In this document: one piece after another, positions 1-48,836 of the stretch
How the letters are laid out: every line of letters begins with the position of its first letter
Position numbering within the stretch: position 1 is the stretch's first letter
Origin: Escherichia phage T1
Sequence record: NC_005833.1
Reading direction: 5' to 3' (one strand)
DNA length: 48,836 nucleotides
Translations under genes and position numbers: made by a program
Notes under the pieces: model-generated
What the model saw: the letters and a program-made list of their open reading frames with translations, nothing else
The model's database searches: none
What the model was told of the DNA's origin: nothing

Positions 1-104
1 GTTGCATGGTGTGCAACTGTTGATGTGATTGTTGCTTAGAATGCAATGATTGTGAGAGGGGGGATCTAGTGTTACCAGGTTCGCCTGGTAGTCATCTCCA
101 TTTT

Positions 105-120
105 TAGCAAAAAGTGCTAT
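105..120 (-). promoter_or_regulatory. box copy near left end, reverse orientation, lacking a -10-like hexamer
   Basis: Plus strand TAGCAAAAAGTGCTAT; adjacent hairpin CCAGG ttcg CCTGG at 75-88. Confidence 0.35.
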
Positions 121-207
121 CGATTACGATTACGCTTGATTGCGTGTTAATCATTGTATATGATTTGCCTAAATCGCAATCGTATACAAAATTACGCCAA
201 ATTACGC

Positions 208-290
208 CTTATAATATACATATAGATATATGTATATATATAATATATAAGTGTTTTTTTTATTTATATATATAGATACTATTATTTGTA
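208..290. repeat. alternating AT-rich (TATATA-type) tract
   Basis: ataatatacatatagatatatgtatatatataatatataagtgttttttttatttatatatatagatac; a similar tract recurs at 30001-30070. Confidence 0.6.
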
Positions 291-396
291 ATATGGTTGT
301 ATAGCGTGTCTTTTATGTTAATCGTTGGATGCTCTGATTATGATGCTCATGTTTATATATACAGTAGTTTTATCGGCGCATATTTATTTAGGGAAA

Positions 397-423
397 TCGA
401 TTAACACGATTAACACGATTAAC
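397..423. repeat. tandem 9-bp iteron (CGATTAACA x3)
   Basis: cgattaacacgattaacacgattaacc read directly in the left intergenic region. Confidence 0.7.
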
Positions 424-538
424 CACACTTAAAATCGCCCCGCAGACCTTGACACATGCGGGTCGTCGTGTAACACTACGATTAGAGACACGGTGTTACA
501 TGTTAATCATGGTGTATATTGAAACTAAGGAGAAAGCT

Positions 539-1114
539 ATGAGTTCTTACCAGTCAGACGCAGTACAGGCAGCAATCAAGGCAGCTTACGAGAAGGCCGG
601 AGTAACGGTTGAGCAGCGACCGGAGGCAAAAGTGACCGATGTTATCCGGGCCGCCTGCGATCAGCTTTATGGTGATGGCGAGAATACCGAGTTCACATTC
701 GACGCGAATAAGATGGCTGAGGCCGCAGCAAGAAAGTCGATGCCAGACGCTGACGAACATGATGTTGCCAAAGGCGCCGAGTCCTGGTTGCTCGGGAAGA
801 CGGATGAGATTAACGAGAAGTTTAAATCCTCATTCATCACCCCGATCGTTTCTCGACACTTCTCCAAGATCGGCAAGTCGGTCAAGGTGAGCGTGACCAT
901 GAACGATGAGAAGTTGCGAGTCGTTACTATCTCAGTGAGTGACGAAGAAGTTCCGGTGAAGAAGCGCCGCAGCCGGAAAAAAGTCAGCCTGGCTGATTGT
1001 CTGGATTCGTTTGTTCCTGATGTTGATGATCTTGAGAAAGGCGACGTTACTGTAAGCACCGTGCGCGACCTGGTTCGCCAGATGAAAGCGCATATCGAAA
1101 AATGTGGACTGTAA
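539..1114 (+). CDS. hypothetical early protein, first gene of rightward early operon
   Basis: Track ORF 449..1114; start refined to ATG 539 preceded by AAGGAG; basic KKRRSRKK patch; no recognisable domain. Confidence 0.5.
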   Translation: MSSYQSDAVQAAIKAAYEKAGVTVEQRPEAKVTDVIRAACDQLYGDGENTEFTFDANKMAEAAARKSMPDADEHDVAKGAESWLLGKTDEINEKFKSSFITPIVSRHFSKIGKSVKVSVTMNDEKLRVVTISVSDEEVPVKKRRSRKKVSLADCLDSFVPDVDDLEKGDVTVSTVRDLVRQMKAHIEKCGL

Positions 1115-1126
1115 GGAGAAGTAATT

Positions 1127-1453
1127 ATGTTTAATATCAAACCATTAACAGAAGCAGAGAAACAGGCTCAGGCCAAGCAAACCGAAAACATCCAAGTGAT
1201 CGCTGATGCGCTGATTGGTAAGAGGTCAATCAAAATAAACCTCGACACTGTTGGTCAGTCATTTTTTACTAAAGGTTTGGATAAGTACGTTATAAATGTG
1301 AAGGCGAGAGACCTGGTGGCGAGAATTCAAAAGCTAAACAATCAAAAGCTAAAGCTCATCAAGGTCGAAGGCAACATGTGCGAAATTGAGAACCTCAGCG
1401 CACCAGACCCGAATAAGTGGGAAATCACCGATGTCGAGTTTATCGTAGAATAG
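1127..1453 (+). CDS. hypothetical protein (108 aa)
   Basis: Track ORF with GGAG RBS; stop TAG lies inside conserved box at 1450. Confidence 0.5.
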   Translation: MFNIKPLTEAEKQAQAKQTENIQVIADALIGKRSIKINLDTVGQSFFTKGLDKYVINVKARDLVARIQKLNNQKLKLIKVEGNMCEIENLSAPDPNKWEITDVEFIVE

Positions 1454-1499
1454 CACTTTTTGTTAAAACCGGATCGGGGTATCTTGCTATAGTTACCCC
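1450..1499 (+). promoter_or_regulatory. conserved box-hairpin element (ATAGCACTTTTTGTTAAAAC, 22 nt, TATAGT)
   Basis: Box 1450-1469; TTGTTA 1460-1465; 22-nt spacer; TATAGT 1488-1493; inverted repeat GGGGTA 1476-1481 / TACCCC 1494-1499. Confidence 0.6.
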
Positions 1500-1531
1500 A
1501 TCAAAACGAGATACCAATCAGAGGAATCACC

Positions 1532-1762
1532 ATGTCAATCGTCAAGAACCAGCAAGCCATCGATTCAACCAATAACAACCGCTTTGCTATTTTCATCACT
1601 CGCGACAACAAGCGCTTTGCAGTAAAGGCCGTACCAGGTGGATACAAAACCTACATGGAAGATAACGGAAAGTGGGTGCGGTGCGACAACCTCGCAAACT
1701 TCTTGGTCTGGAACGCAGACCTGCAGGGATTCGATGACATCAGCACTTTAATTGAGGAGTAA
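1532..1762 (+). CDS. hypothetical protein (76 aa)
   Basis: Track ORF downstream of box-hairpin element 1450-1499; RBS GAGG. Confidence 0.5.
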   Translation: MSIVKNQQAIDSTNNNRFAIFITRDNKRFAVKAVPGGYKTYMEDNGKWVRCDNLANFLVWNADLQGFDDISTLIEE

Positions 1763-1767
1763 TAATC

Positions 1768-1995
1768 ATGCCACGTTACAGCAACCTAACTCAACTAACC
1801 CGCGTCAACGGGCACATGATCCCGGCAAAATCCACTCACTACGCAATGGGAGCAAAGCACGGATTGTATTTCAAATGGCGCGGTCAATGGAACTTCACGG
1901 TTATTCGTAATTTCTACATTAGAGTTACAGGTGATGACCCGCAATCGGTCGTAGAGAACTCAATCGGCGACAACAAGATCGAGGTGCTGAAATGA
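1768..1995 (+). CDS. hypothetical protein (75 aa)
   Basis: Track ORF, tightly packed after preceding gene. Confidence 0.5.
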   Translation: MPRYSNLTQLTRVNGHMIPAKSTHYAMGAKHGLYFKWRGQWNFTVIRNFYIRVTGDDPQSVVENSIGDNKIEVLK

Positions 1996-2102
1996 ACTTC
2001 AACATAATTGCTTTCTGGTCTGCCGTATGGTTCTTTTGCGTAGGTCATGTTGTGGTTGGAATCGTAATCATGTTGCTACTGTGTGCGGGAGCGTTCGAAT
2101 GA
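1992..2102 (+). CDS. small hydrophobic protein (36 aa, single predicted TM helix)
   Basis: Manual translation MNFNIIAFWSAVWFFCVGHVVVGIVIMLLLCAGAFE; ATG overlaps upstream stop (ATGA); below 60 aa so absent from track. Confidence 0.3.
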   Translation: MNFNIIAFWSAVWFFCVGHVVVGIVIMLLLCAGAFE

Positions 2103-2272
2103 TGCGGATTCTGATTTGCATGATGGCGGCGGTCGCCATGGCTATCCTGGTAGTGTCCGGCTGCGGCGAGGCCAGGGATAGCTGTCATGAAACCGGGAGC
2201 CAGGTTACTACTTTCGTGATGGTTGGCAACGTATTGCTACCAATAACATCAAATGAAATCACTTGCGAATAG
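2099..2272 (+). CDS. small putative lipoprotein (about 57 aa)
   Basis: Inside track ORF 2027..2272; start refined to ATG 2099 overlapping preceding stop; signal-like MMRILICMMAAVAMAILVVSGC with lipobox-like VVSGC. Confidence 0.4.
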   Translation: MMRILICMMAAVAMAILVVSGCGEARDSCHETGSQVTTFVMVGNVLLPITSNEITCE

Positions 2273-2319
2273 CACTTTTTGTTAAAACTCAACTCCGGGG
2301 TTGCGATATAGTAACCCCA
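2269..2319 (+). promoter_or_regulatory. conserved box-hairpin element
   Basis: ATAGCAC 2269-2275; TTGTTA 2279-2284; 22-nt spacer; TATAGT 2307-2312; GGGGTT / AACCCC arms. Confidence 0.6.
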
Positions 2320-2343
2320 TCGACAACGAACGAGGACGCAAAC

Positions 2344-2832
2344 ATGAAAATTAAATTACTTAGCAATGGCGGTTACAAGGGATTCACCCGCGACCTGGAA
2401 GCTGACCCTATCGTGGTTGACGCGGTTAAGTGCGACTCAAGTACTGGAGGCTACCGCGTTAAGGTTGATGACCTTGTAAAAGCTGGCGTGTACGATCTTG
2501 ATTATGGCCTGTCGGTTAGCCCGGTATTTGGCCCAGCTGACTTCAACGAGAAAGACGGAACGATGTTCTTTTTTGATTGGGAAGTGAAGGCAAACATCAA
2601 GCCGCGCAAGGTTCGTCTTCTCAGCAATGGCGGCTACCCGATGCGACCAGGTTATGAGAATCGCACGTTCCCGGTTATCGTTGACTTCATTGGGACAACT
2701 GACAACTTGGTATACGTTAGCCATGAGCAACTTAAGGCAGTTGGATTCGTTGGCGGTATGAATAAAGAAGCGCTTTGCTTCTTCCATCGATGTCCAGAGC
2801 CGATCGGTATTGAGTGCGAGTTAGTATACTAA
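2344..2832 (+). CDS. hypothetical protein with internal duplication (two LLSNGGY-containing halves)
   Basis: Track ORF 2263..2832; start refined to ATG 2344; repeated KIKLLSNGGYKGF / KVRLLSNGGYPMR segments. Confidence 0.5.
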   Translation: MKIKLLSNGGYKGFTRDLEADPIVVDAVKCDSSTGGYRVKVDDLVKAGVYDLDYGLSVSPVFGPADFNEKDGTMFFFDWEVKANIKPRKVRLLSNGGYPMRPGYENRTFPVIVDFIGTTDNLVYVSHEQLKAVGFVGGMNKEALCFFHRCPEPIGIECELVY

Positions 2833-2879
2833 GCACGAATTGTTAAAAGGGGATTTGGCCTGACTGGTATAATCCCCAC
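2829..2879 (+). promoter_or_regulatory. conserved box-hairpin element
   Basis: cTAAGCACGAATTGTTAAAAG; TTGTTA 2840-2845; 22-nt spacer; TATAAT 2868-2873 (TGG-TATAAT); GGGGATT / AATCCCC arms. Confidence 0.6.
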
Positions 2880-2903
2880 ATCAACCACTAATAGGAAAGC
2901 ATC

Positions 2904-3389
2904 ATGTTAAAATTAAAAGATATTCAGTTCCCTGTAGTATTTAACACTATTAGCTGCGGTAAAATAACCTGCCACAGCAAAGATCGCGCAACAGATTCAT
3001 CATTCAATGAGTGCCACCCGTCTATTGTTGGTAATCTTATTGAGCTTCATAACAATCACAATCCTGATAACATCCCATCTCTTCCATATTATGTTGAGGG
3101 AGTCGGGCCTGGTTGGAAGGTTGGTCGCTCCATCTTCCATGCAGCAAAGCCAGAAATCAAGCCAGCGCTACAATGCACTCAGATCGAGAACATGCCATTG
3201 AGCGCGACACTAAAAGGTGTCCAACTTGATAGCGAATCCTGGATCGAGATTACCGCCACGCCTAAAACTATTGAGGTACATGATGATGTGGTGATTCTCC
3301 TGTTGCATTACGGCAGCTTTAAGCACAAGACGGTATCAGGTGAAATCAGCATTAAGCGCGGAACTCTTGTCCGCTACGAGGTGAAATAA
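2904..3389 (+). CDS. hypothetical protein (161 aa)
   Basis: Track ORF after box-hairpin element 2829-2879. Confidence 0.5.
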   Translation: MLKLKDIQFPVVFNTISCGKITCHSKDRATDSSFNECHPSIVGNLIELHNNHNPDNIPSLPYYVEGVGPGWKVGRSIFHAAKPEIKPALQCTQIENMPLSATLKGVQLDSESWIEITATPKTIEVHDDVVILLLHYGSFKHKTVSGEISIKRGTLVRYEVK

Positions 3390-3538
3390 TGACTGCATGG
3401 GTCTTGATTATCTTGATGAGCAAAGGTCCGGATCACGTATACATGGAAAGTCAACAATCATGCAACAAGGCACGGGAAGTTATCGCAGAGAACAAGCCGT
3501 TCGGATATGAAGTAAAAACTATGTGCGTTAAACGATAG
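3389..3538 (+). CDS. small hypothetical protein (49 aa)
   Basis: Manual translation; ATG overlaps upstream TAA (TAATG); stop TAG inside box at 3535. Confidence 0.3.
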   Translation: MTAWVLIILMSKGPDHVYMESQQSCNKAREVIAENKPFGYEVKTMCVKR

Positions 3539-3586
3539 CACGAATTGCTAAACCTTCCGCAAGGCCATTTGATATAGTGGCCTTAT
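3535..3586 (+). promoter_or_regulatory. conserved box-hairpin element
   Basis: ATAGCACGAATTGCTAAAC; TTGCTA 3545-3550; 22-nt spacer; TATAGT 3573-3578; AAGGCCA / TGGCCTT arms. Confidence 0.6.
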
Positions 3587-3618
3587 TGAAGCACGACAAC
3601 CAACTGGAGGTAAAATTT

Positions 3619-3993
3619 ATGAAATTCGAATGTATCAGCGATAACACCAAAAAATTTACTGTTGGCAAAATTTACGATGTTCCGACTGAGCACGCAGAGC
3701 AAACCGTAGCTCTGACCGACGACACGGGCCGCAACCGAATTGCAACCGTAACTCACAACGGTGAAGGTCTTCGCTGGAATAGCGGCGGCACTAAGTTCGC
3801 AACGTTCGGCAAGAAGCGCAAGCGCACCTTCCGCGTCAACGGCAATGTTGCAGCTAACAAGATCCATAACGTCAAGCCGTCGGAAGTTGACCGCAAGCCA
3901 GCGCTGAAGTTTAAAGAGAAGGTGGATTTATTCAATCTTGCCGCCTCGCTTGTTCTCCTGGTCGCTGCTATTTCGCTGCTTTCCATCATGTAA
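3619..3993 (+). CDS. hypothetical protein with C-terminal transmembrane anchor
   Basis: Track ORF 3577..3993; start refined to ATG 3619 after GGAGG; C-terminal LFNLAASLVLLVAAISLLSIM hydrophobic helix. Confidence 0.45.
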   Translation: MKFECISDNTKKFTVGKIYDVPTEHAEQTVALTDDTGRNRIATVTHNGEGLRWNSGGTKFATFGKKRKRTFRVNGNVAANKIHNVKPSEVDRKPALKFKEKVDLFNLAASLVLLVAAISLLSIM

Positions 3994-4000
3994 TGCTAAT

Positions 4001-4035
4001 GGGGAATCGACTCTGAACGGTTCCCCTTTCTTTTG
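4001..4035 (+). terminator. rho-independent terminator
   Basis: GGGGAA(t)CG .. CG(g)TTCCCC stem followed by TTTCTTTTGG. Confidence 0.5.
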
Positions 4036-4141
4036 GAGAAAACACTATGCCAGACTTTTCTAACTGGAATAACGAGCCGCCATCATTTCAGGAGTTGCTA
4101 TTCTGCCTCCTGGTCCTGACATTATCTCTTAAGGGTGTTTT

Positions 4142-4360
4142 ATGGCTACTATCATGACAGTAGAAGATGCAGCACGCGATGCAGTGGAAGGAATGCGCCC
4201 AAATACCTCCAGAATAGCACACTACTACAAATCTGAGGTGTCGGCAGTGCAATTGGTCCACGAAATTTTAAGGCTCCCACAAGTCGATTCAGCGCGCGTT
4301 GTGACGTGCTTAAAAAATTATTTTTGCATCACTATTAAAACGAATAGCACGAATTGCTAA
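4142..4360 (+). CDS. hypothetical protein (72 aa); a competing 36-aa ORF at 4047..4157 has the better RBS
   Basis: Track ORF; weak RBS; overlaps small ORF 4047..4157. Confidence 0.25.
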   Translation: MATIMTVEDAARDAVEGMRPNTSRIAHYYKSEVSAVQLVHEILRLPQVDSARVVTCLKNYFCITIKTNSTNC

Positions 4361-4395
4361 AACCTATCAAGGGGAATACGCTATGATTCCCCTAC
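4344..4395 (+). promoter_or_regulatory. conserved box-hairpin element
   Basis: ATAGCACGAATTGCTAAAAC; TTGCTA 4354-4359; 22-nt spacer; TATGAT 4382-4387; AGGGGAAT / ATTCCCCT arms. Confidence 0.6.
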
Positions 4396-4417
4396 ACCAA
4401 CAAACGAGGAAGCGATC

Positions 4418-4864
4418 ATGAAACACTTAATCTGCATTGAAGCGCCTAACGATCAATACACCCTGCATGGACTTGGTGTGTTCAAAGGTCACTACATTAC
4501 CGCAGGAACTTACGATGCTCGTCGCGGCGATGGCGACCTAATGATTACGTCAAAAGAAGTAAATCCGTACATCATGCAGAATCTTGGCAATAACGAATAT
4601 ATGGCCTATGGCTGCAACGCGGTGTACAAGCACGTTAAGATCCGCAAGCGTGTTGTGCGTGCATTCAAGAAGATTGCAATTAAATACTGGAAAATGAGCA
4701 AGAAAGATGCCGGACGTTGGGCGCGCAACGTTGCAGATTCATACTTCTATCGTAACGGCGAATCCTGCTACTTCCTGATCGATGAACTTATGGAAAACTA
4801 CGGTGGCGACTTCAGCCAGGGTAGCTTTGATGACTGGGCCAACTATGAGATCAGTTGCTGGTAA
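4418..4864 (+). CDS. hypothetical protein (148 aa)
   Basis: Track ORF after box-hairpin element 4344-4395; RBS GAGGAAG; double stop TAATAG. Confidence 0.5.
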   Translation: MKHLICIEAPNDQYTLHGLGVFKGHYITAGTYDARRGDGDLMITSKEVNPYIMQNLGNNEYMAYGCNAVYKHVKIRKRVVRAFKKIAIKYWKMSKKDAGRWARNVADSYFYRNGESCYFLIDELMENYGGDFSQGSFDDWANYEISCW

Positions 4865-4917
4865 TAGCACGAATTGCTAAAACTTGCTCAAGGGCATTTG
4901 TTAGAATGCCCTTCGTT
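4864..4917 (+). promoter_or_regulatory. conserved box-hairpin element
   Basis: ATAGCACGAATTGCTAAAAC; TTGCTA 4874-4879; 22-nt spacer; TAGAAT 4902-4907; AAGGGCAT / ATGCCCTT arms. Confidence 0.6.
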
Positions 4918-4947
4918 GAGTTAAGCAACCAATCAGAGGAATAAATC

Positions 4948-5478
4948 ATGGATAAAATCACAATTTGGGGCCAGACAATCAACCTGTTTCTCGGCACGCG
5001 CCGAGTGGCAATCTTTGACTTTGACGGGACACTTAGCGATGGATCTGGTCGACTTCACCTGCTGCCAACAAAGGATTTGCACTTGACTGAAAGCTGGTCT
5101 GAGTTTAACCGAGCGGCAATATTTGATAACCCAATCCAGAGCACGATCGATGTGATGAACTCTATGTTTGCCGCTGGGTATCATGTGATCATTTTAACCG
5201 GGCGAAGTGATGAGGTGCGTTACGCATCTGAGTTATGGCTTAAGCATCACGGCGCTCGATATGATTACTTAGTCATGCGACCGCATACCGACAACCGCAA
5301 AGACACGGTAATGAAAGAAGAGGCAGTGCGCGCTATCGGCATTGATAACATTCTTGCGGCTTGGGATGACTCAGTGAATATAATAAAAAAATTCAGAGAT
5401 CTAGGGATAACCACATATCAGGTTTGTGAATATGCCTGTGATAGTCGAGAGGATTTAAATAGTCATGGTGTCGATTGA
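4948..5478 (+). CDS. HAD-superfamily phosphatase (nucleotidase or polynucleotide 3'-phosphatase-like)
   Basis: HAD motif I FDFDGTL, motif II ILTGR, downstream K and WDDS; RBS GAGGAA. Confidence 0.6.
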   Translation: MDKITIWGQTINLFLGTRRVAIFDFDGTLSDGSGRLHLLPTKDLHLTESWSEFNRAAIFDNPIQSTIDVMNSMFAAGYHVIILTGRSDEVRYASELWLKHHGARYDYLVMRPHTDNRKDTVMKEEAVRAIGIDNILAAWDDSVNIIKKFRDLGITTYQVCEYACDSREDLNSHGVD

Positions 5479-5959
5479 TAACAAATCAATGGTAAGAGAG
5501 TTATTTACTTATTCTGACGGCGTTCTGTATTGGAAGGCCAAATCATCTAAATACAGTAGAGCTAAAATAGGAGGCGCGGCAGGAAGCAAGGATAAAGACG
5601 GATACATAATAATCAGAGTAAGAAACGAAACTAGAGGCGCTCACAGGCTTGTATGGATATACCATAATGGCAAGATACCTGATGGAATGGAGGTAGACCA
5701 TATGGATGGAGACATAACAAACAATAGAATAGAAAACCTAAGATTGGTAACGAGAACCATAAATAACAGGAATCAAAAAAAGAGATCTGATAACACAACC
5801 GGAGTATCCGGTGTAACTTTCATGAAAGATAGAGGAAAGTATAGGGCGCAAGTTAGAAACAAGAGACTCGGGCAGTTCGACACAATAGAAGAGGCCGCCA
5901 AAGCAGTAAAGGATGAGCGGGATAGATTAGGTTTATTCACAAAAAGACACGGGGTGTAA
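5465..5959 (+). CDS. HNH homing endonuclease with AP2-like DNA-binding domain
   Basis: YHNGKIPDGMEVDHMDGDITNNRIENL HNH core plus TGVSGV..KYRAQV AP2-like segment; AGA/ATA-rich codon usage unlike neighbours. Confidence 0.75.
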   Translation: MVSIDNKSMVRELFTYSDGVLYWKAKSSKYSRAKIGGAAGSKDKDGYIIIRVRNETRGAHRLVWIYHNGKIPDGMEVDHMDGDITNNRIENLRLVTRTINNRNQKKRSDNTTGVSGVTFMKDRGKYRAQVRNKRLGQFDTIEEAAKAVKDERDRLGLFTKRHGV

Positions 5960-5961
5960 AC

Positions 5962-6534
5962 ATGAAAACAGCTATCATTTTAAACGGCGCACCTGGTGCG
6001 GGAAAGGACACTATCGGATGCATCCTGGCTGACACTTACGATCATGTAGCGCTACGCAGCTTCAAAGCGCCAATGTTTGAGATTGCCCGAGCAATCCTGG
6101 GTGAGACTAATTTCGAGTATTTCATGTTCTTGTATGAGGACCGTCGCTATAAAGAAGAGCCAGCGTCAATCCTGAACGGTAAAAGCCCGCGCCAGTTTAT
6201 GATCTGGATTAGCGAGGAGGTCATCAAGCCGCAGTTCGGAAATCGCTTCTTCGGTATGCGAGCGGAAAGTAAGGTGAAAGAGTCGCATTCACTTTCGGTA
6301 TTTACTGACGGTGGATTCAAAGACGAGATCTTGCAGATGATTGAAGGTGACATCCAGGTCAAGCTGTGTCGAATCCATCGCAACGGTTGCAACTTTGACA
6401 ACGACAGTCGCGACTATATCTATCTTGACGATATGATCGGGGTCAACGGTTATCAGGAGTGTGACTTCTTTTCTGTCGAAGGCCATCCAGAAATTACCGC
6501 TCAGCACATAGCCGCCACGTTCATCAATAAATAG
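5962..6534 (+). CDS. P-loop nucleotide/polynucleotide kinase
   Basis: Walker A GAPGAGKDT near N-terminus (GKDT as in dNMP kinases); about 190 aa. Confidence 0.6.
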   Translation: MKTAIILNGAPGAGKDTIGCILADTYDHVALRSFKAPMFEIARAILGETNFEYFMFLYEDRRYKEEPASILNGKSPRQFMIWISEEVIKPQFGNRFFGMRAESKVKESHSLSVFTDGGFKDEILQMIEGDIQVKLCRIHRNGCNFDNDSRDYIYLDDMIGVNGYQECDFFSVEGHPEITAQHIAATFINK

Positions 6535-6582
6535 CACGAATTGCTAAAACGTCGGTGTGGTGATTTGATATAGTTACCTCAT
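6531..6582 (+). promoter_or_regulatory. conserved box-hairpin element
   Basis: ATAGCACGAATTGCTAAAAC 6531-6550; 22-nt spacer; TATAGT 6569-6574. Confidence 0.6.
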
Positions 6583-6606
6583 CGACAACGAAGAGAGAAA
6601 ATCGAA

Positions 6607-6816
6607 ATGATGGTATCAACTGATAAGTTTTTCACTTGCACCAAAACTTCTGAGGTATTCGAGCTGGTTCATACTGACAACGGTGATTTCATGCATGACG
6701 GTTGCGACGCTTTCATTGAAGTGAAAGAAAGCGACTATGACGACGGAGTTTATTACAACCCTGCGGTTAACACGCAGTTTTTTACCCCGATCGAAGAGGA
6801 AGGAGAAGAGGCATGA
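6607..6816 (+). CDS. hypothetical protein (69 aa), acidic C-terminus
   Basis: Track ORF after box-hairpin element 6531-6582. Confidence 0.45.
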   Translation: MMVSTDKFFTCTKTSEVFELVHTDNGDFMHDGCDAFIEVKESDYDDGVYYNPAVNTQFFTPIEEEGEEA

Positions 6817-7157
6817 TCACGATTAACCTGTCAGATAAACAAGCGCGTGAAATACTAGACACTATCGGAGAACAGCTTCACGTAAAAGGCGATACCGCTG
6901 AGATTCTTAACCAGATCGAAAGACAGCTAACCCCTGTGTCGACGAATCAAGCTGAGTTCGCAGCATGGAAAAGCGAACGCATCCTGCCAAATATCATCAA
7001 GGCATGGAAGCGCAAGCATAAAAAAGAAATCAACGTTGAGGATTTATTTACCGATGAATTAAGTCCTTCAAATGTTGCTCAATACCAGTTGCGATACATG
7101 GAGTCGGTTTGCAATCAGGTTTTAGGTGTAAGTTTTTCATTCAAAGGTGATAAATAA
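6813..7157 (+). CDS. hypothetical protein (114 aa)
   Basis: Track ORF; ATGA overlap with upstream gene. Confidence 0.45.
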   Translation: MITINLSDKQAREILDTIGEQLHVKGDTAEILNQIERQLTPVSTNQAEFAAWKSERILPNIIKAWKRKHKKEINVEDLFTDELSPSNVAQYQLRYMESVCNQVLGVSFSFKGDK

Positions 7158-7387
7158 TGTTCGGTTTAAGCGAAGCGGAGTGGAATGTTGTAAAGCGTGC
7201 CGCGAAAGAATTAAACAAATTCGTCAGCGGAATGAAGAAAGAAGATCGGAAAAACGACAAGATTATGATTGACGTAATTTCGACTCACCATAAAAAGGTC
7301 GAACTACTCATTGACCGCTACAAATTTGTCTGGACTGCCGGGTATATTGCAGGGCGCGTAGGTAACAAAGAGGGGGATTATGAATAA
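7157..7387 (+). CDS. hypothetical protein (76 aa)
   Basis: Track ORF; start overlaps upstream stop. Confidence 0.45.
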   Translation: MFGLSEAEWNVVKRAAKELNKFVSGMKKEDRKNDKIMIDVISTHHKKVELLIDRYKFVWTAGYIAGRVGNKEGDYE

Positions 7388-7590
7388 TGGCCAATTTACC
7401 AAAGAAAGGCGATCAGGTTCGATGTGTCACTTCACGCAATGGTAATGCTTTATCGGCGGGGTGCTTGTACGACGTAGAAAAAGTCAGTAAGTCAAAGAGG
7501 CTTGTATTCGTGTACGGCGACGATGGAAATCTGCATGAGATTGATTACCCGCAGGATGTAACTAATGGTCAATTCGAAATTAATGATTGA
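7387..7590 (+). CDS. hypothetical protein (67 aa)
   Basis: Track ORF; start overlaps upstream stop. Confidence 0.45.
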   Translation: MANLPKKGDQVRCVTSRNGNALSAGCLYDVEKVSKSKRLVFVYGDDGNLHEIDYPQDVTNGQFEIND

Positions 7591-7754
7591 CCTAAATCCC
7601 TGAGCGGTGATAGTATTAATCCCGTAGACAGACGAGGCGCAACTAAGCGCAACGCGTGAGACGATTCTCACACTTCCAGCTAACAAGCTCGGTTGCATAG
7701 TGGTTAAGCAACGCCGCAGACCCGTAAGCGGCAACAATTCAAGAGGATTGCATA

Positions 7755-7916
7755 ATGCAAAAAACTAAAGACGAATCAGTCAAAATTGAAATTAAAGTAA
7801 CTCGCAACGGTGAAACCACTCGTTATAAAAAACGATTAAATCCTGGCGAGGCTGTTATTGGTCGCATTGCTGGCGTTATGATTAAGGCGCAGGAAGATGA
7901 AGCGATTCAAAGTTAA
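7755..7916 (+). CDS. small hypothetical protein (53 aa)
   Basis: Manual translation; AAGAGGA RBS 7 nt upstream of ATG; absent from track (below 60 aa). Confidence 0.3.
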   Translation: MQKTKDESVKIEIKVTRNGETTRYKKRLNPGEAVIGRIAGVMIKAQEDEAIQS

Positions 7917-8082
7917 ATTAATTATTCGAAAGATGGGAATGTTTTGCCAGTCGTGCAAGCAATCTTTCGAAGCTGAATTATCAGCAACCAGTCAGGATGA
8001 AGCCATCACGAAAGCAAAAAAACTTTCCGGCGCTAACCTTGACACTCACAAAATAAATATTGAATTAATCAAGGAGATTTAA
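7897..8082 (+). CDS. small hypothetical protein with CxxC pair
   Basis: Track ORF; true start may be an internal Met (MGMFCQSC). Confidence 0.3.
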   Translation: MKRFKVKLIIRKMGMFCQSCKQSFEAELSATSQDEAITKAKKLSGANLDTHKINIELIKEI

Positions 8083-8083
8083 C

Positions 8084-8311
8084 ATGACAATTTTTTTATT
8101 AATTATCGCTGGTGTCATTATTTTTGGTGCTGGTTTGTTTGCTGGCTTCGCACTTGTGGCGGCAGCAATTGCGATGGACGCGAAGGATAAAACTGGTGTA
8201 TGGCTGACCTACTCACCTAAGAAGGACCAATGGGAAATGACTGGCGACCTTGCTCACTGCTATTCTAAAGCTAAGACCCACCCTAAAGGCATTAAACGAC
8301 GATTGTCGTGA
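8084..8311 (+). CDS. small membrane protein (N-terminal TM helix)
   Basis: Track ORF; IFLLIIAGVIIFGAGLFAGFALVAAAIA hydrophobic stretch; followed by terminator 8322-8342. Confidence 0.45.
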   Translation: MTIFLLIIAGVIIFGAGLFAGFALVAAAIAMDAKDKTGVWLTYSPKKDQWEMTGDLAHCYSKAKTHPKGIKRRLS

Positions 8312-8321
8312 TGAACACTAA

Positions 8322-8342
8322 CCCGCTCCGGCGGGTTTTTTT
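8322..8342 (+). terminator. rho-independent terminator ending early region
   Basis: CCCGC tccg GCGGG followed by T7. Confidence 0.65.
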
Positions 8343-8395
8343 ATGCCTGCAATATGGTAAAATAGCACTAAATGTTAAACAAAGAGGATGTATTT

Positions 8396-8920
8396 ATGAG
8401 TGAACCTAAGAACGCTCCCGTAGTCCAGGGTGGTAATTTCAAAGAGCTATACAAGAAAAAGTTTGGCACTGTACTCGCGAAAAACCGGGCTATGACGCCA
8501 GAGCAACTATTCGATCTGTCAGTGAAGTATTTCGAATGGGCCGAGGACAATGCGATCAAGGCGTCAGAATCAGCCAGCTTTCAGGGTGGCGTTTATGAGT
8601 CGCTTGTCCATAAGCCGCGCGTCTTCACCTGGACCGGATACCGACTATTCATCGGTGCAAGCGAGGCTGCAATCATTAAGTGGAAGCGAGAGGAAGAATA
8701 CAGCGAGGTTATGGAGTTTGTGGAATCGGTAATCAACGAGCAAAAATTCCAGCTTGCCGCCAACGGTGTTATTAATGCCTCCTTTATCGGTAAGGATCTC
8801 GGAATCGATAAGCCAGCCTCAATCAATATCGAAAACTCGTCAGCTTCCGCATCGACAGTAGTCGCCACTACTGAGGATGCGATGAAAGAGGCGGTAAACA
8901 GCATTCTTGATATGCTTTAA
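8396..8920 (+). CDS. terminase small subunit (positional inference)
   Basis: Track ORF 8372..8920; start refined to ATG 8396 after AAGAGGA; immediately upstream of terminase large subunit. Confidence 0.5.
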   Translation: MSEPKNAPVVQGGNFKELYKKKFGTVLAKNRAMTPEQLFDLSVKYFEWAEDNAIKASESASFQGGVYESLVHKPRVFTWTGYRLFIGASEAAIIKWKREEEYSEVMEFVESVINEQKFQLAANGVINASFIGKDLGIDKPASINIENSSASASTVVATTEDAMKEAVNSILDML

Positions 8921-8959
8921 CTTTAGGGGCGCGAGAGCGCCCACATGGGAGACTTAATC

Positions 8960-10528
8960 ATGATTCAATGGGAAGACCTTAACGCAACGCAGAAGTTAGC
9001 GATCAAGAAAATGAGCGAGGCCAATTTCGAAAAAATGATTCGGATCTGGTTCCAACTTATGCAGGCGCAGCAGTTCCAGCCTAACTGGCATCACCTTTAC
9101 CTATGTCACGAAGTGGAGGAAATTATTGCAGGGCGGCGAGGGAATACAATCTTTAACGTCACACCAGGTTCCGGTAAAACTGAAGTGTTCTCAATTCACC
9201 TTCCGGTGTACGCAATGCTTAAGTGTAAGAAGGTGCGAAACCTTAACGTGTCGTTTGCTGACAGCCTGGTTAAGCGTAACAGTAAGCGCGTCCGTGAGAT
9301 TATCAGCAGCAACGAATTTCAAGAGCTATGGCCTTGCAAGTTCGGTACATCGAAAGATGAGGAGATGCAGGTTCTTAACGAAGATGGAAAGGTTTGGTTT
9401 GAGTTGATATCCGCAGCGGCTGGCGGTCGTATTACTGGTTCGCGTGGTGGCTACATGACGCCGGGATTCTCGGGGATGGTAATGCTAGACGATATCGACA
9501 AGCCTGATGATATGTTCTCAAAGGTTAAGCGTGAGCGTACGCACATGCTATTGAAAAACACCATCCGTTCCCGTCGTATGCATAACGAGACGCCTATTAT
9601 TGCAATTCAGCAGCGACTACATGCTCAGGATTCAACCTGGTTCATGATGAATGGCGGTATGGGTATTGAGTTTGACCAAATCTCAATACCGGCGCTGGTG
9701 ACGGAAGAATACGGAAAGACACTTCCTGATTGGTTGCAGCCTTACTTTGAGCGTGATGTTTTATCGTCTGAGTATGTAGAATTGGATGGCGTTAAGCATT
9801 ACTCTTTTTGGCCAAGCAAGGAAAGCGTTCACGACCTGTTGGCGTTACGAGAAGCAGATCAGTATACCTTTGATTCTCAGTATCAGCAGAAACCGATCGC
9901 GCTGGGTGGCTCCGTGTTTAACTCAGAGTGGTGGACTTATTACGGCAGCAGTCTTGACGCTGACGAGCCAGATCCGGGTAAATATGATTACCGATTCATC
10001 ACTGCCGATACCGCTCAGAAGACAGGCGAGCTAAACGACTACACGGTATTTTGTTTGTGGGGCAAGAAGAATGATAAGGTTTACTTTATCGACGGCATTC
10101 GCGGAAAGTGGGAAGCGCCGGATATGGAGAGGCAATTTACAGCTTTCGTCAATCAGGCATGGAGGCACAATAAATCAATGGGGGTACTTCGTAAAATTTA
10201 TGTGGAAGATAAGGCGAGCGGTACGGGCTTAATCCAGAACCTCAGGAAAAAGACCCCGATCTCAATCACTCCATTGCAGCGTAACAAAGACAAAGTTACC
10301 CGAGCTATGGATGCTCAGCCAGTTATTAAAGCCGGGCGCGTGGTTCTGCCAGAAGAGCACCCTATGCTTGCTGAAATTATCGCTGAACACAGTGCCTTCA
10401 CTTACGATGACACCCATCCGCATGATGATATCGTCGATAACTTCATGGATGCGGCGAACATCGAATTGCTGACCATTGATGATCCTATCGAGAGAATGAA
10501 GCGACTCGCCGGGATGGTTAAGCGGTAA
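8960..10528 (+). CDS. terL: terminase large subunit
   Basis: Track ORF 8945..10528; about 520 aa; P-loop-like TPGSGKTE; N-terminal ATPase plus C-terminal nuclease-sized protein upstream of portal. Confidence 0.85.
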   Translation: MIQWEDLNATQKLAIKKMSEANFEKMIRIWFQLMQAQQFQPNWHHLYLCHEVEEIIAGRRGNTIFNVTPGSGKTEVFSIHLPVYAMLKCKKVRNLNVSFADSLVKRNSKRVREIISSNEFQELWPCKFGTSKDEEMQVLNEDGKVWFELISAAAGGRITGSRGGYMTPGFSGMVMLDDIDKPDDMFSKVKRERTHMLLKNTIRSRRMHNETPIIAIQQRLHAQDSTWFMMNGGMGIEFDQISIPALVTEEYGKTLPDWLQPYFERDVLSSEYVELDGVKHYSFWPSKESVHDLLALREADQYTFDSQYQQKPIALGGSVFNSEWWTYYGSSLDADEPDPGKYDYRFITADTAQKTGELNDYTVFCLWGKKNDKVYFIDGIRGKWEAPDMERQFTAFVNQAWRHNKSMGVLRKIYVEDKASGTGLIQNLRKKTPISITPLQRNKDKVTRAMDAQPVIKAGRVVLPEEHPMLAEIIAEHSAFTYDDTHPHDDIVDNFMDAANIELLTIDDPIERMKRLAGMVKR

Positions 10529-10582
10529 TAAATGAGATATAATTAGGGCTGTCAATTGACGGCCCTTTTTATTGGAGGAAAC

Positions 10583-11866
10583 ATGAAAATTGTTAAGCAT
10601 GATGGATATAACGATATCTTTAACGGCGGCGCGGACGGATCGCCTAAGCCATTCTTTATGTCTGATGCATCATATCACGTCGGTTCTTTCTACAACGACA
10701 ACGCAACCGCGAAGCGAATTGTGGATGTTATCCCGGAAGAGATGGTGACGGCTGGTTTTAAAATGTCAGGCGTTAAGGATGAAAAAGAGTTCAAGTCTTT
10801 ATGGGATAGCTACAAACTTGATTCAAGTCTGGTGGATCTTCTTTGTTGGGCACGACTTTACGGTGGCGCGGCGATGGTGGCAATCATCAAAGACAACCGG
10901 ATGTTAACCAGTCAGGCAAAGCCTGGAGCTAAACTTGAAGGCGTCCGAGTTTATGATCGATTTGCTATCACTGTTGAAAAGCGAGTCACCAATGCAAGAT
11001 CTCCTCGCTATGGTGAGCCTGAAATTTACAAGGTATCCCCTGGCGACAATATGCAGCCGTACCTGATTCATCACTCAAGAGTCTTTATTGCTGATGGTGA
11101 ACGAGTGGCGCAACAGGCAAGAAAGCAGAATCAAGGATGGGGAGCTTCGGTATTGAATAAGTCACTGATTGATGCAATCTGTGACTATGATTACTGTGAA
11201 TCTCTGGCTACTCAGATCTTGCGACGTAAGCAACAGGCTGTATGGAAGGTCAAAGGTCTTGCCGAAATGTGTGATGATGATGATGCTCAGTATGCCGCGC
11301 GCCTGCGACTTGCTCAGGTAGATGATAACTCCGGCGTAGGCCGTGCGATCGGTATCGATGCTGAGACTGAGGAATATGACGTTCTCAACTCTGATATCAG
11401 CGGAGTCCCTGAGTTCTTATCAAGCAAGATGGACCGCATCGTCTCCCTATCCGGGATTCATGAGATTATCATCAAGAATAAGAACGTAGGCGGCGTATCA
11501 GCGAGCCAAAACACAGCGCTTGAGACTTTCTATAAGCTAGTCGATCGCAAGCGCGAGGAAGATTACAGGCCGCTTCTTGAGTTCTTGTTGCCGTTCATTG
11601 TTGATGAGGAAGAGTGGTCGATCGAGTTTGAGCCTTTGTCTGTTCCGAGTAAGAAAGAGGAATCAGAGATCACGAAGAATAACGTTGAGTCAGTCACGAA
11701 GGCTATCACTGAGCAAATCATCGATCTGGAAGAAGCTCGCGACACGTTGCGATCCATTGCCCCTGAGTTCAAACTCAAGGATGGTAATAACATCAACATT
11801 CGCGAACCGGAAGAAACAACCGAACCGGAGCCGGGATTAGGGGAGAAGTTAGAAGATGAAAATTAA
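10583..11866 (+). CDS. portal protein
   Basis: Track ORF 10556..11866; start refined to ATG 10583 after GGAGGA; about 427 aa directly after terL; acidic C-terminus. Confidence 0.7.
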   Translation: MKIVKHDGYNDIFNGGADGSPKPFFMSDASYHVGSFYNDNATAKRIVDVIPEEMVTAGFKMSGVKDEKEFKSLWDSYKLDSSLVDLLCWARLYGGAAMVAIIKDNRMLTSQAKPGAKLEGVRVYDRFAITVEKRVTNARSPRYGEPEIYKVSPGDNMQPYLIHHSRVFIADGERVAQQARKQNQGWGASVLNKSLIDAICDYDYCESLATQILRRKQQAVWKVKGLAEMCDDDDAQYAARLRLAQVDDNSGVGRAIGIDAETEEYDVLNSDISGVPEFLSSKMDRIVSLSGIHEIIIKNKNVGGVSASQNTALETFYKLVDRKREEDYRPLLEFLLPFIVDEEEWSIEFEPLSVPSKKEESEITKNNVESVTKAITEQIIDLEEARDTLRSIAPEFKLKDGNNINIREPEETTEPEPGLGEKLEDEN

Positions 11867-12617
11867 TGGCGTTGCAACACAGTGGCGCTATCCTGAAATG
11901 AGCGAGCGCGCAATGTCGCGCTCCCTACAGGATGTTGCAGCCAAACTAACTGAAAAAATGCGTGACGAATTAAAGCCGATGAAATTTGACGCTACCGACG
12001 AAGAGATAGATCAGACAGAGAGGTCATTGCTTGATTACGTCGAATCACTCATCGCTCCGATTATTGGTTCTCTATCATCCGTTGCGCTCACGATCTATAA
12101 ATTCAACTCTAAGCAGTGGCTGCGCATCGCTCGCAATGCTGGAGGTAAGAAGAATCAAGCCGTGATGCTACTTGCCCTGATTGGTCCTACCGCTGCCGAA
12201 AGCTGGTACTCAGGACAATATAATCTGTGGCGATCGCAGGTTGCTACTTCTATCAGGAAATTTGCCGCCAACATGGTTACTGATTTCACTGATAAACTTC
12301 GTGCGGCATCCGGTCAGGGTAAAAGCAAGGATTTTGTTGTTGAACTTGCTAAGGAGCGATTTGGTATTTACCGGAACTGGGCCAAAAATAGAGCGTCGGG
12401 AATTGTCGGAACCTGGAACAGTAGACTGATGCGTCAGCGCATAAAAGACGCTGGTGTCTCTTACTATTTCTGGCGCGGGGTGATGGATTTACGCGAACGT
12501 GAAAAACATGTAAGATGGGAAGGTAAGCGCATAGCGGTAGATTCCGATCATGTATTCCCTGGTGAGGAATACAACTGCCGCTGTTGGGCTGTTCCAGACT
12601 TTTCTACAGGAGATTAA
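11856..12617 (+). CDS. head morphogenesis protein (Mu F-like, positional)
   Basis: 253-aa ORF immediately after portal, overlapping its stop; canonical position. Confidence 0.5.
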   Translation: MKINGVATQWRYPEMSERAMSRSLQDVAAKLTEKMRDELKPMKFDATDEEIDQTERSLLDYVESLIAPIIGSLSSVALTIYKFNSKQWLRIARNAGGKKNQAVMLLALIGPTAAESWYSGQYNLWRSQVATSIRKFAANMVTDFTDKLRAASGQGKSKDFVVELAKERFGIYRNWAKNRASGIVGTWNSRLMRQRIKDAGVSYYFWRGVMDLREREKHVRWEGKRIAVDSDHVFPGEEYNCRCWAVPDFSTGD

Positions 12618-12619
12618 AA

Positions 12620-13732
12620 ATGAAGGCAAAGCAAAGATTCGATTCAGTAAAAATCAAGGCGCACTTTGATGATAACGGTTTTTTAGTTGACCGCCCAATC
12701 GTGGCGCGAATCGGCGCTCAGGTTTACAAAACGCCGCACGGCGATCGAGTTGAGTTCCGTCCGGCGTCCGAAGTTTTCAAGCAAGACTCCTTGCAAAGTT
12801 TTGCGGGTAAGCCAATTACTGTCGGTCACGTAACGGTAACTCCGCAGAATGCTAAGGACGTTGTTGTCGGATCGTGTGCTGGCGCTGGTATTGCTTCAGG
12901 GGTTGGCGTTGAAGTTCCTTTGAGTATTTACAGCGACTACGCGATCAGCAAGGCTAAAGCAAAAGAAGCAGGTGAATTATCTGTTGGTTATACTTCGGTT
13001 GATATTGATAAGCCTGGTTGGGGTTCAAATGAGACTGGAGAATATATCTTCGAAGAGGATATGAAACAGGACGAAGCGCCGCCTGAAGGTTGGGTGAGAT
13101 TCGACGCGGTACAAACTAATATCAAGGTCAACCATATTGCCCTAGTTTTTAAAGGTCGTGCGGGAATTGCTAAATTAAATCTTGATGCCGAACAGGAGTT
13201 CCCGTATGATAATAACGTTCAATTAACTAACGAGGACAAGCAAATGAAAAAAATTAAGATCGACTCAGTTGATGTGGAAGTAACCGAAGACGTTGCGAAC
13301 CATATCGAAAAATTAACCGCGCAGATTGCCACCATTCAGGGGAAAGCTGATGGCTTCGAAGCTGAGCGCGATGCGCTGAAGGTTAAGGTTGACTCTCTGC
13401 CGGAACTTGTGAAGGCCGAGGTAGAGAAGCAAAAAGCCGATGCCGCCGCACGCGCAGAAGTTACCGCAGTAGCAGAAACCGCAGGCGTCAAACATGATGG
13501 TCTTGATATCAAAGACGTCAAGATTGCCGTAGTTAAAGCCATGCTTGATAAAGATGTTAGTGAAAAATCAGACGCATATATCGACGCTATGTTTGATGTT
13601 GCTAAAGATTCTGATATCATGGCTATTCAGCGTAAAGCAGTAAAAGGCGACTCTATCGAAGGCGGTAAGCCGGAAGAGAAAAACGACGCCGCGCCTGTTA
13701 CGCCAAATTCACGTTTAAGCAAAGTAATGTAA
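12620..13732 (+). CDS. capsid scaffolding protein (coiled-coil C-terminal half)
   Basis: Track ORF 12584..13732; start refined to ATG 12620 after AGGAG; Ala/Glu/Lys-rich helical C-terminal region; position between portal module and capsid. Confidence 0.5.
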   Translation: MKAKQRFDSVKIKAHFDDNGFLVDRPIVARIGAQVYKTPHGDRVEFRPASEVFKQDSLQSFAGKPITVGHVTVTPQNAKDVVVGSCAGAGIASGVGVEVPLSIYSDYAISKAKAKEAGELSVGYTSVDIDKPGWGSNETGEYIFEEDMKQDEAPPEGWVRFDAVQTNIKVNHIALVFKGRAGIAKLNLDAEQEFPYDNNVQLTNEDKQMKKIKIDSVDVEVTEDVANHIEKLTAQIATIQGKADGFEAERDALKVKVDSLPELVKAEVEKQKADAAARAEVTAVAETAGVKHDGLDIKDVKIAVVKAMLDKDVSEKSDAYIDAMFDVAKDSDIMAIQRKAVKGDSIEGGKPEEKNDAAPVTPNSRLSKVM

Positions 13733-13743
13733 GGGGAAATATC

Positions 13744-14220
13744 ATGGCACAAATTAATGCATCTTATCAGCGAGATATGGCGATTGCGCTTCCGGGTATG
13801 GTTGCGGATACTTCAAAGTACAATATTGACGGCGCTTGTGTCGTTAATGAAGGTGATGTTCTTGTTGGCGCTGCCGTACAAGTTGTTCAAGCTCAGGCGG
13901 TTGATGGTCATAAGTTGGTTAAGGCTCTTACTACCGGAACCACTCCTTACGGCGTGGCAATCCGATCTCACTGGCAGACTGTTAACGCTCAAAATCAGAT
14001 GATTTACGAAGATGGCGGCGCTATCAACGTGATGACTTCAGGCCGAGTATGGATGCTTTCCAAATCCACCGAAGCGCCAACTTTCGGCTCTGCCGTTAAA
14101 CTTGATGTTGATGGTCAGGAAAAATCTGATGGCACGATCGAAACAACCTGGACCTACGCTGGCGGTTGGACTAAATACAAAGATATTCAGCTTGTTGAGG
14201 TTCAGTTGCATCAACTGTAA
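13744..14220 (+). CDS. head-associated protein, paralog of next gene (decoration-like)
   Basis: N-terminal region similar to ORF 14282..15049 (..TSxYNIDGACV..); followed by strong terminator. Confidence 0.45.
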   Translation: MAQINASYQRDMAIALPGMVADTSKYNIDGACVVNEGDVLVGAAVQVVQAQAVDGHKLVKALTTGTTPYGVAIRSHWQTVNAQNQMIYEDGGAINVMTSGRVWMLSKSTEAPTFGSAVKLDVDGQEKSDGTIETTWTYAGGWTKYKDIQLVEVQLHQL

Positions 14221-14236
14221 TTAGCGTTTAATATGG

Positions 14237-14267
14237 GGACTATCCTTTTTTGGATAGTCCTTTTTTT
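14237..14267 (+). terminator. rho-independent terminator
   Basis: GGACTATCC ttttttg GATAGTCC followed by T7. Confidence 0.7.
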
Positions 14268-14281
14268 ATGGAGAAATCATT

Positions 14282-15049
14282 ATGGCTTACGAAAATTTAA
14301 TGTTGCGCCCGGCGTGTCCGGGAAATCTTTCTGATACTTCAACCTACAATATTGATGGCGCTTGCGTGGCTCAAGGTGACATTGAGTTCGGCTCAGCGGT
14401 TCAGGTTGTCGGCATCGTTGATGGTGTAAAAGTTGTTACGGCGCTTTCTGATGGTGGAACTCCTTACGGTATCGCTTTCCGTTCCCAATATGAACACCTG
14501 AGCGGTAAAATCCTCGACGGTGAAGTGTGCAACGTCGTTTCTCACGGTCGCGTGTGGGCGCTTACTTCTCTTGATGAGGCTCCCAGCTTGTTCTCAAAGT
14601 TGCAGTTTGGATCTGGTGGGGTTGTTACTGGTGGATCTGGTTACGCAGGATGGACCTTTGCTGGCGGCTTTGTTAAGCACGAAGATGGCTACATTATTGA
14701 GGTTCGGGTGAAACAAAATGCTTTCATCGTTCCACCGCCGCCGCCCCCTGTCGTTCTTGTTGAATCCGCTACAATCACCACTGACAAGGAAAGCCCTCAG
14801 CCAAACAACGTTACGATCCAGTGTGTAGCTAATGCTCTTCCGGCTAATGCAACTGATAAGACTGGCAAATGGTCAATCGACGCTACCAATATCGCCACTG
14901 TCAATCCGGACTCAGGTCTTGTAACTCCTGTTGGTGGAGAGGTAGTCGGTGATTTCAATATTACCTGGACGGCTAACGATGCCAGCAAGACGACGGCAAC
15001 CATTGCTTATCGCGTAGAAGCAGTGCCAACGCCAGAGGTTGATGTATAA
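14282..15049 (+). CDS. virion surface protein with polyproline linker and C-terminal Ig-like domain
   Basis: Paralogous N-terminal domain, PPPPPPVVL linker, then beta-rich segment typical of bacterial Ig-like domains. Confidence 0.55.
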   Translation: MAYENLMLRPACPGNLSDTSTYNIDGACVAQGDIEFGSAVQVVGIVDGVKVVTALSDGGTPYGIAFRSQYEHLSGKILDGEVCNVVSHGRVWALTSLDEAPSLFSKLQFGSGGVVTGGSGYAGWTFAGGFVKHEDGYIIEVRVKQNAFIVPPPPPPVVLVESATITTDKESPQPNNVTIQCVANALPANATDKTGKWSIDATNIATVNPDSGLVTPVGGEVVGDFNITWTANDASKTTATIAYRVEAVPTPEVDV

Positions 15050-15070
15050 CATAAAAACACTTTGACGCTT

Positions 15071-15086
15071 TAACAAAAAGTGCTAT
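15071..15086 (-). promoter_or_regulatory. box copy in antisense orientation between Ig-like protein gene and capsid gene
   Basis: Plus strand TAACAAAAAGTGCTAT (reverse complement ATAGCACTTTTTGTTA); plus strand also reads TTGACG-16-TATTAT. Confidence 0.4.
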
Positions 15087-15093
15087 TATTGAA

Positions 15094-15117
15094 GCCGTGA
15101 ACATAATCACGGTTTTT
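15094..15117 (+). terminator. rho-independent terminator / attenuator upstream of capsid gene
   Basis: CCGTGA acataa TCACGG followed by T6. Confidence 0.55.
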
Positions 15118-15139
15118 TATTAACTATGGAGAAGTAATC

Positions 15140-16099
15140 ATGACTACTAAAAAATTTGATGAAGCAGATAAAAGCAATGTTGAAATGTATCTGATCCAGG
15201 CTGGCGTAAAACAGGATGCGGCCGCAACGATGGGTATCTGGACCGCTCAGGAACTACACCGCATCAAAAGCCAGTCCTATGAAGAAGACTACCCGGTCGG
15301 CTCAGCTTTACGCGTATTCCCGGTTACAACCGAGCTTTCTCCGACCGACAAGACGTTTGAGTATATGACCTTTGATAAGGTTGGTACGGCTCAGATTATC
15401 GCAGACTACACCGACGATCTTCCGCTGGTTGATGCCCTGGGTACTTCTGAATTTGGCAAGGTGTTCCGTCTTGGTAACGCGTACCTGATCTCAATCGACG
15501 AAATCAAAGCGGGTCAGGCAACTGGTCGCCCACTGTCAACCCGTAAGGCGAGTGCGTGCCAGTTGGCGCATGATCAGCTTGTTAACCGCCTGGTGTTCAA
15601 AGGTTCCGCGCCGCACAAGATTGTGTCCGTGTTCAACCATCCGAATATCACCAAAATTACCTCTGGTAAGTGGATTGATGTATCTACTATGAAGCCGGAA
15701 ACTGCGGAAGCTGAGCTAACTCAAGCGATCGAAACCATCGAGACGATTACTCGTGGTCAGCACCGCGCAACCAACATCCTGATCCCGCCTTCCATGCGTA
15801 AGGTTTTGGCGATTCGTATGCCTGAGACAACCATGTCTTACCTGGACTATTTTAAGTCTCAGAACTCCGGTATCGAAATCGACTCTATCGCAGAGCTTGA
15901 GGATATTGACGGCGCAGGCACCAAAGGCGTACTGGTGTACGAAAAGAATCCGATGAACATGTCCATCGAGATCCCGGAAGCATTTAACATGCTGCCAGCA
16001 CAACCGAAAGACTTGCACTTTAAAGTGCCTTGCACCTCTAAGTGTACTGGTCTTACAATTTATCGCCCGATGACTATTGTCTTAATCACTGGCGTGTAA
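15140..16099 (+). CDS. major capsid protein
   Basis: 319-aa ORF with AT-rich strong RBS, flanked by rho-independent terminators; position within head module. Confidence 0.65.
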   Translation: MTTKKFDEADKSNVEMYLIQAGVKQDAAATMGIWTAQELHRIKSQSYEEDYPVGSALRVFPVTTELSPTDKTFEYMTFDKVGTAQIIADYTDDLPLVDALGTSEFGKVFRLGNAYLISIDEIKAGQATGRPLSTRKASACQLAHDQLVNRLVFKGSAPHKIVSVFNHPNITKITSGKWIDVSTMKPETAEAELTQAIETIETITRGQHRATNILIPPSMRKVLAIRMPETTMSYLDYFKSQNSGIEIDSIAELEDIDGAGTKGVLVYEKNPMNMSIEIPEAFNMLPAQPKDLHFKVPCTSKCTGLTIYRPMTIVLITGV

Positions 16100-16106
16100 T
16101 ATTATA

Positions 16107-16135
16107 GGGGCTAACTTAGTTAGTCCCTTTTTTTA
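16107..16135 (+). terminator. rho-independent terminator after capsid gene
   Basis: GGGGCTAAC .. GTTAGTCCC (one mismatch) followed by T8. Confidence 0.6.
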
Positions 16136-16149
16136 TTGGAGAAATCAAA

Positions 16150-16437
16150 ATGGCTAAAGAAAAAACTGTTGTTATCGTAAACGTTGGTGTAGCTCTTCAG
16201 ATGTTCCGTCTTGAAGATGGTTCCTTTGCTAAAGTTCTTCCAGATGAAGAGGTCACGCTTCCGGCGTCCGTTCTTGATTTACCTGGTCTGCGTTGCTTAA
16301 TTGCTCGCGAAGAAATCGAAGTTAAAGACGACAGTGCAACCAACCGCAAAATCCGCGCTGAAATGGCAAAGATCACGAAGCCAGATCCGTGGGATAAAAT
16401 GAGCGTAAAAGAGCTTGAAGACGGCGGCGAATATTAA
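16150..16437 (+). CDS. hypothetical head-module protein (95 aa)
   Basis: Track ORF between two intrinsic terminators downstream of capsid gene. Confidence 0.4.
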   Translation: MAKEKTVVIVNVGVALQMFRLEDGSFAKVLPDEEVTLPASVLDLPGLRCLIAREEIEVKDDSATNRKIRAEMAKITKPDPWDKMSVKELEDGGEY

Positions 16438-16443
16438 TCATCA

Positions 16444-16469
16444 AGGCGCTCATGTAGCGCCTTTTTTTA
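16444..16469 (+). terminator. rho-independent terminator
   Basis: AGGCGCT catgt AGCGCCT followed by T7. Confidence 0.7.
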
Positions 16470-16481
16470 TGGTGGTAAATT

Positions 16482-16892
16482 ATGAATCAAGAAACTTTAA
16501 TTGCAGTTGTTGAGCAAATGCGAAAGCTGGTTCCGGCACTTCGTAAGGTTCCAGACGAAACGCTTTATGCGTGGGTAGAAATGGCTGAGCTTTTTGTATG
16601 CCAGAAGACCTTTAAAGACGCATACGTCAAAGCGCTCGCTCTTTATGCATTGCACCTTGCTTTCCTTGACGGGGCGCTAAAAGGTGAAGATGAGGATCTG
16701 GAATCGTACTCACGACGAGTTACGTCATTCTCCCTGAGCGGTGAATTTAGCCAGACTTTCGGAGAGGTTACAAAGAACCAGTCAGGAGACATGATGCTTT
16801 CGACGCCGTGGGGTAAGATGTTCGAACAGCTTAAAGCGCGACGCCGTGGTCGATTCGCATTAATGACAGGACTCCGTGGAGGATGCCACTAA
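16482..16892 (+). CDS. head-tail connector / head completion protein (positional)
   Basis: Track ORF; position between capsid and tail genes. Confidence 0.4.
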   Translation: MNQETLIAVVEQMRKLVPALRKVPDETLYAWVEMAELFVCQKTFKDAYVKALALYALHLAFLDGALKGEDEDLESYSRRVTSFSLSGEFSQTFGEVTKNQSGDMMLSTPWGKMFEQLKARRRGRFALMTGLRGGCH

Positions 16893-17263
16893 TGAACTAC
16901 TCACAGATTGAAAGGATGGCTCGCAAAGGTGTGGCTTTCTTCACCGATCCGTCAAGACCTATGAACCTGATAAAGCAAGGTGAATACGGATATGATGAAA
17001 ACGGATTCGAGATCCCACCGATGGAACAGGTTATTCCAATATCCGGCGCGACGCGAAGACCGAACGCGCGTGAGATTGACGGGGAAACCATCCGCGCCTC
17101 AGATATTTTGGGGATCTTCAATAATGATCATGAAATAAACGAAGGTGACTATATAGAGATTGATGGCATTCGTCATGTTGTCGTTGATGCTCGCCCGGTT
17201 CAGGCGTCACTGGAACCAGTTGCCTATCGTCCAGTATTGCGGAGGGTATCAGTCGGTGGCTAA
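16883..17263 (+). CDS. head-tail joining protein (positional)
   Basis: Track ORF overlapping neighbours by a few codons. Confidence 0.4.
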   Translation: MPLMNYSQIERMARKGVAFFTDPSRPMNLIKQGEYGYDENGFEIPPMEQVIPISGATRRPNAREIDGETIRASDILGIFNNDHEINEGDYIEIDGIRHVVVDARPVQASLEPVAYRPVLRRVSVGG

Positions 17264-17699
17264 TTATCAGATTCGTAGATTTCAAGGCGAGATTGATGCG
17301 TGGATTAATGCCGCTGAAAGCACGTTAGAACATGCTATTGAGATATTCGTAAGGGATGTTCACGACGCTCTTGTTAGCCGCTCCCCTGTTGATACAGGTC
17401 GATTCAAGGGTAACTGGCAGATAACTTTTAACGAAATCCCTAACCACGCATTAAACCGATACGATAAAACTGGCGGTGTCGTCAGGGGTGAGGAACAGGC
17501 AAAAACTTATGGCATGTTCAGCCGTGGCGGCGCGATAACATCCGTTCACTTTTCAAACATGTTGATTTATGCAAACGCTCTTGAGTACGGTCATTCACAG
17601 CAAGCACCGAGCGGCGTTGTCGGTCTTGTGGCGTTAAGGCTTAGATCATATATGGCTGACGCAATCAAGCAGGCAAGGAGACAGCAAAATGCACTATGA
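17256..17699 (+). CDS. tail completion / neck protein (positional)
   Basis: Track ORF 17160..17699 overlaps upstream gene; likely GTG start at 17256 overlapping upstream stop, after GAGGG. Confidence 0.35.
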   Translation: MANYQIRRFQGEIDAWINAAESTLEHAIEIFVRDVHDALVSRSPVDTGRFKGNWQITFNEIPNHALNRYDKTGGVVRGEEQAKTYGMFSRGGAITSVHFSNMLIYANALEYGHSQQAPSGVVGLVALRLRSYMADAIKQARRQQNAL

Positions 17700-18087
17700 G
17701 TTATCAGCGGCGGCGCGAGCCGCTTTTCTATCAAAGTACAGAGACTTTCCTCACTACATGGAAAACAGAAATTTCACACCGCCGAAGGATGGCGGGATGT
17801 GGCTGAGGTTCAACTACATTGAAGGGGATACGCTTTATCTATCCATTGACAGAAAGTGTAAATCTTACATCGCAATCGTTCAGATCGGCGTAGTGTTCCC
17901 TCCAGGCTCCGGCGTTGACGAAGCAAGATTGAAAGCAAAAGAGATTGCTGATTTTTTCAAAGATGGTAAAATGCTTAACGTTGGTTATATTTTCGAGGGT
18001 GCAATCGTGCATCAAATTGTTAAACATGAAAGCGGGTGGATGATTCCGGTTCGCTTTACAGTACGAGTAGACACAAAGGAGACTTAA
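17689..18087 (+). CDS. tail component protein (positional)
   Basis: Track ORF; overlaps neighbours. Confidence 0.4.
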   Translation: MHYELSAAARAAFLSKYRDFPHYMENRNFTPPKDGGMWLRFNYIEGDTLYLSIDRKCKSYIAIVQIGVVFPPGSGVDEARLKAKEIADFFKDGKMLNVGYIFEGAIVHQIVKHESGWMIPVRFTVRVDTKET

Positions 18088-18089
18088 TT

Positions 18090-18758
18090 ATGCACTTACC
18101 AAATGGCGCACAAATTTTCGTGGAAACCTCTCGCGGGGTAGAGGTTGAGGCAACCGCTATCACTAACGCAGAAAATCCTGTTGCTACAGTTGCATCTAAG
18201 GGTGACTTGGCAAAAGGTGATTACGTTATTGTAACTCAGTCAACTTGGGCAAAGATGGTTAGTCGAGTGCTAATTGTTACTGACGCTCAGGAAACAAGTA
18301 TCACTCTTGCTGGAATTGACACCTCCGATACTCTTGTTTTCCCGGCTGGCGGCACGATGAGCTTTGCAAAAATTACTGGCTGGACTGAGATCCCTTGCGT
18401 ACAGGAGATTGGTCAGGACGGCGGCGAGCAGCAGTATTACACTTATCAGTGTTTGTCCGACGATAAAGAGCAGCAGATCCCAACGTTTAAATCTGCGGTC
18501 TCGCTAACTTACACCTTCGCGCACGAATTTGATAACCCGATCTACCCGATTCTGCGCAAGCTGGATTCGTCTGGTCAGGTAACAGCGGTTCGAATGTACG
18601 TTCCGAAAGCGAGCGAAATGCGCATGTGGGCTGGCATCTTGTCGTTTAACGATATCCCATCCACGCAGGTTAACGAAATGGAAACGGTGGAACTCGCCGT
18701 ATCCCTGAAAGGTGACTTTACTTTCATCTCATCCACTCTGGCATCGCCTGGTGCTTAA
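18090..18758 (+). CDS. major tail (tube) protein
   Basis: Track ORF 18036..18758; start refined to ATG 18090 after AGGAGA; precedes chaperone and tape measure genes. Confidence 0.5.
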   Translation: MHLPNGAQIFVETSRGVEVEATAITNAENPVATVASKGDLAKGDYVIVTQSTWAKMVSRVLIVTDAQETSITLAGIDTSDTLVFPAGGTMSFAKITGWTEIPCVQEIGQDGGEQQYYTYQCLSDDKEQQIPTFKSAVSLTYTFAHEFDNPIYPILRKLDSSGQVTAVRMYVPKASEMRMWAGILSFNDIPSTQVNEMETVELAVSLKGDFTFISSTLASPGA

Positions 18759-18794
18759 ATACCATCCACAGGGGGCTTGCACCCCCTTATTCAT

Positions 18795-18850
18795 TTCTGT
18801 AAAATCATCTTATCAACTTTATTCGATTAACTTTTAACAAAAAGTGCTAT
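18795..18850 (-). promoter_or_regulatory. box copy in antisense orientation between major tail and chaperone genes
   Basis: Plus strand TTAACAAAAAGTGCTAT 18834-18850; reverse-strand reading has TAAGAT hexamer 22 nt downstream. Confidence 0.4.
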
Positions 18851-18871
18851 CAACCAATCAGGAGAAACATC

Positions 18872-19189
18872 ATGGCTAAATTCAATTTCGTGTTGGGCCA
18901 GCTTCCAGACTTCAAACTTCCGGTGACGTTCACCATGCCAAACGGCGAGGATGCGACTATTATTTTTACAGTACGCCACCTTTCCAGTAAAGAAGTGCAA
19001 GATATGTATGCGAAGCAGGGCGAAATGAATGATAGCGATTTCATCACTAAGATAGCATCAGGATGGAATCTGGAAGAAGAATTTAACGAAGAGAATACGC
19101 GTAAGCTGGTACAGTATTATCCTTCCGCAGCGTACAATCTGACGGCAACTTACATCAAGGCGCTCGCCGGACACCGCGCAAAAAACTAA
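18872..19189 (+). CDS. tail assembly chaperone (lambda G-like)
   Basis: 105-aa ORF directly upstream of tape measure gene; ends in slippery heptamer. Confidence 0.55.
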   Translation: MAKFNFVLGQLPDFKLPVTFTMPNGEDATIIFTVRHLSSKEVQDMYAKQGEMNDSDFITKIASGWNLEEEFNEENTRKLVQYYPSAAYNLTATYIKALAGHRAKN

Positions 19190-19506
19190 AAAGGGCGGTT
19201 TATCTGTTATATCAGAAACCGCCAACAGAAGAGCAATTAAGATCGGTTGGCCTCAGTCTTTCTGACTATGAAGACGAGGAACCGGAAACGATAATCGGCG
19301 ATGCTGAAATGGTGAAGGCGTGGAATGTTTTTACGTCAATGCTCACTCAGTGGAGAAGTTCAGGCGCTGGAGCTTATGGTCTTGACTATAATGTTTTGCC
19401 TATGTTGTTCAAAATCTATAAAATAGAAGATGAAGAACTGGCATTGCAGGACGTTAGGATCATGGAAGCGAAAGCGCTTGAAATGATTGCTAAGCAAAAC
19501 AACTAA
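18872..19506 (+). CDS. tail assembly chaperone, -1 frameshift extended form (lambda G-T-like)
   Basis: The -1 frame is open from 19186 through ORF 19309..19506; slippery A_AAA_AAC at 19180-19186; stem-loop 19194-19223. Confidence 0.45.
19180..19223 (+). other. programmed -1 ribosomal frameshift site (slippery heptamer plus stem-loop)
   Basis: A_AAA_AAC at 19180-19186 as last codons of chaperone ORF; 7-nt spacer; stem GGCGGTTT 19194-19201 / AAACCGCC 19216-19223. Confidence 0.5.
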
Positions 19507-19546
19507 GCCGCCGTTTGGCGGTTTTTTCGTATATAGGGGGGGTTAT

Positions 19547-22420
19547 ATGGTTGATAAGGTAGCAGGTCTATCTCTTGACGTTGACGTGTCAACAGTTCAG
19601 CGCGCTGTCAAGTCACTGAAAGAGTTTTCAAAGGCCAACGATCAGGCCGCTGATTCTATGGGTTCTTTAATCAATGAGTCAGAGGTTGCAAAACAGAAGG
19701 CCAAAGAACACGCCGAACAACTCAGGCGCCAGAGAAAAGAGTATGAGGCCGTGGAGAAGGCAATCGATCCTACAGTATCAAAAATGGAAAGGTTGAAGAT
19801 TGCATCTCAGCAGCTTGATAAACTCTGGCAGCAGGGAGTCGTTCCAGATGAGACTTTTTTCCGTTTGGGTGAAATGCTGGATCTGCAAAACGCAAAACTT
19901 GCTCGCAGCCGGGCCATGCTGACAGAAGAAGGGCAGGCAGCATTGCAAGAGGCGAAAGCAAAAGAGCAGGCGGCAGTGCGTAGCAAGGCGTTCATGGATG
20001 CCCTGAATGGTCAAGTTAACGCGATCGGTAAGACTCATGCTGAATTGATGGAACTGAAAGCGGCTGAGCTTGGTTTATCGAAAGAAGCAGCACCACTAAT
20101 CGCAAAACTTAAAGATCAAGGCCGGGCTATGAATGCAGCAGGTATTAGCGCCGGGGAATACAGACAGGCAATGCGAATGCTTCCTGCGCAGATCACAGAT
20201 GTCGTAACATCTCTTGCATCCGGTATGCCAGTATGGATGGTTGCTATCCAACAGGGCGGTCAGATTAAGGATTCGTTCGGCGGGATCGGTAACACGTTTA
20301 AAGTGTTGCTGAGTTATATTAATCCGGTCACGGCAGGTGTTGGCGTTCTTGTTGGTTCGTTAGGTATTCTAGCGAAAGCTGGTTATGACTCTTACAAATC
20401 AATAACTGATATTCAGAATGCGCTTATTGAGACTGGAGGTTATGCAGGTGTTACGGCTGAAGAGCTTGATTCAGTGTCTAAAAAGATCGCGCAGACAAGC
20501 AACTCAACCATTGGGAGTATTCGCGAGATTGTAACGGAGTTGGCGAGTTCTGGTAAGTACACCCGCGAGCAGATCCAGAACATCACTAAGGCTACCGCAG
20601 AGTGGTCAGCGTCAACAGGAAAATCAGCAAGTCAAATTATTTCTGAGTTCGAAAAAATAGCAAGCGATCCGGTAAAAGGACTGAAGAAGTTAAACGAGCA
20701 ATATAATTTCCTTGAAAAAGGGCAGCTTACCTATATCGATACATTAAGCCGGACGAAAGGAGAAACTGAGGCTGTATCAGAGGCTACAAAACTATTCGCA
20801 GACGTAATGGAAAAGCGAATGAAGTCGATCGCGGATAACGCTACTCCTCTGGAAAAGATGTGGAGCGATATTAAACAATGGGCTTCGGACGCGTGGGGAT
20901 GGGTTGGTGATCATACACTCGGGGCACTAAACCTGATTATCGACGTTGTTCAGGGTACAGTGATTCAGGTTAAAATGATTCTTGCGAAGGGTGATGAATA
21001 CATCTCAAACTTTATCGCCTCAGCCATAAAGGCAACTCAGTCACTGCCTGGAATGAGTGACTTCGGCGCTGATGTACTGAAGGAGCAGGAGAATATTGTA
21101 AAAAGTTCTCGCGACAACTACGATCAGTTAGCTTCAGATCTTGACGCTATTAACGCTCGTGTAGAAAAAGGCGAGATGGGATACATTGAAGCAATGAGGC
21201 AGCGCCGCACCCTTGAAAAGCAGTACAGTGAGGAAACTAAGGAGGCAATAAGGAAAGAAGCAGAAGAGATCGAGAAGCGAAACCGAGAACGAAATAAGCA
21301 GTCGAAAATTGTACGATCACCGACAGAGCAATTCGACAAGGAGTTAATTTCACTCAGGGCTCAACTTAAGGTATTGCAGGAGCATAAGGAGATCGGTCAA
21401 AAACTATCAGCACAGAGAAAGGCGCTGTTTACAACTGAGGCTACGATCGCTGTTCTTCGCGAAGCTAGTTCTAAGCGCCAGTTGTCTGCGGAAGAAAAAG
21501 CGTTGCTGGCAAGTCAGGAGAGAGTTATTGAGCTTGCGAAACAGAAGGCCGAGATTGGCGATCAGATTGTTAAGCAACAGCAGTTGAATGATCTTACCGA
21601 TAAATCTCTGAAGTTTGTCAATGAGATGACGGCGGCGACGGAACAGCTTAACGCGTCACGCGGTCTTAGTACTCGCGACATGGAACGACAAGCTGAACTA
21701 GCTAAAATCACCACTGATTACATCAACTCCGGCGGCAGCGAAGGAGACGAGAAACTTCAGAACATGATTAAGGCGCAAAATGATTACTACGCTGCGGAAG
21801 ATGCCAAGCGAGCTGACTGGTTGGCAGGTGCTGAAAGTGCTTTTGCTGATTACGGTGATGCAGCAATGGATATGTACGGCAATGTTAACGAGATCGCGTC
21901 AAGTGCCCTTAACGGAATGTCAGATATGATGGTTCAATTTCTGACCACAGGAAAAGCGAACTTTGAGGACTTTGCGAAAAATATCATCGGCATGATTATA
22001 AAGATGATTGCTCAGATGGTAATCTTCAATACGATCTCAGGCATGATGGGCGGTAAGACGTGGAGCTTTGCTGGAGGGGCGTCGTCTGGTGCTTCTGCGG
22101 CATCACAGGCAACCCCTACACCTGCTGCTTCTGTTTTTAGATCTGTATCTTCCGGCGGGGCCGCTGTATCACTTGCTGCCGCAGCGGGTAGCGTGGCAAC
22201 CTCTGGATTCAACGCATCAAACTCGGCGCCAAAGGTGGTAAACCATTCAGGAGGTGGAACGGTCGTTGACGTTAGCGGAATGGAGGTGAAAGTTGACAAC
22301 GGTTCAGATCCGAGGGGGATTTCTCAGGGCGTGGAAATGATGTTCAAAAAAATGATTCGTGAGTCTTGTTCGCAGGGCGGCGAGGTTTATAATTACATTC
22401 AGGAAAAAACAGGAGGCTAA
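19547..22420 (+). CDS. tail tape measure protein
   Basis: Track ORF 19487..22420; start refined to ATG 19547 after G-rich RBS; long helical Ala/Glu/Lys/Gln-rich protein with Gly/Ala/Ser-rich C-terminus. Confidence 0.85.
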
Positions 22421-22422
22421 TA

Positions 22423-22776
22423 ATGGCGACACTTGACACTTTTGGTTGGTGTACGCAGGTTCAAGGGGGCGGTGGCTCCCTTACCACTACCAACAGCGAC
22501 CGCTCTATTCAGTTCGGTAACGGGTACATGCAACTTGCATCATCTGGATTTAACACCACGCGGCGTGAATATTCAGTCGTCTATGCCGGGGAAGATTTCA
22601 TGGCTGTTTACGACTTCTGCAACTCTCACCGCATTAAGCCGTTCGCATGGACGCCGCCGGACGGTAAGATCGGGATATGGGTAGTAAAGCCTAACAGTTT
22701 GGGAGCGAAGCCAGTATCGCGCGACGTGATGGAGATTAACGTCACGTTTATGGAGCAATTTACATCTATGGAGTAA
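22423..22776 (+). CDS. minor tail protein (lambda M-like)
   Basis: 117-aa ORF directly after tape measure gene. Confidence 0.55.
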   Translation: MATLDTFGWCTQVQGGGGSLTTTNSDRSIQFGNGYMQLASSGFNTTRREYSVVYAGEDFMAVYDFCNSHRIKPFAWTPPDGKIGIWVVKPNSLGAKPVSRDVMEINVTFMEQFTSME

Positions 22777-22792
22777 CGCCATATAACAAAAG

Positions 22793-22827
22793 CCCGCCTT
22801 GCGCGGGTTTTTTTGTAGCTGTAGAAT
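22793..22827 (+). promoter_or_regulatory. terminator-promoter composite between M-like and L-like genes
   Basis: Hairpin CCCGC cttg GCGGG plus T7 run; overlapping TTGCGC 22799-22804, 17 nt, TAGAAT 22822-22827. Confidence 0.55.
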
Positions 22828-22855
22828 GGTTGCAGGTAAACAAGAGGAAAAATCA

Positions 22856-23638
22856 ATGAGCGAAAACAAAAAACTTTATGATGAAGAAAGCGGAAAGAGC
22901 CTGTTTCACAACTGCCTTCAATCACTATATCCGGGAGAGATAATCACTCTCATCGAAGTTGATGGTAGTAAGTTCGGCGCTCAGGTGTACCGATTCCACG
23001 GTGAGAATATCCAGTACACTCCAGAAGAAATCATGCAGGCCCAGCAAACTGGAACGCTACCGCCGAAGGAAATTACATTCCGTGGCGAGAAATACGGGGC
23101 GCGACCGTTCGGTATATCCGGGATCTCGTTTGACAGTTCCGGGAAGGCAACAAAACCACAATTAACGGTGGCAAACATTGATAGTCGCGTATCTGCGATG
23201 ATTCGTGCATATAACGGACTAATGCAAGCTAAGGTGACTATCTGGATAACTCAGCGTGAGCTTATTAACTCCGATGGCTCAATCGCTGATGGAGCTTACC
23301 GTAAACTGGTATACTATATCGAGCGTCCGAACTATGTTGATAAAAGCGTTGCGCGGTTCGATCTCACATCACCTTACGATATGGACGGCATAATGATCCC
23401 GTCTCGACTCACGCAAAGCGTATGCTATTTTGCACAACGAGGGTGGTATAAAACAGGGAAAGGCTGCGGATACAACGGGCAAAATGGTTACTTCGATAAA
23501 GACAATAATCCTGTAGACGATCCGTCGCTGGATTTTTGCCCGGGAACGGTAACGGCCTGCCGCCTGAGATTCGGCGCAAACAATGAATTGGATTTTGGCG
23601 GTTGCGCTGTCGCTTCATTACAGAGGAAAAATCAATGA
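22856..23638 (+). CDS. minor tail protein (lambda L-like)
   Basis: Track ORF 22799..23638; start refined to ATG 22856 after AAGAGGA; C-terminal cysteine cluster. Confidence 0.6.
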   Translation: MSENKKLYDEESGKSLFHNCLQSLYPGEIITLIEVDGSKFGAQVYRFHGENIQYTPEEIMQAQQTGTLPPKEITFRGEKYGARPFGISGISFDSSGKATKPQLTVANIDSRVSAMIRAYNGLMQAKVTIWITQRELINSDGSIADGAYRKLVYYIERPNYVDKSVARFDLTSPYDMDGIMIPSRLTQSVCYFAQRGWYKTGKGCGYNGQNGYFDKDNNPVDDPSLDFCPGTVTACRLRFGANNELDFGGCAVASLQRKNQ

Positions 23639-24369
23639 TTAGTGCAAAAATTAAACTTGAAATTATGACTCACGCTCAGGAAGAATACCCCCGCGAATGC
23701 TGCGGGGTAGTCACCCAAAAGGGCCGCGTGCAAAAATACCATCGCATTGATAATGTGCATCGTGATCCCGAGAATCATTTCATGATGGATGCTGTACAAT
23801 ACGCTTGCATTGAGGACGATGCGGAATCAACAACAATAGCAATTGTTCACAGCCACACAGGAGACGGGGCTACAACTCTACCAAGCGCTCACGATACGTG
23901 CATGTGCAACGAGATGGAAGTTACCTGGATTATTGTTAGCGTGCCGGAAGGGGATATGCGATTTGTGAAGCCGGAGAAATTGCCTCTGATTGGTCGTCCG
24001 TGGTCATTAGGATCATTCGACTGTTACGGTCTTGTTATGGCGTGGCACAAAGAGCACGGCGTAGAATTGCGCGATCGCCGATTGAATTTTGAATGGTGGA
24101 AACCTGAGTACGGAATTAATCTCTATCAGGATTATTACAAGCAGGATGGCTTCGTTGAGATTCCAGATCAGAATAATCCGTCATTCGGTGATATGGTAAT
24201 CATGCAGATAGGGCAAAACGTTCCGGTATGGAACCATGCAGGGATTTACCTGGGAGATAATCAGATCTTGCATCATGCCTTCGGCAAGCTATCTCGTCGT
24301 GATATTTATTCCGGATGGTATCAGGATCATACTGTTTTAATCGTTCGCCATAAGGATCTTAAATTATGA
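23635..24369 (+). CDS. tail assembly protein (lambda K-like; MPN/JAB plus NlpC/P60-type)
   Basis: Track ORF 23602..24369; start refined to ATG 23635 (ATGA overlap); HSHTG..D metal-site-like motif, Cys/His pairs. Confidence 0.6.
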   Translation: MISAKIKLEIMTHAQEEYPRECCGVVTQKGRVQKYHRIDNVHRDPENHFMMDAVQYACIEDDAESTTIAIVHSHTGDGATTLPSAHDTCMCNEMEVTWIIVSVPEGDMRFVKPEKLPLIGRPWSLGSFDCYGLVMAWHKEHGVELRDRRLNFEWWKPEYGINLYQDYYKQDGFVEIPDQNNPSFGDMVIMQIGQNVPVWNHAGIYLGDNQILHHAFGKLSRRDIYSGWYQDHTVLIVRHKDLKL

Positions 24370-24965
24370 ATGATGTAAAAGTAATTAAATTGTCAGGTTC
24401 ACTTGGGAGACGCTTCGGCGTCTTTCACCGTTACGCTGTTGACTCTTACCCGGAAGCCATACGGGCGCTATCCAGTCAGGTTGACGGATTTAAAGAATAC
24501 ATGCAAAGCGAGGTAGGATCTCGTAGCAAGTTTGCAATATTTGTGGATGGCGTTAACGTGGGACACCATGAAGAGGAAAAATTCAAGTGCGCGAAAGAGA
24601 TAAGAATCGTACCGATCCCTACTGGCTCTAAGACAGGAGGTCTATTTCAGGTTGTATTGGGCGCGGCAATAATGGTTGCAGCATTCTATACTGGCGGCGC
24701 GTCTCTGGCTTTAATGGGCACAATGTCCTCGTCTCTGTTTATGATGGGCGGCGCTATGGTGCTGGGCGGCGTGATGCAGATGATTTCACCGCAGCCGGGT
24801 GGCGCAAACTTTGAAGTTCAATCAAGCAAGAATAAACCTTCGTACGCGTTCGGCGGTGCTGTCAATACGACGGCGGCGGGATACCCTCTCCCGGTCCCGT
24901 ATGGATATCGCGCCGGAGGTGGGGCAACTTTCTCAGCAGGTTCTTATGCCGAGGATATGAGTTAA
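24366..24965 (+). CDS. tail assembly protein (lambda I-like)
   Basis: 199-aa ORF with Gly/Ala-rich hydrophobic C-terminal half; ATGA overlap with upstream gene. Confidence 0.6.
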   Translation: MNDVKVIKLSGSLGRRFGVFHRYAVDSYPEAIRALSSQVDGFKEYMQSEVGSRSKFAIFVDGVNVGHHEEEKFKCAKEIRIVPIPTGSKTGGLFQVVLGAAIMVAAFYTGGASLALMGTMSSSLFMMGGAMVLGGVMQMISPQPGGANFEVQSSKNKPSYAFGGAVNTTAAGYPLPVPYGYRAGGGATFSAGSYAEDMS

Positions 24966-24971
24966 AATTAA

Positions 24972-25006
24972 CCCGCCTTGCGCGGGTTTTTTTTCGCCTG
25001 TATAAT
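24972..25006 (+). promoter_or_regulatory. terminator-promoter composite between I-like and J-like genes (near-identical second copy)
   Basis: Same CCCGCCTTGCGCGGG + T-run; TTGCGC 24978-24983, 17 nt, TATAAT 25001-25006. Confidence 0.55.
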
Positions 25007-25042
25007 GAGTCCACCGATAAATAGCACAAAAAGGTAAACATC

Positions 25043-28000
25043 ATGATTCAAAAAGTGATAAGCGGATCTAAAGGTGGGTCACAGAAGCCTCATAACCCAG
25101 TTGAGATGGAGGACAATCTAATCTCAATCAACAAAATCAAGATCCTGTTAGCTGTATCTGATGGTGAAATTGACGAAACATTCAGCCTGAAGCAGTTGAT
25201 GTTTAACTCAGTCCCGGTGCAAAACGAGGATGGCTCATTTAACTTCGAGGGAGTAAAGGCAGAGTTCAGACCGGGGACGCAGACTCAGGAATATATCAAG
25301 GGAATGGAAGATAGCTCTAGTGAGGTAACTGTAAATCGTGAGGTTACTACCGATAACCCATACACAATCTCAGTAACCAACAAAACGCTGTCGGCAATCC
25401 GTATCAAAATGTTCATGCCTCGCGGCGTACGAATTGAAAGTAACGGTGATAAAAATGGCGTAAGAGTTGAGTATGAGGTGCAACAAGCTGTTGATGGCGG
25501 CTCGTTTGAGACGGTGCTCACCGATGTAATCGAAGGCAAAACAATGTCAGGTTACGATCGAAGCAGACGTGTAAACCTACCTAACTTCAACAATCAGGTG
25601 ATATTCAGAGTGGTTCGGAAAACTCCAGACTCTAACGACTCGAACGTTGTTGACGCGATTCAGGTAAAGAGCTATGCCGAGGTGATTGATGCCAAATTCC
25701 GTTATCCGCTGACTGGTCTTCTTTTTGTCGAGTTTGATTCGAAGATGTTCCCAAACCAGTTACCTACGATCTCAATTCGTAAGCGCTGGAAGATTGTAAA
25801 CGTTCCGTCAAACTATGATCCAGAATCACGAACTTATAACGGAAATTGGGATGGAACTTTTAAGAAGGCATGGACGAATAATCCGGCCTGGGTGCTTTAT
25901 GACCTGATGATTAATCAGCGTTATGGCTTGGATCAGAAAGAGCTTGGTATCGCTGTAGATAAATGGGCGCTCTACGAGGCTGCGCAATATTGCGATCAGA
26001 TGGTTCCTGATGGGAAGGGCGGGACGGAACCTCGATACCTTTGCGACGTGATAATCCAGTCTCAGACTGACGCTTACAAGGTTATCCGAGATATTTGCTC
26101 AATCTTTCGTGGTATGAGCTTTTGGAATGGTGAGAGCATTTCGGTAATCATCGACAGGCCGCGTGAACCTGCGTACATCTTCACTAACGACAACGTTGTT
26201 AATGGTGACTTCTCCTACACGTTCGCAAGCGAAAAGAGCATGTACACGACGTGTAATGTGATGTTTGATGATGAACAAAACATGTATCAGCAGGACGTTG
26301 AGCCAGTATTCGATCGTGAGGCTACTCTACGGTTTGGGAACAACGTTACGAGCATTACAGCGATCGGTTGCACACGTCGAAGCGAGGCCAACCGACGCGG
26401 GAGATGGATTCTGAAAACTAACCTCCGCAGCACTACGGTAAACTTCGCTACCGGGCTTGAGGGCATGATCCCGACAATCGGAGATGTTGTGGCAATAGCT
26501 GATAACTTCTGGTCAAGTAACTTGACAATGAACCTGTCAGGGCGTTTGCTCGAAGTGTCTGGAAGTCAGATTTTCTTGCCGTTCCGGGTGGATGCACGCG
26601 CTGGTGACTTTATTATCGTAAATAAGCCAGATGGCAAGCCTGTGAAGCGCACAATCTCAAGTGTTAGTGCGGATGGTAAGACTATAGAGGTTAACATTGG
26701 CTTTGGCTTTCCTGTGAAGCCTAACACGGTATTCGCTATCGACCGCACCGACATTGCGTTACAGCAGTACGTCGTGACAAAAATCGATAAGGGCGATGAT
26801 GATGAGGAATTTACCTACAAAATAACGGCGGTGGAGTACGATCCTAACAAGTATGATGAGATTGATTACGGAGTTAACATCGACGACCGACCGACGAGCA
26901 TCGTTGAACCAGATCAGATCCCTAGACCGAAAAATGTGCAAGTATCCTCAGAGTCGAGAATCGTCCAGGGGATGAGCGTAGAAACGATGATTGTTAGCTG
27001 GGATAAAGTTCCGTACGCTGTTTTCTATGACGTCCAGTGGCGAAAGGATAACGGCAACTGGCAAAATGTACCGCAGACAGCAAACAAAGAGGTATACGTT
27101 GAAGGTATTTACGCTGGCAACTATCAGGTTCGCGTTCGCTCAGTCGCTGGTTCGGGCACGACTTCAGGCTGGTCAAATATCGTCGCGGCAACGTTGACGG
27201 GTAAACAGGGTGAACCGGGCCGACCGATTAACCTCACAGCTACGGATGATGTTGTTTTTGGTATCCGTACAAAATGGGGGTTCTCTGATGGTTCTGGAGA
27301 TACAGCCTATACAGAGTTGCAACAGTCACCGGATGGAACAGTGGATAACGCAAGTTTGCTTTCTTTGATTCCGTATCCGCAGCATGAGTATTATCACTCA
27401 CCAATGCCTGGAGGGAATATTGTTTGGTATCGGGTAAGGACGGTTGACAGGATCGGTAACGTGTCTCAGTGGACTGATTTTGTCAGAGGTATGGCATCAA
27501 CAAACGTTGACGATATCATTGGGGAGATTTCTGTTGATATCGAAAACTCACCTGGTTACGAGTGGCTTGTTGATAACGCAACAGACAACGCGGCGCAGAA
27601 CTCAGCTAACGCAGAGGCAGCAATAGAAAACGCGCTCGCCAATGACAAAGACGCGATCTACATGAAGAAGGAGAACGGAAAACGAAAAGCTGAGTACACG
27701 AAATCACTGAAACTTATTGCTGATGAGACGCAGGCACGAGTGACGGCGATCGAGCAATTGAAGGCAAGTTTTGGCGATCAGATTAGCGCTAGCAACAGCG
27801 AGCTGCGTGAGGTTATCGCAACCGAGACTGAAGCACTATCGCGTGAGATTGACCAGCTTAAGGCTCAGATTGGTGACGATATTCAGGCAAGTCTGACTGA
27901 TATTCGGGAGGTTATCGCAACCGAGACTGAAGCACTATCGCGTGAGATTGACCAGCTTAAGGCTCAGATTGGTGACGATATTCAGGCAAGTCTGACTGAT

Positions 28001-28561
28001 ATTCGGGAGGCTATCGCGAACGAGACTGAGGCTAGAACGCAAGCTGACTTAACACTTAGCGCGCGGCTTGGAAATAACGAGGCGGCACTTGCTCAAAAAC
28101 TAGACTCGTGGAGTAACGCGGATTCTACTGGTGCAATGTACGGTGTCAAGTTGGGTCTGAAATACAACGGCCAGGAATACAGTGCAGGCATGGCTATGTC
28201 TCTAGTTGGTTCCGGAGCTGCGGTTAAGGCGCAGATTTTGTTTGAGGCGTCACGATTTGCCATCATGACTGGAATGAATGGTCAGACTCAGTACCCCTTC
28301 GTTGTTGAGAATGGTCAGGTTATTTTAAGTAGCGCGATTATCAAGAACGGATTCATCACCAACGCAATGATTGGAAACTTCATCCAGTCGAATAACTATG
28401 TATTTAACCAGTCCGGATGGAGGCTTGACAAGGGTGGAACATTCGAAAATTACGGAAGTGACGGTGAGGGTGCAATGAAGCAAACTAATACCACAATATC
28501 TGTTAGGGATGCGAGTGGTCGCCTGAGGGTTCAGATTGGCAGGTTGACTGGCTCATGGTAA
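25043..28561 (+). CDS. tail tip / host specificity protein (lambda J-like central fibre)
   Basis: 1172-aa ORF following M/L/K/I-like genes; contains a 2 x 99 bp perfect in-frame tandem repeat. Confidence 0.8.
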   Translation: MIQKVISGSKGGSQKPHNPVEMEDNLISINKIKILLAVSDGEIDETFSLKQLMFNSVPVQNEDGSFNFEGVKAEFRPGTQTQEYIKGMEDSSSEVTVNREVTTDNPYTISVTNKTLSAIRIKMFMPRGVRIESNGDKNGVRVEYEVQQAVDGGSFETVLTDVIEGKTMSGYDRSRRVNLPNFNNQVIFRVVRKTPDSNDSNVVDAIQVKSYAEVIDAKFRYPLTGLLFVEFDSKMFPNQLPTISIRKRWKIVNVPSNYDPESRTYNGNWDGTFKKAWTNNPAWVLYDLMINQRYGLDQKELGIAVDKWALYEAAQYCDQMVPDGKGGTEPRYLCDVIIQSQTDAYKVIRDICSIFRGMSFWNGESISVIIDRPREPAYIFTNDNVVNGDFSYTFASEKSMYTTCNVMFDDEQNMYQQDVEPVFDREATLRFGNNVTSITAIGCTRRSEANRRGRWILKTNLRSTTVNFATGLEGMIPTIGDVVAIADNFWSSNLTMNLSGRLLEVSGSQIFLPFRVDARAGDFIIVNKPDGKPVKRTISSVSADGKTIEVNIGFGFPVKPNTVFAIDRTDIALQQYVVTKIDKGDDDEEFTYKITAVEYDPNKYDEIDYGVNIDDRPTSIVEPDQIPRPKNVQVSSESRIVQGMSVETMIVSWDKVPYAVFYDVQWRKDNGNWQNVPQTANKEVYVEGIYAGNYQVRVRSVAGSGTTSGWSNIVAATLTGKQGEPGRPINLTATDDVVFGIRTKWGFSDGSGDTAYTELQQSPDGTVDNASLLSLIPYPQHEYYHSPMPGGNIVWYRVRTVDRIGNVSQWTDFVRGMASTNVDDIIGEISVDIENSPGYEWLVDNATDNAAQNSANAEAAIENALANDKDAIYMKKENGKRKAEYTKSLKLIADETQARVTAIEQLKASFGDQISASNSELREVIATETEALSREIDQLKAQIGDDIQASLTDIREVIATETEALSREIDQLKAQIGDDIQASLTDIREAIANETEARTQADLTLSARLGNNEAALAQKLDSWSNADSTGAMYGVKLGLKYNGQEYSAGMAMSLVGSGAAVKAQILFEASRFAIMTGMNGQTQYPFVVENGQVILSSAIIKNGFITNAMIGNFIQSNNYVFNQSGWRLDKGGTFENYGSDGEGAMKQTNTTISVRDASGRLRVQIGRLTGSW
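27811..28008 (+). repeat. perfect in-frame tandem duplication, 2 x 99 bp, inside J-like gene
   Basis: 27811-27909 and 27910-28008 read identically; encodes a 33-aa unit twice, followed by a diverged third unit. Confidence 0.8.
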
Positions 28562-28566
28562 TATCA

Positions 28567-28595
28567 AGGGCATCGAGAGATGCCCTTTTCTTTTG
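28567..28595 (+). terminator. rho-independent terminator after J-like gene
   Basis: AGGGCATC gaga GATGCCCT followed by TTTCTTTT. Confidence 0.6.
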
Positions 28596-28606
28596 GAGGA
28601 TTTATT

Positions 28607-28912
28607 ATGGCGTACGGTATATCAACTTGGGACGCAAATGGCGTTTATAATAACTATGGAATTAAGCCTATTACGGTTGTTGGTTGGAACTTTTTGTCAG
28701 CAGGCCAGAATTCAGCATCGTTCAGCTATCAAGTGCCTCCTGGTATGCATGTGAACTACGTTATAAGCCTTGACGATGGCGCCATTAGTGGGCCTGGCAG
28801 GAAAATTATTGCTAGCGGTAATACGATAACAGTAACGCCAACAAACTCACCTGGGCCAAACGTGTACCCATCATCAAACTGTTACTTAATAGCATATCTG
28901 GAGAATGATTAA
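28607..28912 (+). CDS. hypothetical protein, paralog of next gene
   Basis: Track ORF 28580..28912; start refined to ATG 28607 after GGAGGA; MAYGISTWDANG resembles MSYGAFIDVNGN of next ORF. Confidence 0.4.
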   Translation: MAYGISTWDANGVYNNYGIKPITVVGWNFLSAGQNSASFSYQVPPGMHVNYVISLDDGAISGPGRKIIASGNTITVTPTNSPGPNVYPSSNCYLIAYLEND

Positions 28913-29601
28913 TGTCATACGGTGCTTTTATAGATGTAAACGGAAACCCATTCATAACCCCGTTATCCACGCCATTCGCTTTATATGCGAGAGGGGAAAT
29001 TCAATCAGTAAATGTTAGTGGTTCACAGGTTGCGGAGAGATACGTTCGGATACCTACAGGTGTTCCGGTTATAGCTTTTTGCAAAACAACAAACACGCAG
29101 CAGGGGACCGCGCTTTCAGCCTTTACTTTCAGAAGCGGACCCAATGTTGGAACTGTTTATATAAGGGGGACAAATCCAGCAAACCAATCATACACGCTAA
29201 CATACTACATATTTGCCATATTTGAGCAGTCACTACCGAGATGGGGTATGGCAATATGGGATGCGTCAGGAAAGCTAGTGCTGACAAATGAGACAAAAGT
29301 CCTTAGTGATTTGGTTACAATCGGCACTCCTGGATACGCTGGCGGTGGATTAAACATAGACACAACACTCAGCGGAAGCTACGCGGTTGTTCCAACTATA
29401 CTTGGCAACTATCAAGTTGTTATTGGAAGGTTGCCAACTGGGCAACCAATAATAGGAAACTCAACAGCAGGCAGTTCATGCAGGTACAACGGGAGCACAA
29501 CGAGAATAAATGCAGCAGCAACCACTGCGGCAGGTCAGATAATGAACACAACGAATAATGGAAATATTATAACAGCAATCAAAACGGCAGCATACGACTA
29601 A
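28912..29601 (+). CDS. hypothetical protein, possible tail accessory
   Basis: 229-aa ORF, ATGA overlap; ATA/AGA-rich codon usage; followed by bidirectional terminator. Confidence 0.4.
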   Translation: MSYGAFIDVNGNPFITPLSTPFALYARGEIQSVNVSGSQVAERYVRIPTGVPVIAFCKTTNTQQGTALSAFTFRSGPNVGTVYIRGTNPANQSYTLTYYIFAIFEQSLPRWGMAIWDASGKLVLTNETKVLSDLVTIGTPGYAGGGLNIDTTLSGSYAVVPTILGNYQVVIGRLPTGQPIIGNSTAGSSCRYNGSTTRINAAATTAAGQIMNTTNNGNIITAIKTAAYD

Positions 29602-29624
29602 GCCCCTTGCGGGGCTTTTATTTT
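29601..29624. terminator. bidirectional terminator between convergent genes
   Basis: AGCCCC ttgc GGGGCT flanked by T-run (plus) and A-run (minus). Confidence 0.6.
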
Positions 29625-29850
29625 ATATCGAGCAATCGTGAGATTTGAAGTTTTTCTCTGATACATAGTTGAAGGAGAATGGGTATCCAGCACGCAATAC
29701 CATCTCCTTTCCGCGCATCTTAGATCCAAAAACGTAAACCGAGTACTCCGCGCCGCCTGATTCATAAATTGCCGTGCAAGTGCGCTCAGGCATCGATGAG
29801 CAACCAGTCAGGATGAATGCCGCAGCGATAATGGTGATTAACTTTTTCAT
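29623..29850 (-). CDS. small outer-membrane-type lipoprotein (Cor/Llp-like superinfection exclusion candidate)
   Basis: 75 aa; signal peptide with lipobox LTGC (MKKLITIIAAAFILTGCSS); lone reverse-strand gene after tail module. Confidence 0.5.
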   Translation of the reverse strand: MKKLITIIAAAFILTGCSSMPERTCTAIYESGGAEYSVYVFGSKMRGKEMVLRAGYPFSFNYVSEKNFKSHDCSI

Positions 29851-30000
29851 TTGTATGTCCTCGTCGTTAGTGTGATTGCATTGTATGTCGCATTTACTTT
29901 TATTGCAATAGAGCGATTACAATTTTTTTCGTGTAACAGGCGTATATTTTTGTAACCGGAATGGGTGTTACAAAATCGCCTCCATCCGACCGCAGGGAGA

Positions 30001-30070
30001 TATGATAAAAACTCTATATAATATATATAGATAGATAATATTTAATTTTAGCTTTATATATATAATTATT
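30001..30070. repeat. second alternating AT-rich tract with flanking GTGTAACA-type repeats
   Basis: ctctatataatatatatagatagataatatttaattttagctttatatatataattattg; CGTGTAACAGG at 29929 and 30099. Confidence 0.6.
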
Positions 30071-30318
30071 GTTGTGTAACAGTTGTATATCGTGTAACAG
30101 GTGATTTGATTGATTCGTCAAATTTCTATCATGTATGTTCAAAATTTAATCAATCTGGATTCTATTTGTAGGTATCTCTGTATTTCTAATAAAAAGCGGT
30201 TACAAGTGTTACGCAATAGACAGCGCATAAAAATCTACTTAAGCCATTGATTCTGTTGATGCTGGTTGTAACTTGAGCAATATAGACACGCAATTACACA
30301 CTGATTACATGTATTCGA

Positions 30319-30346
30319 TTGACTAAACGCTGTTAATGGCTATAAT
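30319..30346 (+). promoter_or_regulatory. sigma70-like promoter for recombination operon
   Basis: TTGACT 30319-30324, 16-nt spacer, TATAAT 30341-30346, about 30 nt upstream of exonuclease start. Confidence 0.6.
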
Positions 30347-30377
30347 GGATTCATCGTAAACGAAGGAGATAAACGCA

Positions 30378-31442
30378 ATGTTCCAGGTATTCACATCAAG
30401 CCAGCTTTCTAACGACGAGTATCATAGAAACGAAGGTTGGGCGTCAGAGTATGTAAGCGGATCGAGTCTTGCAGAAATTTATCAGACCTGCCCTGCTAAC
30501 TGGAGATTCAAGAAGAACGAGACAACGAAAGCTCTGGAGTTCGGTACTCAGTCGCACACCAACTTTGAGAGTCGAGATCTGTTTACTGCAACGTATGCTA
30601 GATGCCCTGCTCCGTCAGAGTTTAAGGATCTGATTACTTCGCAGGCGGCGCTGGCAGCAAAATTAAAATCATTCGGCCTGAAAGGTACATCCGGTAAGCA
30701 GTACCCGGACCTCATCAAAATGATGGTTGATTGTGGTGAAGAACTCAACGTTCAATACCTGATTGAACTGATCGCAGAAGCTGAGGCCCGTGCTGAAGGA
30801 AAACAACTTGTTGACGCGGACAAATACGACGCTTGCATGAAGATGAGAGCCATCCTTGAGCAGAATCCCGATCATGAAGCGTGCATCAACAGTGAAACGG
30901 CGCAGCGTGAGATTTCAATCTTCGGTGAGATATCCGGCGTAAAAGTTAAGGTTCGACTTGACCATCTGGACTACAAAGAGAATGTTCCAGGTCGTGTCCT
31001 GACTGGTTATGATGAGAATGGCGATCCGGTATTTGAAGACGTAATTTTCCCGGAAGCACTGATTATCACAGATTTCAAAACTACGATGAGCGCCAACCCG
31101 TTAGAGTTCCCGAGACTGGCATACAATCACGGCTATTACCTGAAGATGGCATTGCAGCATGACCTGCTACGACGCGCAATCCAGGCTGGAGCTTTTGAAG
31201 GTAACTTCCCGGAAGACATTCCGATCGTGGTTCGATTGCTTGCGCAGGAGAAAAAAGAGCCTTATATCGCACTGGCTTACCGTATGACTATGGAGCAAAT
31301 CAGGATAGGTCGTAACCAGTACATTAGCGTAGTCCACACTTACAAGGCTTGCTCTGAAATGGATGTTTGGCCTGGGTACGCTGGCGACGCAAGCGAGATC
31401 GAACTTGAAACGCCATCATGGGTGCGTTACCAAAATAAGTAA
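30378..31442 (+). CDS. PD-(D/E)XK-type exonuclease (recombination exonuclease)
   Basis: 354-aa ORF; IITDFKTT motif consistent with a D..(D/E)xK nuclease core; sigma70-like promoter 30319-30346; first gene of exo-annealase-SSB set. Confidence 0.55.
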   Translation: MFQVFTSSQLSNDEYHRNEGWASEYVSGSSLAEIYQTCPANWRFKKNETTKALEFGTQSHTNFESRDLFTATYARCPAPSEFKDLITSQAALAAKLKSFGLKGTSGKQYPDLIKMMVDCGEELNVQYLIELIAEAEARAEGKQLVDADKYDACMKMRAILEQNPDHEACINSETAQREISIFGEISGVKVKVRLDHLDYKENVPGRVLTGYDENGDPVFEDVIFPEALIITDFKTTMSANPLEFPRLAYNHGYYLKMALQHDLLRRAIQAGAFEGNFPEDIPIVVRLLAQEKKEPYIALAYRMTMEQIRIGRNQYISVVHTYKACSEMDVWPGYAGDASEIELETPSWVRYQNK

Positions 31443-31513
31443 ACGGCATAAATAGCTAAACAAATAATTAATGAGGTGTTATAATGCACCTCATACACCA
31501 ATCAGGAGAAGTT

Positions 31514-32164
31514 AAGATGCAATTATCACCAGAAACAAACGAAATCCTTCCCGCACTGTTCAATGCTCGCAATAAATTTGCTAAAGCAAAGAAGGACGCA
31601 AAAAACAATCACCTGAAAAATTCATACGCAACTCTTGATGCAATGATGGCTGCGGTTAGTCCGGCGCTAACCGACAACGATATTATGATCCTGCAATCAA
31701 TGCTGGACACCAGCACTGAAACAACCTTCCATCTTGAAACGATGCTGATTCACAAATCCGGGCAGTGGGCCAAATTCTTCATGATGATGCCGATTGCAAA
31801 GCGCGATCCGCAAGGCGTAGGTTCTGCAATGACGTATGCTCGACGTTACTCATTAGCCGCAGCGCTGGGGATTAGCCAGAGTGATGACGATGCTCAGCTT
31901 GCAGTGAAATCCGTCAAGGACTGGAAAAAAGAACTTGATGCGTGTGAAGACATCGAGTCACTGAAAGATGTATGGGCCAACGCTTACCGCCAGACTGACA
32001 CGGCGAGCAAGTCAATCATTCAGGATCACTACAACGCATTGAAGGCTAAATTTGAGATCGGTAAAGCTCGCGGCATTCGCCCGGCGCAACCGGAACAGAA
32101 AAAACAGGTTGAAGCAACAAGCGCGAAGCCTGTACAATCCCAATCAATCACCAACTTCGAATAA
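31514..32164 (+). CDS. single-strand annealing protein (Erf/RecT-like, positional)
   Basis: Track ORF 31484..32164; start refined to ATG 31514 after AGGAG; between exonuclease and SSB. Confidence 0.45.
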   Translation, partial: KMQLSPETNEILPALFNARNKFAKAKKDAKNNHLKNSYATLDAMMAAVSPALTDNDIMILQSMLDTSTETTFHLETMLIHKSGQWAKFFMMMPIAKRDPQGVGSAMTYARRYSLAAALGISQSDDDAQLAVKSVKDWKKELDACEDIESLKDVWANAYRQTDTASKSIIQDHYNALKAKFEIGKARGIRPAQPEQKKQVEATSAKPVQSQSITNFE

Positions 32165-32210
32165 TCATCAGGGCGGCTTAGGTCGCCCATAAAATTTAGG
32201 AGAGAAAAAC

Positions 32211-32633
32211 ATGCATATTATCACTGGCGAGATCCGCAAAGAACCAAAGATTCTTGAACGTAACGGCGGCAATACTTATATTATCGAACTGGCAGAAAGC
32301 TATAAGCCTCGTGATGGCGATCGCGAATACACCAACTACACGTTCTTTTTTAGCGACGGTGGGAAGCCAGGCCTTGCTGACTGGTATCGTGAAGCGTTCC
32401 AAGTTGGTCGAGTTATCTCAGTATCGTGCGAGACGTTGAAGATCTCATCACGCGAACACAACGGAATGATTTACAATTCATTGCAGGCGGCTGACTTCCC
32501 TAAACTAGTATTTAGTCAACGAGGTCAAAGCAACCAGCAACAACGAGCGCCTCAGCAACAACAGCGTTCTCAGCAGCAATCACAACCACAACCAAATCAA
32601 CAATCAACATTTGACGACGATATTCCATTCTAA
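32211..32633 (+). CDS. ssb: single-stranded DNA-binding protein
   Basis: 140 aa; Gln-rich linker and C-terminal acidic tip ..FDDDIPF characteristic of bacterial-type SSB. Confidence 0.8.
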   Translation: MHIITGEIRKEPKILERNGGNTYIIELAESYKPRDGDREYTNYTFFFSDGGKPGLADWYREAFQVGRVISVSCETLKISSREHNGMIYNSLQAADFPKLVFSQRGQSNQQQRAPQQQQRSQQQSQPQPNQQSTFDDDIPF

Positions 32634-32638
32634 AGAGA

Positions 32639-32664
32639 AGCCCCGCATTGCGGGGCTTTTTATT
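32639..32664. terminator. bidirectional terminator between ssb and convergent tail fibre gene
   Basis: AGCCCCG cattg CGGGGCT followed by T5. Confidence 0.65.
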
Positions 32665-32694
32665 ACTTCATCTCAATTGCCTTCGGAAATGAGT

Positions 32695-34881
32695 CTACGT
32701 ATTTTTTAAGCTTTCAACAAACTCTCCAGATACCATTCTTTCATGATTTCTTTTGCACTCTTCAACCTTCTTGTTGTAAATCGAGTCATTAGGCATCTCA
32801 ACTCGAACGCTAACAAAAACATCACTCGGAATGTCAATAGGATCTCCGTCGCTATACCCATCCTTATGATTTCTTGCGAATGAAGGCGCGTTATCATGAG
32901 TTCTATGATAAGTCTTGATAACCAAAGACCCATCAGGGTTAACATCATAATCTACCCACAATATAGGCTGTCCGTTAATGTCTTTTGGTATCTCTATACC
33001 ACCATTAACACCACCCCACGCTAGATCAGAATTTAGTGATAAACACCCCCTTATCAAATACTCGCCAGTAGAAATCCTCTCAACTGTACAACCTTCGCTC
33101 TCGTCGTTTGTTCTATGGCTCCCGTTGCCAAAAATATCAACGATGGGCGAGGCTCTTTTTATAAATCCGTTAGAGTCAACGGTTGTATTGCCTGTATTCC
33201 ATATAACCTGGGTAGATTGCCATTGCCCCGCTCCTGTCTGTTTTCTGAGCCTCACATCCTTATAGTGTGGAGAGGTCATTGATGCGTCTTCAATAACAAA
33301 ACCGAAAGCACTACCATCTCCTTGACCGTTTCTATGACGAACAGATATAGCTGTGACCCATCCAACAGAATTAACATTGTAACTTGCAAGGCTGCTAGGC
33401 TGAGATGATAAGGCGTTAACATAATCTACCCAGCTTGATTTCTCGTTAGATGCCGGACTTGATACAACGTTACCGGAAGAACTTGCCTGAAACGGTATCC
33501 ACGGAGAAAACTTTGCATTATTGCCGTTTTTCATCCTTATGTAAAAAGTGCCGCGACCCGCTCTTGCGTATTCGTTTTGAGAATTTCCAGATTCTGGGGC
33601 AGTACCCAAATAAGTAAAAGGCGTAAATCTCTGAATGCAAGCGCTTGCACCGTTAGCTCCATTAGGAAGAACCTCAAGCATACCTGCCGTAGCCTCAGGA
33701 TAGCCCCTACTAGCGGTAGCTAAAGCACTTGATGATTGCATATATATTCCAGGGCCATCACCTTCACCAGTTATTGAATCAAGATGTTTTTCCCCTAAGT
33801 TAGTTCTATCAAGTTTGTAAACCTTTAGGCTTGTCCTTGCCTGCTCCTCGGTAGTTCCACCAGTGCCACCAAAATTAACCCCTAGAGCCTTGTTTTCACT
33901 TCCATCATGAGTCATGGCGCCCCAGTCGCCGCTATCCTTGACGATCAGCTTAAATCCGGTCCTATCGTCATTTGAATAGATTTCCGTTAAATCTCCGCGA
34001 GGTTGATTTAATCTATTTACTGCTAGATTTTTCTTTGATTGCTCCTTGTCAGCAAGGCCAGAAAGATTTCCGTCCTTAGTTAAAAGATTGTCAGCATTAA
34101 CGCTATTTGCTGCGTCCTGAGCTTCCTGAGCACTTACCGCTGCCGCGTCTTTAGCGCTAACCGCCGCATCGCGTGCTGCCTGGGCATCGTTTTTTGCTGA
34201 GGTTGCAGTTTGCGCCGCAGTCTGAGCATCATTAACATAGCCAGATAGATCGCCTTTAGCGTCATTGATTGCCTGAATGGCCGCCGCCTCTTCAGAGTTA
34301 ATATGCGTAACGGCTGAATTTTCTTTTTGCTGCACATTAGTGATAGCCTTGTCTTTTGCTGCATTAATGCTACCAATAGCGCTATCTGAGATTTGCTGCG
34401 TCTGGTTTTTTATTGAGATAGACTCGTCACGCGCTGAATTAGCTGAGTCGCGAGCAAGCTCCGCTTGATTCTGCGCAGCTTCTGCGGCTGATTTGTTTGA
34501 CTTAATTTCTTGAACGATATTGTTCAGGTTGTCCATATCAAGATCGGCAATAATATCCAATGCCGATGCGATCTCAGTCTCTTTGCTCTGGTAGTACCGA
34601 AGCGTCTCAGCGACGTTTTGCGCAAGACCGTTAACGGTCAATGAATCGTTAAGCAAGATCACATACTTACCGTCAGCGGCAGTCTGACCATCCGTAGAGA
34701 TAGCCTTTAGCTCTGTGTCGCTCACAATGTCGCTGATTACCGCCAGTTTAATTGGTTGCTCCAGGAATACGATAGTTGCACCGACTCGAATCAGAGCAAG
34801 CTGATCTTTCCATTTTGTATCGGTTCCGTGAACCGTACCGTCTGCATCCATTGATGCAGTACCGCGTCTATATAAAGCCAT
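32695..34881 (-). CDS. tail fibre protein
   Basis: 728-aa reverse-strand ORF; long Ala/Gln/Asp/Ser-rich helical N-terminal region, Gly/Ser/Asn-rich beta-like C-terminal region. Confidence 0.6.
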   Translation of the reverse strand: MALYRRGTASMDADGTVHGTDTKWKDQLALIRVGATIVFLEQPIKLAVISDIVSDTELKAISTDGQTAADGKYVILLNDSLTVNGLAQNVAETLRYYQSKETEIASALDIIADLDMDNLNNIVQEIKSNKSAAEAAQNQAELARDSANSARDESISIKNQTQQISDSAIGSINAAKDKAITNVQQKENSAVTHINSEEAAAIQAINDAKGDLSGYVNDAQTAAQTATSAKNDAQAARDAAVSAKDAAAVSAQEAQDAANSVNADNLLTKDGNLSGLADKEQSKKNLAVNRLNQPRGDLTEIYSNDDRTGFKLIVKDSGDWGAMTHDGSENKALGVNFGGTGGTTEEQARTSLKVYKLDRTNLGEKHLDSITGEGDGPGIYMQSSSALATASRGYPEATAGMLEVLPNGANGASACIQRFTPFTYLGTAPESGNSQNEYARAGRGTFYIRMKNGNNAKFSPWIPFQASSSGNVVSSPASNEKSSWVDYVNALSSQPSSLASYNVNSVGWVTAISVRHRNGQGDGSAFGFVIEDASMTSPHYKDVRLRKQTGAGQWQSTQVIWNTGNTTVDSNGFIKRASPIVDIFGNGSHRTNDESEGCTVERISTGEYLIRGCLSLNSDLAWGGVNGGIEIPKDINGQPILWVDYDVNPDGSLVIKTYHRTHDNAPSFARNHKDGYSDGDPIDIPSDVFVSVRVEMPNDSIYNKKVEECKRNHERMVSGEFVESLKNT

Positions 34882-34901
34882 AGTATAAACTCCTTAAGTA
34901 A

Positions 34902-34945
34902 ATAGCACGAATTGCTAAGCAATGATTTTATCATTGTGATACCTG
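34902..34945 (+). promoter_or_regulatory. box copy between two reverse-strand genes (tail fibre and primase)
   Basis: ATAGCACGAATTGCTAAGC 34902-34920; hexamer position poor (TACCTG). Confidence 0.35.
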
Positions 34946-34960
34946 CCTTGCAATGGGCAA

Positions 34961-34983
34961 TAAAAAACCGCCCGAAGGCGGTT
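34961..34983 (-). terminator. rho-independent terminator of primase gene (reverse strand)
   Basis: AACCGCC cgaa GGCGGTT preceded on plus strand by A6 (T-run on reverse strand). Confidence 0.6.
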
Positions 34984-35917
34984 AGAGTAGGTCACTTGCT
35001 GAGAATAATTTGGCTTGCATTCCTGAGCGGTATCCTCCGGGATTCGGTATGATTATTTTTAATTGTCTGTCGTCTGCCATGTACAAGGTATCCTTGTCTG
35101 AAGGTTCACACGCCACCCTTACCTCTCGATCACCTTTATACCTGTATGCAACCATTTCGAGGTTTTCAGGGGTGAAGCAGGCCCATACCTCTTGCTTTGT
35201 GTGAAATGCAATATGCTGAGCATCAATCCAGTTAAGGCATAAGTAGATCGCCTTTTCAGTTTTACCAGTCACGGCAACCGAGCAACTCGTGTATTTCTTC
35301 GCATAAAATGACTCTCTTCCTTCTTCATCAATAATCAAAATATTGCAAAACTCATCATCAAGCCCATCCTCGTGCACAAGTTGACACGGTATAGTGTGAA
35401 ATACGCTCTCTCTTCCATCCTCGCTACGCTTTATACCGACATCGAATGATTCGGTGGGTAGTGACTCAAACACGCTCAACGGCGTATTTACACGTTTCTC
35501 TGTGCGCTCCATAACCTTCATCACCGCCTCATGTTCAGCCATCATGACATTGACACCTGACACCGGAGTCCGGCGCGCTTTCTTGTTTGCCTTGACGATG
35601 TATTCCTGCGGAACCTTTCCGAGAAATCTTCCCAGGATGTTTACGCATTCGCTGTACGGCATACCAGTCAACTTCATCAGCCAGCCAATACCAGAGTCGT
35701 TACCGCATGAGTTGCAGATCGCACCGCCGTCGCCCGGGGTGTTCAGGTTATCAGTCCAGCGAAATCGGTCTTTACCGCCGCAGTTGGGGCAGGGTTGGTG
35801 CTTCTTATTAAAAACATTATTCGGCAATCCGCAGATTGATTGGAAAGCCTCGCGCCATAACCCCTTCATGTACGGTAAAACGTCCTCTTTCTGAAACATC
35901 ATAAATTCTTCGTTCAC
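34982..35917 (-). CDS. DNA primase (zinc-ribbon type)
   Basis: CPNCGGKDRFRWTD..CNSCG zinc-binding motif as in phage primase-helicase zinc domains; own terminator 34961-34983. Confidence 0.55.
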   Translation of the reverse strand: MNEEFMMFQKEDVLPYMKGLWREAFQSICGLPNNVFNKKHQPCPNCGGKDRFRWTDNLNTPGDGGAICNSCGNDSGIGWLMKLTGMPYSECVNILGRFLGKVPQEYIVKANKKARRTPVSGVNVMMAEHEAVMKVMERTEKRVNTPLSVFESLPTESFDVGIKRSEDGRESVFHTIPCQLVHEDGLDDEFCNILIIDEEGRESFYAKKYTSCSVAVTGKTEKAIYLCLNWIDAQHIAFHTKQEVWACFTPENLEMVAYRYKGDREVRVACEPSDKDTLYMADDRQLKIIIPNPGGYRSGMQAKLFSASDLL

Positions 35918-35929
35918 TTCCAGATCTCC

Positions 35930-35969
35930 AAAATAAAAAACGCGTAGAAGGATGTTAACCCGCTACGCG
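35930..35969 (-). terminator. rho-independent terminator after HTH gene (reverse strand)
   Basis: CGCGTAG .. CTACGCG inverted repeat; plus-strand A-run 35930-35940 is the reverse-strand T-run. Confidence 0.5.
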
Positions 35970-35978
35970 TCGTTTGTT

Positions 35979-36431
35979 TTAACTAAAAATGCTATTGGTC
36001 GTTCCGATATCTTCCCTCTTCACGACGCGCATAAATTTCTTGTTCTTGCATCGCTTCTCAAGGCACTTGCCGTTACCGTCAAACTTCAGGTCGAATCGCA
36101 ACCATGCGGCCCTAAACCCTTTGCACCCCTGTCGGCGGTAAGCACGATGCGCAGCTTCAGCGCCTTGCCATGAAATCATATTGCGTTCTTTCCAGCCTTG
36201 CACCGTCTGATTGCTAACCTTCAGAGCCTTTGCGCAGGCCGCCGGGCCGCCGTAATATTCGATAAGGGCATCAAGTCGCGCTCGCAGTCCGGCGCGCGTT
36301 TCTTCTTTATGAATATAGAACCCGCAACGCTGGCGAGGCTTTTTATCTTTACCGCGCCGTGTTCCGTTGTTACCATTGATGTGACGTTTATCGATTTCAC
36401 CAGTTGACTCTGCGATACGTTGAATACTCAT
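35979..36431 (-). CDS. HTH DNA-binding protein (possible transcriptional regulator)
   Basis: 150 aa; basic; helix-turn-helix-like AACAKALKVSNQTVQGW segment. Confidence 0.4.
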   Translation of the reverse strand: MSIQRIAESTGEIDKRHINGNNGTRRGKDKKPRQRCGFYIHKEETRAGLRARLDALIEYYGGPAACAKALKVSNQTVQGWKERNMISWQGAEAAHRAYRRQGCKGFRAAWLRFDLKFDGNGKCLEKRCKNKKFMRVVKREDIGTTNSIFS

Positions 36432-36443
36432 CTTGATTCCCCT

Positions 36444-36500
36444 ATAGCACTTTTTGCTAAAAACGTTTACTTTATGCCGTGTATTATAGCGTAAACGTTA
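36444..36500 (+). promoter_or_regulatory. conserved box-hairpin element upstream of helicase
   Basis: ATAGCACTTTTTGCTAAAAAC; TTGCTA 36454-36459; 22-nt spacer; TATTAT 36482-36487; AACGTTTAC / GTAAACGTT arms. Confidence 0.55.
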
Positions 36501-36524
36501 CAACGATTCAAAGGATTAATAGCC

Positions 36525-38543
36525 GTGACAATGAACATTAAAAAACAGATTGCATTACTTGGCGATGACTATATAAAGAGAACTCAGGAGCGATTTACTG
36601 TTGGTGAGGTTGTTCCTTATCCGTACCAGGTTGTTGCTTATGCCGAGATCGCGAAACGCCTATCAAATTACGAGCATCCATTCTTCGTTAAAGCGTCTGT
36701 ATCCGCAGGTAAGACAATCATCTTCGCTATGGTGGCAAAGCAGTGTCAGAAAATGGGCTTAAAAATGCTTGTCCTGGCTCGTCAGGGTGAGATTGTCGAT
36801 CAGGATAGCGAAGAGATCGACAACTTCGGGGTAACGAACTCCATCTTCTCAGCGTCACTTGGAATCAAGTCCTGCTACTTCCCGATCGTGGTTGGCTCAG
36901 AGGGTACTGTTGCAAATGGCCTCGACAATGAGTTAGCTGATTTCGTCCCGCATGTAATTGGGATCGACGAATGTCACCAGGTGGATTGGGAAGACCTTGC
37001 GCAAGCCATCGAGGGTAAGGAAACAATGGAACAAATGAGGGGCGAGAAAGGGAAAATTATCATGGACGGAGATATTCCCCTGATTGGTAATGATGGAAAG
37101 CCTTTGCTTGGAACTAAGCGCAGTCAGTACACGATCGTAATCATGGAAATGATGCGGCGCTGTAAAAAGGTTCACGGTCACGATCTCAGAATATTTGGTA
37201 TGACTGGATCTGAATTTCGTGGCGTAGTTCCTATTCTGGTAGAGAATCCGAAAGCATTGGGATTCTGGCGTGAGCGAGTAACTGATATCGACACAAACTA
37301 TCTGATTGAGTTCGGCTCTGTCGTTCCGACTATATTCGGATCAACAGACGGAGTTCATTACGATCTTGATAAGTTCAAGGCGTCTAGCGAGGACGGAGTG
37401 CAGGACTTTACAGAGAAAGACATGAAGGCTATGGAAGATGAGATCCTTCATGATAAATCTCTGACTCAGCGAATCATGCAAATGGTCGCCAAAAAGGCAG
37501 AAGAACGCAATGCGGTCCTGATTACATGTGCTGGTGTGCGCCACTGCAAAGAGGCAGCGGCAGCACTTCCTCCGGGAAGCACCTATGCAATTATTACTGG
37601 CGACACAGACAACAAAGCGCGCAAGAAGATTCTTGACGATGTAAGGGCCGGAAAAATTAAATACACCTTTCAGGTAATGGCGCTCACTACTGGCGTTAAC
37701 GTTCCAAATTGGGATTTCAGTGTCATACTCCGCAAGATAGGATCGCTCACTCTGTTGATTCAACTTTTGGGTAGGGGTATGCGACTGCTTAAATCCTGGC
37801 AGGTTGCTGAAGGAATGGTTAAGCAGGACCATCTGGTATGGGATTTTGCAGGTACGATGGATGAGCTGGGTCAGCTTTATTTCGATCCGATACTTGAGCA
37901 GGCGCAATTCCAGAAGCGTTTTGAAAACGGCAAAGATCCGAAAACATGTCCGAAATGCGGTTGCGTAAATAGCTTCTATGCTCGACGATGCGTTAATGTC
38001 ATTGATGGTGAGCGTTGCGATCATTTCTGGACTTCTCAGATTTGTGAGGACCAGGTTGACGAGCGAACCGGGAAAATCCTTGTTAAAGGATGCGGTGCAG
38101 AGAATGACGTTGTTGCGCGAGTCTGTCGTTGTTGTGATGCTTCTCTTGTCGATCCTAACCTGAAGTTATCCGGTAAGGCGTACACCAAGAATGACTGGTA
38201 TGAAGTAAAGAATTTTGAGGTTACGCTAACCAAAAACCAGAAAGGCATAATATACAAATACACTCTGATTAACGACGATGGTGATGAGTTCAAGGCGTAT
38301 GAAAAATTCTTCCCCGAGTCTGACTCTAAGATTTGCGGTACGCTATGGAAAACTAAAGGTGTACTTCCTCATGTGTCAGATCCTAAAATGCGCCGCTACT
38401 TTATCGGAATGAAGAACGCCATCAAGATTTTGCAATACTCACATCATATTGCTCACCCGGTGCGCGTAACTCATCGTCGCAACCAGAAGAAAGAAGATAT
38501 CATCTCACGCAAAGACTTCGGTATGGAGGATATCCCGGAATGA
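36525..38543 (+). CDS. SF2 DNA helicase (DEAH-type) with C-terminal zinc-ribbon
   Basis: Walker A SVSAGKT, motif II IGIDECH; C-terminal CPKCGC..CRCCD cysteine clusters. Confidence 0.8.
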   Translation: MTMNIKKQIALLGDDYIKRTQERFTVGEVVPYPYQVVAYAEIAKRLSNYEHPFFVKASVSAGKTIIFAMVAKQCQKMGLKMLVLARQGEIVDQDSEEIDNFGVTNSIFSASLGIKSCYFPIVVGSEGTVANGLDNELADFVPHVIGIDECHQVDWEDLAQAIEGKETMEQMRGEKGKIIMDGDIPLIGNDGKPLLGTKRSQYTIVIMEMMRRCKKVHGHDLRIFGMTGSEFRGVVPILVENPKALGFWRERVTDIDTNYLIEFGSVVPTIFGSTDGVHYDLDKFKASSEDGVQDFTEKDMKAMEDEILHDKSLTQRIMQMVAKKAEERNAVLITCAGVRHCKEAAAALPPGSTYAIITGDTDNKARKKILDDVRAGKIKYTFQVMALTTGVNVPNWDFSVILRKIGSLTLLIQLLGRGMRLLKSWQVAEGMVKQDHLVWDFAGTMDELGQLYFDPILEQAQFQKRFENGKDPKTCPKCGCVNSFYARRCVNVIDGERCDHFWTSQICEDQVDERTGKILVKGCGAENDVVARVCRCCDASLVDPNLKLSGKAYTKNDWYEVKNFEVTLTKNQKGIIYKYTLINDDGDEFKAYEKFFPESDSKICGTLWKTKGVLPHVSDPKMRRYFIGMKNAIKILQYSHHIAHPVRVTHRRNQKKEDIISRKDFGMEDIPE

Positions 38544-38956
38544 TTACAGACAAAGGTGATTATTTAGAATTTTACGAGAGAGACACAAGCGACACTCGAA
38601 AGGAGGATGCTCATCAGGTGGATTGTGTATCTTGGCTGAAATACAATTTTCCTCACCTTCTATTTTGGCACACTGTCAATGAAGGTGAAAAAACAATCAC
38701 ATCGGCGCTCAGGGATGAGCAGGCAGGATTACTTAAAGGCGTGTCAGACTTCGTTATCCTGATTGGTGTTAACTCACGATACCCGTTTGCAGCAATCGAA
38801 CTTAAGCGGGTTAATAAGTCAGGCAAAGGAAAGGCGTCACCAGTCAGCGACAAGCAAAGGGAATTTCTCCAAAAGGTCCGGGAGCGTGGCGGCTTCTCTG
38901 CCGTCGCATACGGATTCGGGCAATTCAAGATCGCAATTTACGAAATGATGAAATAG
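38540..38956 (+). CDS. VRR-NUC domain nuclease
   Basis: SWL, GVSDFVIL, AAIELKR, SDKQREFL, GGFSAVA motif order typical of VRR-NUC PD-(D/E)XK nucleases; ATGA overlap with helicase. Confidence 0.65.
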   Translation: MITDKGDYLEFYERDTSDTRKEDAHQVDCVSWLKYNFPHLLFWHTVNEGEKTITSALRDEQAGLLKGVSDFVILIGVNSRYPFAAIELKRVNKSGKGKASPVSDKQREFLQKVRERGGFSAVAYGFGQFKIAIYEMMK

Positions 38957-39000
38957 CACTTTTTGTTAAAACTGCCGGGATGGAATCTGGCATTATTATC
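38953..39000 (+). promoter_or_regulatory. conserved box-hairpin element upstream of dam
   Basis: ATAGCACTTTTTGTTAAAAC; TTGTTA 38963-38968; 22-nt spacer; CATTAT 38991-38996. Confidence 0.55.
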
Positions 39001-39023
39001 TCACCAAAACGAGAGGAATAAAA

Positions 39024-39737
39024 ATGAAAGACTTTAATGATATCGAAACTATCGACTTTGCAGAAACTGGTTGCTCATTCACTCGCGAAGCAATAGCATC
39101 AGGCGGTTATTATCAGGCATTGAAAACGCCAACCTGTAAAGAGATTTCAGGGCGTCGATACAAGGGGACAAATACCCCTGACGCTGTTCGTGATTTATGG
39201 TCAACTCCGCGAGAGGTTATTGCATACCTTGAGGGTCGTTATGGGAAATATGATCTCGACGCTGCGGCAAGCGAAGAAAATAAAGTTTGCGAGAAGTTTT
39301 ACTCTCAGGAAACAAACTGCTTAAAACGTTGGTGGGGAAAGAATAAGCACGTTTGGTTAAATCCTCCTTATAGCCGACCTGATATATTTGTCAAGAAGGC
39401 CATTGAGCAAATGGAGCACAACAATCAGATCGATATGCTTTTACCTGCAGATAACTCTACTGCGTGGTTTACTGAAGCGCGGCAGAACGCAGCTGAAATA
39501 ATCTGGATTGAAGCGGACTTGACTGAGGATATTGACGGCAATGAATACGCACGATCCGGTCGCCTGGCTTTCATATCCGGTGAAACTGGAAAGGCCGTAG
39601 ACGGTAATAACAAAGGTTCGGTAATTTTTATTATGCGCGAACTTAAAGAAGGTGAGGTGCAACAGACTCACTACATCCCAATCACAAGCATTTGCCCTTC
39701 GGTGAAAAACAAACGAGCAAAGGTGAGGAAAGTATGA
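39024..39737 (+). CDS. dam: DNA N6-adenine methyltransferase (Dam-type)
   Basis: NPPY catalytic motif (WLNPPYS); size and context typical of phage Dam. Confidence 0.75.
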   Translation: MKDFNDIETIDFAETGCSFTREAIASGGYYQALKTPTCKEISGRRYKGTNTPDAVRDLWSTPREVIAYLEGRYGKYDLDAAASEENKVCEKFYSQETNCLKRWWGKNKHVWLNPPYSRPDIFVKKAIEQMEHNNQIDMLLPADNSTAWFTEARQNAAEIIWIEADLTEDIDGNEYARSGRLAFISGETGKAVDGNNKGSVIFIMRELKEGEVQQTHYIPITSICPSVKNKRAKVRKV

Positions 39738-39985
39738 TGAGCGAAAAAATGGTTCCTGTTAAATTAACTGAGCAAGGTTTATGGCTACTTTATCGAGCTA
39801 CGTGCTGCGAAATTATGGAGCGAAACGGATTGACTCAGGATGTTATTGGTTGCGATCTGTGGGAGTTCACTAGTTCTCTTGATATGTCTTTCGATGAGAT
39901 AAAAAATGAATACATAGAGAACTGGCCTTCAATCATACAGAAAGACGTGGAAGAACTTAAAGCTGATACAATCGTACAGCACTAA
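39734..39985 (+). CDS. hypothetical protein (83 aa)
   Basis: Track ORF 39692..39985; start refined to ATG 39734 (ATGA overlap with dam). Confidence 0.4.
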   Translation: MMSEKMVPVKLTEQGLWLLYRATCCEIMERNGLTQDVIGCDLWEFTSSLDMSFDEIKNEYIENWPSIIQKDVEELKADTIVQH

Positions 39986-40030
39986 TTGCTAAAACTACCC
40001 GGCGAAAGTCGGGTATAGTTATTTCATAGA
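39975..40030 (+). promoter_or_regulatory. conserved box-hairpin element (variant ACAGCAC)
   Basis: TTGCTA 39986-39991; 22-nt spacer; TATAGT 40014-40019; CCCGGCGAAAGTCGGG inverted repeat. Confidence 0.55.
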
Positions 40031-40051
40031 AACGAAATGAGGAATCAGAAG

Positions 40052-40261
40052 ATGGCACGCATTAACGCAAACTTTTTCAATATCGCTCAGCAGTCCGCAA
40101 AAATGGCTGTTCATATTACGAACAAGCAAGGCGGCAACTTCGATTGGGATATTGCTATGAACTTCCTTAAAATGTCTTATTACCGTTGCTCAGTTGAAGA
40201 AGTCGAAGGCTTCATCTCTGACGTGGAGAAATTAACTAATGCTGATAAAAAAGCAAGGTAA
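40052..40261 (+). CDS. hypothetical protein (about 69 aa)
   Basis: Track ORF 40037..40261; start refined to ATG 40052 after GAGGAA; preceded by box-hairpin element. Confidence 0.4.
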   Translation: MARINANFFNIAQQSAKMAVHITNKQGGNFDWDIAMNFLKMSYYRCSVEEVEGFISDVEKLTNADKKAR

Positions 40262-40511
40262 GCGCGAAGTGTGGGAGCACGCAAAGGAATGCGGCATCTC
40301 AGACGATATAGCATTAATTGCTAAATACTTTGATATAAAGGATGTTAGCATTATATCAAACGGCAAGATTTCATTTATGGAAGGTATGCCGAGAAAAATG
40401 CAAAGAGTTCCAGCCACTCCATCACTTGAGTTTTACCGCGAAGAGGGAAAGAGAATTGAGCGAGAAAGAAAATCCACAAAAAACGGCAAGTCTTCCCGGC
40501 TTAAATATTAA
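40239..40511 (+). CDS. hypothetical protein (90 aa)
   Basis: Track ORF; overlaps next ORF in another frame. Confidence 0.3.
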   Translation: MLIKKQGKREVWEHAKECGISDDIALIAKYFDIKDVSIISNGKISFMEGMPRKMQRVPATPSLEFYREEGKRIERERKSTKNGKSSRLKY

Positions 40512-40743
40512 TGCGGACGAATACCAGGCAATATGGATCGGGAAAAAGCAGGTTAAGCAAATCCCTTTCTCTGACTGGTTGCCACCTGACTTTGTTAATG
40601 TGCTTTGCACTATCGGTATTGAGCAGGAGTTGCATATAGGTTACTACTCACCTGGCCGAAACAGTATGATGCTTGAGGTTGACGGAAAGCTCGTTGAGTT
40701 TAAATCTTCAGATCTAGGATTCTGGTTAAAGGCTGTGGCATGA
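40342..40743 (+). CDS. hypothetical protein; start uncertain (possible TTG at 40456 after AAGAGGGA)
   Basis: Track ORF overlapping 40239..40511 by about 170 nt; no in-frame ATG near end of upstream ORF. Confidence 0.3.
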   Translation: MLALYQTARFHLWKVCREKCKEFQPLHHLSFTAKRERELSEKENPQKTASLPGLNINADEYQAIWIGKKQVKQIPFSDWLPPDFVNVLCTIGIEQELHIGYYSPGRNSMMLEVDGKLVEFKSSDLGFWLKAVA

Positions 40744-40821
40744 AACTTTATTTTGCTGTAGTATTAACACCGCTAATTTCATTTTCAGTAATGTATTTCA
40801 TTATCATGTAAGGATTAAAAT

Positions 40822-41955
40822 ATGTCACAAGCTAAAATCACTACCGAGCAACTTATCGAAGAGCGCATGAGCGGCCTGACACTTCGCGAGATCGCGGAAA
40901 AGTACGGTATGCACATTCGCACTGTCGAGGCGCGTCACGCAAAACTTGCAAAAGAAGGCCACTTCCACGGCAACGAGCATGTTGCTAAGATGGTTCCGGA
41001 AGGCTTCATGGTAAAAGGCACGTCAACCATGATTGACGCGGAAGGTAACGAGAAGATTCGTTGGGTTAAGACATCAGTTGATAATGAGCGCCTTGAGGTT
41101 CTAATGGAAAAAGCGCGTGAAGCATTCTGTTCAGAGTTGCCTAAGGCTATTCCATCTGAATCACCTGACGTTAGTTTTGATGAAGACACGCTTGCGATGT
41201 ATCCAGTTTTTGATTTGCACATTGGTGCTCTTGCTCACAAACATGAGTGCGGCGAAAACTACGACACAGCGACAGCAGAGAAGGTTATGAATGGGTTCTT
41301 TGACTACGCTGTAGATAAGGCGCCAAACTCAAAGAATGCCGTATTGGTATTGGGTGGCGATTTCCTACATTACGACTCTTTGGAGTCTAAGACTCCAGCG
41401 TCAGGCCATTACTTAGATTCTGACAGTCGTTACGCTAAGCTTGTTTATGTCGCAATCCGATCAGTACGACGCGCAGTCTCTCGAATGCTGGAGAAGCACC
41501 AAGTTATTGATATTAAAGCAATAAGTGGGAATCACGACGAATCAGGGATGGTTTGGTTGCGCGCTGCGCTTGCTGCATTTTATGAAGATGAGCCGCGCGT
41601 AAATGTTGATGTTAGCCCTGCCGCAATGATGATGACCAGCTTTGGTAAGACCCTTATTGGATACACTCACGGGCATCAAATGCGAAAAGCAGATACTCGA
41701 CTAAGTGTTATGGCAACTGATTTTCGTAAGTTGTTTGGTCAAAGTGATTACGTTTACACGCATAGCGGTCACTGGCACAGTCAAAAGATTACAGAAACAA
41801 ACTTGGGTATTGATGAGGTTCATGGTCAGCTTGGAAGTCCTGACGCATACTCTGCCAATGGCGGTTGGAGGTCTCAGCGTCAAGCTGCTGTGATTGTCTA
41901 TCACAAGGAATTTGGTGAGGTTGGACGATTCATTTGTCGACCTGAAATGTTCTAA
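40822..41955 (+). CDS. HTH domain fused to calcineurin-like metallophosphoesterase
   Basis: N-terminal HTH-like LTLREIAEKYGMHIRTV; C-terminal GGDFLHYD and ISGNHDE metallophosphatase motifs. Confidence 0.6.
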   Translation: MSQAKITTEQLIEERMSGLTLREIAEKYGMHIRTVEARHAKLAKEGHFHGNEHVAKMVPEGFMVKGTSTMIDAEGNEKIRWVKTSVDNERLEVLMEKAREAFCSELPKAIPSESPDVSFDEDTLAMYPVFDLHIGALAHKHECGENYDTATAEKVMNGFFDYAVDKAPNSKNAVLVLGGDFLHYDSLESKTPASGHYLDSDSRYAKLVYVAIRSVRRAVSRMLEKHQVIDIKAISGNHDESGMVWLRAALAAFYEDEPRVNVDVSPAAMMMTSFGKTLIGYTHGHQMRKADTRLSVMATDFRKLFGQSDYVYTHSGHWHSQKITETNLGIDEVHGQLGSPDAYSANGGWRSQRQAAVIVYHKEFGEVGRFICRPEMF

Positions 41956-42010
41956 ATAGCACCTTTTGTTAAAACAGTACCCGCGAAAGCGGGTATTATT
42001 GTTTTATAGA
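41956..42010 (+). promoter_or_regulatory. conserved box-hairpin element upstream of HNH gene
   Basis: ATAGCACCTTTTGTTAAAAC; TTGTTA 41966-41971; 22-nt spacer; TATTAT 41994-41999; CCCGCGAAAGCGGG inverted repeat. Confidence 0.55.
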
Positions 42011-42027
42011 AACAAGAGGAGATTGCA

Positions 42028-42510
42028 ATGAACTGGCACGAGCATTACGAATATAGGGATGGTGTTCTATATCACAAGGTAAAGCCATGCAGAAGGCATG
42101 ATGTAAATATTGGGGATGTTGCTGGAAGGGTTGCCAAAAACGGCTATCACTATGTTGTTCACAAGAACAGGCCGTATAAGAGATCTCGAGTTATATGGGA
42201 GATGTTTAATGGTGAGATACCAGATGGTTTTGTTATAGATCATCTGAATCACAATGCCACCGATGATAGGATCGATAACCTTGAGTGTAAGCCAAGAAGA
42301 GAGAATATGGTTAATGTTAAGTTAAGGATTGATAGCACGACCGGAGTAACTGGCGTATCAAGAAAGAGGGATAACAAGTGGAGGGCGTACATAACAATTA
42401 TGGGTAAGCAGAAGTGCAAGAGCTTTGACACGTTTGAGGAAGCTTGCGCGCAGAGGATTGAATGGTCAGTAACTCATGATTTTCACCCAAATCACGGTGG
42501 AACATACTAA
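42028..42510 (+). CDS. HNH homing endonuclease with AP2-like domain
   Basis: GEIPDGFVIDHLNHNATDDRIDNL HNH core, TGVTGVS..KWRAYI AP2-like segment; AGA/AGG/ATA-rich codons. Confidence 0.75.
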   Translation: MNWHEHYEYRDGVLYHKVKPCRRHDVNIGDVAGRVAKNGYHYVVHKNRPYKRSRVIWEMFNGEIPDGFVIDHLNHNATDDRIDNLECKPRRENMVNVKLRIDSTTGVTGVSRKRDNKWRAYITIMGKQKCKSFDTFEEACAQRIEWSVTHDFHPNHGGTY

Positions 42511-42560
42511 TAGCACCTTTTACCTAACCCGCGCCACAGAAGTGCGGCATAGTAACCACA
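42510..42560 (+). promoter_or_regulatory. diverged box-hairpin element
   Basis: ATAGCACCTTTTACCTAA; 22-nt spacer; CATAGT 42548-42553; CGCGCCACAGAAGTGCGGC region. Confidence 0.45.
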
Positions 42561-42582
42561 TCGAAAACAGAGATGCTATATC

Positions 42583-42759
42583 ATGAAGATAGTCAAGTGC
42601 ATCCGAAATGACTCCAAAACACTTCCATTCCGTGTAAATCAGATCTATAGTGTTGGTTATGATTTCGGTGGGGGATTATTTGAGATTTACGACGGGCGAG
42701 GTTCAGCAATCCAGACTCCTCTGAACGGTCACTACCTGGAATTTATTGAGATAGATTAA
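42583..42759 (+). CDS. small hypothetical protein (58 aa)
   Basis: Manual translation downstream of box element 42510-42560; weak RBS. Confidence 0.3.
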   Translation: MKIVKCIRNDSKTLPFRVNQIYSVGYDFGGGLFEIYDGRGSAIQTPLNGHYLEFIEID

Positions 42760-42877
42760 CAATAGCATTCATCACCTTACAGGCTGGCATGATTTACATG
42801 CTGGCCTTTTTGCGTTGTGTCAAATAAATTTGAAGGTTAAAATCGACTCACTTGTTCAAAAAATATATGGTGAGATT

Positions 42878-43093
42878 ATGAAAGAGTTTTTAACGGCTGC
42901 TACGTCAAGCACTGGCGGTGCTTCGTTGGTAGGGGCGGCGACAGGGCAACTTTATATTGCTGGCGCTACATTCATTTGCTTTCTGCTTTTTGGTGCCTGG
43001 GGAGCGTACTGGAAGTATCGTGATAGCAAGGCAATTCAGGAAGCGTTAAACGATGGCGATCTAAATAAGGCGCTTAAGATCAGGGGGAGATAA
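42878..43093 (+). CDS. holin (pinholin-like, two TMDs)
   Basis: Track ORF 42815..43093; start refined to ATG 42878; Gly/Ala/Ser/Thr-rich TMD1 then TMD2 [21 protein letters not shown]; immediately upstream of endolysin. Confidence 0.6.
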
Positions 43094-43581
43094 TGAGTTT
43101 AAAAAATAACGTTATAGGCGCATCAATCGGGGCCGCTTTGACGTTGACACCTACCCTACTGGAACGGATCGAAGGTATAGAATACGAGGTTTATTACGAT
43201 ATCGCCGGAGTCCCTACCGTATGCAGCGGAATAACCGGGCCTGACGTCATACCTGGTAAGAAATACACTAAGCGAGAATGCGATGCATTGCTGATAAAAC
43301 ATATCGGCGTCGCTCAGCGATACGTTGACAAGAAGGTTAAGGTTGACATTCCGGTAACTATGCGCGCATCACTGTATAGCTTCACTTTCAACGTTGGGAC
43401 TGGCGCTTTCGGATCGTCTACAATGCTTAAGCTAATCAATCAGCGCAAGCACAAAGAAGCGTGTAATCAGTTATGGCGATGGGTATACTACTACAACCCA
43501 AAAACCAAAAAGCGCGAAGTGTCGAGAGGGATCAAGAATCGGCGCGCTGAAGAATACGCATATTGCGTTAAGGAACTATAA
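43093..43581 (+). CDS. endolysin, GH24-type lysozyme with N-terminal SAR-like signal-anchor
   Basis: E-D-T catalytic pattern ..[26 protein letters not shown]..; N-terminal weakly hydrophobic [19 protein letters not shown]. Confidence 0.8.
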
Positions 43582-43982
43582 TGAAACTTAAGAAAACGTG
43601 CATTGCAATTACGGTTGCTGTTGGTGTGATTTCTCTATCCGGTTGTTCGACGGCATCTGCTCTGAGTGGTTTACTTTCTGACTCCCCGGATGTTACGGCG
43701 CAGGTTGGCGCTGAGAACACAAAACAACTAGCAGGAGTAACAGCAAAGGCGGATGATAAGCGAGAAGTGAAGGTGAGTGATTCAAATATTGGCAAGATTG
43801 ACTCATCCGTCAAGAAGTCCGTGGAGGTGTCAACCATTCAGGCCAACACGGTTAACGCTGAAAGCATCACAGTAACCAAATCTGGAAGCTGGTACGATCC
43901 TGTGGTTTGCTGGATTCTCGTTTTTATTGTCCTGTTGCTGTTTTATTTTTTAATTCGTAAGCACGAAAAAAAGGAGGCGTAA
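43581..43982 (+). CDS. unimolecular spanin (u-spanin)
   Basis: N-terminal lipoprotein signal with lipobox LSGC plus C-terminal TM helix CWILVFIVLLLFYFLI; last gene of lysis cassette. Confidence 0.7.
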   Translation: MKLKKTCIAITVAVGVISLSGCSTASALSGLLSDSPDVTAQVGAENTKQLAGVTAKADDKREVKVSDSNIGKIDSSVKKSVEVSTIQANTVNAESITVTKSGSWYDPVVCWILVFIVLLLFYFLIRKHEKKEA

Positions 43983-43998
43983 GCCTCCTTTCTTATTT
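43965..43998. terminator. bidirectional terminator between lysis cassette and convergent leftward operon
   Basis: A7 then AGGAGGC gtaa GCCTCCT then T-rich. Confidence 0.65.
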
Positions 43999-44104
43999 GT
44001 ACCTTTTGACGTGAAGTAGCAACTCCCCATCCTGATCGCAAAGATTGTGCTCACCGTCGTTATTGGCCCTCATCGAAGTGAGCAGTAGGCTAAGTAATCC
44101 TTGC

Positions 44105-44512
44105 TCAAATTCTTCTTTCGTAAGCTGGAGCCTTGCGCACAATTCGACGTTCCGATCTATCAATGTTTCTACGTTCGCCAAACAAGTCTTCATCACTCAT
44201 TTCTCCAATGTGCATCATTTCCCACGTATATCGATTGTTGTAGCCATCAATACACATCAGCTTCATCATTACCGGGCGCTTGATCTTTCCCTTGCACCAG
44301 TAAAATCCACCCTTGCAATCAAGATAACCCTCAGTCACGCAGCGTGCGCAAAACTCCTTAGACAGCGCGCTTGTAAATTCACGGCGAGTCATTCCGGCGG
44401 CCTTAGCAAATCGCTCACTTTCCTTGTGGGCGTATATAAATTTCGCTATGTGCTGTCGAGTGTATTTGTCGTAACCTTCGCAGAACCTGAACAGATCTAA
44501 AAGAAGAAGCAT
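44105..44512 (-). CDS. hypothetical protein (135 aa)
   Basis: Track reverse ORF downstream of P-loop NTPase gene; Cys-rich. Confidence 0.4.
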   Translation of the reverse strand: MLLLLDLFRFCEGYDKYTRQHIAKFIYAHKESERFAKAAGMTRREFTSALSKEFCARCVTEGYLDCKGGFYWCKGKIKRPVMMKLMCIDGYNNRYTWEMMHIGEMSDEDLFGERRNIDRSERRIVRKAPAYERRI

Positions 44513-44516
44513 ATTA

Positions 44517-46085
44517 TTAACCCATCAGTCGAGGATTGATGAAAACAATATCATCAATCCGGCAAGTGTAGTTCATCTCTTCGAGCGTGATCAGCAGGCT
44601 GTCGATTCGCTCAGCTACTTTTTGTTGACCGTTGAACGGCGTAACGTTACGGCACTTTGCAACAATGCTATGAATAGGTGCGCGACCTTTGTTCTTCTTT
44701 GCGATCTCAGTGATAACATCAATCAGCTTACGAGATTCAGCCTCATCACCAGCATACCCGGCGGCGCTGGCAGACGACAGATAGGTTCTGGAAAGCTCAT
44801 TGAAAATCATGATCGCTTCCTGCATTGTTTCAAGGTCAATCTCACGGTTGGAACGGTTCGGTGATTCACCCTCCCAGTTCTTGATTGTGTGAAGAACTGA
44901 AGCAATGCGCAAAGCGTGCTTATCGAACTTGCCGAGATGACCGCGTAGCATTGAGTGAGAGTATTTGCCCCCGGCTGCGAAATCCGGCTCCATAGCCTGG
45001 CGAGCAAGGTTTAATTCACGCATAGCATTACGGCTTACAGAGAGAACAACGTTGTCCTCCTTCATAATGTTGTGCACAAGTCGATAATATTTACTCACCA
45101 ATCCTCGATCGACTTCCTTATACAGTGCATCACCATTTTCATCGCAAAGAATACGAGTGCCTAAAAGAGGTTCCTCGCGAACCAATAGGAAACGCTCAGA
45201 TACACCGATACCGCGCTGGCCTGCGTCCATGATACCCTTGATTGTTTCATCCTGCGCAATGACGCAGATCGAACCGACCGGGCAAAGAGATAAGTTATTG
45301 TCCTGATTTGAACGCGCAACCTCCATATGGTTTTTATCCCACGCCTTGAGGATAAGCTCGCTGTTTGATTTCTTATCAGAACCGCCATAAGTCAGGCCAA
45401 GCAATGTATTTATTGCCGTTGCCTCATCAGAGATTACGGAAAAGTGGCCTTGAACAGCAGCTACTTTCGCAAGACCTTCCGGTGTAGGATCTGATACCGC
45501 GAAAACAATATCAGCCATCTTCTTGATCTTCTCTTCCAGTTTTTCCTTGTCCTCGTACAGCGCCGCCGTCGTGTTACCCTTCGGATCGTTTTTGATTTCC
45601 TTCTCGATCTGACGTAGCTGACTGGTTAAACGGATACGTTCCTTTTTGCGCTCTTCATTCAGTCTCTGAATCTCTGCGCGCATAGGTGTAATCGCCGCTG
45701 AGTTAATCGCGGATTTACCTGTTGATGGTGGCTGGCTAATCACCATATAAAGAGCGGTCGGTTGTTCTTCTCCGTGATATTGCACCCAAAACTTCCCTAG
45801 CATCGCGGCTGAGATGCACCCAATGAAATGAGCGTACGCAGACGAAACAGGAAACTGTACAGACTCAGCTTTTGCTTTTGCATATTCGAATACCAGGTTA
45901 TCGCCACCTAACGAAATCAGCGGGAACTTATCGTTTCCACTGTTGATATCGATCGGGTCTTGCCAAAACGAAACTGAATCCCCGTAGCTGTTTTCACGAA
46001 TTGCGATCGCCACCGGATTAACTCCAGTGCTATTTGCGATCTCAATAATCTGTTGGTAATTCAGTTTTGGCTTAATATTAAACAT
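44517..46085 (-). CDS. P-loop NTPase (possible replication-associated ATPase)
   Basis: Track ORF 44517..46148; start refined to Met 46085 (ATG sharing one base with HNH stop); Walker A-like QPPSTGKS. Confidence 0.55.
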   Translation of the reverse strand: MFNIKPKLNYQQIIEIANSTGVNPVAIAIRENSYGDSVSFWQDPIDINSGNDKFPLISLGGDNLVFEYAKAKAESVQFPVSSAYAHFIGCISAAMLGKFWVQYHGEEQPTALYMVISQPPSTGKSAINSAAITPMRAEIQRLNEERKKERIRLTSQLRQIEKEIKNDPKGNTTAALYEDKEKLEEKIKKMADIVFAVSDPTPEGLAKVAAVQGHFSVISDEATAINTLLGLTYGGSDKKSNSELILKAWDKNHMEVARSNQDNNLSLCPVGSICVIAQDETIKGIMDAGQRGIGVSERFLLVREEPLLGTRILCDENGDALYKEVDRGLVSKYYRLVHNIMKEDNVVLSVSRNAMRELNLARQAMEPDFAAGGKYSHSMLRGHLGKFDKHALRIASVLHTIKNWEGESPNRSNREIDLETMQEAIMIFNELSRTYLSSASAAGYAGDEAESRKLIDVITEIAKKNKGRAPIHSIVAKCRNVTPFNGQQKVAERIDSLLITLEEMNYTCRIDDIVFINPRLMG

Positions 46086-46624
46086 CACAATAAACTCCTT
46101 AGTTGACGGCGTGAATGATACACCGTCAATGGTACACGCGTTTTGCAAAAAGTGCTATTCGATCCGTGATTCTCATGAAAACCGTATAGCCTTTCCGCTT
46201 CCTTCCTTGCTTTAGCCGCTGCATCCAGCGTCATGAAGGTCCCTAAGTGTTTTGTCTTTTTATTTATGGTTATGTTTGCCGTGTATCTATTTGTTTTTTT
46301 ATTCCAATACACTCCCATAACTCCTGTGTTTGATGACACTACTCCCTTGTTTCTTAGGTTGTCTTGCCTAGTTACTAGCCTGAGATTCTCAATTCTGTTA
46401 TCGTCTCTTTCATGGTTTATGTGGTCTACATCCATTCCTTCTGGTATGTTTCCGTAGTGTATTTTCCATACTATTCGATGGGCGTATTCAAATACACCTC
46501 CTGGAAAACATATTGACCGATAACCTTTTTTATTAACAGTTCCGGCAAGTAGATTTCGTCTTCTTCCGATTCTCCACTCTTTCCAGTACAGTCTCCCGCT
46601 AACGTATTTCAGTTCATCTTTCAT
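46085..46624 (-). CDS. HNH homing endonuclease with AP2-like domain
   Basis: GNIPEGMDVDHINHERDDNRIENL core; AGA/ATA-rich codons; last 25 codons read through a box-hairpin element. Confidence 0.75.
   Translation of the reverse strand: MKDELKYVSGRLYWKEWRIGRRRNLLAGTVNKKGYRSICFPGGVFEYAHRIVWKIHYGNIPEGMDVDHINHERDDNRIENLRLVTRQDNLRNKGVVSSNTGVMGVYWNKKTNRYTANITINKKTKHLGTFMTLDAAAKARKEAERLYGFHENHGSNSTFCKTRVPLTVYHSRRQLRSLL
46100..46160 (-). promoter_or_regulatory. conserved box-hairpin element, reverse strand, inside 3' end of HNH ORF
   Basis: Reverse complement reads ATAGCACTTTTTGCAAAA, 22 nt, TATCAT, then RBS and ATG of P-loop NTPase gene. Confidence 0.55.
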
Positions 46625-47037
46625 AAGTATTTACTCTCAAAGGTTGTGCCGTCTGCGATACTAAAACCAACCTCTTCGCGGAATAAGGTCCAGCGGCAAC
46701 CGTCCTCATCAAAGATGTAACCAGCTACGCCTCCAAGAGCGCGACCGCTTTCTACCTGGTAACGCTTTCCAACCTTGAATGATTTTTTCATTGGGTTGCG
46801 ATGGTCAAGTCCGGTGCACTTGAGCGTCTTTGTTTTCAACTCGGTGAACTTCGCGAAGAAGATTTCATCAGATCCGTGAATATGTAATTCATCATGCTTT
46901 TCAAGTTTTAAATACTTCCCGCATTTTAACTTTACTTCACGAGTATCATCATAGCGCTCACGACCTTTGTACAGATTGTTTACTTCGAATCCTGTGATTT
47001 TGTCTGCGGAAGTGCATTTAAGTTTGATTGATTTCAT
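46621..47037 (-). CDS. hypothetical protein (138 aa)
   Basis: Track reverse ORF downstream of reverse-oriented box element. Confidence 0.45.
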   Translation of the reverse strand: MKSIKLKCTSADKITGFEVNNLYKGRERYDDTREVKLKCGKYLKLEKHDELHIHGSDEIFFAKFTELKTKTLKCTGLDHRNPMKKSFKVGKRYQVESGRALGGVAGYIFDEDGCRWTLFREEVGFSIADGTTFESKYL

Positions 47038-47059
47038 TGTGTTCGCTCCTGATTGGTTA

Positions 47060-47117
47060 TCTTGAATAAGGCCACTTTATCAAATGACCTTACGGCAATA
47101 TTAACAAATCGTGCTAT
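47060..47117 (-). promoter_or_regulatory. conserved box-hairpin element, reverse strand
   Basis: Reverse complement reads ATAGCACGATTTGTTAA, 22 nt, TAAAGT, with AAGGTCA / TGGCCTT arms. Confidence 0.55.
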
Positions 47118-47327
47118 TTACCAGGGAATATAATCGTCAACGTCCTCATTAATATCATCACCGGGTAACTCAAAGTTAGGATCGTATTCGCTTTCAGCAT
47201 CCATATCCATATCACCAAGAGCCTCGTCAAGTGTGATTTCTTTATATGCTACCTTGATGCACCATTCGGAACTAAGTCCGGCATCAAGCGCTGCAAAATA
47301 ACGAGTCCAGAAATTATCTTGTTCCAT
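47118..47327 (-). CDS. small acidic protein with SSB C-terminal-tail-like tip (..DVDDYIPW)
   Basis: 69 aa, highly acidic C-terminal half; last residues resemble this phage's SSB tail ..FDDDIPF. Confidence 0.5.
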   Translation of the reverse strand: MEQDNFWTRYFAALDAGLSSEWCIKVAYKEITLDEALGDMDMDAESEYDPNFELPGDDINEDVDDYIPW

Positions 47328-47330
47328 TAA

Positions 47331-47555
47331 TTAGCCCCACGAATTAATGTAAATCGAGTTAGCCTCAAGCGTTGCACGAACATCCGCATCTGTTGCATTT
47401 ATCAGTCGAGAGCCTGGCACGCTTCCGATAACACTATTTCCGTTACGCGTCTTAGTTACCGTCATTGAAATAAAGCCTGAAGACTTATCCATCTTGATAA
47501 ATACACGGCCTTTTGCGTTCAGGTGCTTGATGATATTCTCAACTTTAATGCTCAT
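47331..47555 (-). CDS. hypothetical protein (74 aa)
   Basis: Track ORF 47331..47639; start refined to Met 47555 after AAGGAA, so upstream box element stays intergenic. Confidence 0.4.
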   Translation of the reverse strand: MSIKVENIIKHLNAKGRVFIKMDKSSGFISMTVTKTRNGNSVIGSVPGSRLINATDADVRATLEANSIYINSWG

Positions 47556-47574
47556 TTTTGATTCCTTTGTTTTG

Positions 47575-47633
47575 TTTGGTATGGGAGTAATATACCTTAC
47601 TCCCCGATGTGTGTCTTTAGCAATTTGTGCTAT
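47575..47633 (-). promoter_or_regulatory. conserved box-hairpin element, reverse strand
   Basis: Reverse complement reads ATAGCACAAATTGCTAAAG, 22-23 nt, (G)TATAT(T), GGGGAGTA / TACTCCC arms. Confidence 0.55.
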
Positions 47634-47772
47634 CAGCACTCAGAAATTACTTTACACTCTTTGATCGTGCCGCCGAGAACTACCTTTTGCATCATTGCTT
47701 TTTGGCGACTATCGTAAACGCGAACATTTTTTACGCTGTTAAACTTTCCTGTATAGAAAGTGTGAACATAAA

Positions 47773-48093
47773 TCATTTTTTACCGTCCCATGTTTGATAT
47801 GCCGTAACCAGGTTAATGCTATGGTCGAACTCGTCAACGCTAAGCGATCCGATTCTAACAAGCTCTTTGTTGTGCTTAATGTCAACCATCCGGCTATATG
47901 GATGACCTGGCGCGTATTTAAATAGACGCTTGCTGTCGGCAATGTCTGCGTTAATTCCGTAGAATCGGCCTACTGCCGCCTTAACGCGCTCCATGATGTT
48001 TTTTTCGTGGATTGCCGCCGCGTTATTTAGTGCCGCAACCGTACTTCCGTTAATCTTCGGTGACTTCGTTGTGATTTTGTAAGTGTGGTTCAT
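47773..48093 (-). CDS. hypothetical protein (106 aa)
   Basis: Track ORF 47773..48159; start refined to Met 48093 after GGGGGA. Confidence 0.4.
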   Translation of the reverse strand: MNHTYKITTKSPKINGSTVAALNNAAAIHEKNIMERVKAAVGRFYGINADIADSKRLFKYAPGHPYSRMVDIKHNKELVRIGSLSVDEFDHSINLVTAYQTWDGKK

Positions 48094-48109
48094 TATTCCC
48101 CCTAACCAG

Positions 48110-48328
48110 TCAGGATAGCTTTCTAGCTTCATCAATGATAACAGGTTCGAGACGCTCAAGTCGAACGCGGAACGTGTTCATAAATCCCTCGTTATTCTTC
48201 AATAACTCGAAGGCGTCCGTAGCTTCAATGGCGCTACTACCCATGTAAGCGATTACGCGCTTCTGTGTTTTTCGTGAGATCGCCACTACGCGGTAAATAT
48301 TATCACTCATACAATGCCTCCTTAACAC
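48110..48328 (-). CDS. hypothetical protein (72 aa)
   Basis: Track reverse ORF in leftward operon. Confidence 0.4.
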   Translation of the reverse strand: MLRRHCMSDNIYRVVAISRKTQKRVIAYMGSSAIEATDAFELLKNNEGFMNTFRVRLERLEPVIIDEARKLS

Positions 48329-48674
48329 GATCCGCTACGAATGAGTTAACGGTGATTGAATAGTCAGCCACGAAGCAAGGAGCAACACTGCCTGGCTCAG
48401 TGCGCATGAATGGTTTATTGAACTGAGTGATTACCTCGCCAGTATCGTTATCAATTAAGCGAGACGCGCCTAAGCGGTCCACCACGCGCGTTACGCGGTC
48501 CACGCACTCCATTACATCACTTACGTCATAATAGGCGGTTAGAGCGGCTATCATTGCCTTCTCTTGCTTGTTGTGAATCTTACGCGCAATGTTCTCTATC
48601 GCAACGTGCACTTTCTCGTCAGTCTGGATTACCGAGCTGGCTGAGAAGTCCAGATCTGTGAACTGCTTAAACAT
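48303..48674 (-). CDS. hypothetical protein (123 aa), first gene of leftward operon
   Basis: Track reverse ORF; GAGGAAAG RBS; preceded by box element 48690-48751. Confidence 0.45.
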   Translation of the reverse strand: MFKQFTDLDFSASSVIQTDEKVHVAIENIARKIHNKQEKAMIAALTAYYDVSDVMECVDRVTRVVDRLGASRLIDNDTGEVITQFNKPFMRTEPGSVAPCFVADYSITVNSFVADRVKEALYE

Positions 48675-48689
48675 AATACTTTCCTCGTT

Positions 48690-48751
48690 TACTGTTGATG
48701 TGATGAATCATACCCAGTAGACATGGATAAGTCGTTAGCAAAAAATGCTAT
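48690..48751 (-). promoter_or_regulatory. conserved box element, reverse strand, upstream of first leftward gene
   Basis: Reverse complement reads ATAGCATTTTTTGCTAA, 22 nt, GTATGA. Confidence 0.5.
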
Positions 48752-48836
48752 TCCAATAATTGCTCATTATTCCATCAATACTGGAATATCTGGAATAATC
48801 ACGATCATGATTGATCTCTAATGATGAGATGTGATT

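Follow-up and report, generated by a model that had tools for sequence, protein, structure and literature searches.

A conserved slip site and a predicted −1 frameshift in the tail assembly chaperone gene of Escherichia phage T1

The tail assembly chaperone gene of Escherichia phage T1 is followed by a second, small open reading frame in the −1 frame. The question raised by this locus is whether the two are read as separate genes or are joined by ribosomes that slip at the end of the first. An earlier note on this DNA had argued for slippage on a heptamer next to the chaperone stop codon. The window analyzed here is the whole stretch of 48,836 nucleotides (NC_005833.1). Comparison with relatives demonstrates, at the level of sequence, that the coding frame changes by −1 at 19180–19186 and that this arrangement is under strong selection. 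Two chaperones, one short and one long, very probably arise from a single start codon through a −1 ribosomal frameshift on A_AAA_AAC. A 1-kb query around the frameshift locus is 99.7% identical to Tunavirus T1 isolate MN153797, and at least 80% of the same query is covered by 60 further T1-like phages.

Slip site, overlapping frames and protein families

The features of the locus are collected in Table 1. The gene order is major tail tube, Phage_TAC_4 ORF, DUF1799 −1 ORF and tape measure protein (TMP_2 and Tape_meas_lam_C). The chaperone ORFs occupy 18872–19506 and the tape measure ATG is at 19547, in agreement with the claim that the pair stands right before the tape measure gene. Read from the sequence, the chaperone ORF ends in CAC CGC GCA AAA AAC TAA, of which the earlier note had given the last four codons correctly. 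The X of the heptamer is the third base of the GCA codon, which puts A_AAA_AAC in X_XXY_YYZ phase and confirms it as the slippery site that had been claimed. The −1 frame, to which both 19186 and ATG 19309 belong, has no stop between 19105 and its TAA at 19504–19506, a range that covers the open stretch from 19186 proposed in the earlier note. The −1 extension is reachable only from the chaperone ORF. The long product as deposited is given in Table 1; its tandem-slippage version is join(18872..19186,19186..19506).

Table 1. Features of the T1 chaperone locus, in window coordinates
Feature	Position	Strand	Basis or remark
Major tail tube protein gene	18090..18758	+	Pfam Phage_tail_3, E = 1e-70; upstream neighbor
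Chaperone Shine-Dalgarno AGGAG	18860-18864	+	anti-Shine-Dalgarno duplex −7.4 kcal/mol
Short tail assembly chaperone gene, G-like, 105 aa	18872..19189	+	ORF list; Phage_TAC_4; NCBI AAP49960.1
Long chaperone, predicted GT-like fusion, 211 aa	18872..19506	+	join(18872..19183,19183..19506) as deposited
Slippery heptamer A_AAA_AAC	19180..19186	+	sequence; conserved slip motif in relatives
−1 extension, T-like segment, 106 aa and stop	19186..19506	+	includes ORF 19309..19506, usually annotated separately
Frame-0 stop TAA	19187..19189	+	adjoins heptamer; overlaps −1 Leu codon CTA 19186-19188
RNA hairpin	19194..19223	+	7 bp, 2-nt bulge, 4 bp, 6-nt loop; minimum-energy fold
Tape measure protein gene	19547..22420	+	Pfam TMP_2, E = 3e-74; Tape_meas_lam_C, E = 8e-26; downstream neighbor; ATG 19547

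The heptamer by itself is unremarkable; its context is remarkable. AAAAAAC is found 26 times on the two strands of the window, against 14.6 expected. ORFs of 80 aa or longer contain 58 in-phase X_XXY_YYZ heptamers, after which the −1 frame stays open for a median of 8 aa; at 19180 it runs on for 106 aa, and the site lies 0 codons from the stop. A +1 frameshift was also considered and rejected, because in T1 that frame meets a stop within 26 aa; in the relatives it does so after 1–38 aa, with one outlier of 73 aa. Alternative shift sites in the overlap 19105–19186 were rejected as well; none is in phase, and frame-0 periodicity lasts to 19179. Elsewhere in the window, three other in-phase X_XXY_YYZ heptamers have long −1 frames (95–242 aa), at 38075 (−), 12258 (+) and 821 (+). 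The ORFs of 82–85 aa in which they lie are probably not genes and are likely to overlap real genes in another frame.

Phage_TAC_4 (PF08748) matches residues 1–105 of the chaperone ORF with E = 2e-37 and a score of 128.6 bits, compared with a gathering threshold of 21.1. DUF1799 (PF08809) is found in the −1 extension with E = 3e-12 and 47.2 bits (gathering threshold 26). In the −1 readthrough the DUF1799 match begins at residue 24 and the phrog_680 match at residue 9, and ATG 19309 corresponds to residue 42. The conceptual fusion is matched by phrog_17368, with residues 1–210 lying on profile positions 1–212 of 213 (E = 1e-86). Because this profile spans the conceptual fusion end to end, fused products are already present in phage databases. 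A sequence search of solved structures with the fusion gave no meaningful match, the best being a proteasome subunit with E = 0.08.

Conservation among related phages

The comparative set consists of 93 related loci, 13 from GenBank phages picked across the identity range and 80 from IMG/VR contigs. Chaperone identity to T1 in these loci is 30–100%, and 72 unique sequences enter the per-site counts. At 92 of the 93 loci a slip motif, one further codon and then a stop are found at the chaperone end, together with a −1 extension of 103–107 aa. These relatives include Drexlerviridae, Dhillonvirus and one Pseudomonas phage. None of the 93 loci has the two parts in one frame or the second part in +1. 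The slip motif is A_AAA_AAC in 68 of the 93, A_AAA_G in 17 (Webervirus, GCA AAA GTY or GCC), A_AAG_G in 6 (Rogunavirus, GCA AAG GTC) and G_GGA_AAC in 1. The last of these belongs to the Pseudomonas phage, whose slip site CTG GGA AAC presents another canonical heptamer in the same place. The lone exception (L059, IMG/VR UViG_2974632794, about 1500–1570) has A5 rather than A6, and its extension is out of reach. A further locus (L017, 1500–1820) has several frame breaks within the chaperone gene. Neither oddity looks biological; homopolymer or assembly errors are the likelier cause.

At the level of single bases, A at 19180, a third position in frame 0, is kept in 71 of the 72 unique relatives, and the neighboring third positions show entropies of 1.7–1.9 bits. 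For the Arg codon just 5′ of the slip motif all four CGN synonyms are used among the relatives. T19187 and A19189 are invariant, and a stop follows right after the slip-site codons in 92 of 93 loci. Of the 72 unique sequences, 69 have CTA and 3 have CTG as the overlapping −1 Leu codon. These two are the only CTN Leu codons that keep a stop at this place, and the frame-0 stop is thus itself conserved; it may stimulate the shift or simply set where the short form ends.

Mean third-position entropy between 19142 and 19179 is 1.66 bits in frame 0, with 0.55–0.73 bits at the other positions. Between 19190 and 19264 it is 1.49 bits in frame −1, with 0.59–0.72 bits at the other positions. The heptamer is the precise point at which codon periodicity passes from frame 0 to frame −1. 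In Dhillonvirus JL1 a TGA lies in the −1 frame immediately 5′ of the heptamer, and therefore the frame change is possible only within those 7 nt. Family-wide conservation is seen in the peptide LKRAVYL.YQ..PT...L...G....DYE, which starts at the first −1 codon, and its LKRAVYL part begins about 40 codons 5′ of ATG 19309.

Several records met in this comparison deserve mention in their own right. T1-like chaperones with about 54% identity are found in 21 records named ‘Campylobacter phage’ (e.g. MG065641, Campylobacter phage A14a); they were met alongside those of Escherichia and Klebsiella phages, and the host label looks doubtful. In Pseudomonas phage YMC11/02/R656 (L029) the chaperone −1 ORF is separated from the tape measure gene by an inserted gene at 2010–2597 that is annotated ‘immunity to superinfection’, which is an unusual place for a moron-like gene. 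A scan of genome contigs with the T part gave a single locus (L031, JABUUR010000187.1, 1501–1809) at 50% identity. It lies on a 12.7-kb contig of a metagenome-assembled genome labelled Fibrobacter sp., probably a T1-like phage contig binned into a Fibrobacter-labelled genome.

Possible stimulators, proposed mechanism and rival explanations

The stem-loop described in the earlier note is present as GGCGGTT(T)/(A)AACCGCC at 19194–19201 and 19216–19223, beginning 7 nt after the heptamer. Its RNA reads GGCGGUU..UCUG-loop-CAGAAACCGCC. Folded alone, the hairpin has an energy of −15.9 kcal/mol (z = −5.3), and 0 of 200 dinucleotide shuffles are as stable; in an 81-nt context z is −2.0. The spacer between slip site and hairpin is usually 5–9 nt (PMC5009743), and the 7 nt of T1 fall inside this range. 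The same or an equivalent hairpin with a 6–7 nt spacer is found in about half of the unique relatives. JL1, with a different GC-rich stem, and the Pseudomonas phage have an equivalent hairpin. In Rogunavirus, Braunvirinae, Webervirus and some others the hairpin is absent or weak despite the slip site, and two lineages retain the RAV...KPP peptide without the stem. The covariation score of the T1 structure is 0.149, compared with 0.150 for a control slid by one column. Paired cells amount to 74% versus 31–49%, a figure biased by a structure derived from T1. The ‘hairpin clade’ was picked by stem sequence, so that stem third positions are invariant by construction, and this result is not used as evidence. 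Given this patchy distribution and a covariation score no different from that of the slid control, we grade the hairpin as a plausible, lineage-specific stimulator of the shift, not an established part of the signal.

A role of the hairpin as a transcription terminator was rejected, as no T run follows 19223. An upstream Shine-Dalgarno-like stimulator is not found in 19155–19179, where the anti-Shine-Dalgarno duplex of −3.2 kcal/mol equals the ORF average. An Rfam scan of 18700–19700 gave only chance-level matches and no frameshift element.

The mechanism that we propose from the sequence is as follows. Ribosomes start at ATG 18872, and most end at TAA 19187 to give the 105-aa chaperone, as the ORF and its Pfam match indicate. 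A minority would slip one base back on the heptamer and read the −1 frame to TAA 19504. The resulting 211-aa product would carry the shared N-terminal chaperone domain and, in addition, the DUF1799 domain. Lys and Asn tRNAs may slip together, which would give the junction AKN-L, or the Lys tRNA may slip alone on A_AAA and give AK-K-L. The fusion has 211 aa either way. The junction peptide in the earlier note holds as a conceptual −1 translation and fits a slip of the P-site Lys tRNA only; for tandem slippage it has to be replaced by HRAKN-LKRAVY, which lies within ...AGHRAKNLKRAVY.... Slippage may be made more frequent by the hairpin 7 nt downstream. By analogy with gpG and gpGT of lambda (PMC5009743), the shared domain may coat or bind the tape measure protein, and the extension may recruit the tail tube protein. 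The proportion of the two chaperone forms would be determined by a low and constant shift rate, as in lambda. In E. coli A_AAA_AAC is much less shift-prone than A_AAA_AAG (PMC5009743). This weak shiftiness counts to some extent against the proposal, yet it suits a G/GT system, for which a few per cent of the long product suffices.

Two explanations would do without a ribosomal slip. The downstream ORF might be translated independently from ATG 19309 as a 65-aa protein, with the heptamer there by coincidence. An ATG does exist at this position, and a separate CDS is annotated in MN153797, SH6, vB_Henu5_2, PeterMerian and others. We consider this reading highly improbable. ATG 19309 is without a Shine-Dalgarno sequence: its anti-Shine-Dalgarno duplex has −2.1 kcal/mol, while those of the chaperone, tail tube and tape measure starts have −7.4, −8.7 and −11.5 kcal/mol. 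The Met column at 19309 is not conserved, and the annotated starts vary from phage to phage. Among the relatives the position of the first possible start in the −1 frame ranges between codon 0 and codon 74, and annotators therefore placed the start of the second gene differently in each genome. The homology to DUF1799 and phrog_680 and the protein conservation reach up to 41 codons 5′ of the ATG. This 41-codon stretch shows −1 codon periodicity, and no ATG, GTG or TTG occurs in that frame in 19105–19308. The other explanation replaces the ribosome by RNA polymerase, which might slip on the run of six A at 19180–19185 and add one A to some transcripts. Transcriptional slippage serves comparable two-product genes in some bacteria (PMC5009743). 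However, related phages keep the arrangement with A4 (GCA AAA GTC), AAAGG or GGGAAAC. These make polymerase slippage implausible, yet tRNA re-pairing works on them, and for this reason we give polymerase slippage very little credence. Useful transcriptional slippage usually takes place on runs of 8–9 A or T or longer.

With a −1 ribosomal frameshift as the preferred reading, the two tRNA pathways can be weighed. A single P-site Lys tRNA might slip on A_AAA, with the AAC codon and the hairpin as accessories. All that 92 of the 93 relatives share is A_AAR or G_GGA at a distance of one codon from the stop, which favors a slip of the Lys tRNA. In Webervirus (A_AAA_GTY) and Rogunavirus (A_AAG_GTC) the second tRNA has no option to re-pair, and in E. 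coli the tetramer A_AAG is known to be prone to shifting (PMC5009743). The T1 product in GenBank also carries a K-K junction. On the other side, 68 of the 93 relatives retain the full heptamer, whose seventh base is always C, and at the same place in the Pseudomonas phage there is another heptamer that is again canonical. Retention of the heptamer and the presence of a second canonical one imply that the second codon matters, which favors tandem slippage. A slip of the Lys tRNA alone is thus possible, though we lean away from it. More doubtful still is its extension to the whole chaperone family. All that is essential would then be an A_AAR on which the Lys tRNA slips, set exactly one codon ahead of the frame-0 stop, and single lineages would adjust the efficiency through the second heptamer codon and the hairpin. 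If it were true, T1-like phages would form a natural series for how the G:GT ratio is set, with the members A_AAA_AAC with hairpin, A_AAA_AAC without hairpin, A_AAA_G, A_AAG_G and G_GGA_AAC. The same series would probe how far tail assembly tolerates changes in that ratio.

Known systems and prior record

The earlier note had assigned the two ORFs to the lambda G/GT type, and this is supported by gene order, protein families and comparative data, which all fit. The T1 pair is of this type by arrangement, not by sequence homology. The ORFs lie between tail and tape measure genes, the −1 overlap is without a start of its own, and the slip site is conserved and in phase; this arrangement class is said to have been set out by Xu, Hendrix and Duda in 2004. 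The lambda gpG and gpGT chaperones were reportedly studied by Levin, Hendrix and Casjens in 1993 and by Xu, Hendrix and Duda in 2004, 2013 and 2014. The two lambda products are made in a fixed ratio of about 30:1; tails are not assembled unless both are present, and the virion contains neither. The lambda system is summarized in PMC5009743.

As in lambda, T1 has two overlapping ORFs between the major tail and tape measure genes, the second of them in −1. The slip would likewise take place on a heptamer near the end of the first ORF, with a short and a long product that share an N-terminal domain. The T1 tape measure protein also has lambda-type domains. The protein families differ, with Phage_TAC_4 and DUF1799 in T1 and Phage_TAC_2 and Phage_tail_T in lambda. 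No homology of T1 G and T to lambda was found, with an hhalign probability of 0.1% for the G profile against lambda G and a BLASTP E = 0.3 for the T parts. The heptamer is A_AAA_AAC in T1 and G_GGA_AAG in lambda, and the stop follows directly after it in T1 but 5 codons later in lambda. A further difference is the stable hairpin 7 nt downstream in T1.

E. coli dnaX resembles T1 in having an A-rich Lys heptamer and then a hairpin a few nt downstream. A stable 3′ hairpin 5–9 nt after the heptamer, typical of dnaX, is found in T1, with a putative stimulatory role and partial conservation. dnaX uses an upstream Shine-Dalgarno-like stimulator. The dnaX combination of such a stimulator with A_AAA_AAG is not found in T1, where the heptamer ends in C. 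The dnaX heptamer is far more shift-prone in E. coli than that of T1, and in dnaX the shifted product is the shorter one. The same heptamer letters as in T1, AAAAAAC, reportedly direct a low-level −1 shift that fuses two ORFs in IS1 insA-insB′ in E. coli, as Sekine and Ohtsubo are said to have described in 1989. IS1 encodes a transposase, not a phage chaperone, and its sequence and context are unrelated to those of T1.

An exact look-up of the 211-aa fusion retrieves NCBI AAP50000.2, ‘tape measure chaperone [Escherichia phage T1]’, with the AK-K-L junction, and the T1 frameshift is thus already on record. As a change of coding frame, the T1 chaperone shift is real, strongly conserved, ordinary and already known. 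No protein-level evidence for it from mass spectrometry, a reporter assay or a mutant was found in the papers searched. A conserved translational frameshift has been stated for Klebsiella phage Skenny (PMC6763657), Citrobacter phage Stevie (PMC4319613) and E. coli phage U136B (PMC8104045), whose genes are homologous to those of T1 and have the same arrangement. The Skenny record MK931444 contains a joined CDS, ‘tail assembly chaperone frameshift product’. Skenny, a Webervirus, differs in having GCA AAA GTT TAA with only A_AAA_G and a weaker downstream structure, in contrast to the complete canonical heptamer and strong hairpin of T1. Most T1-like records, including that of T1 isolate MN153797, show two separate small genes with an arbitrary start for the second.

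The frameshift is needed for correct annotation of T1 and many of its relatives. If the system is lambda-like, the shift rate would fix the proportion in which the two chaperone forms are made, and these build a tail of the right length. The frameshift brings nothing new to phage biology in general; it is one more case of the most widely conserved recoding event of tailed phages. The variety of site types among the relatives is usable for studying which tRNAs slip and what the hairpin does.

The surroundings of the chaperone genes show a few features of their own. In the 1-kb comparison the T1 window differs from MN153797 by two substitutions, at 18972 and 19228, and by a sole indel of one G in the run of seven G at 19536–19542, a run that serves the tape measure gene as its Shine-Dalgarno region. 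The chaperone genes are flanked on both sides by terminator-like hairpins with T-rich tails. The first (18770–18787) lies 3′ of the major tail gene, and the second (19505–19524) comes after the −1 stop codon, some 20 nt short of the tape measure ATG. In the Skenny record terminators are annotated at the equivalent positions. The bracketing hairpins may give graded transcript levels across the tube, chaperone and tape measure genes.

Follow-up and report, generated by a model that had tools for sequence, protein, structure and literature searches.

Two intergenic elements in the tail region of Escherichia phage T1, one ahead of the lambda L-like tail tip gene and the other ahead of the J-like host specificity gene, probably each consist of an intrinsic terminator that overlaps a sigma-70 promoter whose -35 is weak and whose -10 element is strong, i.e. 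a composite cassette that would be read by the host RNA polymerase. The features concerned are listed in Table 1; all coordinates refer to the window, that is, the whole stretch of 48 836 nt of T1 DNA (NC_005833.1) that was analysed, which is 100% identical to MN153797. The gene context is as stated in the preliminary description: an M-like gene precedes the first element, the L-, K- and I-like genes lie between the two and the I-like gene comes directly before the second hairpin. Both predicted terminators are on the strand of the genes, 16 nt past the M stop codon in cassette 1 and 6 nt past the I stop codon in cassette 2. The putative transcription start of cassette 1, at about position 22834, falls upstream of a ribosome binding site (RBS; AAGAGG, 22842–22847) and of the L start codon (ATG, 22856).

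Table 1. Tail genes, hairpin cassettes and associated elements of phage T1 (coordinates of the window)
Feature	Coordinates	Strand	Remarks
Fourth, degenerate paralogue, upstream of the small terminase gene	8320..8355	+	AACCCGC-TCCG-GCGGGTT, T-run, GCCTG, CAATAT (8350-8355)
Third cassette, after the major tail gene	18770..18805	+	Hairpin AGGGGG-CTTGCA-CCCCCT (18770-18787)
Lambda M-like minor tail gene, upstream of cassette 1	22423..22776	+	phrog_14, E 7e-27; annotated in MN153797
Cassette 1, predicted terminator	22793..22814	+	Hairpin CCCGC-CTTGC-GCGGG (22793-22807), T7 (22808-22814)
Cassette 1, -35-like TTGCGC	22799..22804	+	In loop and 3' arm; 3/6 matches
Cassette 1, putative -10 TAGAAT	22822..22827	+	5/6 matches; CTG before, GG after
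Lambda L-like tail tip gene	22856..23638	+	phrog_18, E 7e-98
Lambda K-like tail gene	23635..24369	+	phrog_30, E 1e-111
Lambda I-like tail assembly gene	24366..24965	+	phrog_32, E 8e-67
Cassette 2, predicted terminator	24972..24994	+	Same hairpin as in cassette 1 (24972-24986), T8 (24987-24994)
Cassette 2, -35-like TTGCGC	24978..24983	+	3/6 matches
Cassette 2, putative -10 TATAAT	25001..25006	+	6/6 matches; inferred transcription start ~25013
Degenerate direct repeat copy (ATAGCACnnnTTGnTAAAA), J leader	25021..25039	+	Includes the RBS
Lambda J-like central tail fibre / host specificity gene	25043..28561	+	phrog_31, E 0

Both hairpins fold with five G:C pairs, lengthened by A:U pairs, around a loop of 5 nt, and in cassette 1 the stem is extended by an upstream A-tract. 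The folding energies are −13.7 kcal/mol for cassette 1 and −12.8 kcal/mol for cassette 2 (z-scores against shuffled sequences of −3.4 and −2.9, respectively), and an unbroken U-tract follows directly 3′ of each stem. The + strand terminator at 22793 escaped our consensus scanner, which apparently extended the stem into the A/T tracts so that the T-tail test failed; the feature was confirmed by direct reading and folding. In OL960578, the annotation has rho-independent terminators at the sites homologous to both cassettes. Homologous terminators also appear as T28, T46 and T49 in Table S1 for phage TLS, T49 being the counterpart of cassette 2 (PMC11447400). An Rfam scan of the whole window returned no family match. 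With a perfect run of 7–8 U behind a G:C-rich stem, each element has the look of an efficient terminator, and the 'partial' termination proposed in the preliminary description is a guess; with a terminator as efficient as this one looks, the promoter would be a necessity and not a fine-tuner.

The promoter half was found as first described: TTGCGC overlaps the hairpin and is followed, after a spacer of exactly 17 nt in both copies, by TAGAAT or TATAAT. The third cassette and nearly all relatives have a spacer of this length too. The -35-like hexamer matches TTGACA at 3/6 positions, in its TTG part only, and so fails the usual scan rule of at least 4/6. Neither promoter was listed by the consensus scan for this reason, and the promoter elements absent from the scanner output were read directly from the sequence. 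A different promoter is annotated in OL960578, upstream of the M/L terminator and inside the end of M; its T1 equivalent (TTTACA-17-TATAAC) was judged spurious: its -10 has no T at position 6, the site is not kept in relatives and any transcript from it would run directly into the terminator. No RNA end mapping or transcriptome for T1 or any Drexlerviridae relative was found in the searchable literature.

The two cassettes had been thought to frame the L, K and I genes. Such a framing is not specific: the pair belongs to a set of at least three cassettes, at the V/G, M/L and I/J junctions, among about nine terminators of the structural operon. In the third cassette TTGCAC (18777–18782) is followed by a 17-nt spacer with CTG at its end and by TAAAAT (18800–18805). 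The fourth, degenerate paralogue (8320–8355) differs by two mismatches from the extended repeat unit defined below (0.00 expected) and has a direct repeat downstream (8362–8380); at this site, two distant relatives carry TTGCGG-17-TATAAT. Five other terminators of the late operon (16106, 16443, 19505, 28566 and 29600) lead straight into an RBS, with no -10. In the window as a whole, TTG-N20-TANAAT was found eight times, against 2.6 expected, and three of the eight are the cassettes at 18777, 22799 and 24978; the chance of TANAAT at one fixed position is about 0.0015.

Some 70 related loci from Drexlerviridae phages were compared, and the comparison supports the terminator half as well as the promoter half. 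Stem pairing is held by compensating changes, with 23–24 distinct hairpins per junction; the outer pair may be A:T, G:C or C:G, and the arms may read, for example, GCCGC/GCGGC where T1 has CCCGC/GCGGG. The I/J stem is, in addition, conserved in sequence above what pairing alone demands, so that another constraint is possible. At this junction (33 diverse junctions, K-protein identity 53–100%), the invariant intergenic columns are four positions of the -10, a C of the stem and a G of the RBS. The four -10 columns are the T, A, A and T of the TATAAT hexamer. Variation is limited to the third position (TATAAT, TACAAT or TAGAAT), which is the least conserved one in the sigma-70 -10 consensus, except in one outlier (L072, TATACT). 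In nearly all lineages, TTG(C/T)G(C/G) precedes the -10 at a distance of exactly 17 nt, even though loops differ (CTTGC, CGTTGC, ATT, GTT, CTTTGT and CATTGT). At the V/G junction TTGCG(C/T)-17-TAnAAT or TAATAT is kept in most of about 40 distinct junctions of relatives. The M/L -10 (TAGAAT, TATAAT or TACAAT) is kept in all lineages with a K identity of at least 67%, with five exceptions, four of which are hairpin-only (L016, L024, L039 and L044) while the fifth has had its -10 removed by a deletion (L012); in several genera this -10 carries a canonical TGn extension (e.g. TGCTACAAT). Two departures concern the I/J junction: one lineage with a K identity of ~54% has TAGTGC where the others have TTG, and in isolate L013 the 3′ arm and the TTG have been lost but TATAAT is retained, so that terminator and -35 are dispensable there. 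Taken across these loci, stem covariation, a -10 that is conserved above all other intergenic elements and the 17-nt register of the loop TTG at three junctions uphold the composite structure that had been proposed.

According to the terminator–promoter reading, transcripts arriving from upstream would fold a short G:C-rich hairpin followed by 7–8 U and stop there by intrinsic termination. The -35 would be formed by the TTG at the 3′ end of the loop together with the first bases of the 3′ arm, the T-run would make up the upstream half of the 17-nt spacer, and the near-consensus -10 (TAGAAT or TATAAT, with G after it) would lie just downstream of the T-run, so placed that a new transcript begins ~20–30 nt ahead of the next start codon. 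Three or more such cassettes in the tail region (after the major tail gene, M and I) would divide the co-oriented structural operon into modules, namely G/T/tape measure/M, L-K-I and J. The RNA level of each module would be given by its own promoter plus read-through, and the terminator may shield the promoter against interference from incoming polymerases. Actual termination and initiation at these sites, with whatever efficiencies, and a balanced dosage of tail tip proteins as the benefit are what we infer from this arrangement.

It is rather unlikely that the sites are terminators only, whose hairpins end or attenuate transcription or stabilize mRNA 3′ ends, and that TAnAAT is kept for some purpose other than initiation, for instance as part of the leader RNA, as a site for RNase or as a signal for sigma-70-dependent pausing. 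Such a reading would agree with the weakness of the -35, which kept it out of the consensus scan, with the five late-operon terminators that run into an RBS and with the M/L junction of the ~54% K identity group, which is terminator only. It would also agree with the TLS re-annotation, in which strict criteria left three sigma-70 promoters only, and terminators but no promoters are listed at the sites homologous to the cassettes (PMC11447400). However, conservation here has exactly the pattern expected of a -10, with T, A, A and T invariant (apart from the L072 outlier), a variable third position and a G after the hexamer; three independent junctions have the loop TTG in a fixed 17-nt register in spite of differing loop lengths; and the M/L -10 has its TGn extension in several genera.

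We regard as improbable the idea that the cassettes are mainly recombination linkers, as proposed for the promoter-early stem-loops (PeSLs) of T4-type phages, that is, islands of identity at module borders that allow swap, insertion or deletion. The L-K-I block is indeed flanked by an identical 22-nt direct repeat, which would then be a by-product or a substrate of exchange, and the hairpin core is conserved above the flanking coding DNA; moreover, a few relatives carry HNH endonuclease genes as insertions precisely at I/J, others have an insertion of additional genes together with their promoters at M/L, and the PeSLs provide a precedent (PMC2839356, PMC4122927). Nevertheless, when T1 was profiled pairwise against six close relatives, identity did not switch at either cassette, a clear switch being seen only inside K (L005), and the flanked tail genes are conserved, syntenic and of essential type, not variable ORFans. 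Among close relatives, the M and K proteins share 94–100% amino-acid identity. A linker role is, in any case, compatible with a transcriptional role.

The resemblance to PeSLs is one of architecture, i.e. a repeated intergenic overlap of a sigma-70-type promoter and a stem-loop terminator or attenuator, located past a stop codon and ahead of the following RBS. Promoter and terminator activities of PeSLs were verified by lacZ fusions, and in one PeSL subclass the stem-loop overlaps the -35 (PMC2839356). [quoted passage not shown] Furthermore, PeSLs are concentrated in hyperplastic regions, next to non-essential ORFans, and are linked with indels and mini-circles; their T1 counterparts, in contrast, have a canonical U-tract, lie in a siphovirus late structural operon among conserved tail genes and are not associated with breakpoints in the identity profiles, the HNH insertions at I/J in a few relatives being the sole hint of such junctions.

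A further reading, which we consider something of a long shot, makes the overlap functional in itself. Hairpin, U-tract, -35 and spacer share the same 30 bp, so that a promoter-bound polymerase would occupy the DNA of termination and the efficiencies of termination and re-initiation would be mechanically coupled. The cassette could then act as a self-balancing valve under which tail-tip transcripts downstream stay at a constant level for any flux from upstream, perhaps gated by a factor acting on the J-leader repeat, and TTGCGC-N17-CTGTAnAAT would represent a dedicated class of Drexlerviridae late promoters.

The claim that an identical hairpin occurs at both sites was also borne out. The exact 15-mer CCCGCCTTGCGCGGG, with a T-run, is present after the M-like and the I-like gene, at exactly two places on the + strand (22793–22807 and 24972–24986), and no further copies were found elsewhere in the window even with up to two mismatches. 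The number of matches expected by chance, with two mismatches allowed, is 0.07, and two or more were reached in none of 100 shuffles. The extended unit GCGGG-T7-N4-CTGTANAATG is matched exactly in both copies (0.00 expected), meaning that the repeat outruns the hairpin. The hairpins of M/L and I/J differ from each other in genera other than the Tunavirus lineage, and the exact sameness of the two T1 15-mers most likely arose by duplication or gene conversion within that lineage. That the likeness of the two sites is chance, or the trivial sameness of short G:C-rich terminators, and has no specific meaning is hardly credible: the sequence space of such stems is limited and the ACCCGC/GCGGGT stem recurs at 8320 with another loop, but the reading is already refuted by these shuffle statistics (for the hairpin and for the extended unit) and by the conservation data, the two sites share loop, T-run and -10 context, and the stems of the other six late-operon terminators are unrelated.

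A family-wide direct repeat of 19–21 nt, ATAGCACnnnTTGnTAAAA, is present in 24 copies in the window (2.1 expected). The copy in the J leader (25021) is highly conserved in relatives; in TLS it corresponds to DR8, downstream of T49 (PMC11447400). It was considered as an upstream promoter element for J and rejected, no -10 being found at the fixed distance of 22 nt downstream. The DR-type promoters of T1-like phages (aaATAGCACnnnTTGnTAAAA, then a -10) are likewise repeated intergenic cassettes of a -10 and a hairpin in the same genome. In the early regions they have the DR upstream, with TTGnTA ahead of the -10 at a constant 22 nt, and the -10 itself is in a hairpin loop. In the tail cassettes, by contrast, no DR lies upstream of either -10, and a terminator-loop TTG is found at 17 nt instead.

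According to the 2024 TLS re-annotation, the late region of T1 was described, in the T1 genome paper of 2004, as "transcriptons", terminator-flanked modules with RpoD promoters; the TLS authors could not confirm transcriptons in TLS and doubt the scheme there (PMC11447400). Our predictions match the T1 architecture: L-K-I would lie between the terminators at 22793 and 24972, with a promoter at 22799–22827, and J between those at 24972 and 28566, with a promoter at 24978–25006. Grading of mRNA within structural genes is known from other phages. phiX174 has leaky intrinsic terminators after genes J, F, G and H, and Ff phages have a gene VIII terminator and a gene III promoter; in both, terminators and internal promoters in a co-oriented structural cluster grade mRNA roughly by virion copy number. 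T1 would share with phiX174 and Ff the use of mRNA-grading terminators and internal promoters among co-oriented structural genes. To our knowledge, the phiX174 and Ff elements are not repeated sequence copies, and we know of no report of composites with the -35 in a loop among them.

The novelty of the T1 cassettes is low, as relatives already annotate these terminators, T1 transcriptons have been outlined in print and PeSLs are a tested precedent. A layout that is conserved in T1-like phages and already outlined in print is real, not surprising, and no new biological question is raised by it, the concept being established by T1 transcriptons, T4 PeSLs and phiX174 attenuation. What the present analysis shows is family-wide conservation of the candidate promoter signature TTG-17-TAnAAT at three junctions. 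If true, the interpretation would aid annotation in the Drexlerviridae, where consensus scans miss these promoters. It would also help to engineer therapeutic T1-like phages, since swaps of J or of tail-tip genes without broken expression need intact cassettes, and the cassettes themselves could serve as compact natural insulator parts. In lambda, the late genes are served by a single antiterminated promoter. In T1, by contrast, if both activities are real, the dosage of shaft, tape measure, tip (L-K-I) and J would be set largely by hard-wired cassettes and an unmodified host polymerase.

The hairpin and T-run that had been described as identical after the M-like and I-like tail genes are indeed present twice: with up to two mismatches allowed, CCCGCCTTGCGCGGG was found only at the M/L junction (cassette 1) and the I/J junction (cassette 2; 0.07 expected), and in both copies TTGCGC is separated from TAGAAT or TATAAT by exactly 17 nt. 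The exact repeat confirms the duplicated composite, but the repeated unit is longer than the preliminary description had it, since GCGGG-T7-N4-CTGTANAATG, which extends beyond the hairpin, is exact in both copies (0.00 expected). RNA folding gives five G:C pairs plus an A:U extension and a 5-nt loop at both sites (−13.7 and −12.8 kcal/mol for cassettes 1 and 2; z-scores −3.4 and −2.9), and these predicted folds are classic intrinsic terminators. The tail genes concerned lie within a co-oriented structural block (∼8.3 to 29.6 kb). Region 22600–25200 is 100% identical to MN153797 (Tunavirus T1) and 92–99% identical to dozens of Tunavirus isolates. Coordinates of the window and of MN153797 agree exactly to ∼19.2 kb but differ by one base from ∼22.4 kb on, indicating a 1-nt indel between the two T1 sequences within the region of the tape measure gene or close to it (19487–22420).

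Coordinates of the tail genes, the cassette elements and the genome-wide repeat in phage T1
Feature	Coordinates	Strand	Remark
M	22423-22776	+	lambda-like tail gene; gene context
L	22856-23638	+	lambda-like tail gene; gene context
K	23635-24369	+	lambda-like tail gene; gene context
I	24366-24965	+	lambda-like tail gene; gene context
J	25043-28561	+	lambda-like tail gene; gene context
Hairpin, cassette 1	22793-22807		CCCGCCTTGCGCGGG
-35-like, cassette 1	22799-22804	+	TTGCGC
T-run, cassette 1	22808-22814	+	T7
-10, cassette 1	22822-22827	+	TAGAAT
Hairpin, cassette 2	24972-24986		CCCGCCTTGCGCGGG
-35-like, cassette 2	24978-24983	+	TTGCGC
T-run, cassette 2	24987-24994	+	T8
-10, cassette 2	25001-25006	+	TATAAT
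Hairpin, third cassette	18770-18787		AGGGGG-CTTGCA-CCCCCT; after major tail gene
-35-like, third cassette	18777-18782		TTGCAC; 17-nt spacer with CTG at its end
-10, third cassette	18800-18805		TAAAAT
Repeat ATAGCACnnnTTGnTAAAA, e.g.	1450, 2269, 4344, 4864, 6531, 36444, 38953, 41956	+	
Repeat ATAGCACnnnTTGnTAAAA, e.g.	102, 15068, 18832, 46140, 47099, 47615	-	

The two copies are not merely a pair; they belong to a family of three to four. All intergenic gaps of the structural operon were read; terminator-like hairpins were found at 16106, 16443, 18770, 19505, 22793, 24972, 28566 and 29600, most of them leading directly into a ribosome-binding site. The hairpin at 18770, which follows the major tail gene, has the same architecture as cassettes 1 and 2. 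Genome-wide, TTG-N20-TANAAT occurs eight times (2.6 expected), and three of the eight are the cassettes after the major tail gene, at M/L and at I/J. A fourth element (8320–8355), which precedes the gene for the small terminase (phrog_606), carries the extended unit with two mismatches; its UCCG loop and poor hexamer (CAATAT) make it look like a decayed copy in T1. Outside the structural region, a terminator (AGGCTGGCATG...CATGCTGGCCT plus T-run) is followed within 8 nt, without overlap, by TTGTGT-17-TAAAAT (42781–42843). No Rfam family matched anywhere in the window.

The cassettes were compared across IMG/VR loci (73 at K homologues, 16 at the small terminase gene and 52 at the major tail gene) with K-protein identities to T1 from 100% down to 46%. 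Each junction shows 23–24 distinct hairpins, with pairing retained in all: outer stem pairs alternate among A:T, G:C and C:G, and among the cores are CCCGC/GCGGG, GCCGC/GCGGC, GGCCCGC/GCGGGCC, GCCCC/GGGGC and GGGCCC/GGGCCC. Hairpin, T-run and -10 are found at I/J in every lineage to ∼53% K identity, except where a gene is inserted there; the most distant loci (46–49%) have the terminator only. When 33 diverse I/J junctions are aligned, only the stop codon, one C of the stem, a G of the ribosome-binding site and T/A/A/T of the -10 are invariant, and the G after the -10 is nearly so. The variants TATAAT, TACAAT and TAGAAT differ only at the third position, the least conserved of the sigma-70 -10 consensus; one outlier (L072) has TATACT.

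It is possible that the cassettes act as terminators only, but this reading leaves unexplained both the -10-type conservation and the fixed register of TTG. Nearly all lineages have TTG(C/T)G(C/G) at a distance of exactly 17 nt 5' of the -10, and every length change among the loop variants (CTTGC, CGTTGC, ATT, GTT, CTTTGT, CATTGT, CTTGT) falls 5' of TTG. Variation in terminator loops is normally unconstrained. A conserved TTG kept in fixed register with a -10 is the pattern expected of a -35 element. The same rule applies at M/L in lineages with K identity of at least 67%, with five exceptions (hairpin only in L016, L024, L039 and L044; promoter deleted in L012). It also applies at the major-tail junction (TTGCGC/TTGCGT, 17 nt, TAAAAT/TAGAAT/TAATAT/TACAAT in most of ∼40 distinct sequences), and TTGCGG-17-TATAAT precedes the small terminase gene in two distant relatives. 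The M/L -10 of several genera has a canonical TGn extension (TGCTACAAT), a known compensation for a weak -35. There is counter-evidence at I/J: a group with ∼54% K identity has TAGTGC in place of TTG, and locus L013 has lost the 3' arm and loop TTG (replaced, AACCCGCTCCGCATTCATTTTTTTT, 4329–4417) with T-run and TATAAT intact. At least one viable phage, a natural terminator knock-out, can thus do without the terminator.

There is a hint that the cassettes might serve as recombination linkers, as proposed for the promoter/stem-loop cassettes (PeSLs) of T4-type phages, given the 22-bp direct repeat at the cassettes and the genes that some relatives have inserted at these sites. In profiles of identity to six close relatives, however, neither cassette marks a breakpoint. 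Chance resemblance of the two sites is excluded by shuffle statistics. The M/L and I/J hairpins of most other genera are unlike each other (at M/L, e.g. AAAGCCGC-CTTTGT-GCGGCTTT; at I/J, ACCCGC-CTTGC-GCGGGT), and the same 15-mer is shared by both sites only in Tunavirus and one more distant phage (L031). This restriction suggests duplication or gene conversion between the sites in that lineage, and does not speak for a special function of the pair.

Some relatives have altered junctions. An HNH-type homing endonuclease gene lies exactly in the I/J intergenic region of L020/L021 (4328–4831, minus strand) and L057/L061 (4370–4858, plus strand), replacing or displacing the cassette; its likely promoter in L020 is a reverse-oriented repeat. 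Immediately after the M stop, the distant relatives L059, L062 and L064 have a promoter of the repeat type (ATAGCACGAATTGCTAAAG and a TATTAT-bearing hairpin; ∼1870–1990) and then an extra small gene, a moron-like insertion between M and L. In L012 (contig of 49,628 bp; ∼2300–2340) the M/L hairpin is fused to sequence ∼110 nt into L, with loss of T-run, promoter, ribosome-binding site and the first ∼37 L codons, either a real deletion or an assembly error.

The repeat ATAGCACnnnTTGnTAAAA has 24 sites in the window (2.1 expected), and its function is given as unknown in the re-annotation of the closely related phage TLS (PMC11447400). Where the repeat occurs in early regions, a constant 22 nt separates its TTGnTA from a downstream -10-like hexamer, which forms part of a hairpin (loop or 3' arm). 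With a -35 region that is too distant for plain sigma-70 and the hexamer within a hairpin, the repeat looks like a distinct promoter class resembling PeSLs. Between the -10 of I/J and the start codon of J there is a degenerate copy (25021–39), which shows strong conservation in relatives (AGCACAAAAGGTTAAAA). The copy at 15068–86, in reverse orientation, immediately precedes the major capsid gene and overlaps a strong predicted promoter (TTGACG-16-TGC-TATTAT at 15062); that at 18832–50, also reversed, is upstream of the tail chaperone gene.

The best explanation of the cassettes, judged from sequence, is an intrinsic terminator overlapping a predicted sigma-70 promoter with a weak -35 (3/6), a 17-nt spacer of optimal length and a -10 close to consensus, although a consensus scan of the window called neither promoter. 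The structural part of the composite first proposed is largely right, with clear conservation. Transcription would start near 22834 and 25013, giving short leaders with ribosome-binding sites. In TLS no RNA polymerase or sigma-factor gene was found, and the phage is expected to rely on its host's transcription apparatus (PMC11447400), and we assume the same of T1. Termination had been proposed to be partial; the perfect U-tracts suggest that the terminators may well be efficient, in which case the promoters would be needed for expression of L-K-I and J. The cassettes would divide the tail region into modules, local promoter and read-through together setting the RNA level of each, and each terminator would shield its promoter from occlusion by incoming polymerases. 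The suggested role in tail-tip protein stoichiometry is a hypothesis, reasonable by analogy.

OL960578 and TLS annotate the homologous hairpins as rho-independent terminators (in TLS, T46 and T49, with direct repeat DR8 downstream of T49; T28 is the terminase-upstream copy). Where it cites the T1 genome paper (2004), the TLS re-annotation describes the T1 late region as ‘transcriptons’, terminator-flanked modules with RpoD promoters; under stricter criteria its authors could not confirm this scheme for TLS (PMC11447400). PeSLs are composite sigma-70 promoter/stem-loop cassettes of five subclasses, one with the stem-loop over the -35, whose promoter and terminator activities were demonstrated by lacZ fusions (PMC2839356). 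The T1 cassettes resemble them in predicted mode of action but differ in promoter strength, upstream AT-rich region and genomic context, lying at conserved tail genes rather than at ORFans in hyperplastic regions. As punctuation of phage transcription they would be of an ordinary kind, and the modular late transcription of T1, a classic phage, had been outlined in print before. The present analysis adds a three-to-four-copy cassette family and phylogenetic support for the predicted promoter half, which is absent from current annotations.

Follow-up and report, generated by a model that had tools for sequence, protein, structure and literature searches.

Does the central tail fibre gene of Escherichia phage T1, a classical model phage and notorious laboratory contaminant, carry a genuine duplication of part of its own coding sequence, and if so, how old is it and what might the extra segment do? 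We addressed this question in the 48,836-nt T1 reference record (NC_005833.1), the whole of which we refer to as the window.

A perfect tandem duplication in the T1 central tail fibre gene

The original prediction described a perfect 99-bp tandem duplication that encodes the same 33-aa segment twice, in frame, and this is what we found. Direct comparison of positions 27811-27909 with 27910-28008 gave identity at 99 of 99 bases. With the sequence compared against itself at an offset of 99 bases, the exact match extends from 27809 to 27911, and the boundary of the unit is ambiguous by 4 nt (GAGG). In the codon register used in Table 1, each copy encodes EVIATETEALSREIDQLKAQIGDDIQASLTDIR, and the two copies, which we denote U1 and U2, occupy aa 923-955 and aa 956-988 of the ORF. 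Tandem Repeats Finder reported the array at 27809-28029 (period 99, 2.2 copies, score 421), while all of the remaining repeats in the window had periods of 21 or less. The pattern at the U1-to-U2 junction occurs once in the window and in none of 100 shuffles. The ORF list holds no other ORF of at least 60 aa overlapping 27811-28008 on either strand.

Perfect tandem repeats are a classic cause of copy-number error in short-read assemblies, and a truly single-copy gene could in principle have been miscounted by the assembler. The T1 reference was presumably determined by Sanger sequencing, whose reads would span 198 nt. The separate record of an independently sequenced T1 stock (MN153797, 48822 bp; 14 differences from the window over 9001 neighbouring sites, 0.16%) has the identical two-copy structure, and the novel junction is also present in Shigella phage vB_SsoS_008. 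We therefore rejected an assembly artefact, which is exceedingly improbable; the single copy that would have overturned the original prediction did not turn up in the second T1 record.

Judged by its sequence, the product of the gene, gp33, is a lambda-J-type central tail fibre protein in which both the N-terminal hub and the C-terminal fibre domains are present. Pfam matches include FNIII-A_GpJ (PF24801, aa 92-217, E = 2e-38) and Phage-tail_3 (PF13550, aa 340-488, E = 3e-24); the protein falls into PHROG 31, "central tail fiber J" (E = 0), and is identical in sequence to PDB 9l9p chain S. The first strands of its C-terminal Phage_Tail_Tip domain directly adjoin a helical shaft that contains the duplication. 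In the T1 cryo-EM structure, gp33 is a trimer that closes the tail cone, with residues 821-1172 forming a flexible distal extension; the shaft region is not resolved in the map, and the phage used was laboratory-adapted and fibreless, with imaged particles lacking lateral fibres (PMC11945409). The original prediction called this a J-like host-specificity gene. The J-type assignment stands, but "host-specificity" overstates the role of J, as in the Drexlerviridae receptor specificity is attributed to distinct proteins whose genes lie downstream of J, and not to J itself (PMC8594841).

Table 1. Features of the T1 central tail fibre locus (positions in the window)
Feature	Position	Strand	Basis or remark
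gp33, J-like central tail fibre gene, 1172 aa	25043..28561	+	ORF, Pfam, PHROG, PDB
Hendecad (11/3) alpha-helical shaft, ~aa 857-1021, located between the FNIII and C-terminal beta domains	27611..28105	+	Periodicity, AF2
U0, older diverged 33-aa module (KLIADETQARVTAIEQLKASFGDQISASNSELR)	27710..27808	+	Matches U1 at 16/33 aa and 53/99 nt
U1, aa 923-955, first of the two identical copies	27809..27907	+	Sequence identity
U1-to-U2 novel junction (GATATTCGG followed by GAGGTTATCGC...), diagnostic of the two-copy allele	27899..27927	+	Once in the window
U2, second copy, aa 956-988, identical to U1	27908..28006	+	Absent in 56/58 related records
U3, diverged module (EAIANETEARTQADLTLSARLGNNEAALAQKLD)	28007..28105	+	48/99 nt and 11/33 aa identical to the duplicated unit
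C-terminal Phage_Tail_Tip beta domain (PF09327, DUF1983), aa 1016-1151	28088..28495	+	E = 2e-48
Candidate separate Drexlerviridae receptor-binding locus: two ORFs of 110 aa and 229 aa directly 3' of J	28580..29601	+	PHROG 557, PHROG 425, PMC8594841
cor, superinfection exclusion gene	29623..29850	-	PHROG 1119, E = 3e-30; annotated cor in MN153797
Lateral fibre	32695..34881	-	N-terminus resembles depolymerase-type anchors

The duplication lies within an older array of modules

The diverged third unit that had been proposed to follow the two copies is real (U3, Table 1). A further diverged unit, U0, precedes the copies and is closer to U1 than U3 is; the original prediction had missed it. The duplicated unit thus sits in the middle of an older series of modules, U0-(U1)n-U3, in which T1 has n = 2. 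Module number varies in T1-like J homologues: the distance between the anchors NGKRKAE and KLDSW is 80, 113 or 146 aa, corresponding to n = 0, 1 or 2, and the length steps are exact 33-aa indels at the same place. The homologous proteins in this survey of shaft length were mostly fragments of at most 600 aa, without full-length Tunavirus J proteins.

How might the middle module have been doubled? Over its first 26 nt, U3 agrees with the beginning of U1 at 22 sites, both modules open with GAGG, and this tetranucleotide is common to the junctions of the T1 array. Unequal homologous recombination or replication slippage at GAGG, within these matching module starts, is the likely source of the duplication. 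A crossover in the shared GAGG, between the near-identical starts of neighbouring modules, would have doubled U1 in frame in the T1 lineage and so produced the n = 2 state. The features expected of a tandem duplication by recombination or slippage were all found, namely head-to-tail identity, GAGG together with the 22/26 homeology, and single-copy relatives (below).

Distribution of the two-copy array among T1 stocks and relatives

Comparison with related phages, suggested alongside the original prediction, showed that the two-copy state is restricted in its distribution. The region is fully covered in 58 Tunavirus records. Of these, 56 carry one copy and are exactly 99 nt shorter than T1 here, with the alignment gap falling on one whole unit; the only two with two copies are T1 and vB_SsoS_008. 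The J proteins of other Tunavirus members (among them Shfl1, Sfin-3, JMPW1 and LeonhardEuler; 85-92% nucleotide identity through the region) resemble that of T1 in having the U0-U1-U3 modules and the same flanking domains, but they have one U1 and 113 aa between the anchors where T1 has two and 146 aa.

The array of vB_SsoS_008 has a different composition from that of T1. Its two copies differ from each other at 14 of 99 nt. Each copy is nearer to a single-copy allele of another phage than to its own neighbour: the first is separated by 9 nt from the alleles of JMPW1, LHE71 and LeonhardEuler, the second by 4 nt from that of Sfin-3 and by 2 nt from T1. The T1-identical sequence is confined to 104 nt, contains T1's own junction (ATTCGG/GAGGTT) and stands isolated within flanks of 85-87% identity. 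An isolated patch of this kind points to mosaic import rather than shared ancestry. The J gene in this record (MK335533) contains many frameshifts, and these, like the array, may be genuine or may stem from a chimeric assembly that includes contaminating T1.

These comparisons bear on the age of the duplication, which the original prediction had called recent. It does appear young relative to Tunavirus divergence, because both T1 copies hold bases specific to T1 when compared with Sfin-3, the closest of the single-copy alleles (5 differences), and nearly all of the related records are single-copy. It need not be very recent, however, given the array of vB_SsoS_008 with its diverged copies. The complete identity over 198 nt bounds the age only loosely, since divergence between the two T1 stocks is itself no more than 0.16%. 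The further suggestion of ongoing expansion and contraction found no support: both T1 records have exactly two copies, although a comparison of two records is a weak test.

The array in vB_SsoS_008 also means that the two-copy state is not confined to T1, and that gene conversion, in place of recency, could add to the identity of the copies. Could the array predate the T1 lineage, with vB_SsoS_008 preserving the diverged state and T1 a homogenised one? The divergence of the vB_SsoS_008 copies would fit such a history, and T1 encodes an exonuclease and a recombinase directly downstream, which would favour conversion between 99-nt repeats. The affinity of each vB_SsoS_008 copy to alleles of other phages, the isolation of the T1-identical patch with T1's own junction, and the prevalence of single-copy relatives argue against it, and we consider an old, homogenised array very unlikely.

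A different possibility is that the duplication is a neutral or laboratory-acquired polymorphism, tolerated in a permissive coiled coil and fixed by drift or bottlenecks over decades of propagation. Related phages do tolerate zero, one or two copies of the module, and the T1 examined by cryo-EM was described as laboratory-adapted. An IMG/VR search for the two-copy junction returned a single contig, the vB_SsoS_008 genome itself, and the junction was found in none of the contigs of 241 million metagenome records and in no genome contig, such that no environmental two-copy allele was recovered. On the other hand, both T1 stocks have kept two copies, although perfect 99-nt repeats would be expected to be prone to deletion, and a Shigella phage isolate from China carries the T1-type junction patch, whose presence there may itself reflect T1 contamination. 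We regard a neutral or laboratory origin as a real possibility, albeit one that we somewhat doubt.

The duplicated module lies in a hendecad helical shaft

The original prediction placed the repeat in a helical segment, and two lines of evidence support this. The hydrophobic periodicity of the shaft peaks at 3.66-3.68 residues, with a power of 4.42 at 11/3 against 0.09 at 3.5, a value reached by none of 5000 shuffles. In an AF2 monomer model, whose confidence is moderate (mean pLDDT 69.5), residues 885-975 and 981-1009 are helical, aa 976-980 (IGDDI) interrupt the helix, and beta strands begin at aa 1014.

A module of 33 aa equals three hendecads, or nine helical turns, and its insertion therefore keeps the register of the hydrophobic core and the azimuth of the distal domain. 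If the repeat segment of gp33 forms a trimeric coiled coil, as we infer, the extra module would make the shaft longer by ~49 Å, or about one quarter of the length of the repeats. The original prediction suggested that the repeat may tune fibre length, and this geometry does predict a fibre ~5 nm longer, which would move the receptor-binding tip away from the tail cone by the same distance. Like in-frame module duplications in coiled-coil fibre shafts generally, the one in T1 is head-to-tail, in frame, marked by junction microhomology and made of whole structural repeats. It is one more case of these known shaft duplications, with no difference in kind, and the doubling is an ordinary kind of fibre-length change.

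The T1 shaft is homologous to the shaft of F-type pyocin fibres

We compared gp33 with tail fibres of known structure. It matches the F2 pyocin fibre (PyoF10/PA0641, PDB 25vf) over its full length (E = 2.4e-222), and T1 aa 920-1142 align to pyocin residues 974-1194 (E = 6e-24), with a periodicity of ~33 aa in both. F-type pyocins are related killing particles, and the coiled coil of their central fibre refolds into a beta-prism, a switch that was observed in F7 (He et al. 2026, PMC12874032); the homology we measured is to F2, the F7 sequence being outside the PDB set searched. The same authors, whose study covered 24 phages, predicted that the T1 relative Shfl1 switches fold, with a 33-residue helical insert, and stated that lambda and T5 have no large fold switch (PMC12874032).

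The pyocin and T1 fibres share a long helical shaft between FNIII domains and a C-terminal beta-prism domain, trimeric in the pyocin and probably so in T1, as well as the motif SxSxxMxxLxS and separate tip proteins encoded downstream. For the motif we used residue classes that are our own rendering of the published description, with small residues at prism corners (PMC12874032). Counting both orientations, T1 aa 890-1024 contain 12 matches against a shuffle mean of 1.8, and none of 5000 shuffles reached 12; with one module copy removed, 8 matches remain against 1.3 in shuffles. The two systems differ in several respects. The fold switch is observed in the pyocin and predicted by homology in T1; no perfect duplication has been described in F-type pyocins; and one F-pyocin paper describes the shaft as heptads with stutters rather than hendecads, in contrast to the strict 11/3 periodicity of T1, so that T1 geometry may differ in detail from that of the pyocin.

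Lambda gpJ (PDB 8iyk and 8xcj) shares with T1 the tail-tip architecture and the N-terminal domains (E = 9e-116 for 8iyk), and the central straight fibre domain at its C-terminus can be aligned to T1 aa 996-1102. Unlike gp33, it has its own receptor-binding domain and lacks the long U0-U1-U2 helical shaft.

By homology with the pyocin, the T1 shaft segment is predicted to exchange its coiled-coil fold for a beta-prism during envelope penetration. We consider it probable overall that U1 was doubled in the helical fibre shaft of T1, making the shaft longer with its register kept, and that the segment so lengthened is one predicted to refold.

Possible consequences of the extra module

The doubled module lies in exactly the segment that, in the homologous F-type pyocins, refolds to drive membrane puncture. 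Shaft length could bear on adsorption, on receptor reach across the LPS and on the proposed fold switch, and the clean series of zero, one and two copies among relatives, in whole three-hendecad steps, offers a testable handle on it. We also considered whether the extra module alters how T1 breaches the envelope, beyond the reach of the tip, through a longer fold-switching coiled coil or a second Gly-Asp-Asp kink. Such an effect is unlikely in our estimation. If it does occur, a longer metastable coiled coil might store more energy, or the prism might be taller by one beta-hairpin per chain, while a second kink might dock accessory fibres; in that case the natural n = 0, 1, 2 series would amount to an inbuilt means of adjusting the fold-switch machinery of a model phage that is genetically tractable.

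On the second of these routes, the main importance of the duplication would lie in doubling a motif for docking or hinging, in which acidic or amide residues come after a Gly. T1 has one such motif per module (QIGDDI, SFGDQI and RLGNNE), and the AF2 model breaks the helix exactly at IGDDI, although such a break carries little weight in a monomer model. The side fibres of F-type pyocins attach to the shaft at a kink rich in Gly and Asp: the negatively charged kink at G955 of the F2 pyocin docks three side-fibre trimers (PMC13455828), and Asp950, 951, 953, 954 and 961 of the F7 pyocin bind side fibres. Docking of this kind is conjectural in T1, whose lateral fibre shows no detectable similarity to pyocin side fibres, resembles depolymerase-type anchors at its N-terminus and is missing from the imaged particles. 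We find it very doubtful that motif doubling is the main consequence.

If the extra module is without effect, the duplication is a neutral, diagnostic marker of the T1 lineage. Its U1-to-U2 junction tells T1 apart from almost all T1-like phages.

The duplicated unit and its array

The ORF that holds the repeat matches PHROG 31 ("central tail fiber J"), and its product shares 100% identity with gp33 of T1, the "putative tail fiber protein" in PDB 9l9p (chain S). The original prediction described two adjacent, in-frame and identical 99-bp units in this gene. We found that 27811-27909 and 27910-28008 agree at 99/99 bases and that both copies encode the same 33 residues. The exact period-99 identity extends over 103 nt, since every base in 27809-27911 recurs 99 positions further on, and this leaves the unit boundary ambiguous by 4 nt, GAGG. 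Tandem Repeats Finder assigned the unit a period of 99, 2.2 copies and a score of 421; all remaining repeats in the window have periods of 21 or less. The predicted diverged unit after the copies is real (U3), while a closer one that precedes them (U0) had been missed. With diverged units on both sides, the array is U0-U1-U2-U3, U2 being the exact second copy of U1.

Coordinates of the J gene, its domains and shaft modules, and neighboring genes
Feature	Position	Strand	Remark
gp33, J-like central tail fibre, 1172 aa	25043-28561	+	ORF containing the repeat
FNIII-A_GpJ	aa 92-217 of gp33		Pfam
Phage-tail_3	aa 340-488 of gp33		Pfam
Phage_Tail_Tip/DUF1983	aa 1016-1151 of gp33		Pfam
U0, diverged module before copies	27710-27808	+	16/33 aa identical to duplicated unit
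U1, first copy, codon-aligned	27809-27907	+	aa 923-955, encodes EVIATETEALSREIDQLKAQIGDDIQASLTDIR
U2, second copy, codon-aligned	27908-28006	+	aa 956-988, encodes EVIATETEALSREIDQLKAQIGDDIQASLTDIR
U3, diverged module after copies	28007-28105	+	11/33 aa identical to duplicated unit
SFGDQ	27773-27787		Gly motif, same offset in every module
QIGDD	27872-27886 and 27971-27985		Gly motif, same offset in every module
RLGNN	28070-28084		Gly motif, same offset in every module
PHROG 557 "outer membrane protein", ORF after J	28580-28912	+	corresponds to Drexlerviridae receptor-specificity locus
PHROG 425 "membrane associated protein", ORF after J	28912-29601	+	corresponds to Drexlerviridae receptor-specificity locus
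cor	29623-29850	-	corresponds to Drexlerviridae superinfection exclusion gene
Lateral tail fibre gene, 728 aa	32695-34881	-	mosaic fibre

An assembly artefact is ruled out. The region 27400-28400 aligns in one piece, at 99.9%, to Tunavirus T1 MN153797.1, an independent record of a T1 stock on a DSMZ host (48822 bp). Across 9001 surrounding positions this record and the window disagree at 14, including four within J, and the record also has two identical copies of the unit. The two T1 records, each with exactly two copies, gave no evidence of ongoing copy-number instability. We conclude that one structural module of the helical fibre shaft is truly doubled, in frame and in a lineage-specific manner. 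As a kind of change this is ordinary: a repetitive fibre has altered its module number, probably by unequal recombination.

GAGG starts all three module junctions, and U1 and U3 match at 22/26 nt at their starts, as opposed to only 14/30 nt in the upstream stretch. We infer that this is the signature to be expected if unequal recombination or slipped mispairing had occurred between the homeologous starts of adjacent modules, with the crossover within GAGG. The T1 exonuclease, recombinase and SSB genes lie immediately downstream, and their products could promote such an event.

Copy number among T1 relatives

Region 27400-28400 also has matches of 85-92% in about 67 further Tunavirus (T1-like) phages of Escherichia and Shigella. 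A blastn search with 27650-28170 (521 nt) gave 58 phage records covering the whole query, 56 of which carry one copy (422 nt, 521 minus 99); a single-piece 521-nt span was found only in T1-DSM and Shigella phage vB_SsoS_008. Aligned with T1, six relatives have a gap of exactly one unit. The comparison with related phages suggested by the original prediction shows the duplication to be lineage-restricted. We also searched public collections with a degenerate pattern for the U1-to-U1 junction (D-I-R-E-V-I-A-T-E-T). In IMG/VR it was present in one contig, the vB_SsoS_008 genome itself, and the ordinary U1-to-U3 junction was present in 13; the U1-to-U1 pattern had no matches in metagenome contigs and none in genome contigs.

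The two copies in vB_SsoS_008 differ from each other at 14/99 nt. In the 27811-28008 register, copy 2 is 2 nt away from the T1 unit, with no difference inside the tract identical to T1. Copy 1 represents another allele, which lies 9 nt from the units of the single-copy phages JMPW1, LHE71 and LeonhardEuler; each copy is therefore nearer to some single-copy allele than to its neighbor. The tract identical to T1 covers 104 nt (window 27899-28002) as an isolated patch; it contains the T1-specific junction ATTCGG/GAGGTT and has flanks of 85-87% identity. We read this patch as a mosaic tract imported from a two-copy, T1-like allele rather than an old shared duplication. Alternatively, the record may be a chimeric assembly or contaminated with T1. 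Its J (MK335533.1, locus 984-4472) is annotated as eight "tail fiber protein" fragments and carries many small indels relative to T1 (including 1, 2, 5, 13, 19 and 58 nt), which points to a degraded gene or to errors in sequencing or assembly. Because this J is fragmented and indel-rich, the record is weaker as evidence of a natural two-copy allele.

We surveyed shaft length in T1-like J homologues from a 5.8-billion-protein collection as the distance between the anchors NGKRKAE and KLDSW. This distance was 80 aa in seven clusters (no U1 module), 113 aa in four (one U1 module), 124 aa in two, 146 aa in one (vB_SsoS_008; T1 itself also has 146) and 164 aa in two. When aligned, the 80, 113 and 146 aa forms are set apart by indels of exactly 33 aa that fall at one and the same position, so the array can be written U0-(U1)n-U3, with n = 0, 1 or 2. 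Judged by these alignments, the U1 module is an evolutionary length dial, and the T1 duplication is the latest instance of a recurrent process. Homologues P0004 and P0013 (164 aa) and P0005 and P0014 (124 aa) lie off the 80 + 33n series; 124 aa is 113 + 11, one hendecad more, and the 164-aa distance may reflect the 40-residue insert reported for phage TLS.

Structure of the shaft

When aa 857-1021 are written in rows of 11, Ile occupies position 3 in nearly all rows, with hydrophobic residues at positions 6-7 and 10. In aa 890-1021, hydrophobic power is greatest at a period of 3.66-3.68 residues, with 4.42 at 11/3 versus 0.09 at 3.5 (0/5000 shuffles as high). By this periodicity the segment is a hendecad-based helical bundle, in which a 33-residue unit fills three whole hendecads (nine turns). 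The AF2 model of gp33 (monomer, 50-sequence alignment, mean pLDDT 69.5) has two helices, aa 885-975 and 981-1009, separated by a break at IGDDI (aa 976-980), and beta strands from aa 1014 onward. The predicted helical segment is thus borne out by both periodicity and model. In the cryo-EM structure of T1, trimeric gp33 was modelled for residues 13-820 only; residues 821-1172 are reported as a distal extension that is flexible and that AF3 predicts to project ~370 A, and the repeats go unmentioned (PMC11945409). Geometrically, the extra unit would add ~49 A (~1.5 A/residue) and leave core register and distal-domain azimuth unchanged.

Homology to the tail fibre of the F2 pyocin (PDB 25vf; E = 2.4e-222) extends along the whole of T1 gp33; F2 residues 974-1194 align with T1 aa 920-1142 and share the ~33-aa periodicity of the T1 shaft. 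In the F7 pyocin, a 163-residue trimeric coiled coil turns into a triangular beta-prism on contact with cells, and this refolding expels the tape measure protein; Gln at small corner residues abolishes killing and leaves assembly unaffected (He et al., bioRxiv, PMC12874032). The same work describes the motif SxSxxMxxLxS in the strands of the F7 central fibre, predicts a similar switch in 21/24 siphophage central fibres and, in the T1 relative Shfl1, predicts that a 33-residue helical region stays inserted in the prism. We found 12 matches to this motif, in either orientation, in T1 aa 890-1024 (1.8 in shuffles; 0/5000 reach 12), two per 33-aa unit. Given the homology and the motif matches, the duplicated segment plausibly serves, by analogy, not only as a spacer but also as a metastable store of energy. 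The duplication is moderately interesting because it combines a model phage, a clean natural 0/1/2 series and homology to a demonstrated fold-switch element.

F-pyocin side fibres dock at a Gly- and Asp-rich kink in the shaft (PMC13455828; PMC12874032), and all T1 33-aa modules have a Gly followed by two acidic or amide residues, such as G-D-D or G-N-N. The helix break of the AF2 monomer falls on one of these motifs. We found no similarity between the T1 lateral fibre and pyocin side fibres. The N-terminal 163 aa of the lateral fibre are similar to the anchor domain that depolymerases of Klebsiella phages carry (PDB 7vyv), and its C-terminal 150 aa resemble the fibre tip in PDB 7z47. The cryo-EM study describes its T1 as fibreless (PMC11945409).

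Neighboring loci and other repeats

J had been called a host-specificity gene. In the Drexlerviridae, receptor specificity has been mapped to loci that lie, along with a superinfection exclusion gene, immediately 3' of the J homologue (PMC8594841), so J is best called a central fibre scaffold and not a specificity determinant. The T1 gene order, two small ORFs and then cor on the opposite strand, is the layout proposed for that separate receptor-binding and exclusion locus. Of the 14 positions at which the two T1 records disagree, five are in 28796-29551.

ORF 32211-32633 contains a tandem repeat of an 18-nt unit, CAGCAACAACAGCGTCCT, in 2.5 copies with 85% matches (32535-32579); the counterpart of this ORF in MN153797 is annotated as single-stranded DNA binding protein. 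Short tandem repeats also cluster at both window ends (189-249, 398-423 and 48464-48515), comprising two copies of a 10-nt unit, a TA run, 2.9 copies of a 9-nt unit and two copies of a 21-nt unit. These repeats may be connected with the T1 genome ends or packaging region.

Follow-up and report, generated by a model that had tools for sequence, protein, structure and literature searches.

The minus-strand gene at 29623-29850 of the phage T1 genome encodes a member of the Cor family of superinfection exclusion lipoproteins. Reading all the evidence together, its product would be exported and would very likely block the receptor FhuA from the periplasmic side, in the manner of the T5 lipoprotein Llp. 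The Cor identity of the gene was already known from genome annotation and from the Cor/Llp literature.

The T1 cor gene and its predicted lipoprotein product

All positions refer to the window, the whole stretch of DNA that was analyzed (48,836 nucleotides, record NC_005833.1). The following features were assigned to cor and to its product:

29623..29850, minus strand: cor coding sequence with ATG start (75 aa plus stop codon, from the ORF listing), coding for the Cor lipoprotein precursor
29803..29850, minus strand: predicted signal peptide, residues 1-16, MKKLITIIAAAFILTG (from the translation, its hydrophobicity and a Pfam LPAM_1 match over residues 1-18)
29800..29811, minus strand: lipobox L14-T15-G16-C17, codons 14-17 (from the translation)
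29626..29802, minus strand: mature Cor (59 aa, about 6.6 kDa), with Cys9 and Cys57 (C25 and C73 of the precursor), the RAGYPF motif and a small beta-barrel-like predicted fold
29858..29862, minus strand: Shine-Dalgarno sequence GAGGA, 7 nt before the cor ATG (from reading of the sequence; invariant in five Tunavirus phages)
29880..29908, minus strand: candidate cor promoter, -35 TTGCAA, 17-nt spacer, -10 TACAAT (sigma-70 consensus scan, 9/12 matches; a consensus match only)

Translation of the ORF gave the 75-aa precursor MKKLITIIAAAFILTGCSSMPERTCTAIYESGGAEYSVYVFGSKMRGKEMVLRAGYPFSFNYVSEKNFKSHDCSI. Its signal peptide is composed of the n-region MKK and a 10-residue h-region (LITIIAAAFI) with a mean Kyte-Doolittle value of 2.9, and the Pfam lipid attachment site model LPAM_1 scored 20.1 bits, which is at its threshold of 20. 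Signal peptidase II would cleave off the signal peptide, as expected from the established lipoprotein pathway, so that mature Cor is predicted to begin with the lipidated Cys17. A serine occupies position +2 after this cysteine. According to the +2 sorting rule of lipoproteins, serine at this position leads to Lol sorting to the outer membrane, and this is the destination that it predicts for T1 Cor.

A preliminary description had proposed a 75-aa minus-strand ORF with a LTGC lipobox, standing alone on its strand beside the tail module and transcribed against the flow from an AT-rich region. The ORF listing and LPAM_1 returned exactly this gene and lipobox, and its surroundings agreed with the rest of the proposal. 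Of the first 49 CDS annotated in the T1 record MN153797 (500-32,634), cor alone is on the minus strand. The J-like central fibre gene, followed by two small genes, immediately precedes it, and it reads out of a region (29900-30300) of 23-33% GC, compared with about 41-52% in the flanks, with the candidate minus-strand promoter at 29908..29880.

Weak PHROG matches to Rz-like spanin families were also obtained (E 0.02-0.5), all of them within the signal peptide/lipobox residues 1-24, as could be expected if T1 Cor were a lysis lipoprotein, i.e. the Rz1-like outer membrane component of a spanin. That it has this role is extremely improbable: the holin-lysin-spanin cassette of T1 is located at about 42.8-44.0 kb, 13 kb from cor; no ORF for an inner membrane spanin partner overlaps or adjoins cor at 29.6-29.9 kb; and mature Cor has a compact predicted beta fold, only 2 prolines in 59 residues, and strong matches to Cor proteins. 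Position, missing partner and composition ruled out this assignment.

T1 Cor belongs to the Cor family

Over the 2 kb around cor, the window matched Tunavirus T1 isolate 22 (MN153797) with 99.6% identity and many T1-like phages of Escherichia and Shigella with 93-96%. In MN153797 the identical ORF is labelled "super-infection exclusion protein, cor", and cor is annotated in dozens of T1-like genomes, the RefSeq label in these phages being "Cor superinfection exclusion protein". Two family models agreed with these labels: the NCBIfam equivalog NF047972 ("phage exclusion lipoprotein Cor") matched residues 1-73 of T1 Cor with 55.8 bits, above its curated cut-off of 31, and PHROG 1119 ("Cor superinfection exclusion protein") matched it with an E value of 3.3e-30.

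The curated NCBIfam profile places T1 Cor in one family with the Cor proteins of phi80, N15, ES18, HK022 and mEp167. By tblastn, T1 Cor was 36% identical to N15 Cor (gene 24, E 3e-5), 33% to phi80 Cor (E 5e-4) and 34% to ES18 Cor, and mEp lambdoid phages were matched too. Over the mature part, the Cor proteins of N15, ES18 and phi80 are 33-36% identical to that of T1, and they have in common with it the lipobox, the three cysteines and RAGYPF; alignment of the T1, N15 and phi80 proteins showed that these cysteines are the lipid-bearing one and two further ones. The mature T1-type protein differs from N15 and phi80 Cor in lacking a 3-residue insertion before the second cysteine. All the testable defining features of the family were found in the T1 protein, which is therefore a Cor family member.

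For Cor as a family and for its cassette, other authors refer to Wietzorrek et al. (2006). Cor lipoproteins have been presented as superinfection exclusion proteins of T1 and phi80 that are likely Llp-like in function (PMC9586334), and Cor of T1 and related phages has also been named as such elsewhere (PMC13164509).

Searches of T1 Cor with the PADLOC defence models gave no match, the PADLOC library being one without Cor. The top phmmer matches among PDB sequences were designed armadillo-repeat proteins (E 1.6e-8). These were discarded as an artefact, in which nine weak repeats are summed and no single stretch is significant.

The cor ORF is a genuine gene under selection

Homologues of T1 Cor were found encoded in 192 phage records by tblastn against the phage collection. 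A 36-sequence alignment was built from a word-indexed protein search that returned 36 clusters, down to 39% identity; the distant proteins of N15 and phi80 were beyond this search and were reached by tblastn in the phage collection. All of the 36 homologues have C17, C25 and C73; in a set of 20 close homologues, 26 alignment columns do not vary, and neither G16 nor C17 varies in the close homologues. Comparison of five Tunavirus phages showed about two synonymous codon differences in cor for each non-synonymous one in all informative pairs (for example 15 to 7), a pattern that indicates purifying selection on the ORF. Since homologues are present in 192 phage records, synonymous changes are in excess and the cysteines are invariant, the cor ORF is a genuine gene and not a chance ORF.

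This evidence also bears on whether cor, though conserved, could be a remnant whose function has decayed or is irrelevant. The first description of Cor was as a lysogenic conversion protein of temperate phages; T1 is a virulent phage, and the literature searched yielded no direct phenotype for T1 Cor. We regard a remnant as hardly credible, because cor is under purifying selection, with synonymous changes exceeding non-synonymous ones among Tunavirus phages and core residues invariant in the 36 homologues. Besides, the ORF is intact and preceded by a Shine-Dalgarno sequence and a promoter-like site, and T5, which is also a virulent phage, uses the analogous Llp in lytic growth.

The predicted fold of T1 Cor is that of T5 Llp

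The AF2 model of the 59-aa mature protein, computed from the 36-sequence alignment, had a pLDDT of 88.1 and contained four beta strands. When this model was compared with the PDB using Foldseek, the best match was T5 Llp as crystallized with FhuA (8A60 chain B), with TM scores of 0.66/0.63 over 59 columns, and the other matches were generic Tudor/SH3-like barrels with poor rmsd. In BFVD, the model was most similar to a Cor-type protein and to small lipoproteins from T5-like phages. As modelled, T1 Cor has the Llp fold, and predicted structures of T1 Cor and Llp have been put in one family by others (bioRxiv 10.64898/2026.03.26.714494).

At the sequence level the two proteins are far apart. Llp (in PDB 8A60 as chain B with FhuA, and free in 7QJF) is only about 20% identical to T1 Cor, and the RAGYPF segment, a hallmark of Cor, is not conserved in it. 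The T1-type Cor profile matched Llp in the PDB with an E value of 3.4e-5, and hhalign of the Cor profile against Llp gave 96% probability; both scores are inflated, because the signal peptide lies in both alignments. The Pfam family PF24052 (Phage_lipoprotein) matched residues 3-51 of T1 Cor with 17.7 bits (E 0.0035), below its gathering threshold of 27 bits, so that T1 Cor is not filed in this family by sequence.

The three cysteines of T1 Cor align with those of N15 and phi80 Cor and of Llp, C9 and C57 of the mature protein corresponding to C11 and C58 of Llp. In Llp, a C11-C58 disulfide ties the N- and C-termini (bioRxiv 10.64898/2026.03.26.714494). Since the three invariant cysteines align with those of Llp, mature T1 Cor is probably clamped by an analogous Cys9-Cys57 disulfide.

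The genes of the two lipoproteins can also be compared. T5 llp has its own promoter, as T1 cor has a promoter-like site, and adjoins oad, the gene of the receptor-binding protein (RBP). However, llp is divergent from oad, whereas T1 cor is convergent with its cassette, and the gp22/gp23-like proteins encoded beside cor in T1 are not related to pb5, the RBP of T5.

cor lies in a receptor-recognition cassette downstream of the J-like gene

The tail genes next to cor, and the intervening hairpin, are the following:

25043-28561, plus strand: J-like central fibre gene, upstream of the cassette
28607..28912, plus strand: N15 gp22-like gene, 101 aa from the annotated start (start as in MN153797); 57% identity to N15 gp22, E 1e-38
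28912..29601, plus strand: N15 gp23-like gene, 229 aa; 53% identity to N15 gp23, E 3e-72
29600-29617, plus strand: GC-rich hairpin AAGCCCC-TTGC-GGGGCTT, with a T-run after it up to 29627 (terminator scan)

The gp22-like ORF extends back to 28580; its alignment with N15 gp22 begins at Met10 of the ORF, and the gene probably starts at this residue (28607) and not at 28580.

The arrangement J, gp22-like, gp23-like, cor is common to T1 and to the FhuA-dependent phages N15 and phi80, only the orientation of cor being different. In phi80, genes described as "similar to N15 gp22/gp23" occupy the same positions as the T1 genes, and the Cor proteins of phi80, N15 and T1 share the same receptor context, FhuA. 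The hypervariable locus downstream of gpJ has been reported to combine a receptor-binding function with the cognate superinfection exclusion protein and to track receptor specificity, whether for FhuA, BtuB, LptD or YncD (PMC8594841; bioRxiv 2026). Among the phages of the BASEL collection, those that carry the full cor cassette are members of Drexlerviridae and Dhillonvirus that use FhuA (PMC13164509). Judged by similarity and position, the gp22/gp23-like genes of T1 belong to this FhuA-linked receptor-recognition locus downstream of J. Their products carry the RefSeq label "membrane associated protein", which looks doubtful because recent work reads this locus as encoding the RBP.

The same genomic slot is occupied in phage Rtp, a T1-related Drexlerviridae phage, by the superinfection exclusion lipoprotein Rtp45 (PDB 9RPS with LptDE), which is small, as Cor is, and, as is proposed for Cor, faces the periplasm and blocks the outer membrane receptor of its own phage. 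Rtp45, however, targets LptD and not FhuA, and acts by steric clash and not by TBDT allostery; compared with the Cor profile, only its signal peptide was similar (E about 1).

Inversion of cor and its likely independent expression

The cor genes of N15 and phi80 point in the same direction as the tail genes. In T1 cor is inverted; it is therefore convergent with the gp23-like gene and is read from the divergent AT-rich region. Both hexamers of the candidate cor promoter are invariant in five Tunavirus phages; this adds little, given that the entire intergenic region of these phages is about 96% identical. The inversion of cor with respect to the tail operon, with a promoter-like site and a ribosome-binding site of its own, would fit expression that does not depend on the late tail genes.

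The hairpin fills the 21 bp that separate cor from the convergent gp23-like gene. Its stem is invariant in related phages and its loop is variable (TTGC, TTTC or TTCC). Read on the minus strand, this hairpin comes after the stop codon of cor and has no T-run. From these features we assign the element at 29600-29627 as the predicted terminator of the plus-strand tail operon.

The N15 and phi80 loci have a gap of about 110 bp between gp23 and cor (3345-3455 in each extracted locus). This gap is consistent with a private cor promoter in those phages as well, in a moron-like arrangement, and the T1 organization would be consistent with independent expression of cor having been reached by inversion instead of through a gap of the N15/phi80 type.

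The AT-rich region between cor and the exonuclease gene contains further elements. On its plus strand, a near-consensus sigma-70 promoter (TTGACT-16-TATAAT, 30319-30346, 11/12 matches), invariant in five Tunavirus phages, is situated 32 nt upstream of the start of the exonuclease (RecE-like) gene at 30378. The sequence GTGTAACAG occurs as exact copies at 29931, 30074 and 30092, and nowhere else in the 48.8-kb window. Related copies are present at 29948-29975, 30197-30213 and 30266-30272, and several TTGTAAC/GTTACAA variants lie in the same intergenic region, including the inverted pair TTTTGTAAC/GTTACAAAA. Most of these repeats are kept in four other Tunavirus phages, and they could be regulator sites or iterons. 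Outside the cluster at 29.9-30.1 kb, the only other exact copies of the 7-mer TGTAACA form an inverted pair near the left genome end, at 469-475 (plus strand) and 494-500 (minus strand). An AT-only near-palindrome at 30018-30066, with 21-nt arms (30022-30042 and 30044-30064) that are 81% complementary, coincides with the GC minimum of the region (23%) and is invariant in five Tunavirus phages except for a 2-bp deletion in one.

One difference from MN153797 was observed beyond this region. The window contains a single 728-aa lateral tail-fibre ORF on the minus strand (32695-34881), where positions 32696-34867 of MN153797 hold two CDS (32696-34312 and 34412-34867). This suggests a frameshift or a sequence difference between the isolates.

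Likely mode of action of T1 Cor

The preliminary description had further matched the gene, by type and position, to receptor-blocking superinfection exclusion lipoproteins, and had named it the prime candidate for blocking an outer membrane receptor, on the premise that the phage uses one. The match is borne out by NF047972 and PHROG 1119, by similarity to N15, ES18 and phi80 Cor, by annotation and by the Llp-like predicted fold. The premise holds as well, the outer membrane protein FhuA being given as the T1 receptor in PMC10373560.

An exclusion phenotype has been shown for homologues, namely the Cor proteins of phi80, N15 and mEp167, and for T5 Llp. Expression of lambdoid Cor reportedly excludes FhuA-dependent phages and impairs FhuA function (bioRxiv 10.64898/2026.03.26.714494; Uc-Mass 2004). 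Binding of Llp folds the extracellular loops of FhuA inward and thereby abolishes pb5 binding (PMC9586334), and an AlphaFold3 dock by others put a close T1-like Cor on the periplasmic side of FhuA with an ipTM of 0.84 (PMC13164509). No direct experiment on the Cor of T1 itself was found in the literature searched: in PMC10373560 and PMC9836094, Cor appears in the reference lists only, with no data on it, and a paper stating that T1 Cor function "was reported previously" cites work on lambdoid Cor.

We consider it rather unlikely that T1 Cor dispenses with loop allostery of the Llp kind, and either occludes the periplasmic TonB-box/plug region of FhuA or acts through other outer membrane proteins. 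T1 and phi80 need TonB for irreversible adsorption, and masking of the TonB box/plug would block this TonB-dependent step in both phages. Moreover, since RAGYPF is a Cor hallmark that is not conserved in Llp, the FhuA contact surface of Cor may differ from that of Llp, and the molecular mechanism of Cor has been described as not yet elucidated (bioRxiv 10.64898/2026.03.26.714494). The evidence from fold and docking, however, favours the Llp route. Combined with a route other than that of Llp, inversion onto a private promoter would make cor an early "lytic conversion" gene, independent of the tail operon, a joint reading to which we give a low probability.

The Llp-like action of T1 Cor is thus proposed from family membership and fold. 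Cor would be made as a 75-aa precursor and exported, and the 59-aa mature lipoprotein would fold into a small beta structure, probably clamped by its Cys9-Cys57 disulfide. It would most likely bind the periplasmic face of FhuA, as T5 Llp does, and lock the receptor in a form unusable by the receptor-binding proteins of phages. We know of no Cor-FhuA structure.

Receptor-blocking lipoproteins of the Cor/Llp type are well described, up to the crystal structure of FhuA bound by Llp, and the value of the T1 result is confirmatory. As T1 is virulent, expression of its Cor would amount to lytic, and not lysogenic, conversion: locking of FhuA would shield the infected cell from superinfecting FhuA phages, and it would prevent the loss of T1 progeny to the FhuA of cell debris.

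Follow-up and report, generated by a model that had tools for sequence, protein, structure and literature searches.

The 48,836-bp stretch of DNA analysed here (the window) is coliphage T1; the kilobase used as query is 99.7% identical to Tunavirus T1 (MN153797). At positions 29851-30377, a gap of 527 bp, referred to here as region B, separates cor from the exo/erf/ssb operon. The original prediction had placed this region between a divergent lipoprotein gene and an exo/annealase/ssb operon, and both neighbours were confirmed, with cor on the minus strand. Genomes of T1-like phages show terminal redundancy and partial circular permutation and are packaged by the headful mechanism (PMC11447400). 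As the right end is joined straight to the left end in permuted relatives, the left end of T1 is a long divergent intergenic region too. It consists of 48675..48836 joined to 1..538, with a leftward early operon on one side and a rightward one on the other, and it contains the left-end copy that we call region A. The GC skew of the T1 genome tracks gene orientation and carries no origin signal, and cannot locate an origin. Elsewhere in the window, the tail-fibre gene (32695-34881, minus strand) is one 728-aa ORF, whereas two CDS are annotated in the 99.7%-identical MN153797 (48,822 bp); this points to a frameshift or indel between T1 stocks.

The features of both regions are collected in Table 1. 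Segment 29851-29915, which holds the candidate cor promoter, is 95.6% identical within the genus. TGTAAC words flank the (TA)n-rich core on either side as direct and inverted pairs, with an irregular spacing that is unlike that of classical iterons. The segment that contains W4 and W5 forms a 30-nt direct repeat with 29918-29947, and W6/W7 matches W4 in inverted orientation over 16 nt (88% complementary), at a distance of 113 nt. The inverted repeat of W2 and W3 has an operator-like footprint, as judged from its pattern of conservation. The near-invariant block has a hairpin z-score of only -1.65. The IHF consensus has five matches in the genome, with 0.13 expected in regions A and B, and in the weak promoter-like element the ATTGATT and TGGTTGTAACTTGA stretches are kept in the genus alignment. 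The exo promoter is the top gene-oriented intergenic match of the T1 genome and carries a promoter annotation in SA32RD; a similar promoter-like pair, usually starting with TTGACT, lies just upstream of exo in eight more distant loci. No word overlaps this strong promoter. The AT core lies 250-320 bp upstream of it, which is too far for the core to be an UP element, and the promoter scan found no good promoter inside the AT tract of region B.

Table 1. Features in and around regions A and B of T1, with positions in the window.
Feature	Position	Strand	Remarks
Region A, left-end paralogue	143..538	+	
Early rightward promoter of region A, TTGACA-17-(TGt)AACACT	449-477		Overlaps GTGTAACAC (468-476)
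GTGTTACA	493		In region A
cor	29623..29850	-	Superinfection-exclusion lipoprotein; left neighbour of region B
Candidate cor sigma-70 promoter	29880..29908	-	TTGCAA-17-TACAAT, 9/12 matches
Word W1, CGTGTAACAGG	29930..29940	+	GTGTAAC core kept in Tunavirus loci
Perfect 9-bp inverted repeat TTTTGTAAC-N10-GTTACAAAA (words W2 and W3)	29948..29975		Half-sites conserved, spacer variable
(TA)n-rich core, candidate DNA-unwinding element	30000..30070		Paralogue of left-end 208-300
Direct word pair W4 and W5 (TGTGTAACAG ... CGTGTAACAGG, 18 bp apart)	30071..30101	+	Conserved in genus
Near-invariant block	30102..30157		Imperfect inverted repeat 30112-30132 / 30135-30155
Palindromic Fis consensus match	30137-30151		Consensus match only; a lead
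Words W6 and W7 (GCGGTTACAAGTGTTACGCAA)	30196..30216	-	Second word varies within genus
Single exact IHF consensus match (AATCAATGGCTTA)	30240..30252	-	Consensus match only
Weak promoter-like element TTGATT-N14-TGTAAC (word W8)	30246..30275	+	Aligns with left-end TTGACA-N14-TGTAAC, 449-477
Near-consensus sigma-70 promoter of exo/erf/ssb, TTGACT-16-TATAAT	30319..30346	+	
exo/erf/ssb operon	30378 onward		Right neighbour of region B
21-nt repeat, example sites	1450-1468, 4344-4362, 36444-36462, 38953-38971; 102-120 and 48733-48751 (-)		

The elements that the original prediction named in region B all exist, with some of its positions off (offsets of 0-8 nt). CGTGTAACAGG starts at 29930 and 30091 (given as 29929 and 30099), TGTGTAACAG at 30073 (given as 30071) and GTGTTACG at 30206 (given as 30209), whereas GGTGTTACAA at 29964 and the exo promoter (11/12 consensus matches) were placed exactly. 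Counted formally, the word family that had been read as a motif set of both loci is clearly enriched in region B and only modestly in region A. GTGTAACA has four matches genome-wide, with 1.07 expected. All six genome copies of TGTAACA, counted on both strands, lie inside regions A and B (binomial 2.5e-10; ~2e-6 when corrected for 7766 7-mers). As a null for region B, we used a first-order Markov model of its own composition with 1500 simulations: TGTAACA is found 4 times where 0.15 are expected, and TGTAAC 7 times in the 527 bp where 0.40 are expected, and neither count was reached in any simulation (0/1500 for each). The enrichment of TGTAACA in region A is modest (2 vs 0.18, P ~0.02), and the TGTAACA/GTGTWAC copies there are few and not kept across the Tunavirus genus. 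In an unbiased survey of all 6-8-mers, (TA)n words ranked first and the TGTAACA/GTTACA family second. The same type of AT tract is indeed present at both loci, and the relation is one of sequence and not of composition alone: 18 of the 20 genome copies of ATATATA lie in A and B, and the local alignment of A and B, in the same orientation, has z = 7.8 against locally shuffled controls.

Next to this likeness, the two regions differ in their words. The dominant word of region A is CGTGTTAATC and not the word of region B, and the common part is only GTGTWA, of which 13 of the 50 genome copies lie in A and B. TGTTAATC occurs six times in the genome, with five copies in A but not one in B. The AT core of region A (208-300) is surrounded by CGTGTTAATC-rich 32-nt inverted arms (143-174 and 386-417, 78% complementary), and further CGTGTTAATC-type copies are found at 316 and 501. 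When region B was searched genome-wide with nhmmer, A was the sole other T1 match (E = 0.005), with 30021-30303 of B colinear with 226-505 of A. This alignment starts in the AT core and reaches a common TTGAYW-N14-TGTAAC...AGACACG..TTACA element; at the left end, this element is the rightward early promoter. A mosaic unit is made up of the right half of region A and the first early gene (window 300-1114; gene 539..1114). Comparison of window 300-1114 with five loci (L050, L052, L054, L057 and L058) revealed two Tunavirus sublineages that differ in this unit, with gp1 at ~50% vs ~92% identity and different words, while the AT core and region B are kept in both. The GTGTWAC copies of region A are not kept in the second sublineage.

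Of all 60-mers of T1, those in the two AT cores have the lowest duplex stability (214-273, z = 5.8; 30009-30068, z = 5.5; the next has z = 3.8), and A and B also hold the two most meltable 60-mers of Rtp and of Rogue1. We measured conservation on 14 Tunavirus sequences. Identity is 98.8% in the AT core, where 94% of the columns are invariant, and 96.5% in the adjacent block of words and inverted repeat. The corresponding values are 97.8%, 98.9% and 79.2% for codon positions 1, 2 and 3 of exo and 68.7% for cor; the AT core is as conserved as the first two codon positions of exo. Conservation of region B lacks codon periodicity and peaks in the (TA)n tract. By these alignments, the core is under purifying selection at the nucleotide level, and the half-sites of the 9-bp inverted repeat are kept around a drifting spacer; this is functional DNA.

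Searches for known kinds of element in this conserved DNA returned little. Regions A and B contain no exact DnaA box (TTWTNCACA) and three one-mismatch boxes where 2.0 are expected, and GATC sites do not cluster in them (none in B and three in A, out of 235 in the genome). As neither DnaA boxes nor GATC sites are enriched, we rejected a DnaA-dependent origin of the oriC type for region B. T1 encodes a Dam-type methylase, yet region B has no GATC; with ~2.5 expected, this is not significant alone. Consensus scans for CRP, LexA and Fur gave nothing meaningful. The top match in an Rfam 15 scan was a fungal snoRNA model at 19.8 bits, against a gathering score of 40. A scan for ORFs down to 20 aa yielded nothing credible, only short ORFs that lack an ATG start or are odd in composition, and no terminator was found after the core. 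The cruciform or hairpin potential of the AT core does not differ from that of shuffles in B (z = 0.66) and does so weakly in A (z = -1.71). The core has no match in E. coli chromosomes and plasmids, which were searched for possible satellites and mini-replicons.

To place the region in a wider context, we compared 45 IMG/VR loci with exo homologues ranging from 99% down to 42% identity. An AT tract lies upstream of exo in all 45 loci. In 43 of them, a 100-mer with 80-86% AT precedes exo by ~350-400 bp; the remaining two have it nearer to exo, and in one of these (L043) it has only 74% AT. GTGTWAC sites are limited to the T1 genus and its nearest neighbour, and different words take these positions in other lineages: TGTAATC/GATTACA in SRT8, and TGTTCC-N4-TGTTCAC upstream with GTGAACA-N2-GGAACA downstream in TLS-like phages. 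In Rtp, all six genome copies of CCGCGGA lie in A and B, as do all four copies of ACGCGTA in Rogue1. Of the two features that the original prediction saw recur, the GTGTAACA word is specific to the genus, and the conserved element is the (TA)n core.

We examined the A/B pair in five Drexlerviridae genera from four subfamilies, represented by T1, TLS, SRT8, Rtp and Rogue1. The best non-self nhmmer match of B is A in the same orientation in TLS (7e-9), SRT8 (2e-11), Rtp (9e-23) and Rogue1 (6e-13) as well. By this measure, A and B are co-oriented paralogous modules in all five genera. In SRT8, the likeness of A and B (E = 2e-11) at least equals that of SRT8 B and T1 B (E = 4e-9), and single-sequence nhmmer searches with TLS B or the T1 B core found no significant match in region B of another genus. 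This suggests concerted evolution of A and B with a reader that is encoded by the phage rather than by the host. A host factor fits less well, as the words differ among genera although four of the five phages, including Rtp and Rogue1, list E. coli as their host. In TLS, no divergent gene lies beside B and the module is intact, which argues that the module is not there to serve cor. The A and B copies of Rogue1 (L087) lie at 109-453 and 26499-26829. Those of Rtp (L086; 129-375 and 28002-28254) are near-identical over ~90 bp (AATATCTATATATA.CAACC.TTTA....ATTATTATTATTATATATATTACT.TGTATATCATGTA), which suggests recent gene conversion or very tight constraint.

Next, we focused on the proteins that might act on these modules. 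The replication and DNA-binding set of T1 comprises a primase with a zinc ribbon of the T7 gp4/P4 type (PF08273), an SF2 helicase, a VRR-NUC nuclease, an SbcD-like exonuclease, a Cro-like HTH protein and a DUF3987 protein. Two genes had been put forward as HTH proteins. That at 35979..36431 encodes the Cro-like HTH protein, annotated as a transcriptional regulator, whereas that at 40822..41955 (plus strand) turned out to encode a calcineurin-like phosphoesterase, a DNA repair exonuclease of the SbcD/Mre11 type (Pfam Metallophos, PHROG 704). An AlphaFold model of the DUF3987 protein (pLDDT 88.5, pTM 0.87) matched MCM2-7 subunits with probability 1.0 in a fold search, and the model ends in a C-terminal winged helix (alpha-beta-alpha-alpha-beta-beta). 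DUF3987 has been placed among the SF6 replicative helicases (PMC4889955; PMC11724360). As the MCM-like model agrees with this published assignment, the DUF3987 protein (44517-46148, minus strand) is probably the replicative helicase of T1. Its annotated start gives 522 aa (44517..46085), and a longer ORF with a TTG start is probably not used. Sequence and profile searches of the PDB with the helicase and the HTH protein gave no informative matches, so that the fold search alone was informative.

No initiator was recognisable among the T1 proteins; the candidates considered were the Cro-like HTH protein and the winged helix of the MCM-like helicase. Across genera, the recognition helix of the HTH protein shows no clean co-variation with the words, in a comparison of only five groups: SRT8 and IME347-like phages have an identical helix and different words, and TLS-like and L017-like phages have different helices and the same word. 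The winged helix of the helicase splits only the two major clades, which makes its co-variation with the words uninformative. The operon of the HTH protein and primase is served by a leftward sigma-70-like promoter (36483-36511, minus strand; TTGAAT-17-TATAAT, 10/12). A TGTAAC word lies in its spacer, inside a near-palindrome (GTAAACGTTAC), and the equivalent TLS promoter has a different palindrome (ATGCCGCAAATGGCAT). This word could be an autoregulatory operator.

As the comparisons above indicate, region B is copy B of a non-coding module that is carried twice in every T1-like phage examined, with copy A at the left end, next to the presumed pac site. The original prediction had linked the two loci through a common regulator or as two origin-like elements. 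A functional link is supported, and more strongly as paralogous modules than it was as a shared motif set, while sequence does not separate a common regulator from two origins. We tentatively favour the reading that the module acts as a phage replication origin, with oriB paired with oriA, upstream of an immediate-early promoter. At such an origin, a protein made by the phage would occupy the words. The near-consensus sigma-70 promoter fires away from the core and, by the twin-domain model, would leave negative supercoiling behind it. This supercoiling behind the adjacent early promoter or promoters would help the AT core to open, after which the MCM-like (DUF3987) helicase and primase of T1 would be loaded and host polymerase would extend.

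The origin reading is favoured by the extreme and conserved meltability of the core, the word arrays on both sides of it and the presence of two copies that evolve in concert. The module does not depend on the divergent gene, its core is too distant from the promoter to be an element of it, and T1 has its own helicase and primase; these points and the two-origin precedent of SPP1 lead in the same direction. Against the origin reading, no initiator was recognised, neither the HTH protein nor the winged helix of the helicase co-varies convincingly with the words, and the dominant words differ between A and B of T1. In addition, the words of region A differ among Tunavirus sublineages in which region B is conserved, which is awkward for a single initiator that acts on both copies. 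Two further observations suit a transcriptional role: the homology of A and B reaches the promoter-like element, and promoter elements are overlapped by some of the words. The 2024 reannotation of TLS identified no origin (PMC11447400). In the literature that we searched, we found neither origin mapping nor a transcriptome for a T1-like phage, nor an account of the control of its early transcription, and the paired module is not described, although the 2004 T1 genome paper may mention AT-rich regions. We consider it improbable that the modules are a pair of concertedly evolving origins in which short TGT-N-ACA-type words, set in inverted arrays around the (TA)n core, are read by DNA-binding domains of the MCM-like (SF6) helicase or by an unrecognised early protein, with copy B also serving as a fork-arrest site that leads to a recombination-dependent concatemer mode. 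If true, such an MCM-helicase origin pair would be the counterpart, in a bacterial virus, of the core-origin design of SV40 and papillomaviruses.

The main alternative, possible if somewhat doubtful, is that the module is a control hub for immediate-early transcription, that is, the long upstream region of two early promoters read by host RNA polymerase (sigma-70), the rightward promoter at A and the exo promoter at B. The words would then be operators through which a phage regulator tunes or shuts off early transcription, as lambda Cro does at OL/OR, and the AT core would be curved or supercoil-sensitive DNA or a nucleoid-protein site (Fis, IHF or H-NS) that modulates the promoters. In keeping with this, each copy has a near-consensus sigma-70 promoter at its end, in place of the 21-nt repeat (ATAGCACnnnTTGnTAAAA) found at most other gene clusters of T1, and the homology of A and B runs into the TTGAYW-N14-TGTAAC element. 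Overlap with words is seen in the weak element (30246-30275), in the left-end promoter (449-477) and in the spacer of the 36483-36511 promoter, and TTTTGTAAC-N10-GTTACAAAA resembles the operator of a dimer. The co-variation of the right half of region A with its early gene, the single Fis and IHF consensus matches and the annotation of the Cro-like HTH protein as a regulator fit as well. However, the word-free exo promoter lies far from the AT core, and the AT tract of region B has no good promoter of its own. Conservation of nearly every base over 70 bp exceeds what curvature or AT-richness would need, and the recognition helix of the HTH protein does not follow the words. The two roles, origin and control of early transcription, are compatible and not mutually exclusive.

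Three further explanations have less in their favour. We regard another cis-acting role as unlikely, be it a site of nucleoprotein or architectural nature (for the loading of H-NS, IHF or Fis), a site of recombination or fork arrest that feeds recombination-dependent replication beside exo/erf/ssb, or an accessory packaging site related to copy A near pac. Copy A lies within ~200-300 bp of genome coordinate 1, which we take to be the pac cut, copy B adjoins the recombination operon, and nucleoid proteins bind AT-rich DNA in general. Generic architecture would leave the lineage-specific words and the base-by-base conservation unexplained, and, against a packaging role, we know of no second packaging start reported for T1-like phages. 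In favour of a packaging role, TLS region A holds an AGATTT that matches the proposed pac sequence, for which the paper gives no coordinate; the same paper describes a single pac (PMC11447400). In SPP1, oriR has been proposed to stall forks and thereby trigger the switch to concatemers via the phage exonuclease, annealase and SSB (PMC6316719). A small RNA or micro-protein encoded in region B could account for a highly conserved stretch without annotation, and hypothetical ORFs are annotated here in some relatives. We hold it to be very unlikely, given that there is no Rfam match near threshold, no credible ORF and no terminator after the core, that folding energies are ordinary, and that conservation lacks codon periodicity and peaks in the (TA)n tract. 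Finally, the motif likeness might be a chance product of AT-rich intergenic composition, as the left-end GTGTWAC copies are few and not conserved. This is scarcely credible and effectively refuted: composition-matched simulations never reached the counts in region B, A is the best non-self nhmmer match of B in five genera, and purifying selection is strong.

T1 belongs to the classical T phages, and phages of its type are notorious as contaminants of laboratories and fermentations. Our comparison narrows the search to two paralogous elements of ~150-300 bp that are conserved in the five genera (four subfamilies) examined. As coordinates and candidate binding words are now at hand, the questions of the origin and of early regulation are directly testable. 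If the elements are origins, they would provide a model for the recruitment of an MCM-like helicase in a bacterial virus.

One repeat is already known from the intergenic regions of these phages, the 21-nt direct repeat of Drexlerviridae (aaATAGCACnnnTTGnTAAAA), which is family-wide and includes T1, TLS and Rtp (PMC11447400). In T1, ATAGCACnnnTTGnTAAAA has 24 matches with up to three mismatches, where 2.1 are expected, mostly intergenic and co-oriented with genes. Two copies lie in region A and none in 29851-30377. We therefore rejected this repeat, which differs in sequence, as the identity of region B. The copy at 36444-36462 ends ~20 nt upstream of a -10-like TATTAT, and the layout in TLS is the same. 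The repeat and -10 together look like a phage-specific class of promoter, in which the repeat would stand in place of the -35.

The paired module itself can be compared with several systems. [quoted passage not shown] It resembles T1 in its genome (pac-type siphoviruses of ~45-49 kb), in having two related elements that are non-coding or partly coding and combine repeated words, protein-binding in SPP1, with an AT-rich element, one of them in or near the late region, and in its genes for an exonuclease, an annealase and an SSB (PMC6316719). SPP1 differs in its known binder, gp38, in its DnaB-type helicase with a loader and in the position of oriL inside gene 38. In T1, the helicase is MCM-like (SF6) and both copies are intergenic, upstream of sigma-70 promoters. 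The lambda origin and the iteron plasmids likewise have repeated binding words beside an AT-rich region, with activation by nearby transcription plausible. Lambda, however, relies on one origin, located within its initiator gene and built of four regular iterons of 19 bp, whereas the words of T1 are 6-10 bp long, irregularly spaced and of mixed orientation, flank the AT core on either side and occur at two loci. The authors of the TLS study found no lambda-like iterons (PMC11447400).

Satellite P4, with ori and crr and the alpha primase-helicase, has two separated loci with short octamer-like words, as does T1, and a primase with the same type of zinc ribbon (PF08273). Its type I iteron, TGTTCACC, resembles the TGTTCAC word of the TLS group. 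The word of T1 is different, and its SF6/DUF3987 helicase is separate from the primase, in contrast to the SF3 domain of alpha. In lambda OL/OR, bound by Cro and CI, two loci that lie a few to many kilobases apart share a set of operator words and control early promoters; T1 likewise encodes a Cro-like HTH protein. The lambda sites are regular, 17 bp long and overlap the promoters, and a (TA)n core is absent. The words of T1, by contrast, mostly lie well away from the strong promoter and do not co-vary with the HTH helix. The paired module of T1-like phages falls in known classes, as an origin with a DUE and words or as an early control region.

Follow-up and report, generated by a model that had tools for sequence, protein, structure and literature searches.

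The lateral tail fibre of coliphage T1 is encoded at a Drexlerviridae-typical locus, probably as its own transcription unit, and exchanges its distal part

How does a tail fibre gene come to lie among the replication genes of coliphage T1, and which part of it is exchanged between phages? The window, that is, the whole stretch of DNA analysed here, is coliphage T1 with a length of 48,836 bp. An earlier note, made from the sequence alone, had placed a fibre gene on the - strand between ssb and the primase gene and about 3 kb from the other tail genes. The translated ORF and the Pfam and PHROG assignments of its neighbours confirmed this position (Table 1). The 2 tail-tip/RBP-locus genes that follow gpJ end at position 29601, which leaves a gap of 3,094 bp to the fibre gene, and the convergent ssb gene is reached after a spacer of 61 nt on the 3' side of the fibre stop codon. 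The ORF was 99.5% identical to that of Tunavirus T1 MN153797. The GC skew was negative across 32-37 kb, as expected from coding on the - strand.

Table 1. Coordinates of the features in and around the fibre locus of the T1 window
Feature	Position	Strand	Residues	Basis or remark
Main tail genes	18036 to 28561	+		gpJ last, 25043-28561
Inverted block, approximate	29851..34981	.		exo leader, exo, erf, ssb and fibre with promoter; relative to Eclunavirus
Exonuclease VIII	30378-31442	+		Pfam/PHROG
Erf	31484-32164	+		Pfam/PHROG
SSB	32211-32633	+		phrog_44, 8.6e-24
Intrinsic terminator shared by ssb and fibre	32635..32661	.		convergent genes; plausibly bidirectional
Lateral tail fibre CDS	32695..34881	-	728 aa	ATG start, 77,957 Da; ORF list and translation
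Exchangeable distal module	32698..34026	-	aa 286-728	without DNA homology in most close relatives
Phage_tail_C_2 domain	32788..33189	-	aa 565-698
Main mosaic joint	34027..34095	-	aa 263-285, ADNLLTKDGNLSGLADKEQSKKN	homology resumption; onset of StarDew identity
Ala/Ser/Asn/Asp/Gln-rich shaft	34096..34578	-	aa 102-262	composition; length varies
N-terminal anchor domain	34579..34881	-	aa 1-101	invariant motif GLAQxVAETLRYYQ
Shine-Dalgarno AAGGAG	34890..34895	-		8 nt 5' of ATG; read from sequence; conserved in Tunavirus
T1-family repeat box TAGCA-N5-TGCTA, one copy	34903..34917	.		between -10 and Shine-Dalgarno, inverted relative to fibre
Candidate sigma-70 promoter of fibre	34925..34953	-		TTGCAA, 17-nt spacer, TGaTAAAAT (extended -10)
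Intrinsic terminator after primase	34966..34983	- only		overlaps primase stop codon; scan match
Primase	34982-35917	-		phrog_510, 1e-109
Cro-like regulator	35979-36431	-	150 aa	Pfam/PHROG
Helicase	36525-38543	+		Pfam/PHROG

The ORF is the Drexlerviridae lateral (side) tail fibre of T1. The protein matched the tail fibre family phrog_1591 in the PHROG profile search (E=5.5e-150) and Pfam Phage_tail_C_2 (PF25670) over model positions 1-133 of 133 (2.4e-60; 202.9 bits, the cut-off being 27), and a search of NCBIfam gave no match. A tblastn search with the protein returned matches throughout Drexlerviridae. The orthologue by position and strand in Tunavirus SH6 is ORF54, the "second tail fibre" of Hamdi et al. 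(2017, PMC5238451), the first 286 amino acids of which were 80% identical to the T1 fibre. LC-MS/MS of purified SH6 virions recovered 17 unique peptides of ORF54, covering 42% of the protein, among 11 proteins detected in all (PMC5238451, Table 2), and the orthologue in Sfin-1 was likewise detected in virions (PMC6714547). The tail fibre identity given in the earlier note was thereby upheld. The locus as a whole is very probably explained by a lateral fibre that has its own transcription unit, occupies a position typical of Drexlerviridae and exchanges its distal part.

Such a transcription unit would be small, consisting of the primase terminator, the extended -10 promoter, a repeat box, the Shine-Dalgarno sequence, the CDS and the terminator shared with ssb. 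The hairpin on the ssb side has a folding energy of -20.4 kcal/mol on the + strand (z = -5.8), followed by a U-run, and of -16.9 kcal/mol on the - strand (z = -4.3), followed by the tail UCUCUUU. Its counterpart in the relative SA32RD is annotated on both strands, and the terminator is plausibly bidirectional. The hairpin on the primase side (-11.8 kcal/mol) is followed by UUUUUUAUU on the - strand only; the + strand continues as UAGAGUAGG, and this terminator is therefore not bidirectional. Both of the hairpins that were said to bracket the gene thus exist, and the bidirectionality claimed for the second one was the only inaccuracy in what had been observed.

The promoter is a candidate, a match to the consensus that is backed by conservation. 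Its hexamers were conserved across Tunavirus, while the spacer sequence was variable, and a terminator followed by an extended -10 was likewise found in Webervirus, Eclunavirus, Tempevirinae, and Rogunavirus. A fibre promoter has been annotated independently in phage Chapo. Among 76 distinct upstream sequences, representing all 3 gene orders described below, almost all contained a hairpin with a T-run. As the gene has a terminator on either side and a conserved extended -10 promoter of its own, the separate transcription proposed for this gene was borne out at the level of its signals. It is unlikely that the fibre gene instead closes a leftward operon with the regulator and primase genes and is expressed because a weak terminator is read through. 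The gene does follow the primase gene directly on the same strand, the hairpin between them is modest, and in Webervirus the fibre gene comes last in a long series of genes on one strand, with regulator, primase, exo, erf, and ssb before it, but the hairpin, T-run and extended -10 recur whether primase, ssb or tip genes precede, and conserved hexamers around a drifting spacer are typical of a functional promoter.

With regard to the protein, the anchor of about 100 amino acids was 43% to 64% identical to 7 representatives from other genera, with 30 invariant columns, and the lambdoid mEp010 fibre is included in this conservation. Relatives of the anchor were encoded on 157 IMG/VR stretches. 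The shaft contains 39 alanines in 162 residues, is conserved in sequence only within Tunavirus according to the protein alignment, and is presumed to be a trimeric coiled coil. The fibre protein is probably a trimer, in which the first ~100 residues would dock the fibre to the tail tip and the Ala-rich coiled-coil shaft (~160 residues) would carry the distal part (~450 residues) outwards. The GC3 value of the distal module was 0.35, compared to 0.43 for the 5' part of the gene.

The distal part of the T1 fibre is non-enzymatic-looking. It gave no pectate-lyase-type Pfam match, and the AF2 model of residues 280 to 728 consisted of short strands with no β-helix, although the middle part was of low confidence (pLDDT <50 for aa 406-512). 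Foldseek comparisons of this model against the PDB yielded nothing below E=0.015, with TM scores of at most 0.16. Neither a Peptidase_S74 domain (PF13884) nor the SDxxLK autocleavage motif was present at the C-terminus of the T1 fibre in the Pfam search and the alignment. The motif was found in the fibres of LeonhardEuler, SH6, DELF2, and ESP2949-1, and the distal part in SH6 ends in the Peptidase_S74 intramolecular chaperone, whereas that of T1 ends in Phage_tail_C_2. A further comparison is with Depo32 of the Webervirus Klebsiella phage GH-K3 (PDB 7VYV, 7VZ3, 7LZJ; PMC10581125), a relative of T1 in which the gene at this locus encodes a protein with the same anchor (E=1e-43, aa 1-163). Depo32 is a β-helix tailspike enzyme, whereas the T1 protein consists of a shaft and a distal part, and the sequence similarity stops at residue 163. 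The anchor is not resolved in the Depo32 maps (PMC10581125) and hence is without a structure.

A total of 1,004 relatives of the Phage_tail_C_2 domain were identified at E<=1e-10. The domain recurs in gp12 of the Kuravirus SU10, a proximal long tail fibre protein (PDB 7Z47; PMC9509320), in which the C-terminal 145 residues were 63% identical to T1. SU10 gp12 is a podovirus fibre with an adaptor-binding N-terminus, and a separate distal protein, gp13, adjoins the domain, unlike in T1, where no gp13 homologue was found anywhere in the window. Moreover, E. coli prophages encode a Phage_tail_C_2 protein of 477 amino acids followed by 2 opposed Peptidase_S74 ORFs and an invertase. By analogy, the T1 domain might serve as a dock and not as a receptor-binding tip, and the T1 protein might be a proximal half-fibre that carries a distal subunit lost or encoded elsewhere and does not set the host range alone, as would also fit the lack of fibres on laboratory T1 (PMC11945409). 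We nevertheless give this explanation little credence: no such downstream gene is present in T1, Chapo, SA32RD, StarDew, or the Enterobacter prophages, the gp13 homologue is missing, and the predicted compact β fold of the domain, which has a weak likeness to the end domains of tailspikes and fibres, would suit a terminal domain equally well.

Binding to surface glycans as the primary, non-essential receptor has been proposed for the Drexlerviridae lateral fibre (PMC8594841). In T1, the distal part would make the first, reversible contact with the host surface, most likely with LPS or O-antigen glycans, and irreversible binding to FhuA is left to separate proteins of the tail tip, the genes for which follow gpJ. 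A lateral fibre density was absent from the cryo-EM reconstruction of laboratory T1, which the authors term fibreless (PMC11945409), and virion association in T1 itself thus rests on the orthologues. The fibre of laboratory T1 could accordingly be a dispensable relic that is nearing loss, like stf in lambda PaPa, and in addition to the fibreless stock other T1 assemblies contained shaft deletions of 72 and 79 amino acids and the fibre gene was split in one GenBank record. This is improbable, since the ORF is intact in the T1 sequence analysed here, both deletions are in frame and spare the anchor and the distal part, and the split record, T1 isolate 22, is likely an assembly artefact with homopolymer junk and duplicated segments.

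To place the T1 locus in its family, 94 loci were fetched, 82 of which could be typed for gene order. The T1-type order, regulator-primase-fibre on one strand facing ssb-erf-exo, was observed in 47 loci, the Webervirus type in 33 and the Eclunavirus type in 2, and the adjacency of the fibre and ssb genes was retained in both variant orders. The T1-type order occurred in Tunavirinae, Tempevirinae, Rogunavirinae, and Kyungwonvirus and is common to most Drexlerviridae genera. The relocation suggested in the earlier note is not compatible with these counts as an event peculiar to T1, and the position of the fibre gene between recombination and replication genes had already been published in 2021 (PMC8594841, S1C Fig). 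In that study of BASEL collection phages by Maffei et al. (2021), the same gene has the recombination genes on one side and the primase and helicase genes on the other, and has a conserved 5' end and a hypervariable remainder proposed to make the first contact with O-antigen glycans. T1 does not differ from this description in any essential way; the joint coordinates, the 3 gene orders and the block inversion relative to Eclunavirus are added here.

In Eclunavirus, Dhillonvirus, and the lambdoid phage mEp010, the fibre gene comes immediately after gpJ and has the same orientation. In mEp010, the Stf-type protein gp118 has a homologous anchor (44% identity over aa 3-119), and, like the T1 fibre, the lambdoid side fibres are accessory fibres that sit on a lambda-like tail tip and have a modular distal part. 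In T1, however, the gpJ end and the fibre gene are 4.1 kb apart and on opposite strands, and no tail fibre assembly gene is adjacent to the fibre gene, unlike in the Stf/Tfa type. Alignments to the Eclunavirus genomes Ec_L1 and Phc showed that T1 positions 30432-34884 were reversed, whereas positions 28340-28668 and 35021-36995 aligned forwards. Thus, T1 differs from the genomes with the fibre after gpJ by an inversion of about 5 kb that comprises the fibre, ssb, erf, and exo genes together. The fibre gene has not been moved by itself, and the inversion of the block explains the presence of a structural gene among replication genes without a special relocation of the fibre.

The 3 gene orders in Drexlerviridae would be related by inversions. 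A neighbour-joining tree of primase, exo, and erf, inferred without support values, placed Webervirus and Eclunavirus inside the T1-type lineages with a lambda-like outgroup, and neither this tree nor a gpJ tree with HK578 as the outgroup singled out an ancestral order. No recombination signature was found at the inverted block within positions 29500-35100, and the only inverted repeat between the block ends in this region was a 22-nt match with 73% identity (30233 vs 34882), which is probably due to chance.

The mosaic boundaries were mapped by the DNA homology of T1 to 18 Tunavirus loci. On the ssb side, homology ended at 32631-32668 in 15 of the loci, with a median of 32660, in agreement with the boundary predicted at 32664. 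The second boundary had been expected upstream of the gene at 34900, where none of the loci had a break; in 16 loci homology instead resumed inside the gene, within 34027-34091 (codons about 264-285), and in the remaining 2 it did so at 34568, near codon 104. The first 790-850 nt of the gene, together with its promoter and terminator, belong to the backbone with 87% to 92% identity, and residues L266 and L273 in the joint were nearly invariant in the protein alignment. As judged from these alignments, the conserved backbone extends over promoter and anchor and, in most cases, over the shaft as well, and exchange is limited to the distal two-thirds of the gene. The gene is thus exchangeable in part, in that relatives carry different distal parts, rather than as an entire cassette.

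The distal module was also seen in gp26 of the Dhillonvirus StarDew, which is encoded after the gpJ/RBP genes in a lambda-like position, unlike in T1. This protein was 55% identical overall to T1 residues 110 to 710, most strongly from about residue 262, and has an unrelated N-terminus, so that essentially the whole T1 distal module is shared on a different anchor. Of 1,338 phage records, just one other covered at least 80% of the T1 fibre protein. A search of E. coli genomes with the distal DNA retrieved only a match of 134 nt with 70% identity, and no prophage donor was found. SH6 ORF54 has been described as a chimera of T1 type and HK578 type (PMC5238451), and new host specificities would arise by recombination that replaces the distal part only.

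A recent inversion and movement of the whole gene as a host-range cassette in T1, bounded by 32664 and 34900, is very improbable, since, despite the opposite strand, the distance of 3.1 kb from the tail-tip genes, the hairpins on either side and a left boundary that is indeed near 32660, the position and orientation are the same in 4 subfamilies or genera, the 5' part with its promoter and terminator is backbone, no locus breaks at 34900 and the recombination genes are inverted along with the fibre relative to Eclunavirus.

Publications on SH6 in 2017 (PMC5238451) and on the BASEL phages in 2021 (PMC8594841) had already described this locus, including its unusual surroundings and chimeric make-up. 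Since both the odd position and the swappable outer part have been described for the T1 family, the finding is real but ordinary and carries little weight as a discovery. For the engineering of T1 specificity, one cut is best placed within codons about 264-285 and the other at the terminator next to ssb (~32660), such that the anchor, shaft and promoter are kept.

The repeat box upstream of the fibre gene is one of 21 copies in the window, compared to 1.39 expected, and is known from phage TLS as a 21-nt repeat (PMC11447400). Its presence upstream of the fibre was conserved in several genera. At the fibre promoter the box is located at about +1 in inverted orientation, as opposed to about -42 at ~14 early or replication promoters, so that one hypothetical factor binding to the box could have opposite effects on the fibre and on the early genes. 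If true, this would give the fibre a late timing despite its early-gene surroundings. We consider it improbable that the fibre gene, along with its terminator, promoter and box, has behaved as a self-contained unit, flipped repeatedly in the history of Drexlerviridae and timed late by such a factor. As an RNA hairpin, the box (-3.8 kcal/mol, z = -1.2) was no better than shuffled sequence. A rightward promoter using this box was rejected, as the sequence 22 nt downstream, TACCTG in T1, lacks conservation among the relatives. The boxes were also rejected as inversion sites, since those at the block ends in Eclunavirus are in direct rather than inverted orientation. The other 2 inverted boxes are located directly upstream of the gene for the major head protein and of the gene after that for the major tail protein.

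The gene content of the window (48,836 bp, coliphage T1) matched that of Tunavirus T1 (GenBank MN153797), to which the region 32000-36000 was 99.5% identical. The ORF at 32695-34881 on the reverse strand, which encodes a protein of 728 amino acids (78.0 kDa, pI 5.0), is the T1 lateral tail fibre gene. The closest gene associated with the tail lay 3,094 bp away; gpJ was followed by 2 tip-locus genes ending at 29601 and by the lipoprotein gene cor on the reverse strand. Apart from the terminators, the ORF, strand and position were as described in the earlier note, the interpretation of which was partly right (own signals, swappable distal part, left boundary) and partly wrong (the right boundary is intragenic, T1 shows no relocation, and a single terminator is plausibly bidirectional).

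Coordinates of features at the fibre locus and elsewhere in the window
Feature	Position	Strand	Remark
Tail module	major tail protein (18036) to gpJ (25043-28561)	+	
Exonuclease VIII	30378-31442	+	Pfam and PHROG
Erf	31484-32164	+	Pfam and PHROG
SSB	32211-32633	+	Pfam and PHROG
Phage_tail_C_2 domain of fibre	aa 565-698		Pfam
AAGGAG (Shine-Dalgarno) of fibre	34895-34890	-	
Box TAGCAATTCGTGCTA upstream of fibre	34917-34903	read on -	
TGaTAAAAT, extended -10 of fibre	34933-34925	-	
Spacer, 17 nt	between TTGCAA and TGaTAAAAT	-	
TTGCAA, candidate promoter of fibre	34953-34948	-	3' of primase terminator
Primase	34982-35917	-	Pfam and PHROG
Cro-like regulator	35979-36431	-	Pfam and PHROG
Helicase	36525-38543	+	Pfam and PHROG
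Box sites, among 21 copies	105, 1451, 2270, 3536, 4345, 4865, 6532, 8363, 15071, 18835, 34903, 36445, 38954, 40309, 41957, 47102, 47618, 48736		

The 2 genes downstream of gpJ (28580-29601; 110 and 229 amino acids) were matched by equally sized, identically placed counterparts in both Eclunavirus and lambdoid prophages of E. coli (2619-3595 in prophage locus L102). They constitute the locus for receptor binding that has been described in small siphoviruses, and their PHROG labels, outer membrane and membrane-associated proteins, look misleading.

The fibre region was compared with 18 Tunavirus loci. Homology from the left ended at 32631-32668 in 15 of these, with a median of 32660, in agreement with the boundary predicted at 32664, and the last 80 to 110 codons of the fibre gene were also common to 3 of the 18 loci. 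The right boundary had been placed at 34900, where none of the 18 loci showed a break; it was instead found inside the gene: homology restarted at 34027-34091 (codons about 264 to 285) in 16 loci, and the remaining 2 regained it at 34568 (codon about 104). Exchange, as proposed for a host-range cassette, was thus borne out, but the exchanged unit is the distal part rather than the whole gene. The main joint coincided with the motif NADNLLTKDGNLSGL, beyond which the proteins of close relatives ended in either Phage_tail_C_2 (T1, Chapo, and SA32RD) or Peptidase_S74 (LeonhardEuler, SH6, and DELF2). That this fibre is chimeric was already pointed out for SH6 in 2017 (PMC5238451).

The N-terminal anchor (amino acids 1 to 100) was conserved across Drexlerviridae at 43% to 64% identity, with an invariant GLAQxVAETLRYYQ, and also in the fibre of a lambdoid phage, whose gene comes after gpJ. 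It matched Depo32, a Webervirus depolymerase, in the N-terminal "anchor" (E=1e-43), which has no resolved density in the Depo32 maps (PMC10581125). Conservation of the Ala-rich shaft (amino acids 102 to 262) was limited to Tunavirus, and the distal part (amino acids about 286 to 728) was variable. Among 1,338 phage records, just one other spanned 80% or more of the protein. The Dhillonvirus StarDew fibre was 55% identical overall to amino acids 110 to 710 of T1, most strongly from about amino acid 262, whereas its N-terminus was unrelated; the Phage_tail_C_2 domain of T1 shared 63% identity with the C-terminal end of SU10 gp12.

Shaft deletions at about 34190-34433 (amino acids 150 to 231) were present in other T1 assemblies built from public sequencing runs (including locus L100). 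The deletions were in frame, of 72 (P0001) and 79 (P0002, 6 contigs) amino acids, and the remainder of the region was 99.9% identical; shaft length is therefore polymorphic among T1 stocks. The junction of the 79-residue deletion was at a 5-nt microhomology, TCAGC. In MN153797 (T1 isolate 22), the fibre gene was annotated as 2 CDSs, and segments at 8266-8500, corresponding to 34195-34570 in the window, were duplicated and swapped and accompanied by the run AAAAAAAATAGGGGCCCCCCCCCCTTTTTT, which resembles an assembly error across the repetitive shaft more than a genuine break in the gene. In 3 E. coli prophages (L102 to L104, about 4001-7532), gpJ and small tip genes were followed by a 477-residue Phage_tail_C_2 protein, 2 opposed Peptidase_S74 ORFs and a resolvase/HTH_7 invertase, an arrangement that resembles a switch in which inversion would select between alternative distal fibre subunits while the proximal one stays constant.

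Absence from the virion by proteomics, the refuting condition set in the earlier note, is addressed by published work on orthologues. Only 11 proteins were detected in purified SH6 virions, and ORF54, the orthologue at the same position, was one of them (17 unique peptides, 42% coverage; PMC5238451, Table 2). CDS61 of Sfin-1 was detected too, although that data set was less clean and also contained non-structural proteins (PMC6714547). The absence of lateral fibre density from the 2025 cryo-EM structure of laboratory T1 (PMC11945409) counts against virion association.

The suggested relocation of the gene was not specific to T1, since the order helicase, regulator-primase-fibre, ssb-erf-exo was also annotated in Tunavirus relatives, Kyungwonvirus, Rogunavirus, Warwickvirus, and 2 unclassified relatives. 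Typing by tblastn of 80 anchor-domain loci from IMG/VR together with GenBank loci (82 of 94 typable) identified the T1 order in 47, the Webervirus order (regulator-primase-exo-erf-ssb-fibre on one strand, converging on gpJ) in 33 and a third order (gpJ-tip genes-fibre on one strand, then ssb-erf-exo-primase on the other) in 2, counts that mirror sampling and not natural frequency. The third order was that of Eclunavirus (Ec_L1 and Phc), and its lambda-like placement of the fibre gene after gpJ was shared with Dhillonvirus HK578 and StarDew and with the lambdoid mEp010. Positions 30432-34884 of T1 aligned in reverse to Eclunavirus, whereas 28340-28668 and 35021-36995 aligned forwards. T1 differed from Eclunavirus by one inversion of a block of fibre, ssb, erf, and exo with a 0.5-kb leader, so that the suggested inversion and displacement were partly borne out, but for the fibre gene together with the recombination genes, not alone; in Webervirus, it was inverted alone relative to Eclunavirus. 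Webervirus and Eclunavirus were nested among T1-type lineages in a neighbor-joining tree without support values, and the outgroup was lambda-like. The T1-type fibre locus and its neighbours have already been described (PMC8594841, S1C Fig), and little here is therefore new.

The non-coding stretch upstream of exo (29851-30377, 527 bp) has an AT-rich core at about 30010-30070, around which are 3 exact copies of GTGTAACAG (29931, 30074, and 30092) along with variants that include TGTAACCGG and GTGTTACAA; the stretch may be an origin of replication or an array of operators. The equivalent region in Ec_L1, with an AT-rich core and a different, AATCCTCCGCAA-like repeat motif, travels with exo inside the inverted block.

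In all three gene orders, irrespective of the upstream gene, the fibre gene was preceded by a hairpin with a T-run, itself followed by an extended -10 element, and the sequence therefore supports an autonomous transcription unit; expression by read-through from the primase gene is a possible alternative. Separate transcription, as postulated earlier, would draw on the gene's own signals: the primase terminator, a Shine-Dalgarno sequence and a predicted promoter, the hexamers of which were fixed across Tunavirus while the spacer sequence drifted. Of the bidirectional terminators thought to bracket the gene, the hairpin at 32635-32661 plausibly qualifies, as it folded well in either direction, followed by a U-run on one strand and by a U-rich tail on the opposite one, and an equivalent was annotated on both strands in the relative SA32RD. 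The hairpin at 34966-34983 does not, having a U-run on the reverse strand only.

The box upstream of the fibre gene belongs to the repeat TAGCA-N5-TGCTA, present in 21 copies in the window versus 1.39 expected, nearly all intergenic. It is known from phage TLS, with its function given as unknown (PMC11447400). At about 14 sites, it was oriented as TAGCAC-N4-TG(C/T)TAaaac, 22 nt before a -10-like element and centred near -42; with the trailing aaac, this element was often inside the loop of a short hairpin. Inverted boxes were located directly upstream of structural genes at 15071 (major head protein), 18835 (the gene after the major tail protein) and 34903 (fibre), the latter 2 adjoining the ribosome-binding site on its upstream side. 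This split in orientation does not seem to be part of the TLS description (PMC11447400). The arrangement of terminator, extended -10 element (TGGTAAAAT), box, Shine-Dalgarno sequence and ATG recurred at 8311-8400, here with the box forward. The small gene that follows it immediately precedes the 527-residue ORF at 8945-10528, where the late region begins.
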